NCBI RefSeq assembly: GCF_011386835.1
Contig: NC_088791.1
Span: 191,084,001-191,148,000, forward strand
DNA from: Chrysemys picta bellii
Taxonomy: Eukaryota
Direction of reading: 5' to 3'
DNA: 64,000 bases
Shown: positions 1-64,000 of the stretch, piece by piece
How positions within the stretch are numbered: the first letter of the stretch is position 1
How the letters are laid out: each line of letters begins with the position of its first letter
The notes under the pieces: model-generated
Seen by the model: the letters and a program-made list of their open reading frames with translations, nothing else
Databases searched by the model: none
What the model was told of the DNA's origin: nothing
Program-made: the position numbers and the translations under genes

Positions 1-144
1 TCGTGTAGTACAAATATTCAATTATAATTTTTACTACAGCATTTACACCAATTATACGCTTTCACATAATTAAACAAATTATCAAATGGTGTGCTGTACT
101 CTCAGGAGAAATAAGACTAAATACAAGCACCGTTTCACATTTAG

Positions 145-154
145 TTTATTTATT
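145..154 (-). terminator. Candidate intronic polyadenylation signal (overlapping twin AATAAA) in GART intron 11
   Basis: Plus-strand TTTATTTATT reads AATAAATAAA on minus. TGTA motifs lie upstream (plus TACA at 160-163 and 174-177) and a GT/T-rich tract downstream (minus GGTGCTTGTATTTAGTCTTATTTCT). Confidence 0.5.
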
Positions 155-1013
155 GTTTATACATAGATGACTTTACAATAGACTAATCAAACAGTACTCT
201 AGTAGCAAAATAGAGACTCTTACTAACGCAGCCTCTTATACTTTGCATAATGGTCTATTACCAAAAGTTATTATGGCTGTTAATGAACTGGGGAAGAGGC
301 AGATTGAGAAAAAATGCTCCATATCTGGTAACATCAGTTAAAAAATTTGCAAGAGGTTCCTGACTACATCAAAAGGCAGCAGTCAAGAATAGCAAGAGAC
401 ACTGCTCAAAACAAAAACAAAAAACCCACCTTCCCAGGATTAATAAACCCGTGTCTCGCAGAACTATTTCAAAATAAGTTACAAATTATAAGCTGGTTGT
501 CAGTCAAAACCCAATAAAGCAGGAGTTGCAAAGCTTCTTGCTCCTTTTACACACATTTTAATAACACTAAGAATGAATCCAATGAAACAATCCACTAACA
601 TTTCTCCCATAAACAGATAAGATGACTCTAATGTTAGACTAATGGGAAATACAAATTTAGTGCAGGAGAAAGTTACTGTTTTAAGAACCTTGGAAACTGA
701 AGTCCCCCATACACAGAATAGGCATAGTACAGGCAGCAGCAGTGTAAGTTACCCTAAACTTGCTTGTCAGTGTTGTTTATCCCAGACCTGGAAGAATCAG
801 CTCTAGGTTGAGAGAGTAATTCAGTTTCCAAACCCAGTCAGTTGCTGGCTTCTCTTGCTGAGATTACTACAGAAATGCCAACCGTAAATTGCTACCTGCA
901 TCTGGGTACATCAGAAGCTAGCTGGAGACACCAAGTTAAGTGATCTCTTGAGTTACCGATGTCTTCTGATCACTAATAACAATCAATTTCAGGCAGTGCC
1001 TTCAGATATATAC

Positions 1014-1245
1014 CTGGAATTGCTGAGGAAAGCTATAGCCCGATAACCAATGTCCTTTCTGTAAATGGCACCCTTGAAGTGTATGGCTGCTACTCCTTTG
1101 TTGGCTTCTCCCAGTGCTGCCATCAGATCCTTCTTGATAGCCGTTACCGTAAGGACTCTTCCACCATTAGTCACTACTTTGCCATCCTTTACTGCCGTGC
1201 CTGCATGGAACACCTCCAGCCCTAGTTCTTTAGCCTTAGAAAGTC
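1014..1245 (-). CDS. GART: GART exon 11, last GARS-domain exon (GLSKAKELGLEVFHAGT...YRKDIGYRAIAFLSNSR)
   Basis: Translation matches the GARS C-terminus. Boundaries cag|GAC and CAG|gtatat; 232 nt, matching the recalled human exon size. Confidence 0.96.
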
Positions 1246-1570
1246 CTGTAATATTTTACAATATAAATATAATCAATCATTTAAAATACTTTGATCACCT
1301 ATTATTAATTATTTGTATTCCAGTAGTCCCTAGGAACCCCAATCAAGAATCAAGATGGATTGTGCAGGCCCACATAACCACTCTGGTAACTAAATACATA
1401 CAAAGAAGCTAAATTCTGTGGACAGACAAATGTGTTCGCTAAATGCCCTGCGACGTGGAAGGAGGCATTTAGCTGAGACATCTGCTTACAGATTTAATTT
1501 TTAGTTGTATTTTGCATTACTCTACTCTTAGTTATGACCTTGAGTGACCAAAACAGATCAGCATGTTGCT

Positions 1571-2366
1571 GGGTAGGTACACCCTGCCACGGGGCGTCAG
1601 GTCACGTGTGGTCCAAAAGAACGGAAAAGGCTGTACCGCAGCCAGTTAGTTCTTATACTAATGACCTTTACTGGTCATGATAGTTTGGTGTCTAGTGGCT
1701 GGTGTCAATAGGGTGGCCCTTCTTGTCAGGGTAGCATGGTCTAATGGCCAGAGTCAGTAGCGGGCCCTTCCACTCGGGGCAATGTGGTCCAATGGCCCGA
1801 GGCAGTAAATGGCCCTTCTACAAGGAGCTGTGTGGCATAATGGCCAGAGTCAGCGTAGTAGCCCACCTCATTGAGATTGCATTGCCTGTTGGCCCGTTGG
1901 GGGAGTGGGGTGCCACTCTGGGGTGTGTGGCACTCTGGGTAATGGGACTCAGGCCCTCCCTGATCCTCTGAGTCACAGCCCCGGGCTGTGTCGGTGGTGG
2001 GAGTGCTCACCACTGAGCCAGCAGGGATCCTCCCGAAACACTGACTGGTTCCCCAGTTCGCTCAGCATCAAAAAGTTTATGTTCCCTGGGCTGCTTCTTA
2101 CCCTTTCCCCCTTGTTGAAGCTCCCCAGGTCTTCTGGGGTCATCAAATGGCCAGGCTCCCACCAGTGCAGCCCCTTTTCGAGGCTCGTCGGGCAGCCTGG
2201 AGTCTGTCTGGCACTCTGCGAGCCCCGGCCCCACAGTCAGGGCCTGTAGTAACTCCCTGGAAAGAGCTCATAGCCCGAGTCCTTCCCCTCCAGCAGCCTG
2301 CTTAGACTGAGCTGGGCTGCTACCTTTTATATGCTGGGGCTGGTGCAGGGTAGGTACGCCGTCACA
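1571..2366. mobile_element. LTR-like / interspersed repeat remnant in GART intron 10
   Basis: GC-rich block in an AT-rich intron. Minus strand starts TGTGAC and has a TATAAAAG box. GGGTAGGTAC occurs at both ends (1571-1580, 2348-2357) and TAATGGCCAGAGTCAG is duplicated internally (1742, 1839). Family not identified. Confidence 0.4.
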
Positions 2367-2604
2367 CAGCACCAAAACAACAACGCGCAGTGATGAATTT
2401 AATACTATCCTCAGGTTTCACAGCACCTCAACAACATTCCATATTTAAAAAACATAGGAGGACCAGAAAAAGAGGATGTAATGAGTGGGATATGCTGCAA
2501 TTGTCACCACAATGCTTATAATATGAGAGAAAAGTATCAGTTTTCCTTCCCAGTCTGAACTTTATATGAAAGGAAAGACATTCTATTTGACTAATGAAAG
2601 CTAA

Positions 2605-2606
<2 letters not shown>

Positions 2607-2643
<37 letters not shown>
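2607..2643. repeat. (GT)n microsatellite
   Basis: Pure GT run of about 18 units. Confidence 0.97.
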
Positions 2644-2646
<3 letters not shown>

Positions 2647-2773
2647 ATTCAGTTGTCTCTTGCTGACGCAGAGTCATAAATAGTGTCGTTTCCAAACCTC
2701 GATATTACATAGATTAATTTATGCAAGATATACGGGTGAAAACTTCTTGCATAGTTACTCCTGTTGTCTTTAC

Positions 2774-2942
2774 CTGTTATTTCCAAGCCCTTGGCATAGT
2801 TTCCTGGATAACCTTCACTAGCCATGACCACAGTCATGGCTGCACTGTCTTCAGACCAAACAGGCATGGAACTAGACAGCTTTCTATTGATTGTCGCTTG
2901 TATAACTTCATACAAATCACTCTTCAATAATGGAAGGATTAC
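2774..2942 (-). CDS. GART: GART exon 10 (VILPLLKSDLYEVIQ...GYPGNYAKGLEITG)
   Basis: Translation matches GARS; tag|GTA and CAG|gtaaag boundaries; 169 nt. Confidence 0.96.
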
Positions 2943-3030
2943 CTACAAAAATATAGACAAGTTTAAAAGACACTAAGGTTGAATTAAGTCCCAAATTTAG
3001 ACTTTTTAAGAACACAGATTTTATAAAAAA

Positions 3031-4719
3031 AAGACAGTTACCTTTTCCGTAACTGGTGTTCTTTGAGATATGTTGCTCATGTCCATTCAACTTAGATGTG
3101 CGTGCCGGCCACGTGCATCAGTGCCGAAAGTTTTCCTCTCAGCAGTATTAGTAGGGCACCGGCTCCCCCTGGAGTGGCGCCCGTATGCTGCAGTATATAG
3201 GGAGTTGACGGTTCCCCCCACCCTCAGTTGGGTGCCGGTCACTTCGCCTGGAGACCGGTGCCAGTCACTCTGCCTGGAGTCCAATCTGGAGCGGGATCTT
3301 AGGGACCGGTGGCGCTTGACGGATCCGCGACTGCTTGAATCCAGCAATCTAGGTCTCGCACTTAACGAGCGGTAATGGGATGAGGAGCGGGATTGGAAGT
3401 CGGAATGGGCCTGGTGTTGGGAAGTGCCCACACATGGTGATGCCCTCCTAGGGATCGGCGATGCTTCGAGGAATGGTGACATTGATCCCTCGATGGGTCC
3501 CTGGAGCGGTACCATGGTCTCGGAGATACTGCGTGCTGGGACTGATACTCCTGCCGGGGGGGGGGGGGGGGGGGGGAAGGGGGAGGTGCATGCCTCCAAA
3601 GGTCTGCACCCAGTGGCCGATGAGCTGTGCCTTGAGCCACTCTGCCTGTGCCCTAGGTCTGGGGACTGAATAGGGCTGCGCTGCATCTGCCTTTCACGGT
3701 CAGATGCGAGGCGGCTATAGAGGGCGAGCGCTGGTGGGCTGGTGGTACCGCTGAGGTGGGGATGGAAGCTGTCCGAACGCGAGTTTACCCCATGACCGGG
3801 GAACTGCAGGAGCTGGTGTGGGTGGCACCGGGAGGGACATGATCTCCTGTGCCACCTGAGGGCCTCTGGCGTAGACGGCACCTGGAGCTGACGGAGGCCT
3901 CTGCCACTATCTGGGGTAGCTGGTGGGGAGCGGGTTGGGCTACATCGCTCCATTGGAGCTTGGGCCCGAGATCCCGACGTGGGTGAAGAGTTGCCCGGCA
4001 TGGGACCTTGCTCACACCCAGTCTTATCCTTTCCCTTGCGGGAGGCTGGAGACTGGCCTCGCACTGCCTTCTTGGTTAGAGCCATGGATGGGGACCGGTG
4101 CTGGCCCGTGGACGGTCCCGGTGGGGCGCTGCGTACCAAGGTCACGGTACTCGGTGCTGATTCGGAGCACTGCTCCGGTGCCGGGGTGACGAATATCATG
4201 CTCCTTCTTAGTCCTTGGCTTGAAGGACTTGCAAATTTTGCACTTCTCTCTAACGTGTCCGTCACCCAAGCAACACAGACAACTGCTGTGTGGGCCACTA
4301 ACGGGCATGGGCCTCTTGCAGTGATCACAGGGCTTAAAGCTTGGGGACCAGGGCAAGCCCCATCCCGAGGCAAAATTCCGTTTGGGACCTATGAAGTGTC
4401 TAACTATGGCTAAGGGATTTATTAACACTAACAGAAAACTATGTACACTAGAATACAAGCGATAACTAGTTTGTATGAATGAGCAGCAATAGCACTAGCT
4501 GAAGGAGCAACAGTTCCAGCAACGTCACTGGCGGCAAGAAGGAACCGAGGGTGGGTGGAACCGGCAGTGCCCTATATACCGCGGCATGTGTGCGCCACTC
4601 CAGGGGGCGCCAGAGCCAGTCTCCTACGGATACCGCTGAGGGAAAAACTTCTGGCACCAGTGCACGTGGCGAGCACACACACCTAAGTTGAATGGACATG
4701 AGCAAGCACTCGAAGAACT
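3031..4719 (-). mobile_element. DIRS1-like (tyrosine-recombinase) retrotransposon, internally deleted, with degenerate gag
   Basis: About 140-bp imperfect inverted terminal repeats (TTGCTCATGTCCATTCAACTTAG at ~3074 and in reverse at ~4684-4706). Minus-strand Cys/His motif CDHC..H..CLCCLG..H...CKIC is typical of DIRS gag. No RT or YR region is present. Confidence 0.8.
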
Positions 4720-5481
4720 TAAAGCTGATGAGAGAAATTCCAAGTAAGTATTTTTTAACAAAGTAAACACTCCCCTGAAGTGTTTGCTACTCAAATCATT
4801 GTACACAAGAACCAGAAAATGAGACTAACTAGAGACTGAATATGAACAAGAGTAAAAGTGGCTGGTCTATTTATGTCATCCATATGGAGTGAAATGTAAT
4901 TAAACAATCTGCATTAATGGTGAACTCTAAATTACTAAAAATAATATTTGCAAATCCTTACATTGGCTTTACTTATATGAGTGTCTGGTCACCAAAGGGA
5001 ATACATATGTATCTTCTCACCAATGTGATTAGAGGGTTCACAATCTGGTCCTACATAACATTTAACCTGACAGTCTTTCTTCAAAATTTGAACACTGTAA
5101 TATAAATTCAGATCCCTTCTAAAGACTCACTTCTTATGCAATGAAGATATACGACGCCTAGAACTGAAAATAAAGAAAGCAAGCATTAAGGTATGCCATT
5201 CTCTAGATCATAAGCTGCGTAGGTCTGGGACTCAACTTTGTAGTTTGTTCAGCACTGAAAACATTTTTGGCACATAAACACATAGTAATTAATAATGTGG
5301 AAAAATACTAATCTATAACTGTTTTGAAGGAAATTGCTATATAAAACTTAAAATCAAATTTCTTAAAACAATTAGGTAATTATGCATTAGATCGTTGGCT
5401 AAGTTTTCCCTATTTATAATCAGTGCAAATAAAGAAGCATGGATAAAAGTGTGATATATTTTCCATACCAAACTATTTTCA

Positions 5482-5631
<150 letters not shown>

Positions 5632-6205
5632 TTAAAAAACTGTTTATAATTAATGTTGCATTTGCAATGCTATTATTAGGGGGCTGCCAGACCATGGTCA
5701 CTCTAAACCTTAAATTTCAAACAAACATTTGGGGCAAAAATTCTCCAAAATATCCTGCAGAATTTTGTCCACAATCATTTGCTTCTGCTGTTCTTTTAGT
5801 CCAATCACTTGTGGGTGCAAATAATAGAAGGAAGGCATGCAGTTACCTGATATGTGCAAAGAGACATAAATTCCATTACATGCACTCATGCGTGATTACC
5901 CTGTTAACATTACAGGCACAAAAAATTGTGGACACAATTTTGCAGACTACATCTGAAAATGTTGCCCTTACCATTCTTGCTCATTTGGGGGCTGATCCAT
6001 CGGACTCAACAGAAAGAAGTCACTGACTTCAGTGGGCTTTGGATCAAGCCTTTGGAACCAAATCCAGCTCCCAAAGAAGTCCAAAGTATTGCCATTAACT
6101 TCAGTGGCAGTTGGACTGGGCCCTTAGCAGGAGATGGGAGGAGGGAGTATGTTACGTTTGCTGTTTGAAGACAAACATCTAACAAAAACAAAAGCTTCCA
6201 CCTAC

Positions 6206-6293
6206 CAATATAAGGGACACCCTCTTCTTTCATCCCATCAACCGTTTTCTGAAGAATAGTATCTCTGATTTTCAGCAGCAAATCTTTGGAAAT
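6206..6293 (-). CDS. GART: GART exon 8 (ISKDLLLKIRDTILQKTVDGMKEEGVPYIG)
   Basis: Translation match; tag| and |gtaggt; 88 nt. Confidence 0.96.
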
Positions 6294-7161
6294 CTAATAA
6301 AATATTAGAAATTAATGTATTTTTTCCTAGTGTCATACAAGTGCTTTTTTTTTTTTTGCATTGCTTTTAAGAGCCATGCAGCAGTATTCCAGGTATCTTT
6401 CACACCTGAATTTCAACAGACAAAGCAAATATCTCATTATCTATCTAGAAAGAGCATGCAGCAGTACTGACACTATGGCTCCGATCCCACAACATTTACA
6501 CACATGTTTAACTCTACACATGCAAGTAGTCCCATTGACATAATGAAACTCCTCATCTGCATAACGTTAAGTATGTGTGTGAATGTTTGCAGGAAGGGGA
6601 GGTCAAGACAAGTTAAGACTGGAATGCGCACAGGACATTACTGACTGAATCACTGTCAAATAAAATCAACATAGCTATGTTGTGATACAAAGTTTACTTT
6701 TACAATGGAAGAAAGTCAGTTGACCAGAATATCAATCAAAAGAAAATAAAGTAAATCCCTTTGCAAATAACAGTTACCCGCCAAACAGAGAGACCAAAAC
6801 ATAAGAGACCTATGACAAAGGTCAACCATTCTAACTTAAATAAGAGAAAAGTTGATCTTTAACCATTTGGTACGGGGCGACAGGGATTTAATAACACTAA
6901 ATACCAGCACAAAATGCAATATGGCAGAAAATGCAGACTTCCACCTTCACAATCAAAATGTAATTCAGTAAGGATGCACCACTCTTTAGTGCAAGACAAT
7001 CAAGCCTGGTGAAACACAATCCCTTGTGTCAGACTGTCATCTCCCTAGGCTAGAAGCCCTCTCTCTCCAATCCTGTTTCCCAGGATAGAACAAATTACAC
7101 ACAGCCACCCACCCACTTTTAATATTAAACTCCACCAAAACAGCCTCCCAATATCATATTA

Positions 7162-7332
<171 letters not shown>

Positions 7333-7970
7333 CTAAAACTAGCACCACTGGAAATGGTGAATATAAACCCAGTTTTCAGGCTTATAAAACCTGATTGTAA
7401 AAGCAATTAACTCCACCCCCCTAGTAATATAAAACACACATTAGCATTCTAAGCACTTCTCACCCCCTGCTCCCCCCAAGAAATATCAACTTGTGCTGTA
7501 GAACCCTTATATACAAGTTATTCTGTAGGAACAGCAGAATGATACTGAGGAGGCACACAGATACGAAGAGCAACTGGAATTTCCATTGCAGAGATTACTC
7601 CCGAGGAAGGGGAGCATTACCTAATTCTTTTTCCTTCTTCCGTGATCACGAAAAACAAACTGACTTTGAAAATTACATAGCCACCATATGCTTCCATGCG
7701 TCGTAGTGTCTTCAAAGAGCTCCCCCTGCCAGTCTCTTTTGGGAATTAAGTGCTGTCAATCACCGTTTGGGCAACTGCAAATATTGCTCGTTCAGGACTG
7801 CTTACAAGAACCGTTTATAATTCCATTCAGAGGCAGGCAGGGTACCCTTATAACAATAAGCAAAAAGAGCCAAACAACATATGTATCTCAGACCCTACAA
7901 AATTGTACTCACCCATGACGGATTATTTTTGACAACCAAGTAAAATACAATTTTTGCTTTTTCAGACACT

Positions 7971-8103
7971 CATAGACTCGAAGGTCAGAAGGAACCATCA
8001 TGATCATCTAGTCTGACCTTCTGCACTTTTCAGGCCACAGAACCTCACTCACCCACTCATGTAATAGACCCCTAACCTCTGGCTGAGTTACTGAAGTCCT
8101 CAA
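7971..8103 (-). mobile_element. CR1 LINE 3' end fragment
   Basis: TCATAGACT..AAGGTCAGAAGGAACCATCATGATCATCTAGTCTGACC resembles the reverse complement of a CR1 tail. Confidence 0.6.
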
Positions 8104-8768
8104 AGAACTTTCAAGTAAGTTTTCATGTTCTTGTACTGAAATCCTCTGATGTCCTTTTGGCTAATTAAGAGTATCACCTTGTACATACTTAACTTGAGAG
8201 AACCACCAGTCTAAGTTCCCCTTAGTTCAAGACCAGGTCACTATAAAGACGATGACCATCTAATATCTGCAGTTCTGTTTTCTTTAGGCAGGGCATGATA
8301 CTGATGTGGCCCCCGCTATGACTGGTCAATAAAGCAGTGATGGCTATTTTTCATATATATCATATTACCCTCCAAAGCTCAAGTGTGCCTCATCTAATAT
8401 AAGCCTATTTTAGCCCTGAGCGAGAAACCCAAGACCATACTTGGACTTCCTATATTGCAGCATTAATGCAAAGTTACCATGCCATCTTTTTAGAAACTGG
8501 GCCTGAATGTTCATTTATACTGCAGCCTGTTTACACCAGTCTGCCAGTGTTAAGGGGCCTTAAAGTGGGTGGAACTGAAATATATGTCCATTTCAGGCTT
8601 CTCTAGACTGCCAGGATTGTGTAAAGGGGCCTTAGTATTAACAAAAATTCAGGCCCTGATACTGGTTACTTGTACAGTATCTTCTAAGTAACCTGGTATA
8701 GTAGGTCCCTAAATGTTCCTTCGGTAAGCTGTAACCCAAACTCTTAAGAGGACGAGAAGCATACTTAC

Positions 8769-8837
8769 AGAAACCTCTTCTCCTACAAGAAGTTCTTCAA
8801 CAACAACAGTTTCCCCAGCTGCTCCAAAAGTCTTATC
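8769..8837 (-). CDS. GART: GART exon 6 (DKTFGAAGETVVVEELLVGEEVS)
   Basis: Translation match; cag| and |gtaagt; 69 nt. Confidence 0.97.
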
Positions 8838-9343
8838 CTGCATTAAAAATCATCTTTAATTTCTTTTGTCTCCATTTGTCATTTCAAAGAACAATCAAAC
8901 CTTTGTAATCCTCCCAAACCAGCAAGGAAAAATACATCTGGAACCCATCTGTTCTGTTTCCATCCTTCATATCAGACATGTTGGCAATGTTGAATGCTTT
9001 CCCCCCCCTCACTTTTCATAATACAGACATGCTCTTGAAAGTTTATAAACTCAACATTGATACCACTTGGGTTATTGACTGGCAATTCCTCATACCGTTT
9101 TTGTTTTAAGTTTTGAACCAATATTATTTCAGACTGAAACAATGATTCTCAGCCTTGAAGAGCAGAAAATCCACTTTGTTAACACTTACAGAGGAATGCG
9201 AGAACATCGCTCCACGGAAATGTTTGCATGCTGACCATATATTAATGCAGTGCACTGCCAAGGCAACTTTGTGGCTCTCTGAGGCCATATCTACACAATC
9301 ACTTTTGTCGGTATAACTTATGTTGCTCAGGGGTGTGAAAAAA

Positions 9344-11018
9344 TTTAGCAATTATCTTCGAAAACACATGGAAGATGGGAAAGATGCCAGAGGACTGGCA
9401 GAGGGGAAATATAGAGCCAATCCGTAAAACGGGGAATAAGGTCAACAAAGGGGAATTACAGTCCAGTCAGTTTAACTTCAGTACCCGGAAAGATAATGGA
9501 GCAAATAATCAAGAAATCAATTTGCAAACACCTAGAAGATAATAAGGTGATAAGTAACAGCCAACATGGATTTGTCAAGAACAAATCATATCAAACCAAC
9601 CTAATAGCTTTCTTTGACAGGGTAACAAGCCTGGACAGGGGGAAGCAGTAGATGTGGTATATCTTGAATTTAGTCAGGCTTTTGATACTGTCTTGCATGA
9701 CCTTCTCATAAACAAACTAAGGAAATTCACCTTATAATAGCTCCATCTAGGTTGTATGTATAACTAGTTGGAAAACCGTCCCAGAGAATAATTATCAGTT
9801 GTTCACAGTCAAGCTGGAAGGGAATATCAAGTGGGGTCCCTCAGGGATCAGTCCTGGGTCCGGTTCTGTACAGTATCTTCATCAATGATTAAGATAGTGG
9901 CATAGAGAGAGTACACTTATAAAGTTTGTGGACGATACCAAGCAGGGAGGGTTGCAAGTAATTTGGAGAACAGGATTAAAATTAAAAATGACCTGGACAA
10001 ACTGGAGAAATGGTCTGAAGAAAACAGCATGAAATTCAATAGAACAAATGCAAAGTACTCCACTTAGGAAAGCACAGTCAACTGCACAAATTCAAAATGG
10101 GAAAGGACTGCCTAGGAAGGAGCACTGCGGAAAGGGATGGGAGGGTTATAGTGGATCACAAGCTAAATGAGTCAACAGTGTAACTCTGTTGCAAAAAAAG
10201 TAAACATCATTCTAGGATGCATTAGCAGGAGTGTGGTAAGCAAGACACTAGAAGTAATTCTTCCCTTCTACTCTGTACTGATTAGGCCTCAGCTGGAATA
10301 TTGTGTCCAATTCTGGGTGCCACATTTCAGGAAAGATGTGGACAAATTAGAGAAAGTCCAAAGGAGAGCAACAAAAATGATTAAAGGTCTAGAAAACGTG
10401 ACCTATGAGGAAAAATTGAAAAAAAAAATGAGTTTGTTTAGTTTGGAGAAGAGCAGACGGGGGAGTGAGGGGGGACAAGAGAATAGTTTTCAAGTACATA
10501 AAAGGTTGTTGCAAGGAGGAAGGTGAAAAATTGATCTCATTAACCTCTGAGGACAGGATAAGCAGGAATGGGCTTAAATTATAAATAAATTAATGGAGAT
10601 ATCCTATCTCCTAGAACTGGAAGGGACCTTGATAGGTCATTGGGTCCAGCCCCCTGCCTTCACTAGCAGGACCAAGTACTGATTTTGCCCCAGATCCCCA
10701 AGTGGCCCCCTCAAGGATTGAACTCACAGCCCTGGGTTTAGCAGGCCAATGCTCAAACCACTGAGCTATCCCTCCCCCCCAGTTGCAGCAAGGGAGGTTT
10801 AAGTTGGACATTAGGAAGAACTTCCTAACTGTCAGGTAGTTAAGCAGTGGAACAAATTGCCTAGGGAGGTTGTGGAATCTCTGTCATTGGAGGTTTTTTT
10901 AAGAACAGGTTAGACAAACGCCTGTCAGGAATGGTTTAAGGACTATTACTAGTCTGCCTTGAGTGCACGGGACTGGACTAGATGACCTCTTGAGGTCCCT
11001 TCCAGTCTATGAGTCTAT
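9344..11018 (+). mobile_element. 5'-truncated CR1 LINE (RT region to 3' tail), decayed, interrupted by a SINE
   Basis: ORF fragment SQQCNSVAKKVNIILGCISRSVVSK...LIRPQLEYCVQFWVPHFRKDVDKLEKVQRRATKMIKGLE is CR1 ORF2. Ends GAGGTCCCTTCCAGTCTATGAGTCTAT. Confidence 0.9.
10582..10780 (-). mobile_element. tRNA-derived SINE with CR1-like tail (tortoise Pol III/SINE type)
   Basis: Minus strand GGGAGGGATAGCTCAGTGGTTTGAGCATTGGCC (A box) ... GTGAGTTCAATCCTT (B box), then a CR1-type tail GGACC..ATGACCTATCAAGGTCCCTTCCAGTTCTAGGAGATAGG. Confidence 0.88.
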
Positions 11019-11370
11019 ACGCTTAGCTTTACAGGTATTCCATTGGGATTAAAGCACACATGTACAGTTAAGCATATGCTCAAGTGCTTTGGTGAATGAG
11101 CACCTATAGCTGAAGCTGCATGTTCAGTTTCAAGGACCTTTTTCTTTAGTTTGTCTTAGCCAGTTTAATCATAGGAGTACTGTTAGAGTCCTGCCAGTTC
11201 TGTAATAGCAGGGACACAAAAAGGATGGAGAAAAAGCAAATCCAAAAGGAAGCAAGTATGAAAATGGGATCTTATTTATGCCCACAGAGATTGTGCCTGG
11301 AAAGAGAATGCTTCCTGAAGGAATCAAATATTGTATTCATTCATACACACCCAAATAGTGTGAGTGCAGC

Positions 11371-23080: not shown

Positions 23081-25492
23081 AAAAGTGACTTACAACAGCT
23101 GGGACTGATAGCAGGGTTTCAGCCAATCAGCAGGACAAGGTATGTGCCTCATATCCAAATCAGCCATATTTCATGAGAAATGTAGTTAGTCTGCTGAAAG
23201 CCTGACTCAAACCCTGCTATCTTCTCTCCATATAGCAGCATCATATTTTTGCTCCTTTCGGTGACTAGACACTAGAAACTTGTCTTTCCTGGGAATTGTT
23301 ACTATTCAGGGCATGGCTTCCACTACAAAGGGATCACTTGGTGTAATATCGTGAATATATATGAAAAAGCATGTTTTTAAACCTAAAAAGTCTTAATAGC
23401 AAATTGTGGGCAGGAAGATCCCGCACATTTTCCAGAAGATATTTCAATTCTATATGCAATAACATTTTTAAGTCTTGTACCAAATAGAAGACTCCTTCAG
23501 AGATGGAACATTTTAACAAAAACAAAAATAGAGTTTGAAGAATAAAGAAAAACCATGAATAAATCAGGTAAGCAAGTAAAAGAAAAAAGGGAAGAAAGGT
23601 TAAGGGACTGGCCACAGTGAAGGATAGTAATCTAAGAGGAAAACATTTTTTTCTTCTTTAAAAATAATATAATGTATTAGACAGTTATCTCTTATTCCTA
23701 AATGAGTCAAACCCAATAAGCATGTTCCCATGTCAGTGCATGGAACCTCATAGCAGAACAATACAGACTTGAAGAGCAAGGTTATCACAAGAGCCACAGA
23801 AATTAAAATACACGCTTTAAAGATTTATTTTGCAAAAATCACTCCATTAGTGCTTGACACAGAGGCTGAAACGAGGACAGAGAATATACTTAATGCTAGA
23901 TGACGCTGATCTGAGAGAAGGGATACTCAGTAGCCAGACACAATGACAAAAGAGAAAGGCAGTCTCCAGTTAAGTTGATGCACCCATTCCCAATGCCACC
24001 ACCCCACTGACTACACCACACCAATGAGATAATTGTTGCAGATTATTTTATGATTCACATTTGAGCTAATAAAAACCTCAGTCCAGATTTTTGGTCCCTC
24101 TAAGACCCCTTTGCAGCACTCCTGGGGCACAGAGGATGCATGAATCTGGCTTCTGATGAGTCCCATGATGTAAGGGGAAATCCCTAAGTGTCATCCAGCA
24201 GGCCAGTGCCAGAAGTGGAAATAGAACCCAGATCTCCTAAATCCCAGTCCAGTGCTTTCTCAGCAAAATGACTCTAGAGGAGGGTGACATGGCAGAAGCA
24301 ACAGATGATAAAAATGACTTTGGCAGGGGTGGGGGGAAAGGATTAGCTTTTTAGAAGGAACTCAGATCATTATGTCATAACAGTTAAACCTTGTCTCAAA
24401 ATTCTTCTTCATGTACAAGCAGTCACCTGAAGCCATATTCTGCATCCTAATTTAGGGAAAACACTCACTGAAAAACCTGTACTAAAAATCAATGGGAGTT
24501 TTGGTGGCCTCATCCCAACAGGTACTCAAACCTGCAACCCTAATTATATTCAGTGAGTTGAGAGTGCTCTCAGGATCCAGTCCTAAATAAAGATTGCAGA
24601 ATAAGGACTAGAGAGAATAAAGGAAAGAAAAGAAGCATTTTCCTTCCTGTCAACATATATACTTACATACTGAAAGTAAATATACTTTAAAAAAAGATTA
24701 TAACAAATATTAGCAAATTTAACCACTAATTTCAAGGTTCCCTAGCTGAATTTAAAGAATTTATGAGGACAATACCAATTTTGGTAGTACTCCAAATTTG
24801 CAAACTGAGGGGAAAGAATAAAAGAAGGTTAAAGATCAAACCACGATAGGTCAAAAGTTTAATATTCGCTTTTTAAAAAAACAAATATTTTCCTACTTGT
24901 TTAAAGCCAAAAAAATAAAACAGTGTAGCATTTATATAATATGAATAACAAGCCTGTATGTATGCATAATGAAAAAACAAAAATTTAAATTTCTAGTTTC
25001 TGAGCTGCAATTCTGACCAAGAGTAAGAACAGCTATTTTTAAATTCATATAAATAAAAAAAAAATCCTATTGCCCTTATAAATAATAAAACAAGCAGTAG
25101 AAGAAGCAATTTGCAGTTACAATAATTACAGTGCTAACACCACAGTGTTTAAATTAAACGCACCCACCCGAGTTTGTTATAGCTATATAAGAACAAACGT
25201 TGCTCATCTTACTCATGCAAGTAATTCAGTTGAAAGGGAGGGCTCACATAAAAACACAAACATTGCTGTTCCTACAACAGTGCAGAGGAAAAGCCATTTT
25301 ACGGAAGATCAAACACCACAGACCAAGCACATGGCCGAGATCACAGAATAAATCTCCTCTTACAAATTTGTCTCTTAAAACATTGTTTCTTTCAAATGCC
25401 TCACTACAGAACCTACACGTGCAACTCGGTAACATCCATGCAAGATGTGCGTTAGATAGAACACATTTCTAAAAAATTAACGAAACACTTAC

Positions 25493-25660
25493 TGAAACAA
25501 GAGAGCAGAGCACGTCCGCCCGTCAGACTACTCGACCTTTTGCGGCAATTTCTGCAAACGACAGACAAGTTCCCAGAATTCTCTAGCAGCATGCGCGTGC
25601 TTGATTAACCCTTTAGGCGGAGGAAAGGAAAAAGCAATGAATGGGAGGGATTGTAAACGG
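25493..25660 (-). promoter_or_regulatory. Candidate GART alternative promoter / non-coding first exon
   Basis: 11 CpGs in 25481-25660 within CpG-poor DNA, an NRF1-like GCATGCGCG, a ZNF143-like TTCCCAGAAT, and a consensus donor A|GTAAGT on minus at 25492. Confidence 0.5.
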
Positions 25661-27391
25661 AGAAAGAGAACTTTTTATACTAATAAATCAAGGAAATAAG
25701 AAATAGAAAGCTGATAGTGAATGCCACTAACAGTTCACAGTCTATCTATGCATGAAGCTAGGGATTTTACAGTCATTTATTTACAGCAGATGACTCTTTT
25801 GACGCGTACAGGCCTTGGAGTTGCAAGGAGCTCTGGACAGGAGGATCGATGTGTCCCTAGTGTGCCCCATTGACTTCAATGGGGCTTTTCATAAATATAG
25901 TGATCTGCCTATGTAGATCTGATTGCATTATCCGGGTGGCAGTCTAATAGACTGTGAAATAATTTCCCAAGGGAAGTAGTTGAGCCCCATCCTGGCTACA
26001 TTTAAAACTAGATAGGACAAACACCAGAAAATGCATGACAGTGAATAATTTTCCATTGTAAGGTTATGGACTACAGCTAATAGATCTTTTTCATCTCTAG
26101 ATTATTTGATTCTCTGATATAATGGAGGAAATATAACACCACTCTATAGTGAAACATTGATAGTTAATGGGTTAATTGGATGATACCCTACTAAAACTAG
26201 TACTGTTTACTATTTTACTAGGGCAAATGCTCTTGGGAATATTATGGTATTAAATAACAACAAATAATCAATTCCTTATACTTATTGTATATATAGGCTT
26301 TAATTATGAAGAATTGTGGGGATACTCTAGCATGTTAAATTTAGCATTCAAATGGTACAAAGGCATAGGTGCTGGAACTAGGAGTACTGCTGCACCCGCT
26401 GTCTTGAAGTAGTATTAACCAATCCAAATACATGGTTTCCACCTTCAGCACCTCCATTATAAAAATTGTTCCAGCAACACTGCGCAAAGGTGTTATTCAT
26501 TTTGCTGCAGTTTCTTTGCTTTCCAAGAGTCGTAATATAGTTGTGAAGGACTCACTCTTTGCTGAATTTTGCTCATATCTTGATAGGAGTAAGTAATTCC
26601 TCTGAATGCAAATAGGAGTGTGTATGCATGAAAAATTATATGCTCTAAAAAGGCACAGTATCATGTTGCATCAGATCTTTTTAAATTATGAGTATCAAAA
26701 TAAAATATCCGTTTATTAAATACTTTTACATATATGTGTAACTCAAAGAATCATTGGTTTAAAAAAAATCCCATACTCAAGCTCTGGAGTAGCTTTCGTC
26801 TTATAAGTGGTACGATTGACTTCAATGGAACTACTATGAGGAGAAAATTTACTTCAGAGCATAAACAATTGCAGTATTGGGCCCTAAACTGGTCAACAGT
26901 AATTGATATATATATAATCACTATGGCCTTGTATGAACTAAAAAAAATATGTTTTTTTAATTTGAGTTTGCTTAATGGAACTAGTTCAATTCAGTTGAAA
27001 ATCTATTTACTACCAATCTAGATTAAGTTGTTACACTGTCTACACTAGTGTTAAACTGTTTTCAATCGAGCTAAGCTACTTTGATTGCGCTAACTCAATT
27101 GAAACAAAACATCTTTTTTCAGTCGAGACAATGTCTATGTAAGCAAGATTTGAAAAAATGATTCAGTCTGACAATTTTTCACACCAATGAGATTTCTTGG
27201 TAATCCTCTCATTCTTGTCTAAAGTATGTGTGATATTGTCAGAGTAGTATCAAATGCTTTAATTCTTATTTATCAAAGGTGCCTCTGGCAGAGTTATAAG
27301 TGCTGTATAATTATTAAAAACTGAATAGATCTATTATGGTATAATGAAAATCTTTTGATGACAATGTGGTTATATCCAATAAGCTAAAAGA

Positions 27392-27845
27392 TCCAGTAAC
27401 ATCTAGCCCAGTATCCTGTTTTCCTACAGTGGCCAATGCCAGATGTTTCAAATGGAATGAATAGAACATGGCAATTGTCCATCTATATATCCCATTGTCC
27501 AGTCTAAGCGTCTAAGCATCTGGCAGTCAAAGGCTTAGGGACACCAGGAGCATGGGGGTGCAGCCGTGACCATCTTGGCTTATAGCCTTGATGGACCTTT
27601 CCTCCAGGAACTTTAATTATTTTTTGAATCCAGTTATAGTTTTGGCCATGACAACATCCCCCGACAGTGAGTTCCACAGGTTGACTGTGCATTGTGTGAA
27701 GTACTTCCTTTTATTTTAAACCTGCTGCCTATTAATTGTATTTGTTGACCTTCGATTCTTGTGTTATGCAAAGGGATAAATAACACTTCCCTATTTACTT
27801 TCTCCACAGCATTAATGATTTTATAGACCTCTATCATATTCCCCC
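27392..27845 (-). mobile_element. CR1-type LINE 3' fragment
   Basis: Minus-strand remnant IEVYKIINAVEKVNREVLF..HNTR..G..L.GSRFK is a CR1 ORF2 C-terminus. Confidence 0.7.
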
Positions 27846-28573
27846 AATAATAATAGACTATAAATAAGATCTCCACAGCAATTGATTTGCTGTCAAATTA
27901 GTGTAGGTTGGCTTTCCAGAAACTAACACATGCAGCTTGTCTTGAGGACATATACTATGTATAGAATTTACTTTGGGTAAATTAATATTTGAAAATTTAA
28001 CTTTGTCACTCAAGAATACAGAATCATCACATAACTGTATGCCATCACCCAATTTGCTATTTTCTCTCACAGACCAAATAAGGAAAGGGGTAAGGCTGCA
28101 TCAGTGGAACACCAAAATATGTGTGTGAGAAAGTGCTTTGGGGATAATATCCCCAAATATCTGCCACAAGGGCAACTGGATTTAGTGCAGCTGATCCGTT
28201 TGTAGTGATGATCTAGTAAAACATTTCCCAAACCAGAGACTGTCTGGCTAGCGCAGCTAAGGCAGAGGCTGACTTTCAGGTTGGGGTTTATTTATTTATC
28301 TGAATTTAGTTTCTGGATTCCGGTCTCCCCGACAAACCTACAGACGCAGGTCAGATCCAGACTTCCTAAGAGCTGGTTTTCCCTCACATGGTCTCTCTGT
28401 AAACACGCTCTGCCCTGTGCGTGACTTTACACAGCTGCTCTCTGTGTGTGCAGCCATCAGCGCACGGAGCCGCGCCGCACCCCCGGCTGCAGCGGTCACC
28501 CGCCGTCTTTCTCTCGCGCACGGGAGGCGCAGGGGAAGTGCGGGGCCTGGTGCGGCGGCGCTGCCTGAGCCCC

Positions 28574-28674
28574 ATGGCGGAGCTCCCACGGGCTGCGGCG
28601 GGCTCGGGCCCGGCCGGAGGCGGCAGGCTCGGGCTCCAGGCGATCACGGCCCCGGATCCCCGGCCTGCGCGGAG
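28574..28674 (+). CDS. Candidate alternative upstream coding first exon of SON (MAELPRAAAGSGPAGGGRLGLQAITAPDPRPARR)
   Basis: CCCATGG start context and consensus donor AG|GTGAGT. Phase 2, so in frame with SON exon 2. No homology support. Confidence 0.3.
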
Positions 28675-29193
28675 GTGAGTGGTGCCGGGCGTGCGGGTCT
28701 CCCGCGGGCGGGCAACCGAGCCCCCGCCGCGCGCCTACAGGCGGACGCGATCCCGGGGCAGCCCCCGCCCGGGCCGAGCCCCATGTACTGCCCCGGTGGG
28801 GGAGGGGAGAGGGATCTACGTTTCATCCCGTGGGTGGAGGGGCAGCGCGGCCCCGCGCCCACCGGCGCCCTGTGTGGATGGGGGGGGGGCGGGAACTCGG
28901 TGCAGTAACATGGCTGCCGGGGCCCATCCTCCTCCCCGGGCACCTGCGGGGGGAGGGGAACGTCCACGGGCCTTCCCCCCCCCCAAGAGAGGCTGCGCTC
29001 TATGGTTCCCTGTGGGGGTAGAGCGGTTGATTGACGTCCCGTCATGCCGCTGGTTCCACAGAGGGCGACCAATGGCGGGAGGGCATAAAGGGAACGCGTC
29101 GGGGGCTGGCCCGTTGCTTCTTGCGCTGGTGCATTGTGGGGTAGTGGAGGACCCGCGTTGCGGATGGAGGGGGAGTCGAGCCGTGGGGCTGTC

Positions 29194-29288
29194 ATGGCGA
29201 CTAACATCGAGCAGATCTTTCGGTCCTTTGTGGTCAGCAAGTTCCGGGAGATCCAGGAGGAGCAGGAACAACAGCAGCAGCTGGGCGG
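29194..29288 (+). CDS. SON: SON exon 1 (MATNIEQIFRSFVVSKFREIQEEQEQQQQLG)
   Basis: Diagnostic SON N-terminus MATNIEQIFRSFVVSKFREIQ; donor GG|gtaacg; phase 2. Confidence 0.97.
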
Positions 29289-29990
29289 GTAACGAGCCGG
29301 CTCGGGGCCGCGGGGAGGCGGAGTGGGACGGGAGCCTAGTGGGAGCGGAGTCGGGGTGGGGGCGGGGAGCGGTGTCCAGGGGGCAGTTGCGGGACGGGGA
29401 CAGTGGGAGGGAGGGTGGGCGCGGGGAGGGATAACTCGGGACAGTTAGGTGGGGGAGGGGCGGCCGTTGCGGGTCACTCGAACATACAGGGCCTGGCCCA
29501 GCGCTCAGCGGCGACATCCGGTTATGGTGCAACCAGGCCGCTGCCCCTCCGGGCGGTCAGTTCTTCAGTGAAAATAACAAGTTTGGATGGGCTAATTTCG
29601 CAATGCTTTGATGCTCCTCAGAACACGTGCACGCTGGTGTGTTTTCAGTCTGAAAAAGAGTGCTTGGTGGGGTGGGTTTTACTCTTTTTTTGGCGAGGGG
29701 AGGGAAGAGGGAAACGAAATTTCTGTGTTGCGAAAAGGCCTGGGATGAAACAGTGAGAAAATATTTTCTTCCCTTTGGCATAGTTCTAGTGACTAACAAA
29801 GTATTTTGTCTAAGAACGCAGTAAGTAAAACAAACTGAAAGATTAATATTTCACTAAAGTGCAAGGCCTCTTCAGGAGGCTAAAGTATTCTTTAGAAGGT
29901 TTGGCTATAAGAAATGTGAATACATTACCTTTAAAAAATAAAAATAAAGCTCGAAATTACTTGAATTTTGTTAATATTTTTCTCGGTTAG

Positions 29991-30157
29991 TGGAAAGGTA
30001 GAAGGCCAGCAGAATGGTGAAACAGTCCCAGCTGAGCAAGCAAACACTTCAGATGACACAGTTACGGGTGCTGGGAGTCTTCAGAATGATCAGATAGTTC
30101 AGAAAATAGAGGAAGTACTGTCTGGGGCCCTTGATACAGAGCTACAGTGTAAATCAG
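29991..30157 (+). CDS. SON: SON exon 2 (GKVEGQQNGE...QIVQKIEEVLSGALDTELQCKS)
   Basis: IVQKIEEVLSG.LDTEL motif; tag| and G|gtaaat; 167 nt. Confidence 0.96.
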
Positions 30158-32598
30158 GTAAATGAAAATGCTTAAACATTGCAAATATGTTTTTCTTCAA
30201 GGGGACACCATCAAGAGTAAATCTAGTCAGTATTTTGAAAATGAAATAAAAGTTTCTAGTGCTACTCTTGCCGTGCACTTCCCTGATACTTTTTATGGTT
30301 TTATAATATTTTACATATATGTAAAAATGTAATATATATTTTACATATATAGTAATCCTCTGAAACTGATTATCCATATAGTGCTGTCAAGTGCACAAAT
30401 TAAGAGAAAAGTAATCTTCTGCCCCTTATTTCTTTGTTATATTAATATTAAATTTTATTTGTGACAGTAACAGAATAAAAAAATCAGAGAATATAATTTT
30501 TTTCTTAATTGACAAATGCCTCTTTAAAGATTACTTATGAAATAAGGCATGTAACAATTCATAAGTATCTTCTTCAAGGCATTGTTGTGCAGTTCTAACT
30601 CTGGCAAAACTTTCTGAAATCAATGGAAGTTTTGCCTGAGTAAGGTCTATAGGATTACTCCTCACATCATTTATCAAACTACAAAATTGTATGACCAAGC
30701 ATATTAATCAGATAGCAAGGTATGAAATAAAGTAATTTAATGGTGGTGGTATTAGTGAATAATGTACTTATAATTGGAAAAAAACAGGCATTCAGCTTTC
30801 TGTTGCTTCAAATGTAATACACTAAATAAAATGCCTGTATAGACCCTCTGATAACAATGAATCCAGCAAAAACGAGTCCTGCAAGCATTGCCTACATTTG
30901 AGTAGTTCCAGTGATTTCAATGGGATATTCACATGAGTAAAGTTACTTGTATATGTAAGAATTGGCAGTATTGGGGTCCTACTTGATTACAAAAAATGCA
31001 TTTTCATTGTTATGTCATGGAAATGAGAGGACTGCTGTGCACTTGGTAAGTATAGACTCTGTTTCCACAGAAGACAATGTAGAACTTTGTCGTTGATCTT
31101 TGATCTGAATAATCGCAAAGGCTACATTTGCAATTTTTTCTGATAATGTTTCTTCTTTCCATAATGTACTATGGCTTTTCTACACTGAGCATTTTCAGAA
31201 ATCTTCCTTGCAGTTGGTGTAGAACTGGTGTTGGTTGAATAGTACAAGGAACAGTGGGAGCACTAGTGCAAACTGGCCATTCGTGTTTTTAAAACTTGTC
31301 TAATTCTTCTCAAAAGAAGACTAGATAATTTGGTAGTAAAAAGACTTGCAACCATTATGCGCTAATGCGCCGCCAACCAGCAATGGTAAAGGTGAAGCTA
31401 CAGCAGTGATTTGGGATTTATTGAAAAAGTTGTGCAGGAAAGGACGCTGACCCTATATTATTGATACTCTTCATGGCAGTTGAAGGAACATGGATAGAAA
31501 TGCCTTTTTTTTTTTTTTATATTAACACTAATATAGGCCTTAGTCATACAAACACTCATGTGTGTAAAGTTACGTGCATGTTTTCATGATCAGGGCCATA
31601 TGCGTTTTATAGTATGCCCATCATCATAGAATCTGAATGTTTACTTTTGATATCAACTCTTTTATTCCAAGATCACTTTCTCCTTTTAAGTATTGTTTTG
31701 AGGATAGAAGTAAATCGTAGTCCTCCGTTACAGCTTAAGGTTGCTGGGTTGCTGCAACGTACAAAAATTTTTTTTCAGTGCAATTATTTTTTTAAAGGAA
31801 CCTGGCAGACTAGAATTATATACTGTATAAAAAATGTTTTTACTAATTACACTTTAGTGCCCAATTCTGCAAGTATTTACCTGCTTCACATGCCCTTGGT
31901 TTCAGTGGCACTACTCATAGTTAAGCATGTGTGTAAATCTTTGCAGGATTGAGGCGTACTTAAGGGGGCTTTACGATGTTTGTATACCTCCCTGCTTAAG
32001 CGCTTTGTGTATTTCTCAAGTTCTCTCAGATTGGGTAATGAAAGCTAGTGAATTTGAATTGTTTTATTTTTAGCTTCTGATCATTTTTTTGCTAGTCTTC
32101 ATGTACGAGCAAATGCTGCAATGTGTGGTTGCAAACTTTTTTTTTTTAAAGAAAAAGTGTTTCTATTGGAATTAATAAATAACCTTGAGAAATTTTCTTA
32201 AATATTTGTTAAGGCTTTTTAAACATACACATTCAATTTTAGGAAAATGTTGACCTATCACTTAAAAAAAAAAAAAATCTTAAGACATGTATTTTAACAA
32301 CTAAAGTAAAAGTTTTGTTGAAGTCTTTTTCTTGGATAATGCAAATGGCACATTTTCTTCACAGTTGTGTAATTTTGTAATATGTGCTATTTTTTTCAGG
32401 CATAGTCTTTGCTGTCTTCCAATCATTATAAATGTTTTAGCTACTGATCAAAGGTCAGCTGCTATCACATCAACTTAACAGTCTTATTTGTTGTTTTAAG
32501 TATAGAAATCCTACCAAAAAATTGGCAAGAGGCAGTTTGAAGATTGGTTTAATTTTTTTGAAAGCTAAATTTTTGGTTTTAACCCAGACATTTTAAGC

Positions 32599-32831
32599 CA
32601 GTGGGTCCCCAACCTTTTTCATCTGGCGGGCGCCACATGACGAGCCACGGAGGACTGTGGTGGCGGACGAGCATCCGCCGAAATGCCGCCGACAAATGGC
32701 GTCATCCAGAGGCGTCATCACTGAAATTTGGCGGCATTTCAGTGGATGCTCGTCCACCGGCCAGTACCGGGCGCACTTAGACGCCCCGGCTGGTGCCATG
32801 GCACCCACAGGCACCACGTTGGGGATCCCTG
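32599..32831. mobile_element. hAT MITE in SON intron 2
   Basis: TIRs CAGTGGGTCCCCAAC / GTTGGGGATCCCTG; perfect 8-bp TSD TTTTAAGC; CpG-rich interior suggests a young copy. Confidence 0.92.
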
Positions 32832-33004
32832 TTTTAAGCTCTTACTGAGGGAAAATGTAACTCGTGATGTTATCGTAAAAAATGTTGATTTCAGGTTGTG
32901 TATAACTTTATGTGCACCTGTGCCCAAATACTGGTTTAAAATATTTTATATTTGAATTTCTTTTTATAAAATTAGTTTTAAATAAATGTCCTTTTTTTTT
33001 TAAG

Positions 33005-36000
33005 GTGTGGAGGAAGATTCAGTGAAAAATAGCTCTTCATCTACAAAAAGAGGCCCTACTGACGAAGTAGAAGATGAAATTCCAAGAAAAAAATCAAAAA
33101 AGAACAAGAAACACAAAAGCAAGAAGAAGAAGAAGAAAAAGAAGAAGAAAAGGAAGAAAGAAAAAAAACATAAAAAGCAGCCAAAGGAATCAAAATTAAG
33201 TGCACAGTATGGAGAGCATGCAGATTTACAACCTGCTTCTCACTCAAAGACAGAAAAATTGGGCTCAAAGTTGATCACACAGCATGGAGGGCATGCAGAT
33301 TCAGATCTTGCTGGTCAAATGCAGCCAGAAGAATTGGGCACAAAATTGAGTGCAGAGTACATGGGGCATTCAATTAAAAGACTCACACCTCATTTGCTAT
33401 CAGATTCTGAATCATCTGTGGAAAAACTTGGGAGTGAAAAAACAAACTTGGCCTTGACTGATATACACAGTTCAGAAACCAGCAAATTGGATACCCAGGA
33501 AGAAAATACTAGTACAATGAAAATTCAAGAGCAAGCTAAAGTAAAATTATTGGTGAATAAGACTCATGAAAGTATATATCATATAGCTATTAATATGAAT
33601 GCAAAGGGTGGACCTTTACCAGTTAAAGACACTGAAAATGGTACTGTGTCTACCAACAGAACTGGAGTTGCTGGTAAATCTGAAATTGAAAAGGATTTGG
33701 AAGCTATTCCAGCCTCTGAGATAACAGAAGAACTAAAAGATTCAGAAGCTACTCTGAAATCGATGGGCATGGTGGAGGTGAAAGAATTAGAAACAACCTT
33801 AGAATCTGAGGCCATGGCAAAGATTAAATTTTCAGAAGCAATTCTAAAATCTCTGACTATGGCGACTTCAGAGGGTTTGGATGCCCCTCTAGAATCTGTG
33901 GCCATAGCAGAGGTGAAAGCAACTCTAGAATCTGTGGCTGTGACAAATGATTTGGTAGAAACTCCAACATCTGTAGTTGTAATGGAGACGAAAGCTTTGG
34001 AAGGAACCGCAGAATCTGTTGTCATGACAGATATGAAAGGTTTGGAAGCCACTCTAGAAACTGTGGGTGTGTCAGAAGCAAAAAGTTTGGAAGGAGGGCT
34101 TGAATTTGTGACTGTGCCAGATGATTTGGTAGCAACTTCAAAATCTGTGGCCAAGGCAGAGGTGAATGGTTTGGAAGCAATACCAAAATCTGCATCTATG
34201 GGGGAGGTGAAAGGTTCAGAACCTGTTGTGAATGCAAAAGATTTGGAAGCAGCTCTAAAACCTGCAATGGAGAGGAAAGATTTGGAAATAACTCCAGAAT
34301 CTCTACACATGGAGGAGGTGAAAGGTGCAGAAGGAGCCCTAGAATCTGTGGCTATGGCAATAGATTTGGAAGGAACCCTCAAACCTGCTCCTCTGGCAGA
34401 GGCAAAAGATTCAGATGCACCATCACTGTCTCCGCAAATAGAAGATATGAAAGAGTCAAAAGGATTCCTAGAATCTGTGGCCATGGCAAAAGGTCCAGAA
34501 ACAATCCTAGACCCTGCAGGGGTGACAGAGGTGAAAGATTTGCAAGAAATTCCAGAATCGCTGCACATACAGGATATGGAAGCTTTGGAAGCATCCTTAG
34601 AACCTGTGGTCATGACAACAGGTCTGGAAGTGGCTCTAGAACATGTGGCTGTGGCGAAAGGTGCAACTCCACTTTCTATGCAAATGGAAAAAGTGAAAGA
34701 TTTGGAAGGAGCCCTAGTAGAATCTGTGGCAGTGGCAAAAGGTTCAGAAGCAGCCCTAGAACATGTTGTCTTGGCAGAGAATAAAGGTGTGGAACCAACT
34801 TCACTATCTCTGCAAATGGAAGATGTGAAAGATTCGGAAGGAGCTCTAGAATCTGTTGCCATGGAAGAAGGCTCAGAAGCAACCCAAGAACCAGTGACAG
34901 AGGCAAAAGACTTGGAAGCAATCTTAGAATCTGTCTCGGAGGTGAAAGGTTCAGAACCAGCACCTCTGTCTCTGCAGATGGAAGATGTGAAAGGTTCAGA
35001 AGGAGGTGTAAAATCTTTGGCCATGGCAAAAGGTTCAAAACCAACCCTAAAAGCTGTGGCTGTGGGGGAGGGAAGAGGTTCAGAAGCAACTCTGCTGTCT
35101 CTGGAAATGGAGAATGTGAAAGATTCAGAAGGAGCCCTAGAATCTGAGGCCGCGGCAAAAGATTTAGAGGCAACTCTAGAACCGGTGGCAGAGGTGAAAG
35201 ATTCGGAAGCAATGCTTCGGTCTCTGCAAATGGAAGATGTGAAAGAATTAGAAGGAACCCTAGAATCTGTCATGGCGGCAAAAAGTTCGGAAGAAACCCT
35301 AGGGCCTGTGGCCAGGGTGGAGGAGAAAAGTGCAGAAACACCTCCACTATCTCTGCAAATAGAAGATGTGACAGAATCAGAAGGAGTCCTAGAATCTATG
35401 TCTGTGGTGAAGTTGAAGGCTTTGGAAGCAGCCTTTGAGTCCGTAGTCATGGTAGAGGTGAAGGATTTAAATAAACTTGTACAAGCTGAGTCTGAGGTCA
35501 CAACTCAGTTTAAAGATTTGGAAGCAATTCCCAAATTTCTGTGCATGGAGGGAGATTTGGTAATAACTCCAGAATCTGAGACAACATCAGAAGTGAAAAA
35601 CATGGAAATAGTTGGACAATCTGAATCACTGGCAGAAGTGAAAGATTTGGAAACCACCCCAGAATCTGAAGCAGTGGCAGAGTCAAAGGATTCAGAAACA
35701 ACTACAGAAACTCAGGTGCTGATGGAAGTGAAAGATTTGAAAACAATTCCACAATCCCAAGTCATGACAGAAGTAAGTGACTTGAAAATATCTCCACATA
35801 CTGAGGTGGAGGTGATGAAAGATTTTGAAACAGCTACAAAGTCTGATGCCACTATAATAGAGATGGAAGATTCTGAATCAACTCTGGAATCTAGGGCAGT
35901 AGTGGAAGTGAAAGATCCGGAAGCCACACCGGAATCTGAGGCAATGACTGGCATAAAATATTCTAAAAAATGTCTAGAATCTGAGGCCAAGGCAGAGTTG

Positions 36001-39000
36001 AAACATTCAGAAGCTACCCCAGAATCTTTACACCTTACAGACTTGAAAGATTCTGGAAAAACTCCGGGACCTGAGATGATGATGCAAATTAAAGATTCAA
36101 AAACAATTCAAAAATCGGAGCCCGTCACTCTGGTGAAAGATTCTGAAGCTAGTCGAGAATTGCTGCATATAGTGGTAAAAGATTTGCAATCAACTCTAGA
36201 ACCTGAGACTGTGACAGTGGTGAAAGATTTGAAGGAAACTCTAGAGTGTGAGATGGTGGTGGCGAAAGATTTGGAAACAACCCTAAAATCTGAAGTAGTC
36301 ATGGATGTAAAGCATTCTAAGGCTGCTCCAGAATCTTTGTATAAAGCAAAGGTAAAGGATTCAGAAGCAGTTCCAGAATCTCTCTGCTCATCGAAGGTGA
36401 AAGTTCCAGAACCTGCTCTAGAATTGGAGGCGGCAGCAAAAGTGAAAGATTTGAAAGAAACCCTAGAATCTAAGGTCATGGTAGATGTGAAAGATTTGGA
36501 AGCTGCTTCAGAATCTGTGGTCAGGATGAAGGTAAAAGATTTGGAAGAAATTCCAGAACATTGGCAGCCAGTGGATGTGAAAATTTTGGAAGCATCTCTG
36601 GAATCTGAGGAAACAGAAGAAGTAAAATATTCAGAAGCAACTCCAGAAGCGCAGGTGTTGACAGAGACGAAAGATTTGGAAGAAACTCTGGAAACTCTGT
36701 ACACTGCAGAGGTGGAGGAGTTGGAAAAAATTACAGAATCTATGCCAATGGTAGAGGTGAAAGAATCTGAGGCTGTGACGGATCTGAAATTCTCAGCAAC
36801 AACTCTAAAATCTGATAAAACAGTGGAGGTGAAAATTTTGGAAGATACACCAGAATCTTTGACAGTGGAAAAGATACAAAATTCAAAAGCATATGTAGAA
36901 TCTCTGCACACTGAGGAAATGAAAGATTTGGAAGCAGATCTAGAAGCTGAGGCTGCAACAGATCTGAAGGATTTGGAAGAAACTTCAGGCACTGTGCAGG
37001 TGAAATATTCAGAAGCAGTTTTGAAATCTGTGGGCATAGCAGAGAGAAAACATTTGGAAACAACTGTAGAAAGTCCTAATGCAGTGCTAGATTTGGAAAC
37101 AGTTTTAGAATCTCAGCACATTGTGGATCTGAAATTTCCGGAAACTCCTGAGATTCCTGAGTTAACAGTGGAGGTGAAAGATTCTGAAGCAGCTCTAGAA
37201 TCTGAGGCTATTACAGAGGTATTGCGACCTATTCCAGAGTCTGTGGCCACGGTGGAGGTGAAAGATTTGAAAGCAGTTCCAGATTCTCTTCACACAGTAA
37301 ACATGAATAACTTGGAAGCAACTCCAGAATTGGCGGCAGCTGCAAAGGTGAAAGACTTGGAAGCAGCTCCAGAATCTGTGGTGGCAATAGCAGAGGTGAA
37401 GGATTTACAAGCAGCTCCAGAATCGGCAGCAGTGGCGAAAGATTTGGAAGCAGCTCCAGAATATGTGGTGATGCTGGCAGAGGTGAAAGATTCAGAAGTA
37501 GTTCCAGATTCTCTGCATACCATAGATGTGAAAGATTCTAAAACAATTCCAGAATCTGTGGTAGTGGTTTCAGAGGCGAAGGATTCAGAAGCCGCTCCAG
37601 AATCTGTGGCGGCAGTGGCAGAGTTGAAATACTCAGAAACATGTCCAGAATCTGTGGTGGTGACTGCAGAAATGAAAGATTTAGAAGCAGCTCTGAAATC
37701 TGTGATGGTGGCAGAGATGAAGGATTTGAGAGCAGCTCCAAAATCTTTGGCTGTAGAGGTGACAGATTTGGAACCAGCGCCAGATATTCTGCGTCCTGTA
37801 GATGTGAAAGATTCTGGATCAACTACAGAATCTGTGATAGCAGCTGAAGAGGTGACAGATTTGGAAGCCGCTCCAGATTTTCTGCACACTGAAGATGTGA
37901 AAGATTCTGAAAGAACTCCACTATCTGTGGTAGTGGCTGCAGAGGTGAAAGATTCAGAAGCTGCTCCAGAATCTGTTGTGACAGTGGCAGAGTTGAAATA
38001 CTCAGAAACAAGTCCGGAATCTGTGGTGGCTACTGCAGAAATGAAAGATTTAGAAGCCGTTCTGGAATCTGTGGCAGTGGCAGAGGTGAAGGATTTGCAG
38101 GCTGCTTCAGATGCTGTGGTGGCGGTGACAGAGGTGAAAGATTTGAAAGCATCTCCAGAATCTTTGGCAGCGGTGGCAGCAGAAGTGACAGATTTGGAAG
38201 CAGCTCCGGATTTTCTGTGTACTGTAGATGTGAAAGATTCTGGAACAACTGCAGAATCTGTGATAGCAGCTGAAGAGGTGACAGATTTGGAAGCAGCTCC
38301 AGATTTTCTGCACACTGAAGATGTGAAAGATTCTGAAAGAACTCCACAATCTGTGGTAGTGGCTGCAGAGGTGAAAGATTCAGAAGCTGCTCCAGAATCT
38401 GTTGTGACAGTGGCAGAGGTGAAATACTCAGAAACAAGTCCGGAATCTGTGGTGGCTACTGCAGAAATGAAAGATTTAGAAGCCGTTCTGGAATCTGTGG
38501 CAATGGCAGAGGTGAAGGATTTGCAGGCTGCTACAGATGCTGTAGTGGTGGTGGCAGAGGTGAAAGATTTGAAAGCTGTTCCAGTTTCTCTGGTGGCGGT
38601 GGCAGACGTAGAAGAGTCAGAAGGCACTCCAAAATCTGTGGGGGTGGCTGCAGAGATGAAAGATTTGGAAGCAGCTCCAGAATCTGTGGTGACCATGGCA
38701 GAGGTGAAAAATTTGGAAGCACCTCCAGATTCTTGGTATACAGTGTACGTTAAAGATCCAGAAACAACTCAAGAATCTGTGGCAGTGACAGCAGAGGTGA
38801 AGGATTCAGAAGCAACTCCAGCATTTGGGGCGATGGCGGCAGAGGCGAAAAATTCAGAAGCAGCTTCAGAATCTGTGGCAGTAGCGGCAGAGGTGAAGGA
38901 TTTGCAAGCTGCTCCAGATTCTCTGGTGGCAGTGGCAGAGGTAGAAGATTCAGAAGCAGCTAGTGTTTCTCTGCATACTTTAGGTGTGAATGATTCAGAA

Positions 39001-42000
39001 GCAGCTCCAGAATCTGTGGTGGCTATGGCAGAGGTGAAAAATTTGGAAACATCTCCAGATTCTCTGTATACACTGTATGTTAAAGATTCAGAAACTACTC
39101 AAGAATCTGTGACAGTGACAGCAGAGGTGAATGATTCGGAAGCAACTCCAGCATTTGGGCCAGTGGCGGAAGAGGTGAAAAATTTGGGAGTGGCTCCAGT
39201 ATCGGTGGTGGCTGTGGCAGCGGTGGAAGTTTCGGGAGTGGCTCCGGAATTGGTGGTGGTTGTGGCAGAGGCAAAAGATTCCGAAGCGGCTCCAGGATCT
39301 GTGGCAGAAGTGAAGAATGATGATCTTTTTAAAAAAAAGAAAGCACATGAAAAAAGTAACAAGAGTAGTGATAAACATAAACAAGATGCAAAGAAATTAA
39401 AAAGGAGTAAATCTAAATCTCTTTCACGATCCAGGAAGCGGAAAAAAAAGTCCAGGTCACGTTCTGTTTCTAAACATTTGAAATATAAAAGAGCAAGGTC
39501 TAGGAGCAGAAACTACTCAGATTCCAGAAAGAACCATTCCACATCTTATGACAAGTCTAGATCCAGATCTGTGGAAAAAAGAGGGGGCAAAGACTCTTCC
39601 TGGAGGTCCAGACGCAGGCGCTCCAGGTCCTCTGATGGTCTCAAGTCAAGATCCAGATCCATTGATAAAAGGGAAGGCAAAGACTCTTCCTGGAGGTCTA
39701 GACGCAGGCGCTCCAGGTCCTCTGATCGTCTCAAGTCTAAATCCAGATCTGTTGAAAAAAGAGAGGGCAAAGATTCTTCACGGAGGTCTAGACGCAGACG
39801 CTCCAGGTCCTCTGATCGCCTCAAGTCTAGATCCCGATCTGTTGAAAAAAGAGAGCGCAAAGATTCTTCACGGAGGTCTAGACGCAGACGCTCCAAGTCC
39901 TTGGATCGTCTCAAGTCTAGATCCAGATCTGTTGAGAAAAAAGGGCACAAAGACTCTTCCTGGAGGTCCAGACGCAGACGCTCCAAGTCCTCTGATCGTC
40001 TCAAGTCTAGATCCAGATCTGTTGAAAAAAGAGAGCGCAAAGAGTCTTCACGGAGGTCTAGGCGCAGACGCTCCAAATCCTCTGATCGTTTCAAGTCCAG
40101 ATCCAGATCCAGATCTTTTGAAAAAAGAGGTGGCAAAGAATCTTCCTGGTGGTCCAGACGCAGACGCTCCAAGTCCTCTGATCGTTTCAAGTCCAGATCC
40201 AGATCCAGATCGGTTGAAAAAAGAGGTGGCAAAGAATCTTCCTGGAGGTCTAGACGCAGACGCTCCAAATCCTCTGATCGTCTCAAATCAAAATCCAGAT
40301 CCAGATCTGTTGAAAAAAGAGGTGGCAAAGAATCTTCCTGGAGGTCTAGACGCAGACGCTCCAAGTCCTCTGATCGTCTCAAATCAAAATCCAGATCCAG
40401 ATCTGTTGAAAAAAGAGGTGGCAAAGAATCTTCCTGGAGGTCCAGACGCAGACGCTCGAAATCCTCTGATCGTCTCAAGTCAAGATCGAGATCTGTTGAA
40501 AAAAGAGGGGGCAGGGACTCTTCATGGCGGTCTAAACGTAGACGTTCCAAGTCCTCGGATCGTCTCAAATCTAGATCCAAATCTGTTGAAAAAAGAGGGG
40601 GCAGAGACTCTTCACGGAGGTCTAAACGTAGACGCTCCAAATCCACCGATCATCGCAAATCTAGATCCAAATCTGTTGAAAAAATAGGTAGTAAAGAGTC
40701 TTCACGGAAGTCGAAACGTAGACGTTCCAAGTCCTCTGATCGTCTCAAATCTAGATCCAAATCTATTGAAAAACTAGGAAGCAAAGCGTCTTCATGGAGG
40801 TCCAGACGCAGATGCTCGAAATCTTTTGATGGTCTAAAGTCTAGATCTAGATCCAAATCTGTTGGAAAAAGACAGAGCAAGGAGTCTTCACAGAGATCTA
40901 GAAGTAAACACTCCAAGTCTTTTGAACATCACAAATCTAGATCCAAATCTGTTGAAAGAATAGAGGTACAGGAACCTTCACGGAGGTCTCGAAGTAGCCA
41001 CTCCAAGTCTTCTGAGCCTCACAAGTCCAGATCCAAATCTGTTGAAGAAATAGAGGTACAGGAACCTTCACAGAGATCTCGAAGTAGCCGCTCCAAGTCT
41101 TCTGAATGTAACAAATCTAGATCCAAATCTGTTGAAGAAATAGAGGCTCAGGAGCCTTCACTGAGGTCTCGAAATAGCCACTCCAAGTCTTCTGAATGTC
41201 ATATGTATAGATCCAAATCTGTTGACGAAATAGTGGTTCAGGAGCCTTCACAGAGGTTTCGAAGTAGCCGCTCCAAGTCCTTGGAACATCAACAATCTAG
41301 ATCCAAATCTGTTGAAGAAATAGAGGGCAAAGAATTGTCACAGAGGTCTCAAAGTAACCGCTTCAAGTTTTCTGAATGTCACGAGTCCAGATCAAAATCT
41401 GTTGAAGAAATAATGGTTCAAGAGCCCGCACAGAGGTCTCGAAGTAGCCGCTCCAAGTCTTCTGAGCCTCACAAGTCCAGATCCACATCTGTTGAAGAAA
41501 TAGAGGCTCAGGAGCCTTCACTGAGGTCTCGAAGTAGCCACTCCAAGTCTTCTGAACGTTGCACGTCTAGATCCAAATCAGTTGAAGAAATAGAGGTGCA
41601 GGAGCCTTTACAGAGGTCTCGAAGTAGCCGCTCCAAATCTTCTGAACATCTCCAGTCTAGATCCAAATCAGTTGAAGAAATAGAGGTGCAGGAGCCTTTA
41701 CAGAGGTCTCAAAGCAGCCGCTCCAAGTCTTCTGAACGTGTCACGTCTAAATCCAAATCTGTTGAAGAAATAGAAGCTCAGGAGCCTGCAGAGAGGTCTC
41801 AAAGGAGCCGCTCTGAGTCTTTGGAACGTCAAATGTCTAGATCCAAATCTGTTGAAAAAGTAGAATGCAAAGATTCTTCACAGAGGTCTCGAAGTAGCCG
41901 CTCCAAGTCTTCTGAACGTGTCACGTCTAAATCCAAATCTGTTGAAGAAATAGAAGCTCAGGAGCCTGCAGAGAGGTCTCAAAGGAGCCGCGCTGAGTCT

Positions 42001-45000
42001 TTGGAACGTCAAATGTCTAGATCCAAATCTGTTGAAAAAGTAGAATGCAAAGATTCTTCACAGAGGTCTCGAAGTAGCCGCTCCAAGTCTTCTGAACGTG
42101 TCACGTCTAAATCCAAATCTGTTGAAGAAATAGAAGCTCAGGAGCCTGCAGAGAGGTCTCAAAGGAGCCCCTCTGAGTCTTTGGAACGTCAAATGTCTAG
42201 ATCCAAATCTGTTGAAAAAGTAGAATGCAAAGATTCTTCACAGAGGTCTCGAAGTAGCCGCTCCAAGTCTTCTGAACGTCACACATCCAGATCCAAATCT
42301 GTTGAAGAAATAGAGGTTGAGGAGCCTTCACAGAGGTCTCGAAGGAGCCGCTCCAAGTCTTCTGAACGTGTCACGTCTAAATCCAAATCTGTTGAAGAAA
42401 TAGAAGCTCAGGAGCCTGCAGAGAAGTCTCGAAGCAGCCGCTCCGAGTCTTCTGAATGTCTCACATCTAGATCCAAATCTGTTGAAGAAATAGAGGTTGA
42501 GGAGCCTTCACAGAGGTCTCGAAGTAGCCGCTCCAAATCTTCTGAACGTCACACATCCAGATCCAATTCTGTTGAAGAAATAGAGGTTGAGGAGCCTTCA
42601 CAGAGGTCTCGAAGGAGCCGCTCCAAGTCTTCTGAACGTCACAAGTCCAGATCCAAATCTGATGAAGAAATGGAGGTTCAGGAGCTTTCACTTAGGTCTC
42701 GAAGTAGCCGCTCCAAGTCTTCTGAACGTGTCACGTCTAAATCCAAATCTGTTGAAGAAATAGAAGCTCAGGAGCCTGCAGAGAGGTCTCAAAGCAGCCG
42801 CTCTGAGTCTTTGGAACGTCAAATGTCTAGATCCAAATCTGTTGAAAAAGTAGAATGCAAAGATTCTTCACAGAGGTCTCGAAGTAGCCGCTCCAAATCT
42901 TCTGAACGTCACACATCCAGATCCAAATCTGTTGAAGAAATAGAGGTTGTGGAGCCTTCACCGAGGTCTCGAAGTAGCCGCTCCAAGTCTTCTGAACGTG
43001 TCAAGTCCAGATCCAAATCTGTTGAAGAAATAGAGGTTCAGGAGCTTTCACAGAGGTCTCGAAGTAGCCGCTCCAAGTCTTCTGAACGTGTCAAGTCCAG
43101 ATCCAAATCTGATGAAGAAATGGAGGTTCAGGAGGTTTCACAGAGGTCTCGAAGTAGCCGCTCCAAATCTTCTGACGGTCACAAGTCCAGATCCAAATCT
43201 GTTGAAGAAATAGAGGTTGCGGAGCCTTCACAGAGGTCTCGAAGTAGCCGCTCCAAGTCTTCTGAACGTCACAAGTCCAGATCCAAATCTGATGAAGAAA
43301 TGGAGGTTCAGGAGCTTTCACAGAGGTCTCAAAGTAGCCGCTCCAAATCTTCTGAACATCGCATGTCTAGATCCACATCTGTTGAAGAAATAGAGGTTGA
43401 GGAGCCTTCACAGAGGTCTCGAAGCAGCCGCCCGGAGTTCTTGGAACGTCAAAAGTCTAGATCCAAATCTGTTGAAAAAGTAGAATGCAAAGATTCTTCA
43501 CAGAGGTCTCGAAGTAGCCGCTCCAAATCTTCTGAACGTCACACATCCAGATCCAAATCTGTTGAAGAAATAGAGGTTGTGGAGCCTTCACCGAGGTCTC
43601 GAAGTAGCCGCTCCAAGTCTTCTGAACGTGTCAAGTCCAGATCCAAATCTGTTGAAGAAGTAGAGGTTGCGGAGCCTTCACCGAGGTCTCGAAGTAGCCG
43701 CTCCAAGTCTTCTGAACGTGTCACGTCTAAATCCAAATCTGTTGAAGAAATAGAAGCTCAGGAGCCTGCAGCGAGGTCTCAAAGCAGCCGCTCTGAGTCT
43801 TTGGAACGTCAAATGTCTAGATCCAAATCTGTTGAAAAAGTAGAATGCAAAGATTCTTCACAGAGGTCTCGAAGCAGCCGCCCGGAGTCCTTGGAACGTC
43901 ACAAGTCCAGATCCAAATCTGATGAAGAAATGGAGGTTCAGGAGCTTTCACTTAGGTCTCGAAGTAGCCGCTCCAAGTCTTCTGAACGTGTCACGTCTAA
44001 ATCCAAATCTGTTGAAGAAATAGAAGCTCAGGAGCCTGTAGAGAGGTCTCAAAGCAGCTGCTCTGAGTCTTTGGAACGTCAAATGTCTAGATCCAAATCT
44101 GTTGAAAAAATAGAGGGCAAAGATTCTTCACCGAGGTCTCGAAGTAGCCGCTCCAAAACTTCTGACAGTCACAAGTCCAGATCCAAATCTGTTGAAGAAG
44201 TAGAGGTTGCGGAGCCTTCACAGAGGTCTCGAAGTAGCCGCTCCAAGTCTTCTGAACGTGACAAGTCCAGATCCAAGTCTGATGAAGAAATGGAGGTTCA
44301 GGAGCTTTCACAGAGGTCTCGAAGTAGCCGCTCCAAATCTTCTGAACATCGCATGTCTAGATCCACATCTGTTGAAGAAATAGAGGTTCAGCAACTTTCA
44401 CAGAGGTCTCGAAGCAGCCGCCCGGAGTCCTTGGAACGTCAAAAGTCTAGATCCAAATCTGTTGAAAAAATAGAGGGCAAAGATTCTTCACCGAGGTCTC
44501 GAAGTAGCCGCTCCAAAACTTCTGACAGTCACAAGTCCAGATCCAAATCTGTTGAAGAAGTAGAGGTTGCGGAGCCTTCACCGAGGTCTCGAAGTAGCCG
44601 CTCCAAGTCTTCTGAACGTGTCAAGTCGAGATCCAAATCTGTTGAAGAAATAGAGGTTGCAGAGCCTTCACAGAGGTCTCGAAGTAGCCGCTCCAAGTCT
44701 TCTGAACGTCACAAGTCCAGATCCAACTCTGTTGAAGAAATAGAGGTTCAGGAGCCTTTACAGAGGTCTCGAAGTAGCCGCTCCAAGTCTTCTGAACGTG
44801 TCAAGTCCAGATCCAAATCTGTTGAAGAAATAGAAGTTGCGGAGCCTTCACAGAGGTCTCGAAGTAGCCGCTCCAAGTCTCCTGAACTTCAAAAGTCCAG
44901 ATCCAAATCTGTTGAAAAAATAAAGGGCAAAGATTCTTCGCAGAGGTCTCGGAGTAGCTGCTCCAAATCTCCTGAACTTCAGAAGTCTAGATCCAAATCT

Positions 45001-45733
45001 GTTGAAAAAATAAAAGGCAAAGATTCTTCACAGAGGTCTCGGAGTAGCCGCTCCAAGTCTCCTGAACTTCAAAAGTCTAGATCGAAATCTGTTGAAAAAA
45101 CAAAGGGCAAAGCGTCTTCACACAGGTCTAGAAGAAAACGCTCCAAATCTTCTGAACGTCACAAGTCTAGGTCCAAATCAGTTGAAAAAGTAGAGGGCAA
45201 AGAGTCTTCACAGAGGTCTAGAAGTAAGCGTTCTAAATCCTCTGAACGCAAACCACAAAAACATGATAGTGAATCGCGGTCTAGACGAAATCGGTCTCGG
45301 TCAGTAACACGTAAAAGACTGTCAAAATCTAAATCTAATCATCGATCTCGGACACGCTCTCTATCACGTTCAAGACACAGAAGGAGGAGTCGGTCAAGAT
45401 CAGTGTCGAAAAGGAGACGGTCTTTATCAAGAGAGAGACACAAAAGATCTCAAAGGAATAGATCAAGGTCTGCTGATAGAAGAAGAAGAAGATCAAACTC
45501 AAGGGATCACCGAATAGTGCTCAGGTTACGGACCAGAAGTCGAACACCTATTCGACGAAAACGGTCTAGGTCAGTGGGAAGAAGACGAAGCTCTAGCAAA
45601 TCACCAGTTCGACTAAGACGATCAAGATCACCTGGGAGAAGAAGATGCTATAGCAGATCACCTGACCGTCAGAGAAGGTCCAGATCATCCGATAAGTTTT
45701 CAAGCAGATCACCTAAACGTCTTACAGACTTAG
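33005..45733 (+). CDS. SON: SON exon 3, giant 12,729-nt internal exon (poly-Lys tract, acidic repeat array, RS repeat array, terminal RS domain)
   Basis: Acceptor poly-T taag| and donor G|gtaagt. Stop-free 4,244-codon ORF, frame-compatible with exons 2 and 4. Starts with a SON-type Lys tract and ends SPVRLRRSR...RSPKRLTDL. Confidence 0.95.
33691..39318 (+). repeat. Degenerate coding tandem array, roughly 120 units of 13-16 aa, consensus about KD(L/S)EA(A/T)PES(V/L)xxxAEV
   Basis: GAGGTGAAAGAT(T/TT)..GAAGCA.CTCCAGAATCTGTG recurs every 39-48 nt. Unit count is estimated from span divided by mean unit length. Confidence 0.9.
39556..45252 (+). repeat. Coding tandem array of 63 units of 90 nt (30 aa; five units of 96 nt), RS/RSKS-rich
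   Basis: The anchor codon of SVE(E/K) falls at 39571, 39661 ... 45181, giving 57 intervals of 90 nt and 5 of 96 nt. Confidence 0.97.
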
Positions 45734-48700
45734 GTAAGTAATGCTCTTCTCGTCAGTCATTTTCATGGCTGAGTAGTGTTGACCTATGTAAACTTTGTTC
45801 TGCCTCTGATGAAGATAATAGAATGAAACCCTAGCATTCATCAGGAATCTCTTCTAAGCAATTGTTTAATTTTAATAACAGACTTTTTGTTGGCATTGAG
45901 TATGCACTTTTAGGGGATTCAAGAGGATTCAAGTGTGTAGTTTGATTGAAAATGCAGCAGAAAAATGTGAAGGGTACAGGATTTTACAGGTTACTCCACA
46001 TAGGCAGACCCCTGCACTCATGATGAACACTGAGGCTATGAGTCTTCAGGTGCAAGTGCACAAGGATTTGCCCACACATTGTAATTGTAGTATCAAGGCC
46101 TTAATGTTTTTGTTAAGATGCAGTGATTCACCAGATTCATTTTTTCCCCAAGAGCATATAGCACATTATTTAAGAAAATGGAAAACAAAATATACATGTG
46201 GGAGTCCTCTACAGTCAGCATAATGTTTCTTTGCCAGTCATATTAATTCTCTTACCTCATTCGCAGCTTCTCTGTTGCTGTTCAAAACTACCTCCTACTT
46301 TATATGAAAACAGGGAGGACTGAGCAAGTAATCTGGTTAACAGAGGATGTGAACTGGAGGATTCATGTGATGCACTCCAAATTTCCATGGGGCTTGAGGA
46401 GGAAAAATCTAGTAACTCTTCCTTACTTACTCCCCTTAGGAGCTGAGCTTCCCTGTATTGAGACTATTTCTTTTAAGTTAGAACCGTTTAAGGATGCTGG
46501 GCTGAAATCACTGAGCATATTGAATAGATCTACTCACTTTGCCACCATGCATAGGTTGTCAGTGTCCCTATATTCTATTCTGTATCATGATTCTATTCGC
46601 TATCACATGGCAATATTTGGATGCAACTAGCTGGTTCCCAAGTTGTTGAGCAGAAATCCATTATGTTAACTACACGTTTCCACATAAGACTGGTGACTGA
46701 GGCAGCCTTAGTCAGAGGCAAGACTCAAGACACCTGGGATGTTATTCCAGATGCTGGAAAGCTGTAATATGGAAGTTCATTTGCTCTTCATTGATTGCTG
46801 CCTGCATCAGGAATGACTTCCAGATCAAGATGTGGAAGACGACTTACCTAGAAATGTGAGGAACTTAAACTCTTTATTGAGGGCATGACCATAACCAAAC
46901 ATCACATATATGATTATAGCACTGAAAACAGCTCTTCAACTGTGTGGCAAGATGCAACAGATTTTGAGACTCTGATATGACTGGGGGGGTATCTCTTTAT
47001 GCAAAAATGGAGACCAACCAAAAATTAAGGCTAAAAACAGTAATATCACACATTGTTTTCTTGGATCCTCTGCCTCTTTCCTGCCACAAGGAGCAGAGCT
47101 TCAATTTAATTTTTATCTTTGGGGAAGAGGAGGAATCCACACTGTGAAGAATTGTAGTGAGGAGTTAATATTTCTTGAGTTTCTTTTTTGCTATTGGTTA
47201 TTAGATGTAATAGTTATTTTGGTAGCTGAAAGAAACTTCAGTATACTCCCACCCTAAAATAAATAAGTCATTTATATATTTTTCTTTGGTTTGTCTGTTC
47301 CTATCCATTCTCCCTGATTTTTGGAATAGTTTTGTTTCTGTTCCTTATGTGTGTGCTTTGCTTCCTGACTTCACCTTGGGCCACATCTTATGCCCCTCAC
47401 TTCACTCCTTTGTCTTTTCCCTCTCTCAGCCACACTACAGGTGCTAGAGTAGCTTTATATTCACGGCATTTGGGGAGGGAGGTAGATTATTAAATTGTTC
47501 CCAACTCCAGCTAGTCTCATTGCCTGAAGAAATGAGACGATGAAGAGTTGAACAGCTCAGCATGCTGCCTTGTCCCACCCATACCACATTGTTGGAGCCA
47601 GTGGAGGGAGAAAATATCCGGAAACAAGAGCTGGTTTAGCATGAGCAGAGATGTAGCCCCTACTCAGTATGTTCAGCTTTCCCTGGGGGAGTGAGAGCAC
47701 TTTTCAGGGAGGTGAGCTTCTGCCGCTGCAGTTTCACTTAAAGCTTCACTTGGAGGCCTTTCTGTAGCTGCAAGCTATGAAGCTGTGTGATCTTTTTCAT
47801 TGCTTAAAAAGTAAGGGGAATCTCATCCTGATATGTGAGGGTTTACCTGTGTAACTCCTTGCTTAAGGTGGTGATACTTCATTTATTTGGTTGTTGCAGG
47901 ATTTTTTGGAAAGTGGTTTGAGTCACAATTATTAGAATACACAGATATGCTTCATGTATTTCCATTACCTGACTCATTTACACATTAGAAGCCACATTTA
48001 TTTTCCGTGAAAAAGCAAAATCTTGTCATGTTTAAAATTTTTTAATATGTAATAATTTTCTTAACAGTTTGAGATATATATTCACAGTGTTTAACCTATG
48101 ACATAAAATGCTTGTTAAATTCCTGATTGTTTTGGTTATAGTCGGTATATTTAATATTGTCCTTTTTAGTTGACTTTCAGTGTTTTGAGATATTATTTCA
48201 AGGAATGGTTTAAAAGTGAGCTGCAAAGGATTTCAGAAAAATTGGGCTTGTGCCCCATTTTTGTTTCTTTATGACTTCTTCTTTCCCCCTCACTTTTACC
48301 TGAGAAATATCAGGAATGTCAACTCTGGTCTTCTATAGTTTTTGTGGGAGTACCTTTTACGTCTTATTGGATGAATATTGTGAACGTTCACCTTAATATA
48401 AGAGGCCATGATGTTGAATCTTTAAACAATGTCTCCAAAATGTTAATTAGTCAATTAAGTTAAATAGGCATTGACCAAAACACACACTCACTCTCTCTCT
48501 CTCTCTTTGGAATTTTAGGTATTCTTAAGGACTTCTTCCCTTCTCAGTTCATGTTTTCTTACTCTTGTAAAGTTTTTGTTTCACTGTTTCTCAAGTCACA
48601 CAGACCTGAATTTCTAAAGTAAAAACCAAGCAGAAAAAACTAACACTTTTTTGGGGGTGGGGGAGGAACCCTTTAGGCCTTTATACACCATAAAGAAGCA

Positions 48701-48932
48701 AAAATAAAAAAAAATGCACAGACCCAATTTTTTCCTCCTATGCAAGTCTCTTTAATTATATGCCTCCTGTGATATGAAGGAAAAGTGAATGCAATGTTCC
48801 ATGTTACTTTTAAATATATATAAAGTGTGAATAATATTTTGTGTATGTGTGTGTGCTGTTTTTACTTTCATAAAGTTTGGTTGGCCTGGTGGAAAAACTG
48901 ATTTAGTATTGCAACAGGCCCTAAAATTATTA

Positions 48933-49729
48933 CCGTATATACTCGTTCATAAGCCGAATTTTTTTAGTAAAAAAAGGGAAGCACCAGAGAAGGGGGTCGG
49001 CTTATGAACGGGTATAGAGAGGGAGAGGTGGGACACAGCCCCTCCCCCCAACAGAGGGAGCAAGGAGAGGCAGCACAGCCAGCAGAGACAGAAGGGAAGA
49101 GGTGGGACCAGAGTCTCTCTGCTTTTGGCCACGCTGCTCTCCCCCCAGCCTCTGGAGCAGCTGCAGCTCCTGGGCTGGCAGGCTGCAGCCGTGTGCCGCT
49201 TGGTCCCCCCACTCTCCCCAGAGCAGGCTGTGGCCGCCCGGCCCAGCCTGCTGGAACATGCTGCAGCTGCGCTGCACTGCCCGGCCTGCCGGAGCAGCTC
49301 CAGCCAGGCCAGAGACATCCTCCCCAGATAAGGTGGGAAGGGATGGGATGGGATGGGGAGACTGTGGGGGTCCTGGGCTAGGGGTGGGGTCATGTGGGGG
49401 GTGGTCACAGGGGTTACTTCCCTGACTCCCAGCTTCTCCCCCGCAAAAAAATTTCCCCACCAGTTGCTGTCCCGGCCCGTGAGGGTAAGCAGTTGGCGCA
49501 CCAGGACGCTTTGTTTACTTAGGTTTACCTCCGTGCCTGTGGACGGTCGAGGTAAACAAACCATCTCAGCCCACCAGCGGCTTATCCTGATGGCCCGGGA
49601 GTCAAAGTTTGCTGATTCCTGAATTATAGGGACGGTTTATGAACGGGTTATAAAAAATTTCCATTTTTACGTCTCCATCTTGAGGGGATTGGCTTATAAA
49701 CGAACCGGCTTATGATCGAGTATATACGG
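48933..49729. mobile_element. Non-autonomous Tc1/mariner(pogo)-type DNA element, complete
   Basis: TIRs CCGTATATACTCG / CGAGTATATACGG flanked by TA on both sides. Confidence 0.85.
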
Positions 49730-49809
49730 TATATATGTATGTCTATACATATACGTCAGCCTTCAGAAATCTTTAAAGGCCCACTAATTAATATTTAATA
49801 TTCTTATAG

Positions 49810-49973
49810 ACAAGGCCCAGCTACTTGAAATAGCCAAAGCTAATGCAGCTGCCATGTGTGCTAAGGCTGGTGTCCCCTTACCACCAAGCCTACTGCCTAT
49901 TATAGCTCCAGCAAAGAAGGAGGAGAAAGTTACTCAGAAGTCAGCAAGAGATACAATAAAGGAGCTCACTGAG
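49810..49973 (+). CDS. SON: SON exon 4 (DKAQLLEIAKANAAAMCAKAGVPLPPSL...TIKELTE)
   Basis: Diagnostic KAQLLEIAKANAAAMCAKAG; tag| and |gtaagg; 164 nt. Confidence 0.98.
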
Positions 49974-51559
49974 GTAAGGAAATTAAATTTGAAAATAACT
50001 AACCAACTGTTACTGTTAATAACTAGGTGTCTGGTCAAGCTGTAATTCTGTATGTTTAATTCTCCTGAAAGTCTGCTTGTGGGAAGACTGCAAGATTGAA
50101 CCCTAATTGTTTATCATGTTTTCTTCACAACTTATATTAATATGGAAAATTTGATATTTGTCATCTTATAGCCGTCAGTCACTGACTTTTATAATTTAAA
50201 AATATAAAAATTTCACACTTTTTACTCTCTGAATCAAATTTTATCCTTTACTGCACATGTTCAGCTCCTCTAGATTTTGGTGAGACTTACCTATGCATAT
50301 CCATGGACAGAATTTGATGATTAAAATTATGACCTGTACCAATTGCAGTATATTAAAGTTTTTTGTTCAGATCACGAAAGAAATCTTTGCACCTTGTTTC
50401 TTCTGTCACAGGAAACTTCATGCTGTCTGATTTTGCTAAGTTCTGGGATGTGTTCTCAAGTTTTCACACTGAAAAATTTCTATTCAAAGATGCCATTGTG
50501 TCATTTTAAAACTATCACAGTTCTGACATCTAAGCTTTTTTATGAAATAAAATAATAATTTTAGTGTTCATGGAAAAGGTGCCATTTCACATAAACAAAG
50601 ACTGAAATTTGACTATCCACATATTAGGTATAACACGGTATAGTGGCAGTGCAGGCTTCCCCCCCATTGCCCCACGACACAGATGTGCTTGAACCTTGAC
50701 TTGGAGGGACTTGACACAGATAATAGCACAGTCTCCAAGTATATTCAGTTTTTGGTTTCTGCTGAGACTGACCAGAAGTGTGCCATTGCAATGGTAGTTT
50801 TTGTGGTATGGCTCCTTCTCAACTCCGAATAGGCCATCAAACAATCATCAAATGGTTATAACTTCTGATTGCTGTTGATATGAACTGGAGTTGAACCAAT
50901 AAGTTATAGATGATTGGCTCTAAATCTTTTTACCAATCCCCTGAGCCATGTAATGTCTCCAATTTGTTACTAATATATAATGATGAATGGTGACATTGCC
51001 ACTATTTTCTCTGCTCCTTTTCATGACAGAAAAACACCATTAATTATTTTGGCTGTCAGAATTTCCAACTTTATAATGTTCTCAAACTCACCTCAAACCA
51101 ATGCAGTTACAGATACCTCTGGAGCAAAAAGTACAAGCCAGTCTATAAGTAATAAATAGTAATTTGTTATTAAATGCTAGTCCACCAGTTGTTTTCAGGA
51201 AAATATCTGTTCTCTCATATTCCAGTCATAGTGTTACTGCCTACCCTAAAGTTGCTTTTACATATTCTTGGAAGAGTAACAACTTGGACTGCCAAATAGA
51301 TTTATTTTTAGCACCTCCCCACTTACTGTACATTTTTAAGTTTCACTTCCACAGTATGCAAAGTGGGATTGTCCTGTTCAGTTCTTCTAACTTGCAAAAC
51401 ATTTCAGAGGTGTCCTAGTCTTTCTTTTAAAACTCTTGCACCTGGGAAGATTTCTGCACTGCCAGTGAAAACCAGTAATTGTTTCTTGGGTTTTTCCTTG
51501 CAGTCATTTTGTGTGGAAATCTTCTTGCAGACCAACTAAATAAGTGAGCTGTCTTTTAT

Positions 51560-51740
51560 TATTAATAATTATTTATTATTTTATTTTATTTATTACTACT
51601 ACTACTACTACTATTATTAAACATTTATGTTGTGGTGCCTAAAAGCCCCAATCAGGAGAGGGGGCCCCATTGTCCTGAGTGCTAGTGCTGTACAAGCACA
51701 TAGTAAGAGACAGTCTGTGCTTTTGAAGAGCTCATAATTT
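51560..51740 (-). mobile_element. L2-like LINE 3' end with simple-repeat tail
   Basis: (TTA)n/(CTA)n tail followed by GGCCCCATTGT...GCTGTACAAGCACATAG..AGACAGTC..GAAGAGCTCA. Confidence 0.5.
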
Positions 51741-52059
51741 GAGCCTTGGATCCTTCAAATAGCTCCATGCAGCCCCTTTGATTATACTAGGCCTCTCGAT
51801 GGATAGAAGAGTAGGGCTCAAAGCCTATCTAGACAAGATGGACACACTTCAATGGATAGAGAATGTACAAGTAAATGGCAGAGGTATACGTTCATGCTAG
51901 TTGAATTTTTTTTTAAGATTTCCCCAAACGATCAACTCCTCCTTTATAATTCCTTTATTCCTGATTTTAAATATTTATGTCAACGAATTTGTCATTTCTT
52001 GTAGAAATAAGGAATGTTTCTGTCCAGATGTTCAGATTGATTGAGTTATTTTTTGGTAG

Positions 52060-52200
52060 AAATGCAAGAAGATTGCACAAAGCACAGATGACGTGATCGT
52101 GAACAAGCCTCATGATTCTGATGAAGAGGAGGAAGAACGCCCTTTCTACAATCATCCTTTTAAACTCAATGAACCTAAACCCATTTTTTTCAACTTAAAT
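52060..52200 (+). CDS. SON: SON exon 5 (KCKKIAQSTDDVIVNKPHDSDEEEEERPFYNHPFKLNEPKPIFFNLN)
   Basis: Translation match; tag| and |gtaagt; 141 nt, phase 0. Confidence 0.97.
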
Positions 52201-52580
52201 GTAAGTACTTTAATCAATTATAGATTATAAATGTTAATTTTGTTTTATTTTAGCAAATTTATGTAGGTACAGGAAAAACAAATTTGGTGACCCTTATCAG
52301 TGGAGGAAATTTTAGTTTGTTACAGAATTATAGTTTTTATCTTGACATGGATTTGCAATGGAATGTTAACAAAATTTCAACAACAACATACCTACTTGAA
52401 TGCCATAGTAAGAGACTGGTCAAAACCCAGTGAAGTCAATGGCTAAGTTAAGAGAAACTTTTGGCGCTAGATTAAAACTCACTATTTTTCTTTCTAGAGA
52501 CATTGTCTGATTAAAATTAATATATTTAAAAATAACTGATTTCCTTTAACAGTTTTTTAAAGCTAATTTTTCAGTACTTA

Positions 52581-53110
52581 CAGTAGAACCTCAGAGTTGC
52601 GGACAGCTCGGGAATGGAGGTTATCTGTAACTCCAAAATGTTTGTAACTCTTAAAAAAACGCAGCTCCGGCTCCAACAGTTCACACTCCATGCCAGGTTC
52701 CAGAGGCAGCTAGACACTTCCTTGCAGGCAGCTTCTTTCCCGGCCTGGGCAAGCTTGTTCCCCTCCTGATTGGTGTGGGGTGGGAGGGGCACTGGTGGTG
52801 AAAACAGCTCTCTCTTTCCCCCCCTGCCCCCCCCAGGTCGGGGGAGGGGAGCGTGAAAACAGCACCTCTGGCTTACGGGAAAGCAGCACAGACCCCAGTG
52901 CTGCTCCTGCTCTGGCTGCCTTGGGCTGGCAGCGGGGGTCACAGCTTTGCCTGCGAATTTCAGTGTCTTCAACGCCTACACCTAGCTGTAAGTGGGTGCC
53001 CGGCATGTAGGGGTTGGGTTGGGGTAGGGGTGGGGACAGACTGCCTAGATGTGCCTACCTTTAAGATGCAATACAGGCAAAGTACAATATTTGTCTTTAT
53101 TCTTAAAAAC
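52581..53110. mobile_element. Tigger/pogo-like non-autonomous element, one end only
   Basis: TA + CAGTAGAACCTCAGAGTT terminal sequence; no matching right TIR found. Confidence 0.55.
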
Positions 53111-53780
53111 CTGGGCTGGTAATGAATGCTGTATATTATTGAGGTTGCCTGACACTTCCCATTATAGGATCATGTTTTCAGTTGCTTATAACTTTGCCAA
53201 ACTTTAAGCATTTGGGCTGAAGTTTTCCATGCCAGATGGCTGCCTAAGGCTGAATATACTTTTCTGGAAAATTTCAACCAGAATGGTTAAGCTGTTTCCG
53301 AGAATTGAACCTAGGTAAAATACACTTTTTTTGCCCATGTTAGAAGATTCTGGCAACCGTTTAGGTTCTCTTGTTATTTTTTGAACAGCTTTAGCACCCC
53401 TATGCTTTAAATCAGAGACTTGAAATTTAGCAGGGATGTGGCCTTTGTATCAGGGATGTATATGCCTCTTGCTGTGCCCTTGAAAATCTGACCAAATATG
53501 GCCAAAATATAACACCTTGAAAAATCTTACTTCACACATGCTCAGTAGAGATTTTTTCATATTTTATCTAAAATCTCTGAAGATTTCATCCTTATTGAGC
53601 ATGACTGAATCTCTCTCCGCTCCTAGTGCTGACTAGGCTTCACGGTATGGCGATCAAAGTCATGAAGAATATAAAAAAAACGTACAATTAAATGAAATAC
53701 TATGTTTTTAAGGCTGGTATTATTTGTTACCCAGATAAGGCTCAGAATAATAAATTAGGCAATGTAACGGTGTAGAGATA

Positions 53781-54252
53781 GAGCTGCCCAGCCTGCCAGA
53801 GCAGCTCCAGCCAGGTCAGAGACATCCTACCCTGGCCCTTCCCAGATAAGGTGGGAAGGGATGGGATGGGGAGAGTGTGGGGGTCCTGGGCTAGGGGTAG
53901 GGTAATGTGGGGGGTGGTCACGGGTTATCCCCTGACTCCCAGCTTCTCCCCCCCCAAAAAATGTCCCCACCAGTTGCTATCCCGGCCGGTCAGGGTAAGC
54001 AGTTGGCGCGCCGGGACGCTTTGTTTACTTAGGTTTACCTCTGTGCCTGCGAATGCTTGAGGTAAACAAACCATCTCGAACCACCAGCGGCTTATCCTGA
54101 TGGCCTGGGAGCCAAAGTTTGCTGACCCCTGAATTATAGGGTCGGTTTATGAACGGGTTATAAACAATTTCCAGTTTTACGTATCCATCTTGGGGGAGGG
54201 GGAGGTGGAGGTTGGCTTATAAACGAACCGGCTTATGATCGAGTATATACGG
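53781..54252. mobile_element. Left-truncated second copy of the 48933-49729 element
   Basis: Aligns by eye to about 49280-49729; ends CGAGTATATACGG+TA. Confidence 0.85.
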
Positions 54253-55078
54253 TACTTTATAGCTTAGAATGCAAATATATTTTTGTTGGTTTCATGTTTT
54301 CATATGCTCAAAACTTTCTGAAGTATTCACCTTTGGGGTAAAATTTTCCCTGTTTGGCTTCTCCCCAAAAGTGGATTTTTTTTATTTTTTGAAAGATTGA
54401 AGAAAATACCTTCAGCTGTTTTTTCAGGTTTGAATGAGTGGAAAGAAAATGAAATATAGAACATTTTTTCCACTTTAAAACATTCTTGAATATGTGGAAA
54501 ACTTGTGACTGAAGTTTGGAATGGTCTTACAGAGAGTTTTCGGTATATTTTTTGCCAAGTTATCTACCATGTGGACACTCTTATTTTGGAGTAAGAGTGG
54601 CTTTTTTTTGGCTTAGTTTAAATCCCTTCCAAAATGAATGTCCAGAATAAGTCTGTCCACACAAGGAGTAATACCAATATAACCAGTAGTTTAAATTCAT
54701 ACACTACTTTCTACTGGTATAACTTCTCTGTGTATAGAGAAGCTCTTACTTATGTGTTTAGCTGTTCACAGGATCAGGACCAAACACCGGTCATGTGAGG
54801 GCTGAGCAAAGGATACTGTCATTGCTGCTCAGTTTAGAAACTAGAGGCTTAACAATAGTTAATTAGGGGGGCTAAGTTTTTGATTGAACTCCATTGAGAG
54901 TGTCAAGAACAGTGAATAGAGCACATCCTCCATCACTTGCCTTCATTTTAAATCAATCTACCAAATGCACTTCCTTGTTTATTGGGGACATTCAGCACCT
55001 CAGAATGGCAATGTCTAAGTGTTTGGACTTGCTGCATAATCCTTTACACACTGTTGTGGAACTTCTTTCAGGTACTGA

Positions 55079-55288
55079 GTGGGGGGTGTGTGGGAAATGC
55101 TGAAAAAGTTCTATGGCAAAATGAAAGCGGTTCTACAGTGGGTGAGTGACTGGAAGAAAACTTCTTCAGATCATACAGATTTAATTAGTTTTATACAGGA
55201 CAACAAAGCATTTCAAAATAATACTGATGGACAGAGGAAGAGTTTAATGGACTGGGTGTACCAGAGAAAAATGGAATATGCTTATTGA
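55079..55288 (+). mobile_element. Possible decayed pogo/Tigger transposase HTH fragment
   Basis: VSDWKK and L.DWVYQ.K motifs loosely resemble psq/CENP-B HTH segments; weak. Confidence 0.25.
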
Positions 55289-56214
55289 ATGTCTCGCTTC
55301 TCTAAAAGACTTACCAATATTCTAGGATCTTTGTTGCCTGCTGGTACTGTTGCCTTCATGCTGAGTGAAAGGCATCCCACTTAAAACAAACAAAACCCTT
55401 TTTCCTGTACTATTTTCCTATGCAGAAATCCTCAGTTGCAACACAGACTGCTATAAATAGCAAGGAACTTAGAAATGCTGGAGTTTGCATCTTCTCAAAC
55501 TAAAACATTTTTTGGATTATATGTCAGCATTATTACAATGCAAGAAAAGTTTTTATCACCTTAAACACAGCTCAGGAAACTCTGGGACTTTATTTTTGCT
55601 GTATCCACAAAAAACTGTACCAGGAGTGAGGTGATAAGCCATGTGTTTTGTAAACCTGAAGAAGCTTCTGGTAATATATTAATTGTAGATGATAGTGTAG
55701 CTTTTGGACAGTGTATATTGTATTCTGTCTGCGAACTGATTCAGTTTAATTAGATCCCATGGTTTCATTGCTGTTAATTTTTTATTTTTGTTAATATAAT
55801 AGTATTTGGTTTTCATTATATAATTAAATCTCCCAAAAGGAATATGCAGTACAAGGGGAAGAGGGTGAGGAGAGTTCTTTATGGCAATGTGTTCTCTCTT
55901 GCTAGTGTGATCAGATTGACTGTACCTTGTAGGCCCTTAGTTTCCTGACTTCTCATCTAGAGGTGGAGTCTGTTAATATCCCCTCCAGGACATCAATCCA
56001 TCATCTGTGAACAACTCTAGCAGGTTTCTCTTTGGCTAGGTTTGCCTAAGATTTAATTGATCAAGATGGTGTTGTTATAGTACTACAAGTGTACATAGTA
56101 CAGCAATATGCAGTAAGTGAATTGTGCTTAGCCAGCCCCTGCCATTAAGAGCTGATAACATAAAACCACAAGCAGGAAAAATATGTTGCAATACACAGAT
56201 AGAGGGGAGACCTG

Positions 56215-56431
56215 AGAGCATGGGACTTGGAATTAAGAACCCCTGAATCCTAATCCTAGTTTTGACACACATTTCCTTCTGTGGCCTAGGCAAGTCATGT
56301 AATGTTTCTGACTGTTTCCCCATGTGAAAAATGGGTCTAAATCTTACCTACCTCACAGGAGTGTTGAGGAATAAATAATATTGTAAAGCTATTTGAAGAT
56401 AGAAAGCACTATATTAGTGCTAAGTATTATT
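56215..56431 (+). mobile_element. MIR/CORE-SINE-like remnant
   Basis: TGTGGCCTAGGCAAGTCA...TGTTTCCCCATGTGAAAAATGGG...CTACCTCACAGG...TAAGTATTATTA. Confidence 0.6.
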
Positions 56432-57622
56432 AGAACAAAGAGAGAAGTATATTCGTATAGATGAGTTTTTAGAATTTTTTTGGAAGAGAGAGAGAAGGCA
56501 CTGTTCAGGAGTCAAAACTAGATACATTCTTTTTGATGTATTAATTATAATTGTTCTTTATATACATGCTTTCCAAACAATAGCTTACAGTTGTTACTTT
56601 GTATAAATTTAATTGTAGAACTATAGTAAGTTAATTTTATATGTACTTTATATGTTCCTTCGTTCTGTCTTCTCTTTATTTTGGATATACTGTACACTGT
56701 TGAAATCAGTGATACCTGCACACTTGCTCTCTGTTGTTTTTATATTTGTATATTCTGTATAAGCATCACGTGGCAAGATCTAGCTTTGACAGTGCATCTA
56801 GGTCTTGTTTTTCTTGGGCACACAACATTTGATCTTCTGTTTTTGCAGGTTTTATTCCATAACTAAGTATATGTAGCATTCTACGTTGATAGTCCACTTC
56901 AATAAAACACAAGTGCAAAATGTGTCATCTCTGTAACAGAATAGGAATATATTCTCTTCCAGAAGCAAGTAAAGATATGATGATGCTGTTAAATGATACT
57001 TTGAGTTACTTAGTTTTCAGTTTCTTTATTTACCTGCATTTTCCCCATATTTAATGCTTAAACTATATATGTGCCAGAAGATTTAAAAAGCAATCATTTT
57101 AATTGTGTGAGTACAACAAGTATTCCATTAACGTAGTTGAAGCATTTATTTTTATTTTGTGAAACGTCATGATTTTTTAATGTGGGGGGAAGGGTCCAAA
57201 GTCACATCTTGGATTTTTCACAGAGCAATCAATGTTTTCTTCATTCTTTAGAATTAGGCATTTCCTGTATTGTTCTCATCCTCAGCAATAATAATTTTCA
57301 TTTATTTAGCACCTTTACTCCCTAATAATTCTAACACTGTTTATGAACTGAAAGAAAAACTACCCATTTAGGTGTCACTTCACTCATCATATGTGAAACA
57401 AGGATCCAGTCTCAAAATTTTAAATAACATCTTCCCAATTTTTAGTTCAGAGACTGTATCTTTAGAGTTTTAATTTTAATACCAGCTCAGGAGAGAAAAT
57501 TGAAATAGTGTTTGGCACTCAGTGTTCACAAAACCTACAGTAATTGTTTCTATTGAATAGGACCATGTATGCATATTGTGCTTTATCATTTCCTAATCGT
57601 AAAATGCTTCTTTTTCTTTAAG

Positions 57623-57805
57623 ACCACTCCTATCGTAAAACCAGCACCAAAAAATCAGGTAACTTTGACAAAGGAGTTCCCTGTCTCATCTGGGTCTCAA
57701 CACAGGAAAAAGGAAGCTGACAGTGTCTATGGAGAATGGGTTCCAGTTGAGAAAAACAAAGAAGAAAGCAAAGATGATGTTTTCCCCAAACCAGCTCTTG
57801 CACAG
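57623..57805 (+). CDS. SON: SON exon 6 (TTPIVKPAPKNQVTLTKEFPVSSGSQHRKKEADSVYGEWVPVEKN...PALAQ)
   Basis: Diagnostic QVTLTKEFPVSSGSQHRKKEADSVYGEWVPVEK; aag| and |gtaggg; 183 nt. Confidence 0.97.
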
Positions 57806-59059
57806 GTAGGGAAGGGAAATAACACATCTTATTTTACAAAAAGAAAGCTGTTACCTGCTCGCTCTGGGATCTAGTTGTAAACTTTGTAAAGAAATTGTTC
57901 ATATCAGTTGTGTTTGCCCTTTTAATGACTAAATCGGCTAACCTATTTTGGCTTTTGGAGATAGGCTGTTCATATGAGTGCTAATTATTGCAGCATATAG
58001 TCAGCCATGGTATTTCCGTCTGTCCACGGGTGACCTCTTAGTTTCTGTGAAATTTAATCTTTCACTTCAAAATAAAAACTAAGCTTCTAGCCCTTGTCAT
58101 TGCCAAGAAAACCTTCCAAGCTTAGTCTTCCTGAACCAGAGAACCTAAAACAATAGTTATCAATGGCCTACCAATGTTAAATCAACATCAACTTGAAATG
58201 TAATCAATTTAAAAAATGATTTGAAAGTAGTTTCCAGTACTACATATATATACCTGACTGTGTCTGCCCATTTCTGTAGTTTTACAATCACATTTTCCTA
58301 AATATTTGTCTTCTCTCTTGTTTTTTATGTAAAACCCACAAAATGTAAAGAAGAAATTGACTATGTATAAAGTGGTGCTGTCAAATACACAAAATAAACA
58401 AAGTGGAAAAAATAGAATAGTGAAATAGTAAAAATTTTCTTTAATCACTTTCAGTCAAAGTAATATTTTGTGTTTCTTGTAAATATAGTAGGCAAAACAA
58501 ATATTTCACCTGCAAGTGTTGGTTTTTTCTTTTTAAAAACAAAAACCTGTAACATTTATTTTTTAATGCCAGAACTCTGTTAGCTGGCTGTTTCTTACTG
58601 AATTAATATATTTTTAAATTTGACAAGTTCAGTATTAAAGGACTATGTGTGAAGAGCTTCATTGAATGTATTTTAGTACTGGTTCAGAATTACATTGAAA
58701 TGCAGTTGTTTTTTACTATTTATTAATTTAGGAAGTATTAACAGGTTTAGAATCCTTGCCATGTAAATATCGGAAGCAAAAGAATAATCATAACAACAAT
58801 GAGCTTTTGTTTAAAGAGACATTATACCGGAATATAAACATCAGATCTCTATTTAGGAGGACTTTCCCATATTACAGAGTGATCATCATTACAATACCTA
58901 TGACATTTTGTTTTTAGTTATTTTATTTAATTGAGTGAAATCTCCGATTACACATATTTAACAGACCAGGATGTCTATCAAATGTAAATATTCAAAAAAA
59001 AATTGAACAGGTGTGGTGGGGTTTTTTGCAGGTCAATGTACTTTGTCTGAGTATTGAAT

Positions 59060-59445
59060 AAAAGGTAACTAAACATCTAAGTATCTATTTGTCCTCTGTC
59101 TATTTTGCTGAGTACATAACTGGTGTGTTAATTGTTCTATAATAACCGCCTTCCATATTTTTGAGCCATTCCTCTACAGTTGGACTATTTTTCTTTTTCC
59201 AATGAGAGTCTATCAGTTACTGAGGAGCTACTAGTAGATGAGAGATTAATTCTTCATTACTTTTTGTGTGACCATTTCCTCTAGGAAGCCACATGAGGAT
59301 TACCAAAGGATCATTTGGTAATAAATATCCAAAAATATTTGGTGATGGATTACATCCCAGTATTCTCTGATGACTGGGCATGTGCCCCATATATGCATAA
59401 AATCTCTTCTTTCACTATGATTTCTCCCAACATTTGTTCCCATTC

Positions 59446-59491
<46 letters not shown>

Positions 59492-62400
59492 GTGTATGTA
59501 TGTATAACCTGACTGGTGTGAGGTACCATTGAAACAATATCTTAAAGTAATTTTCTTTTATTGTGCTACAGTCTGAAGTTGTTGGTACACTTTTCCAGAT
59601 CAACATCATTCCTCTGGAATAATTTTTCTGTTCAGGTCCTTTTCCTAGCATGGACATGTTTTGTTAGGAAAGTTGTCTGCAAAGATTGAATTAGTTATAA
59701 TCTATTTGTTTCCTAATTGACCAGATGCCACCACTTCTATTAAAGTTGGGTTTCTGTATAAAACAATTTTTCTAAAGAGTTGAAAGAAATAGAAAGAAAT
59801 AGAATGTCTAACTAGAAAGTACTGTTACCATGGGAGAGTGGGCCAGTTAAAGTTAATTTTGATCTCTAAATAAGTTAGAAAAGTTTCTTTACTCAGTAGC
59901 TGGTCAACCAGATATATTCCATGGCTCTCCCAATTTTTAAAGAATCTCTGGTTCGTAATTTGGGTTAATATCTGGATTATTTGCAGTGGGTATCTTTTGG
60001 TAAGGTAAAAGATCTTTTATATCTAGTTCTATCGCAAATCTGTAGAGTAGCCTTACTATAGGATGTGTATAAATTTCTGGAGGGCGTGTTTTTGTTTTTG
60101 TTTTAATTAATCCATGGTAGCCTAGCGATGCACACACCACCACAACATTCTTGCTCAGTAAAGTGTTTGGATGGGTTAAAGCGCCTCCTGTCCACTGCTG
60201 CTTTGGGCTGGCTGGCTTGATAGTATCATAGAATATTTGGAAACCAGCTAGTCCATCCTGTTTTAATGGGCTTGTACAAAGTATCTTCACTTTGTTTTGG
60301 TCTTATTCCATATACATTTTAATACTCTGTATTCCTGCTAGTTTTATCTGGAATCATCAAAGAAATATTTTGAAACAAGAAGAGAATCGTTGGCAAAATG
60401 TTAATTTTGACCCTAGCTGTTCTTCCCAATCAAAAAAATTGCATACTTCCCCCAGCATGCCATTTGCTGAAGTAGTATTTGACATTCAAATCATAGAATT
60501 CTTCGAGACTATTTAAGATTTGAATTCCCAGGTGTCTTCTAGAATTTGTTGCCCATTTGTACCCAAATGTTTTCTGGAGGAATAGCTTTTCAGAGTTGGA
60601 CAAATTTATAGCTAGGTTTTCGGATTTGACAGGATTTACTTCAAATCTAACCCAAAGTCATGGATTTTTTTTTTTTTTTTAGAAACTAATTTTAGGGAAA
60701 TATTTGGTTTATATAAAAATAATACATTATCTGCATTTAAAGCTATTTTCTGATGTGTTCCTGCAAGTTTTATTCCTGTGATAGATTCCTTGTTTCTCAT
60801 CATTGTGTGAAAGGCTCCATGACCGGTGCAAAAAGTAAAGGAGGCAATGGACGTCCCTGCCTAGTCCTTCTGTGTAATTCAAACACGAGATTTAACCCCA
60901 ATAACTCACACAGCTGCTTTGGGGCTGGTGTCAAGAGTAGTTTTTTTTTCCATTTAAGGAACTGGGGCCAATGTCCCTACGGGACAAGGCTTGAAATGGA
61001 AAGCTCCATTCTGTTCTATCAACAGCCTTCTCTGCATCAAGGGATGATAAAAAAAAAATGGATCTTTTCGTGATCTGGTATGGTGGATGATCCCAAGAAC
61101 TCGCTGAATACTGTCTGACATTTGTCTATCCTTAATGTATCCATTTTGATCTGGATTTACATAAGCTGAGAGCATGGACTCCAATCAGTTAACTAGTATT
61201 TTTACGAAAATTTTTGTCATGATTCAACAGTGATGTGGGCTTATAAGAGCTGCTTAAGGTAAGGTCTTTTCTAGCTTTAGGGAGAATAACCACAGTAGTT
61301 TCTTTAATAGGTTGTGGAAGTTTATCCTCTAACAAAATAGCATTGAAGGTACCTCTCAAGGGACTCACTAATACCTCCTTAAATAAAGTAGAACCCCATT
61401 TATCTGACCCTCCATTACCCGGCTCTCTGTATTAACCAAACAACTAGCGCACACAAGTCCAGGAGTGGGCGATCTCTCTTGTGGCCGCTACATGGCGCTG
61501 CAGCCCTGCACTTTCCCATTCTCCCGATTATCTGATCTGGCTCCAGTCCCAATTAGATAAACTGGGTTGTGCTGTACCTTGTAAAATTATTATGGAAAGC
61601 CATCAGATCCTGGAGTTTTACTGCTTTTCATGATTTGCTTTTTGCTGCTCAGATTTTTTCTTTTTATTTCTTTATCTAAAGTTTATAATTTTTGTTTATC
61701 TTTGGCAAGCCTGCTACTTCCAGATATTTTTGAATAACTTTAGAGCTTGGAGTATCTGAGGTAAGAAGGTTTTATAATAAAAAGCAAAATTAGCACATAG
61801 TTACACTCCCTGATGAAATATCTTTTTTTCTGATTGTTTTTAATTGGTGGAACAATTCATTGCTCTTGAATCCTTTTTAGCTTTCAAGCCAATAACCTAT
61901 CAATTTTATTTCCTTTTTCAGAAACTGTTTGCTTTGTATACCTAAGGGGCATCTGTCATCAGCACATTCAATTTCCACATATTTGTTAATTGTTCACACA
62001 CTTTTTTTGGAACCTGTGTTTTTATGAAGGTCTTGTAGCCTTTTTATCTCCTGTTTTAGTTCTGCCGTTTCTTGAGCTCTTTCTTTTTTTCAGATGAGAG
62101 GCTCTGCATATCAGTTGGCTCCTAACCAGTGCCTTACATGCTTCCCAAAGAAGGCCTCTTTTTGTATTGTCTGTATCATTTATTTATAAATCTTGAAGAA
62201 GCGAGCAGTTCATTTTCCAAAAGATTAATGTTTGGGACCCATACCAGCTATCTAATATTGCTTCCACTGGTGCACTATCTGACCTAATGGTGCCAATTTC
62301 TGCAGATCTTGTCAGCTTCATTAAGGATTTAGAGATTAACATTAAATCTAGTCTAGCATATAACTGATAAGTGTATGAATAACAATGTAATCTCTTTCCC

Positions 62401-64000
62401 CTGGTTGCAGTTCTGCTTCCCTATCAGATCTGTCCCAGAAAGGATTCATGTATAATTTCCCCCTTCCCCAAAGTGTTGCAGTATTTTAAAGAAGTCCTTA
62501 AAAAAGGGTTTGGAGGTTTTTTTTGCTTTCGATTGGGAGCATACACTAAACCCATTGTTATTAATAACACAACAATTGTGCCCTTCAACAGGATAAGCCA
62601 TCCCTCCTTCTTAAATTGATTATTAATCTGAAACATACATGTTTAGCATATACTATGCCCACTCTTTTTATCCCTTTTCTTTGGCTGAAGCAAAAATTGT
62701 CTGCTGAAACCAATTACCTTGCATGCCCATAATTTTCCCCTCCTGAAAGTGAGTTTTGTGAAATAGAAAATAACCTGAGTAGTTTTGTTTTTAAATTCTT
62801 CCAGGGCTTTTTTCCCTTTTAATCATATAATTTAGCCTTTTGACATTCAAAGACATTACTTCCAAAGAAAGAACCATTCTTGTGGTAATTCCCCTTATTT
62901 CCCTTAGTTTAATTCCAGAAATAAAATACCAACAGAGCTTCTAAATCAGCCACCAAATGACTGCTTTGATGATCCTAAATCCTCATACTCTCCCCATGAA
63001 CACTTGGATTACTTCTCTTCAATCCAGAGGAGGTACTTCTGCCCTTAGGGATAGATTACCATCTGATCATTTGAGTTACATGGGGGATTTACACAGAACC
63101 CTGCCGAAGGCTCCTCCCATCCCCCCTCTGTTTGCTCCAATCTCCACCCTACCTGGGATCTCCTTTCCTACTGCCTCTTGTCCTTTTATTTTCTCTACTT
63201 TTTAAAATAAAGAACACAGCAATCACAGAGTTATGATCACCCCAGTTGAAGCACATTTCATACTATTCCCCTTCTACCATAAACATAAGTTAGTTTACAA
63301 CAGTTAATTCTTGATGACTCTCAAGAAATCCCTTGTAGGTTATTCGTCAGGTATCTGTGTTCTCCTGTTCAGCTTCACTTCTGTCATTGCAATATGTTCT
63401 CTAGAGGCCCTTGTCTTGTCTTTTCCTATCCTCCTTTTTTGGGTTTCACCATCTGTCAGGATTCTTCTAGCATTTTATCCTTGGTTTCTACCTCTGGAGT
63501 ATCTGCTTGTGTTTCTGAGATTTGGAGTTCTATTCCATATGAGTAAATTTCCACCCCTTGTTTAAAGTCTCTTACTGTGTGTTGCAAGTAGAAAGAGAAT
63601 TTAAATGGGAATCCCCATCTATAGCAAATATTTCCCTGCGTGAGTGCTGCTGTAATTTCTCCCAGTGCTTTCCTCTTTTTTAAGGTTGGGGCAGAGAGGT
63701 TATGGAAAAATTGGAGCTTGTGGCATTTGAGTGTGAGCTTTGAATGCTCCCTGGCTTTTTTCCTAATTAAGTCTTTCTGCTGATATAGTGAAATTTCACA
63801 ATTAGATCGCTGGGTCTTTTATTGTTAGGCTCAGTTGGGGGCAACATTGCTGTATGTGCTCTCTCTACTTTCACCCCCGGCAGAGCTGAGATTTAACAAA
63901 TCCACAGTTGAAGTGTTTACATACTGGCTTCCTCTTTCAATGTTTTCAGGCAGTCCTTAATTCTGAGGTTTTCTTTTCACTCTGTTTCCTATATCATCCA
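59060..64000 (-). mobile_element. Long decayed L1-clade LINE (ORF1 remnant plus ORF2 EN, RT and C-terminal zinc knuckle), antisense in SON intron 6
   Basis: Colinear minus-strand fragments: ORF1-like RPSDLIVKFHYISRKDLIRKKARE (~63790), EN VYAPN (~62540), RT VNPDQNGYIKDRQMSDSIQR (~61140), FKILFQWYLTPVRL (~59530), DFMHIWGTCPVIREYW (~59380). Many stops and frameshifts. Confidence 0.85.
59448..59504. repeat. (GT)n/(GTAT)n microsatellite inside the L1 ORF2 remnant
   Basis: Direct read of the sequence. Confidence 0.95.

What the first reader, a model, noticed from the sequence alone, without database searches (positions are those of the whole stretch)
33005..45733. 12.7-kb internal SON exon, predicting a ~4,700-aa nuclear-speckle scaffold with block-segregated charge
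Seen: exons 1-6 total 13,479 nt (4,493 codons), and exon 3 alone encodes 4,243 aa without a stop. The order is a poly-Lys patch, ~1,900 aa of Glu/Asp-rich repeats, ~1,900 aa of Arg/Ser/Lys repeats, then the conserved RS end. Flanking exons have near-human sizes. Established (recalled): human SON is 2,426 aa with a ~5.9-kb exon 3, SON and SRRM2 scaffold nuclear speckles, and SON length varies among vertebrates through its disordered region. Inference: this lineage doubled the protein with two oppositely charged arrays, forming a diblock polyampholyte that could self-associate or auto-inhibit and so alter speckle properties.
Basis: partly seen in the sequence, partly recalled or inferred. Interest (0 to 1): 0.8.

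Follow-up and report, generated by a model that had tools for sequence, protein, structure and literature searches.

The report
Turtle SON gene's giant repeat exon
This is the real, expressed 12.7-kb exon 3 of a turtle's SON gene (a nuclear-speckle scaffold), but such giant repeat-built SON exons are shared with another turtle family and exceeded in crocodilians and frogs, so it is an ordinary member of a known, length-variable gene family.

Summary
Window 33005-45733 (+) is one open exon of 12,729 nt with a polypyrimidine/AG acceptor and a GTAAGT donor.

It is SON. GART lies head-to-head upstream, G-patch and DSRM exons lie downstream, and the best hits are bird and squamate "protein SON". 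The closest library protein is a partial SON of the snapping turtle Chelydra (85% identity), so the window is from another turtle.

An RNA run has a contig ending exactly at the donor, at about 50 times the depth of the intron. It has even depth across the RS arrays and no skip joints.

- **Charge:** the acidic half has net charge -247. In the "basic" half, 1,320 of 2,141 aa are near-neutral mixed-charge units.
- **Not lineage-specific:** Chelydra has the same layout, with exon 3 at least 11.7 kb. Alligator and gharial exon 3 is about 15 kb or more. Frog SON reaches 5,460 aa here, and 5,561 aa is published.
- **Ancestral layout:** squamates already show an acidic-then-basic order.
- **Selection:** the 15 strongly basic units are conserved (dN/dS 0.24). 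The 44 mixed units are a young, fast-turning coding minisatellite.

The scan noted only this same stretch before, not other DNA.

The parts
5494..14754 (-). GART exons (GARS_A domain pieces), head-to-head neighbour of SON
   Evidence: PF01071 matches on the minus strand at G000:C1:191089494-191098754, which is window 5494-14754. GART is also called upstream on the opposite strand in the Chelydra and Alligator loci.
28000..29500 (.). GC-rich island between GART and SON, the likely shared promoter region
   Evidence: GC is 0.63 at 28000-28999 and 0.54 at 29000-29999, against 0.33-0.46 around it. Promoter function is inferred.
29194..29288 (+). SON exon 1 coding part (starts MATNIEQIFRSF...)
   Evidence: ATG at 29194 and donor GG|GTAACG at 29288/29289. 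It is 98% identical to Chelydra.
29991..30157 (+). SON exon 2
   Evidence: AG acceptor at 29989-29990 and GTAAAT donor at 30158. It is 86% identical to chicken SON residues 11-68.
33005..45733 (+). SON exon 3, 12,729 nt, about 4,243 codons
   Evidence: Open frame and splice sites. An RNA contig ends exactly at 45733.
33088..33189 (+). Poly-Lys patch (71% K)
   Evidence: Composition. The patch is conserved in birds, Chelydra and crocodilians.
33691..39315 (+). Acidic array of 15-16-aa units (KDLEAAPESVV-type); 1,875 aa, net charge -247
   Evidence: TRF periods of 45/48/93/426 nt, composition and lag-15/16 autocorrelation. It is colinear with Chelydra at 84% aa identity, dN/dS 0.65.
39316..39567 (+). 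Lys-rich / RS junction
   Evidence: Net +28 over 84 aa. It is 57-62% identical to bird and squamate SON and 93% identical to Chelydra.
39568..40947 (+). Type A RS units 1-15 (30-32 aa, net +8 to +12 each)
   Evidence: Unit table. Between units pN/pS is 0.37. Against Chelydra, 460 codons align without an indel, dN/dS 0.24. Birds and squamates have 8-19 similar units.
40948..44907 (+). Type B units 16-59 (30 aa, SVEEIEVQEPSQRSRSSRSKSSERHKSRSK-type); near-neutral mixed-charge, Ser-rich
   Evidence: Net -3 to +5 per unit and NCPR +0.057. pN/pS is 0.79, nearest-neighbour unit identity averages 96%, and several pairs are 100% identical. Covered by RNA contigs of run X1 without skip joints.
44908..45267 (+). 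Units 60-63, reverting to the basic type
   Evidence: Net +5 to +11 per unit.
45268..45733 (+). Conserved RS tail ending ...SPKRLTDL
   Evidence: It is 79-82% identical to bird SON over 165 aa. Net +61.
49810..49973 (+). SON exon 4
   Evidence: AG/GT sites and correct phase. It is 75% identical to chicken.
52060..52200 (+). SON exon 5
   Evidence: AG/GT sites and correct phase. It is 88% identical to chicken.
57623..57805 (+). SON exon 6; exons 7-12 lie beyond the window
   Evidence: AG/GT sites and a chicken match. Downstream exons at G000:C1:191153324-191169853 carry G-patch and DSRM.

Best explanation
This is exon 3 of the SON orthologue of a turtle. SON is the large Ser/Arg-rich protein that, together with SRRM2, forms the core of nuclear speckles. 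The exon encodes a low-complexity region of about 4,240 aa built from in-frame tandem arrays. In order these are a poly-Lys patch, an acidic array of 15-16-aa units, a Lys-rich junction, 15 strongly basic RS units, 44 mixed-charge RS/KS-plus-Glu units, and a conserved RS tail. G-patch and dsRNA-binding exons follow. The arrays grew by unit duplication, with unit lengths of 45/48 and 90 nt that keep the frame. The large size was already present in the common ancestor of this turtle and Chelydra. It is one point on a sauropsid series: squamates about 6-8 kb, birds about 8-10.5 kb, turtles about 12-13 kb, crocodilians about 15 kb. The conserved parts are the poly-K patch, the junction, the type A units and the RS tail; I infer that they carry the essential multivalent, phospho-tunable RS function. 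The acidic array and the type B array are weakly constrained spacer or valency modules whose length and charge drift between lineages. Shown here: gene identity, exon structure, transcription of the RS half, the comparative lengths and the selection pattern. Inferred: the speckle-scaffold role of each block.
For: Identity:
- The best hits are 'protein SON' of birds, squamates and frogs.
- G-patch (E 5e-17) and DSRM (E 4e-11) exons lie downstream on the same strand.
- GART lies upstream on the opposite strand.

Turtle origin:
- The window is 85% identical to the Chelydra partial SON and 40% identical to gharial SON.

Expression:
- In run X1 a contig of depth 223 ends exactly at 45733, while the contig running into the intron has depth 4.6.
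- Unique contigs across 39996-45733 have depth 121-223, and X1 shows no joints.
- The DNA run X12 reads straight through the donor.
- X1 holds 91% of the sampled words of 33005-42900.

Assembly:
- There are no N and no exact repeat longer than 250 nt.
- Independent runs under two organism labels hold 84-91% of the words.

Age and breadth:
- The arrays are colinear with Chelydra.
- Exon 3 is at least 11.7 kb in Chelydra, about 15.2 kb in alligator, and at least 15.4 kb plus a gap in gharial.
- The exon-3-equivalent is 8.1-10.5 kb in birds and 6.2-8.1 kb in squamates.
- The published SON range is 610-5,561 aa.

Selection:
- Type A dN/dS is 0.24, the acidic array 0.65 and type B 0.69.

Function, from the literature:
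- SON repeats are needed for speckle organisation.
- RS domains behave as phospho-tunable arginine mixed-charge domains whose net charge sets speckle cohesion.
Against: No protein-level evidence exists. RNA depth was measured only for 39800-45799, so inclusion of the acidic array in mature mRNA rests on word share alone. Logan contigs drop rare isoforms, so minor internally spliced forms are not excluded. Turtle-wide breadth therefore rests on one other species. Crocodilian lengths include assembly gaps and gap-induced frame changes. A single-sequence AlphaFold model of 301 aa of the acidic array gave a beta-meander with pLDDT 67, which does not fit a simple 'disordered spacer'. The five models ranged from 26 to 67, however, and repeats often give such models.
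Confidence: 0.85

Rival explanations
1. One reading: a lineage-specific doubling created two oppositely charged arrays, so that SON acts as a diblock polyampholyte. It would self-associate or auto-inhibit and change the material properties of speckles in this lineage.
For: The acidic array carries net -247 and the second half net +344. Cumulative charge has a single minimum at aa 2107. Net charge of arginine mixed-charge domains does tune speckle cohesion in human cells.
Against: The layout is not specific to this lineage. It is present in Chelydra, squamates show the acidic-then-basic order, and crocodilians and frogs have longer SON. In the 'basic' half, 1,320 of 2,141 aa have NCPR of only +0.057. 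The 410 serines in type B and 140 in type A are likely kinase targets, which would remove the positive charge (established for RS domains). The acidic and type B arrays evolve with dN/dS of 0.65-0.69, which suggests weak constraint rather than a tuned interaction.
Confidence: 0.1
2. The exon length is inflated by misassembly of tandem repeats, and the true exon is much shorter.
For: Type B has only 38% unique 31-mers, and several 90-nt units are identical. One DNA contig of run X12 fuses units 16 and 17, one unit fewer.
Against: There is no exact repeat longer than 250 nt and there are no gaps. The units are diverged: 83% matches by TRF, and 95% of acidic-array 31-mers are unique. Independent DNA and RNA runs hold 84-91% of the words. 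An independent assembly of another turtle has the same arrays, colinear, with an even longer acidic half. The X12 fusion amounts to one unit in 63.
Confidence: 0.03
3. The arrays are genomic but are mostly spliced out as internal introns (exitrons), so the main protein is of mammalian size.
For: Very long exons are unusual. Only contigs, not raw reads, were available.
Against: In run X1 the depth across the RS arrays (121-205) is close to that of the unique 3' end (223) and about 30-50 times that of the intron, with no joints. The exon holds no GGTRAG and only three GTRAG sites. The frame is kept open over 12.7 kb here and in Chelydra, and type A shows dN/dS of 0.24, which fits translation.
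Confidence: 0.04

Closest known systems
Human/mammalian SON (nuclear-speckle scaffold; ZTTK syndrome gene)
   Same: The gene neighbourhood is the same, with GART head-to-head. The exon plan is the same: small exons 1-2, one giant exon 3, then small exons. Both have a poly-Lys patch near the start of exon 3, an RS tail ending ...SPKRLTDL, and C-terminal G-patch and DSRM. Both carry tandem repeats unique to SON in exon 3.
   Different: The mammalian repeats (MDSQMLASST and SMMSSAYERS types) are replaced by a 15-16-aa acidic array and a 63-unit array of 30 aa. The predicted protein is about 4,730 aa. By recall, not checked here, human SON is about 2,426 aa.
Bird and crocodilian SON (chicken 3,724 aa model; alligator and gharial loci)
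   Same: The order of blocks is the same: poly-K, a 15-17-aa array, a K-rich junction, about 10-19 basic 30-aa RS units, a second 30-aa array, then the RS tail. The VE(E/K)IE.QEP head motif is shared by the second array.
   Different: In archosaurs the second 30-aa array has lost its RS/KS half and is net acidic. In the turtle it keeps RS/KS and is near neutral. The gharial first array (17 aa, AVAKVSEAAPKPGPVAP-type) is neutral and Pro/Ala-rich rather than acidic. Crocodilian exon 3 is longer, about 15 kb.
Squamate SON (2,400-3,260 aa)
   Same: An acidic, degenerate first half is followed by 8-16 type A-like 30-aa RS units and the RS tail.
   Different: No type B block was detected, the first half is shorter and barely periodic, and the exon-3-equivalent is 6.2-8.1 kb.
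Arginine-enriched mixed-charge domains / RS domains of speckle proteins (Greig et al., bioRxiv 10.1101/771592)
   Same: Type B units interleave Arg/Lys with Glu and Ser, with a charged fraction of 0.41 and near-zero net charge. Type A and the tail are classic RS.
   Different: This is a resemblance in composition only. No condensation or localisation assay exists for these sequences. Type B has a sizeable Lys share (9% K against 15% R), and Lys was ineffective in that study.

Membership tests
SON orthologue | C-terminal G-patch domain | tested here: met
   PF01585 E 5e-17 (62 bits, cut-off 22) on the exon at L001:1507-1656. It lies on the same strand, about 17.6 kb past the end of exon 3.
SON orthologue | C-terminal double-stranded RNA-binding motif | tested here: met
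   PF14709 E 4e-11 and PF00035 E 1.4e-5 on L002:1507-1644. The second half of the motif is on L003.
SON orthologue | Giant exon 3 with a poly-Lys patch near its start and an RS tail ending SPKRLTDL | tested here: met
   The tail is 79-82% identical to bird SON, and the N-terminal 230 aa of the exon are about 50% identical.
SON orthologue | Conserved synteny: head-to-head with GART | tested here: met
   GARS_A exons lie on the minus strand at window 5494-14754. The arrangement is the same in the Chelydra and Alligator loci.
SON orthologue | Best reciprocal similarity to annotated SON proteins | tested here: met
   All 101 significant hits are SON or SON-like models. The top hit of the exhaustive representative search is Chelydra SON. 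The reverse search was not run.
SON orthologue | Localisation to, and requirement for, nuclear speckles | not testable with these tools
   This needs imaging or knock-down in turtle cells.
Arginine mixed-charge domain (R-MCD) | Intermixed Arg and acidic residues with near-zero net charge over a long stretch | tested here: met
   Type B has a charged fraction of 0.41 and NCPR of +0.057 over 1,320 aa.
Arginine mixed-charge domain (R-MCD) | Arg-dependent condensation and speckle incorporation | not testable with these tools
   This is an experimental property.
   The acidic block has NCPR -0.13 over 1,875 aa. The second half has NCPR +0.16 overall, but this is concentrated in about 820 aa, and 1,320 aa are near neutral. 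Phosphorylation state is unknown.

The most novel reading that the evidence does not exclude
Archelosaur SON offers a natural charge-swap series in one homologous 30-aa array. The array is RS/KS-retaining and near neutral in turtles, and acidified in birds and crocodilians. The first array also differs: acidic in turtles, neutral and Pro/Ala-rich in gharial. If these differences change speckle cohesion or SON's phospho-regulation, the turtle protein would be a useful natural variant for testing how block charge and valency of a scaffold set condensate properties. In addition, the type B array may be a copy-number-variable coding minisatellite within the species, and the Val-rich acidic array may be beta-prone rather than purely disordered.
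Probability: 0.15. Interest if true: 0.5.

Novelty: new member of a known kind. Interest (0 to 1): 0.27.

Why it matters
SON and SRRM2 are the core scaffolds of nuclear speckles. Why their disordered regions vary so much in length is an open question, stated as such by Ilik et al. 2020. This window adds a well-resolved, expressed turtle example. With the Chelydra, crocodilian, bird and squamate loci, it shows which blocks are conserved: the poly-K patch, the junction, about 15 basic RS units and the RS tail. It also shows which blocks drift in length and even in charge sign: the first array and the second 30-aa array. That gives a concrete set of natural variants for domain-swap experiments. 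It does not reveal a new kind of protein or a lineage-specific innovation. A practical point follows: public models of turtle and crocodilian SON are fragmented, because gaps or frameshifts fall in these arrays.

Tried and rejected
- **Pfam on exon 3:** a scan of the whole exon 3 translation found no family, as expected for low-complexity sequence.
- **First word-indexed search:** it returned no turtle or crocodilian SON. Full-length models of near relatives seem absent or withheld. The exhaustive representative search found only fragments: Chelydra 908 aa, Chelonia 105 aa, gharial 1,469-1,638 aa and alligator 385 aa.
- **Type B HMM:** it found no bird units at E < 0.01. Homology of the bird and crocodilian acidic block to type B rests on position, 30-aa periodicity and a shared head motif, so it is probable, not proven.
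- **Splice-donor depletion inside the exon:** observed 2 GTAAG and 1 GTGAG against about 5.6 and 4.4 in synonymous-codon shuffles. This is a trend only, with 6-7% of shuffles as low, so I make no claim.
- **X12 'skips 278' joint:** re-reading shows a one-unit (90-nt) fusion of units 16 and 17 in a single contig. It could be an allele, a gene conversion or a graph artefact, and it is not evidence of misassembly.
- **AlphaFold on the acidic array:** the single-sequence model was a beta-meander (pLDDT 67, with the five models at 26-67). I treat it as unreliable for a repeat without an alignment, and dN/dS of 0.65 argues against a tightly folded domain. No fold search was run on it.
- **Turtle literature:** the one turtle paper that co-mentions SON and speckles does not discuss SON in its main text.
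Full report
**1. The observation**

The + strand frame beginning at 33007 is open for 4,244 codons, up to a stop at 45739-45741. The two other + frames of 33005-45733 contain 275 and 328 stops. A T-run and AG precede 33005, and G|GTAAGT follows 45733. The exon is therefore 12,729 nt.

I rebuilt the gene model independently from chicken SON matches and the splice sites:

| Exon | Window coordinates |
|---|---|
| 1 (CDS, MATNIEQIFRSF...) | 29194-29288 |
| 2 | 29991-30157 |
| 3 | 33005-45733 |
| 4 | 49810-49973 |
| 5 | 52060-52200 |
| 6 | 57623-57805 |

Six more exons lie 5-22 kb beyond the window on the same strand. They add about 240 aa, so the protein is about 4,730 aa.

**2. Identity**

- All 101 significant hits of exon 3 are SON models of birds, squamates and frogs.
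- The downstream exons score G-patch (E 5e-17) and DSRM (E 4e-11).
- GART exons lie upstream on the opposite strand.
- In the exhaustive representative search, the closest protein is a partial SON of Chelydra serpentina (85% identity). Gharial SON is at 40%.
- Intron 2 is 89% identical to Chelydra at the nucleotide level.

The window therefore comes from a turtle of another family. The genome is 2.37 Gb.

**3. Anatomy**

Residue numbers count from the open frame starting at 33004.

| Block | Residues | Features |
|---|---|---|
| Poly-K patch | 29-62 | 71% K |
| Acidic array | 230-2104 | 15-16-aa units, 22% D+E, 13% V, 13% A, net -247 |
| K-rich junction | 2105-2188 | net +28 |
| Type A units 1-15 | 2189-2648 | net +8 to +12 each, +151 in all |
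| Type B units 16-59 | 2649-3968 | net -3 to +5 each, NCPR +0.057, 31% Ser |
| Units 60-63 | 3969-4088 | reverting to basic |
| RS tail | 4089-4245 | net +61 |

Cumulative charge reaches -235 at aa 2107 and ends at +111. The charge is therefore block-segregated overall. However, 62% of the 'basic' half is a well-mixed, near-neutral polyampholyte.

**4. Is it real and expressed?**

- The window has no N. The longest exact internal repeat is 200-250 nt, and 77% of the exon's 31-mers are unique.
- Twenty public runs hold the stretch or part of it, and fifteen hold at least half its words. The top fourteen, under two organism labels, hold 84-91% of the words.
- I laid 39800-45799 on four runs. Run X1 has a 686-nt contig of depth 223 that ends exactly at 45733. 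A separate contig of depth 4.6 starts 30 nt upstream of the donor and runs into the intron. This is the branch expected in a k = 31 graph of an RNA library.
- Run X12 reads through the donor at uniform depth, as DNA would.
- In X1 the unique contigs across the arrays have depth 121-205, all 30 bins are covered, and no joints were reported. The RS half is therefore present in most mature transcripts of that sample.
X1 holds 91% of the words of 33005-42900.
- One X12 contig fuses units 16 and 17, which is one unit fewer. This may be an allele or a graph artefact.

**5. Comparison**

Protein lengths of SON models in the library are shown below. The published range for SON is 610-5,561 aa (Ilik et al. 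2020).

| Group | SON length (aa) | Exon-3-equivalent |
|---|---|---|
| Birds | 2,948-3,982 | 8.1-10.5 kb |
| Squamates | 2,394-3,259 | 6.2-8.1 kb |
| Frogs | 4,363-5,460 | not measured |

Genomic loci of relatives were fetched.

- **Chelydra:** exon 3 starts at L007:14369 and is open for 3,645 codons. It then has a frameshift and is still inside the RS array at the end of the locus, so it is at least 11.7 kb. Its acidic half is 675 nt longer than in the window.
- **Alligator:** exon 3 spans about 15.2 kb, including 396 N.
- **Gharial:** exon 3 holds at least 15.4 kb of sequence plus a 5-kb gap. Frame changes coincide with gaps. I did not fill any gap.

The block order is shared. Squamates have a degenerate acidic half, 8-16 type A-like units and the tail. 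Birds and crocodilians add a second 30-aa array at the position of type B. It has the same VE(E/K)IE.QEP head and lag-30 periodicity (0.27 in chicken, 0.43 in gharial), but it is acidified. The gharial first array is a neutral 17-aa Pro/Ala-rich repeat.

**6. Selection**

| Region, compared with Chelydra | Result |
|---|---|
| Type A | 460 codons aligned without an indel, 93.5% identity, dN/dS 0.24 |
| Acidic array | 1,817 codons in 18 blocks, 84% identity, dN/dS 0.65 |
| Type B | 73.5% identity, dN/dS 0.69; partly non-orthologous alignment |

Within the window, pN/pS between units is 0.37 for type A and 0.79 for type B. Nearest-neighbour identity of type B units averages 96%, with several identical pairs.

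The giant exon therefore predates the split of the two turtle lineages. Type A is under purifying selection with a fixed copy number. Type B is a young, turning-over coding minisatellite.

**7. Mechanism**

The scaffold role of SON and the need for its repeats in speckle organisation are established in human cells. RS domains act as phospho-tunable arginine mixed-charge domains whose net charge sets speckle cohesion.

By inference, the poly-K patch, the junction, type A and the tail form the conserved functional core. The acidic and type B arrays supply length, valency and charge balance under weak constraint.

- the near-neutral type B block;
- the expected phosphorylation of about 550 serines in types A and B;
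- the layout being ancestral rather than new.

A single-sequence AlphaFold model of the acidic array gave a beta-meander (pLDDT 67; models ranged 26-67). I regard it as an unreliable lead.

**8. Verdict**

The identification as SON exon 3 is confirmed. The claim of a lineage-specific doubling is not. This is a new, well-resolved member of a known, length-variable family. It has modest comparative interest: conserved versus drifting blocks, and a turtle-versus-archosaur difference in the charge of one homologous array.

The scan's earlier notes concern this same stretch only.

Noticed in passing
window 33579-40646, minus strand: There are long antisense open frames inside exon 3: 640 aa at 33579-35501, 468 aa at 37290-38696, 366 aa at 39546-40646 and 309 aa at 36108-37037. 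They are most likely by-products of the purine-rich, repetitive codon usage of the sense strand, not genes.
   Followed up: no
window 49277-49650 (intron 3) and 53784-54160 (intron 5): A GC-rich element of about 375 nt is present in both introns at 87% identity in the same orientation. It is probably an interspersed repeat. It produces the spurious 150-205-aa open frames near 48947-49564.
   Followed up: partly
G000:C1:191010607-191010741 (+), about 73 kb upstream of the window: A second match to the GARS_A domain of GART (E 4.9e-12, two stops inside) lies on the opposite strand to the real GART exons. It may be a GART exon duplicate or a pseudogene fragment.
   Followed up: no
L007 (Chelydra serpentina) about 25281-25284; L008 (gharial) 25258-30257; L009 (alligator) 26462-28120: Public SON models of these species are fragmented. 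The models are 908 + 695 aa in Chelydra, 1,469-1,638 aa in gharial and 385 + 2,182 aa in alligator. A frameshift or assembly gaps fall inside the exon 3 arrays, so the annotated proteins greatly understate the true size.
   Followed up: partly
window 41011-41106: One DNA contig of run X12 joins unit 16 to unit 17 of the 30-aa array, a 90-nt skip with unit-17 letters at 40982. The run carries the same organism label as the best holders. This could be a one-unit copy-number allele, a gene conversion or a graph artefact.
   Followed up: partly
window 37771-38673 (+): AlphaFold2 without an alignment folds 301 aa of the acidic array as 19 regular beta-strands at the 15-16-aa period (pLDDT 67, pTM 0.66). 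The five models disagree strongly, so it is likely a repeat artefact. The Val-rich ESVVAVAEVK segments may still have real beta propensity.
   Followed up: no
window 19420-19928: An earlier scan note reports a palindrome of about 250 bp in GART intron 2. I did not examine it.
   Followed up: no

What the first reader, a model, noticed from the sequence alone, without database searches (positions are those of the whole stretch)
39556..45252. 63-copy, 30-aa RS-type coding minisatellite with a compositional switch along its length
Seen: a strict 90-nt period, with five 96-nt units that each gain one SR/SK dipeptide and no frameshifts over 5.7 kb. Units 1-14 (to ~40.85 kb) are strongly basic with Trp: SRSRSVEKRGGKESSWRSRRRRSKSSDRLK. 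From ~40.95 to 44.9 kb the same scaffold becomes bipolar: SRSKSVEEIEVQEPSQRSRSSRSKSSERHK. The last units revert to basic (VEKIKGKDSSQ). The human PSRRSRT heptads (recalled) are absent from the terminal RS domain. Inference: hundreds of regularly spaced candidate SRPK/CLK (RS) and CK2-like (SxxE) sites form a tunable phospho-charge polymer whose unit length is constrained while net charge evolves.
Basis: partly seen in the sequence, partly recalled or inferred. Interest (0 to 1): 0.8.

Follow-up and report, generated by a model that had tools for sequence, protein, structure and literature searches.

The report
Turtle SON gene's 63-unit RS repeat
The 5.7-kb repeat is a real, transcribed, in-frame part of the giant exon of SON (the core scaffold protein of nuclear speckles) in what is most likely a turtle. 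Its basic / mixed-charge / basic layout of about 63 thirty-residue units is shared with birds, so it is an old lineage feature rather than a one-off.

Summary
Observation confirmed. Tandem Repeats Finder gives 39551-45248, period 90, 63.0 copies. Parsing gives 58 units of 30 aa and five of 32 aa. The coding frame has no stops; the other five frames have 48-220.

The array lies in a 12.7-kb exon 3 (33005-45733) of SON. Annotated bird and lizard SON proteins match it. The G-patch and dsRBD exons lie 15-26 kb past the window. A tortoise SON fragment is about 99% identical in the terminal RS domain.

In run X1, array contigs have depth 121-205 and the flanking exon 223, against 4.6 for the intron. 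One contig ends exactly at the AG|GTAAGT donor. No joint skips the array.

Main new point: the compositional switch is ancestral.
- Bird SONs have 61-65 blocks of 30 aa in the same layout: about 13 basic, about 45 middle, about 4 basic.
- The bird middle block is acidic and almost free of RS dipeptides.
- Squamates have only 16-20 basic units of about 27 aa.
- Frogs have 11-aa RS repeats instead.

Basic units are under purifying selection (dN/dS 0.26). The middle block is near neutral (0.77) and was recently reshuffled, with exact repeats of 177-205 nt.

The phospho-tunable charge-polymer idea matches published RS-domain concepts and was not tested here. It is a lineage variant of a known protein's disordered domain, of moderate interest.

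The parts
29983..30156 (+). SON exon 2 (approximate ends)
   Evidence: tblastn of chicken SON residues 11-68, 86% identity, E 8e-27
33005..45733 (+). SON giant exon 3 (12,729 nt). Acceptor is ...TTTTTTTTTTAAG|GT at 33004/33005; donor is AG|GTAAGT at 45733/45734.
   Evidence: 4244-codon open frame. Acceptor sequence read, donor. Run X1 contig ends exactly at 45733.
33700..39304 (+). Acidic, degenerate ~16-aa VKDLEA...PESV repeat region of exon 3, the N-terminal disordered part. The start coordinate is approximate.
   Evidence: Translation. TRF 38013-39304, period 48, 27 copies, plus 330- and 426-nt higher-order copies at 80-84%.
39556..45252 (+). The 63-unit, 90-nt (30-aa) RS-type tandem array
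   Evidence: TRF 39551-45248, 63.0 copies, score 5479. Unit table. 0 stops in frame against 48-220 in the other frames.
39568..40947 (+). N-terminal basic block: units 1-14 plus transitional unit 15, phased from SVEK. Includes the five 96-nt units (6-9, 14).
   Evidence: Net charge +9 to +11 per unit. For units 1-14, dN/dS 0.26 (CI 0.14-0.43) and pS 0.32. Near-identical unit types occur in chicken and gecko SON.
40948..44907 (+). Middle mixed-charge ('bipolar') block, units 16-59, a mosaic of subtypes with multi-unit duplicated tracts
   Evidence: Net charge -3 to +6 per unit, 259 RS/SR dipeptides, 51 SxxE/D sites. dN/dS 0.77 (CI 0.43-1.42). Identical unit pairs 26=28, 35=49, 37=44, 38=45, 51=55. 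Exact repeats of 205 nt (42825/43455) and 177 nt (41813/41993).
44908..45267 (+). C-terminal basic block, units 60-63
   Evidence: Net charge +6 to +10; dN/dS 0.36. The Chelonoidis fragment has one 30-aa unit fewer here.
45268..45733 (+). Non-repetitive terminal RS domain of SON, ending ...SPKRLTDL
   Evidence: About 99% identical to the Chelonoidis abingdonii SON fragment P0094. Matches bird, squamate and frog SON at E down to 2e-45.
45734..45739 (+). Exon-3 splice donor GTAAGT
   Evidence: Sequence. In run X1 depth falls from 222.8 in the exon to 4.55 in the intron at this point.
49806..49973 (+). SON exon 4 (approximate ends)
   Evidence: tblastn of the Chelonoidis fragment, 98% identity
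52060..52200 (+). SON exon 5 (approximate 3' end), containing DSDEEEEERPFYNHPFKLNEPKPIFFNLN
   Evidence: tblastn of chicken (88%) and Chelonoidis (90%, counting read-through into the intron)
57617..57805 (+). SON exon 6 (approximate ends), containing TLTKEFPVSSGSQHRKKEADSVYGEWVPVEK
   Evidence: tblastn

Best explanation
**What it is.** The array is the expanded serine/arginine-rich repeat region in the giant exon 3 of SON, the large disordered scaffold protein of nuclear speckles. The animal is most likely a turtle.

**Shown here**
- The array is coding, in frame and present in RNA at exon-level depth.
- It arose by tandem duplication of a 90-nt unit whose basic form (S-V-E-K-x3-K-E-S-S-x-R-S-R-R-R-R-S-[RK]-S-S-D-x2-K-S-R-S-[RK]) is shared by squamates, birds and this species.
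- In the bird and turtle lineage the array has about 61-65 blocks of 30 aa, in a three-part order: about 13-15 strongly basic RS units, about 44-47 middle units, and 3-5 basic units. The non-repetitive terminal RS domain follows.
- The flanking basic blocks are under purifying selection.
- The middle block evolves almost neutrally in sequence. In this lineage it has been reshuffled by recent multi-unit duplication or gene conversion. In birds it has drifted to an acidic, RS-poor composition.
- The 30-aa period and the total number of blocks have stayed nearly constant throughout.

**Inferred from family knowledge, not tested**
- The array is an intrinsically disordered, multivalent RS / mixed-charge domain that contributes to SON's speckle localisation and scaffolding.
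- Its roughly 384 RS/SR dipeptides are likely SRPK/CLK substrates, so its net charge could be set by phosphorylation.
- Selection appears to act on the basic blocks, the overall length and the reading frame, rather than on the exact sequence of the middle units.
For: **Identity as SON**
- Ninety-three homologues, nearly all annotated SON, match the array region at E down to 1.6e-131.
- The N-terminal and terminal RS parts also hit SON.
- G-patch (62 bits, cut-off 22) and DSRM (43.5 bits, cut-off 25.7) exons lie downstream in the same contig.
- A GART exon lies upstream on the opposite strand.

**Transcription**
- In run X1 a 686-nt contig of depth 222.8 ends exactly at 45733, the AG|GTAAGT donor. 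The intron contig has depth 4.55.
- Unique array contigs have depth 121-205. One example is 40413-41012, which spans the basic-to-bipolar switch.
- All 30 bins are covered, and no joints appear in any of four runs from four studies and two organisms.

**Frame**
- 0 stops in frame against 48-220 in the other frames.

**Selection**
- dN/dS is 0.26 (CI 0.14-0.43) for basic units 1-14 and 0.77 (CI 0.43-1.42) for the middle block.

**Turnover**
- Five identical unit pairs, and exact repeats of 177 and 205 nt at lags of 2 and 7 units.
- Four- and five-unit tracts are 94-96% identical at lags of 14 and 11 units.
- One 30-aa unit differs from the Chelonoidis fragment.

**Cross-species layout**
- The span from first to last unit hit is 1900 aa here. 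In 56 birds the median is 1857 aa (IQR 1842-1895). In 34 squamates the median is 480 aa.
- Charge profiles in window, chicken, pigeon and zebra finch all run basic / middle / basic over 61-65 blocks.
- Bird middle blocks keep a lag-30 periodicity (z = 8-28 against shuffles).
- The window's middle-unit HMM finds 7-12 hits in bird middle blocks against 0.2 in shuffles.
- Window and chicken arrays align end to end at 36-38% identity.

**Disorder**
- AlphaFold2 gives mean pLDDT 41 and no secondary structure. Pfam finds nothing in the array.

**Concept and function from the literature**
- RS domains behave as phospho-tunable arginine-rich mixed-charge domains that drive speckle incorporation (bioRxiv 10.1101/771592).
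- SON and SRRM2 are the speckle core, and their lengths vary mainly in their disordered regions (PMC7671692).
- Mouse SON constructs lacking the RS domain failed to rescue SON depletion (bioRxiv 10.64898/2026.03.20.713095).
Against: - There is no protein-level evidence (proteomics or phosphoproteomics) for this species.
- The RNA evidence rests on Logan contigs, which cannot show full-length molecules, rare spliced-out forms or copy number. The RNA label on the runs is a guess, supported only by the exon/intron depth contrast in X1.
- Copy number (63) is taken from the assembly. Exact repeats reach 205 nt, so collapse or expansion in assembly cannot be excluded without spanning long reads.
- The near-neutral dN/dS of the middle block fits a tolerated spacer as well as a composition-selected domain.
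- The match in block number between this species and birds could be coincidence. Only one full array outside birds and squamates was available. No crocodilian or full-length turtle SON appeared in the databases searched.
- The pairwise Nei-Gojobori estimates use non-independent unit pairs and ignore CpG effects.
Confidence: 0.8

Rival explanations
1. The middle block (units 16-59) is a neutral coding minisatellite, a tolerated spacer inside a disordered region. Its frame is kept only because downstream SON domains are essential. Its charge pattern has no function of its own. Only the basic flanks and the terminal RS domain matter.
For: - dN/dS is 0.77, with a CI that includes 1.
- Recent duplication or conversion tracts and a one-unit difference from another turtle show ongoing turnover.
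- Birds changed the block's net charge from about +2 to about -4 per block and lost nearly all RS dipeptides, with no sign that this was not tolerated.
- Squamates lack a middle block altogether.
Against: - The block count stays at 61-65 between this species and 56 birds, and the 30-aa period persists in birds.
- A core motif, E-x-E-V-x-E-P-S, is shared beyond what composition explains.
- Serine content and acidity are retained in both lineages.
- Published work links the length of SON's disordered region and its RS domain to function.
Confidence: 0.3
2. The unit number and higher-order pattern are partly an assembly artefact: a collapsed, expanded or mis-ordered array.
For: - Exact repeats of 177-205 nt, and many units 96-100% identical, are hard to order with short reads.
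- The DNA and RNA runs hold only 60-75% of the sampled 31-mers.
- No spanning read could be examined.
Against: - The laid contigs match at 99% or more, with no insertions, deletions or joints in four runs.
- The frame is perfectly open across 5.7 kb.
- The total length matches independently assembled bird genes.
- The contig is chromosome-scale at 360 Mb, which suggests a long-read assembly.
Confidence: 0.1
3. The array is transcribed but largely removed from mature mRNA, as an internal intron or 'exitron', so most SON protein lacks it.
For: Contigs drop rare variants and cannot show full-length molecules (caveats). Very long repetitive exons are sometimes alternatively processed.
Against: - Array contigs have depth 121-205 and the flanking exon 223, against 4.55 for a true intron in the same run.
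- No joints were seen in four runs.
- Bird RefSeq models include the homologous array in the protein.
- The basic block is under purifying selection.
Confidence: 0.05

Closest known systems
Bird SON orthologues (for example Gallus gallus protein SON isoform X7, P0011, 3724 aa; Patagioenas, Taeniopygia)
   Same: - Same gene, with a giant exon.
- About 61-65 blocks of 30 aa between the acidic N-terminal repeats and the terminal RS domain.
- Same order: basic, then middle, then basic.
- Near-identical basic units, including the Trp variant. Chicken has SVEKRGSRLSSWRSRRRRSRSSDHSKSRSR.
- A shared middle core, E-x-E-V-Q-E-P-S.
   Different: - The bird middle block is net acidic (-1 to -12 per block), has 0-3 RS dipeptides per block, and is much more diverged between units (lag-30 identity 0.2-0.3 against 0.6 here).
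- Birds show positional orthology (chicken and pigeon are 70% identical and collinear), not recent homogenisation.
Squamate SON orthologues (for example Eublepharis, Podarcis, Anolis)
   Same: Same gene and the same basic unit family. In gecko: SVERKEGKESSLRSRRRRSRTSDHHKSRSK.
   Different: They have only about 16-20 units, mostly of 27 aa. All units are basic and there is no middle mixed or acidic block. The array span is 406-577 aa.
Human SON RS domain and its described repeats (PMC3258111; the heptads PSRRSR[TS] are recalled from UniProt P18583)
   Same: It is a large speckle scaffold with lineage-specific tandem repeats, a C-terminal RS domain, a G-patch and a dsRBD. The RS domain is needed for function in mouse cells.
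   Different: - The repeat types differ: 7-, 10- and 11-aa motifs in human. No 30-aa unit array is known to me in mammals.
- No mammalian SON appeared in the three searches, so the human repeats were not compared directly here.
- Frogs have yet another solution, 11-aa RS repeats in three regions.
Arginine-rich mixed-charge domains and RS domains of speckle proteins (Greig et al., bioRxiv 10.1101/771592); SRRM2
   Same: Long, low-complexity R/S/E/D sequence. Net charge, and phosphorylation of RS serines, set speckle incorporation and material state. The window's middle units (R+K 0.23, D+E 0.18, S 0.31) fit this description on composition.
   Different: This is a resemblance in composition and in the protein's known location only. 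No localisation, phosphorylation or condensation assay exists for this array. The regular 30-aa period and three-block order are not features of the published synthetic or human domains.

Membership tests
SON (SON DNA and RNA binding protein) orthologue | Sequence homology to annotated SON across the giant exon | tested here: met
   Array region: 93 hits, nearly all annotated SON, best E 1.6e-131. Exon-3 N-terminus: 44-51% identity to birds. Terminal RS domain: E 2e-45.
SON (SON DNA and RNA binding protein) orthologue | C-terminal G-patch domain in the same gene | tested here: met
   L006:5362-5511, PF01585, 62 bits (cut-off 22), 94% identical to chicken SON. It lies about 15.4 kb past the window's end on the same strand.
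SON (SON DNA and RNA binding protein) orthologue | C-terminal double-stranded RNA-binding motif | tested here: met
   L006:9428-9565, PF14709, 43.5 bits (cut-off 25.7), and PF00035, 26 bits. The second half is at L007:1677-1853.
SON (SON DNA and RNA binding protein) orthologue | Conserved synteny with GART upstream, head to head (recalled from the human locus) | tested here: inconclusive
   A single exon at 2649-2927 on the minus strand matches GARS_C at E 2.4e-7, 31.4 bits, below the 34.8-bit cut-off. A CpG island lies at 28.4-29.5 kb.
RS domain (SR-related protein) | High density of consecutive or near-consecutive RS/SR dipeptides. The published operational rule is S+R at least 0.6 in a 60-aa window with S:R near 1 (10.1101/771592, methods). 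| tested here: inconclusive
   - Basic block: S 0.30 and R 129/460 = 0.28, so S+R is about 0.58, or 0.73 if K is counted.
- Middle block: S 0.31 and R 0.15, so S+R is about 0.46.
- RS/SR dipeptides number 384 in 1900 aa.
- The array is rich in RS dipeptides, but the middle block falls short of the strict composition rule. No window-by-window test was run.
RS domain (SR-related protein) | Phosphorylation by SRPK/CLK kinases and speckle targeting | not testable with these tools
   No phosphoproteome or localisation data for this species. Inference from family knowledge only.
Arginine-rich mixed-charge domain (R-MCD) | Fraction of charged residues at least 0.7, with positive:negative ratio of 1:0.7 to 1:1.3 in a 60-aa window (10.1101/771592, methods) | tested here: not met
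   The middle block has R+K 0.23 and D+E 0.18, giving a charged fraction of 0.41. It could reach the criterion only if phosphoserines are counted, and that was not measured.
Coding minisatellite (in-frame tandem repeat maintained in an exon) | Tandem units with a length that is a multiple of 3, an open frame, transcription, and evidence of unit turnover | tested here: met
   Units of 90 or 96 nt with 0 in-frame stops. RNA contigs. Identical units and a one-unit difference from Chelonoidis.

The most novel reading that the evidence does not exclude
The roughly 63 x 30-aa array is a length- and pattern-selected 'block copolymer' (basic RS, then a negative or negatively chargeable middle, then basic RS). 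It was fixed before turtles and birds split. The middle block exists in two evolutionary states of one function. In turtles it is RS-rich and becomes acidic only when phosphorylated. In birds the negative charge has been hard-wired as Asp/Glu and the RS sites lost. That would be a natural, large-scale case of exchange between phosphosites and acidic residues in a condensate scaffold. It would make the role of phospho-regulation against fixed charge in speckle assembly directly testable by swapping the blocks.
Probability: 0.15. Interest if true: 0.7.

Novelty: new variant of a known kind. Interest (0 to 1): 0.42.

Why it matters
SON is one of the two proteins without which nuclear speckles do not form. 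Its length is known to vary widely between animals, and the reasons are described as unknown (PMC7671692).

This locus, read alongside bird, squamate and frog orthologues, shows how that variation is built. Different tandem units expanded in different lineages: 11 aa in frogs, about 27 aa in squamates, and 30 aa in birds and this turtle.

Within the bird and turtle lineage, three features are kept: the number of blocks, the 30-aa period and the basic / middle / basic order. The sequence, net charge and RS content of the middle block are free to change.

That separates the features of a disordered scaffold that appear constrained (basic RS blocks, length, patterning) from those that do not. It also supplies natural variants for condensate and splicing-rescue experiments. 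It does not reveal a new kind of molecule or mechanism.

Tried and rejected
- **Pfam on both halves of exon 3 and on the terminal RS domain.** No families found. This is uninformative for low-complexity sequence.
- **AlphaFold2 on 362 aa spanning the switch.** pLDDT 41 with no secondary structure. This supports disorder only weakly, because it was a single-sequence run. No fold search was attempted on such a model.
- **The search of earlier findings near the locus.** Nothing returned.
- **Dispersed-satellite idea.** Rejected. Four units searched against the whole 2.37-Gb assembly hit only this array.
- **Exhaustive representative search with 1200 aa of the middle block.** Only 10 proteins at E <= 0.001. 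The useful hit was the Chelonoidis fragment. The others (crayfish 'hemagglutinin-like', a polychaete protein) are composition matches and were set aside.
- **The repeat finder with 300-nt families.** It only restated the 90-nt period. The higher-order structure was obtained from a unit identity matrix and an exact-repeat scan instead.
- **Zero depth at 45260-45659 in runs X2, X3 and X12.** I do not read this as absence. The tool filters human-like contigs, and this is the most conserved RS stretch.
- **Seven single-base differences in the runs.** Three are synonymous and four non-synonymous, too few to test selection.
- **Species identity.** Organism names are coded. The turtle assignment rests on about 99% identity to a Chelonoidis fragment in the terminal RS domain and 98% in exon 4. 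A crocodilian cannot be formally excluded.
- **No full-length turtle, crocodilian or mammalian SON** appeared in any of the three word-indexed searches. Statements about those groups are therefore limited.
Full report
**1. The observation**

Tandem Repeats Finder reports a single array at 39551-45248: period 90, 63.0 copies, 83% matches, score 5479. It lies in one open frame of 4244 codons, 33007-45741 on the plus strand.

Splitting the translation at the S-V-E-K anchor gives 63 units. Fifty-eight are 30 aa. Five are 32 aa (units 6, 7, 8, 9, 14), each with one extra SR/SK dipeptide. Over the array the coding frame has no stop codon; the other five frames have 48-220.

The composition along the array is as follows.
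- Units 1-14 are strongly basic (+9 to +11 each) and carry ten Trp residues.
- Unit 15 is transitional.
- Units 16-59 have the consensus SVEEIEVQEPSQRSRSSRSKSSERHKSRSK and net charge -3 to +6.
- Units 60-63 are basic again.

- The middle block is a mosaic. Eight units are a K-rich VEK[VI]E[CG]KDSS type.
- CK2-like S-x-x-E/D sites number 51, not hundreds. RS/SR dipeptides number 384.

The 90-nt unit is not a dispersed satellite. In the 2.37-Gb assembly it occurs only here.

**2. The gene**

The region belongs to SON.
- The array region hits 93 proteins, nearly all annotated 'protein SON' from birds and squamates, with E down to 1.6e-131.
- The start of the exon and the terminal RS domain also hit SON.
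- Exon 2 is at about 29983-30156.
- Exon 3 runs from the acceptor at 33004/33005 to the AG|GTAAGT donor at 45733/45734.
- Exons 4-6 are at about 49.8, 52.1 and 57.6 kb.
- The G-patch (62 bits) and dsRBD (43.5 bits) exons lie 15-26 kb beyond the window on the same contig.
- A GART exon lies upstream on the opposite strand.

A 613-aa Chelonoidis abingdonii fragment (P0094) is about 99% identical in the terminal RS domain and 98% identical in exon 4, with near-identical matches in exons 5 and 6. It carries the same unit types. The window is therefore most probably from a turtle.

**3. Is it expressed?**

Nineteen public runs from six studies and two coded organisms hold 60-75% of the array's sampled 31-mers. 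Fourteen of them have only 34-218 Mb of contigs, which is transcriptome-sized.

I laid four runs on 39860-45859.
- In run X1 a 686-nt contig of depth 222.8 ends exactly at 45733, the last exon base.
- The contig that continues into the intron has depth 4.55. This 49-fold step is what RNA gives, not DNA.
- Unique array contigs in the same run have depth 121-205. One example is 40413-41012, which crosses the basic-to-bipolar switch.
- All 30 bins are covered.
- No run shows a joint, insertion or deletion.

Contigs cannot prove full-length inclusion. The simplest reading is that the array is retained in mature SON mRNA.

**4. What the units say about selection**

Pairwise Nei-Gojobori estimates give:

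| Block | pS | pN | dN/dS | 95% CI (codon bootstrap) |
|---|---|---|---|---|
| Basic units 1-14 | 0.32 | 0.10 | 0.26 | 0.14-0.43 |
| Middle units 16-59 | 0.20 | 0.16 | 0.77 | 0.43-1.42 |
| End units 60-63 | not recorded | not recorded | 0.36 | not computed |

The middle-block value is 0.72 after near-duplicate units are removed.

The basic block is old at silent sites and constrained at the protein level. The middle block cannot be distinguished from neutral sequence evolution. The absence of frameshifts is therefore weak evidence for a function of the array itself, because any frameshift would also delete the essential C-terminal parts of SON.

The middle block has also been reshuffled recently.
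- Five unit pairs are identical (26=28, 35=49, 37=44, 38=45, 51=55).
- There are exact repeats of 205 nt at a lag of 7 units and 177 nt at a lag of 2 units.
- Four- and five-unit tracts are 94-96% identical at lags of 14 and 11 units.
- The Chelonoidis fragment has exactly one 30-aa unit fewer near units 60/61. Unit number therefore does change between turtles.

**5. Comparison with other animals**

This comparison changes the interpretation most.

*Birds.* Bird SON proteins (3.5-4.0 kaa) have an RS-rich region of about 2150-2250 aa with a 30-aa period. Chicken SON shows the same order as the window:
- about 13 basic units, for example SVEKRGSRLSSWRSRRRRSRSSDHSKSRSR, Trp included;
- then about 45 acidic 30-aa blocks, for example SPDGRESRSTTGEEAEDREPSLTAERRHST;
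- then 4-5 basic units, for example SVEKAADKESSRRSRHRRSRSAARQMSRSV;
- then the terminal RS domain.

*Span of the array.* An HMM built from the window's units measures the span from first to last unit.

| Group | Span |
|---|---|
| This window | 1900 aa |
| 56 birds | median 1857 aa (IQR 1842-1895) |
| 34 squamates | median 480 aa |

*Charge profiles.* Profiles in 30-aa blocks give 63 blocks here, 62 in chicken, 65 in pigeon and 61 in zebra finch. All follow the same basic / middle / basic partition.

*Homology of the middle block.*
- Bird middle blocks keep a lag-30 periodicity, with z = 8-28 against shuffles.
- They are recognised by the window's middle-unit HMM 7-12 times, against 0.2 times in composition-preserving shuffles.
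- The window and chicken arrays align end to end at 36-38% identity.

*What differs in the middle block*.
- Here: 259 RS/SR dipeptides, S 0.31, net charge +75 over 1320 aa.
- Chicken: 37 RS/SR dipeptides, S 0.18, net charge -172 over 1373 aa.

*Other lineages.*
- Squamates have only 16-20 basic units, mostly of 27 aa, and no middle block.
- Frogs have very long SONs (4.4-5.5 kaa) with 11-aa RS repeats and no 30-aa unit.

The compositional switch is thus an ancestral three-part layout of the bird and turtle lineage. Block number and period are conserved, while the middle block's sequence, charge and RS content are free to vary.

**6. How it most likely works**

*Shown.* The array is a coding, transcribed, disordered part of SON (pLDDT 41). 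It has constrained basic RS blocks and a fast-evolving middle.

*Inferred from published work.*
- SON and SRRM2 form the speckle core, and their length changes lie in disordered regions (PMC7671692).
- RS domains behave as phospho-tunable arginine-rich mixed-charge domains. Their net charge governs speckle incorporation and material state (10.1101/771592).
- Mouse SON lacking its RS domain does not rescue SON depletion (10.64898/2026.03.20.713095).

On this basis the array most likely acts as a long multivalent RS / mixed-charge scaffold whose charge is set by SRPK/CLK-type phosphorylation. Nothing here tests it.

The main rival is that the middle block is a tolerated spacer. It is not excluded, and I give it 0.3.

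**7. Novelty and verdict**

The gene, the domain class and the general fact that SON's disordered length varies are all known. Homologous bird arrays sit in public annotations.

I found no description in the searched literature of three things:
- the 30-aa unit;
- its three-block order with about 63 blocks conserved between a turtle and birds;
- the contrast between an RS-rich middle block in the turtle and an acidic one in birds.

I rate this a new variant of a known kind, of moderate interest. The most novel reading still open is that birds hard-wired as Asp/Glu the negative charge that turtles supply by phosphorylation. It is attractive but unsupported by any direct data here.

Noticed in passing
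window 33700-39304 (TRF rows 38013-39304): The first half of SON exon 3 is a second, acidic, degenerate tandem repeat of about 16 aa (VKDLEAAPESVV..AE). TRF gives period 48 nt x 27 copies, with 330- and 426-nt higher-order copies at 80-84% identity. Bird SONs align to this region at 44-51% identity.
   Followed up: partly
window 45734-45741; protein P0062; bird and squamate 'isoform X2' entries: Reading through the exon-3 donor stops after two codons (LTDLGK*). A Logan-derived squamate SON (P0062) ends the same way (LTDLGNKS). Many annotated isoforms lack the G-patch and dsRBD. This suggests a conserved short, intron-retaining SON isoform. In run X1 the intron contig has about 2% of the exon depth.
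   Followed up: no
frog SON proteins P0101-P0119: Frog SON proteins are 4.4-5.5 kaa. They have three separate RS-rich regions with an 11-aa period and no 30-aa unit. This is an independent repeat expansion in the same gene.
   Followed up: partly
window 44818-45090, against P0094 residues 30-75: The Chelonoidis abingdonii SON fragment lacks exactly one 30-aa unit relative to the window near units 60/61. The flanking tail is otherwise about 99% identical. This is an in-frame difference in unit number between turtles.
   Followed up: yes
window 2649-2927 (-), 6006-6281 (-), 28400-29500: GART-like exons lie on the minus strand (GARS_C match at E 2.4e-7 for the first). A CpG island (GC 0.585) lies between GART and SON, consistent with a head-to-head promoter region.
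   Followed up: partly
window 10167-10526 (+) and 12833-13120 (+): Two ORF fragments with a CR1-type reverse-transcriptase C-terminus (…RPQLEYCVQFW.PH.RKD.DKLE.VQRRATKMIKGLE…) lie in the intergenic or intronic region upstream of SON. Pfam gave no hit for the first.
   Followed up: partly
window 3087-4373 (-): A 428-aa Pro/Ser/Arg-rich open frame lies in a GC-rich stretch (GC 0.52) with overlapping ORFs on both strands. It has no Pfam match and its nature is unknown.
   Followed up: partly
window 59440-59510: A (CA)n/(TG)n microsatellite lies in a SON intron. It shows up as the HTHTHTHT and CVCVCVCV ORF translations.
   Followed up: no
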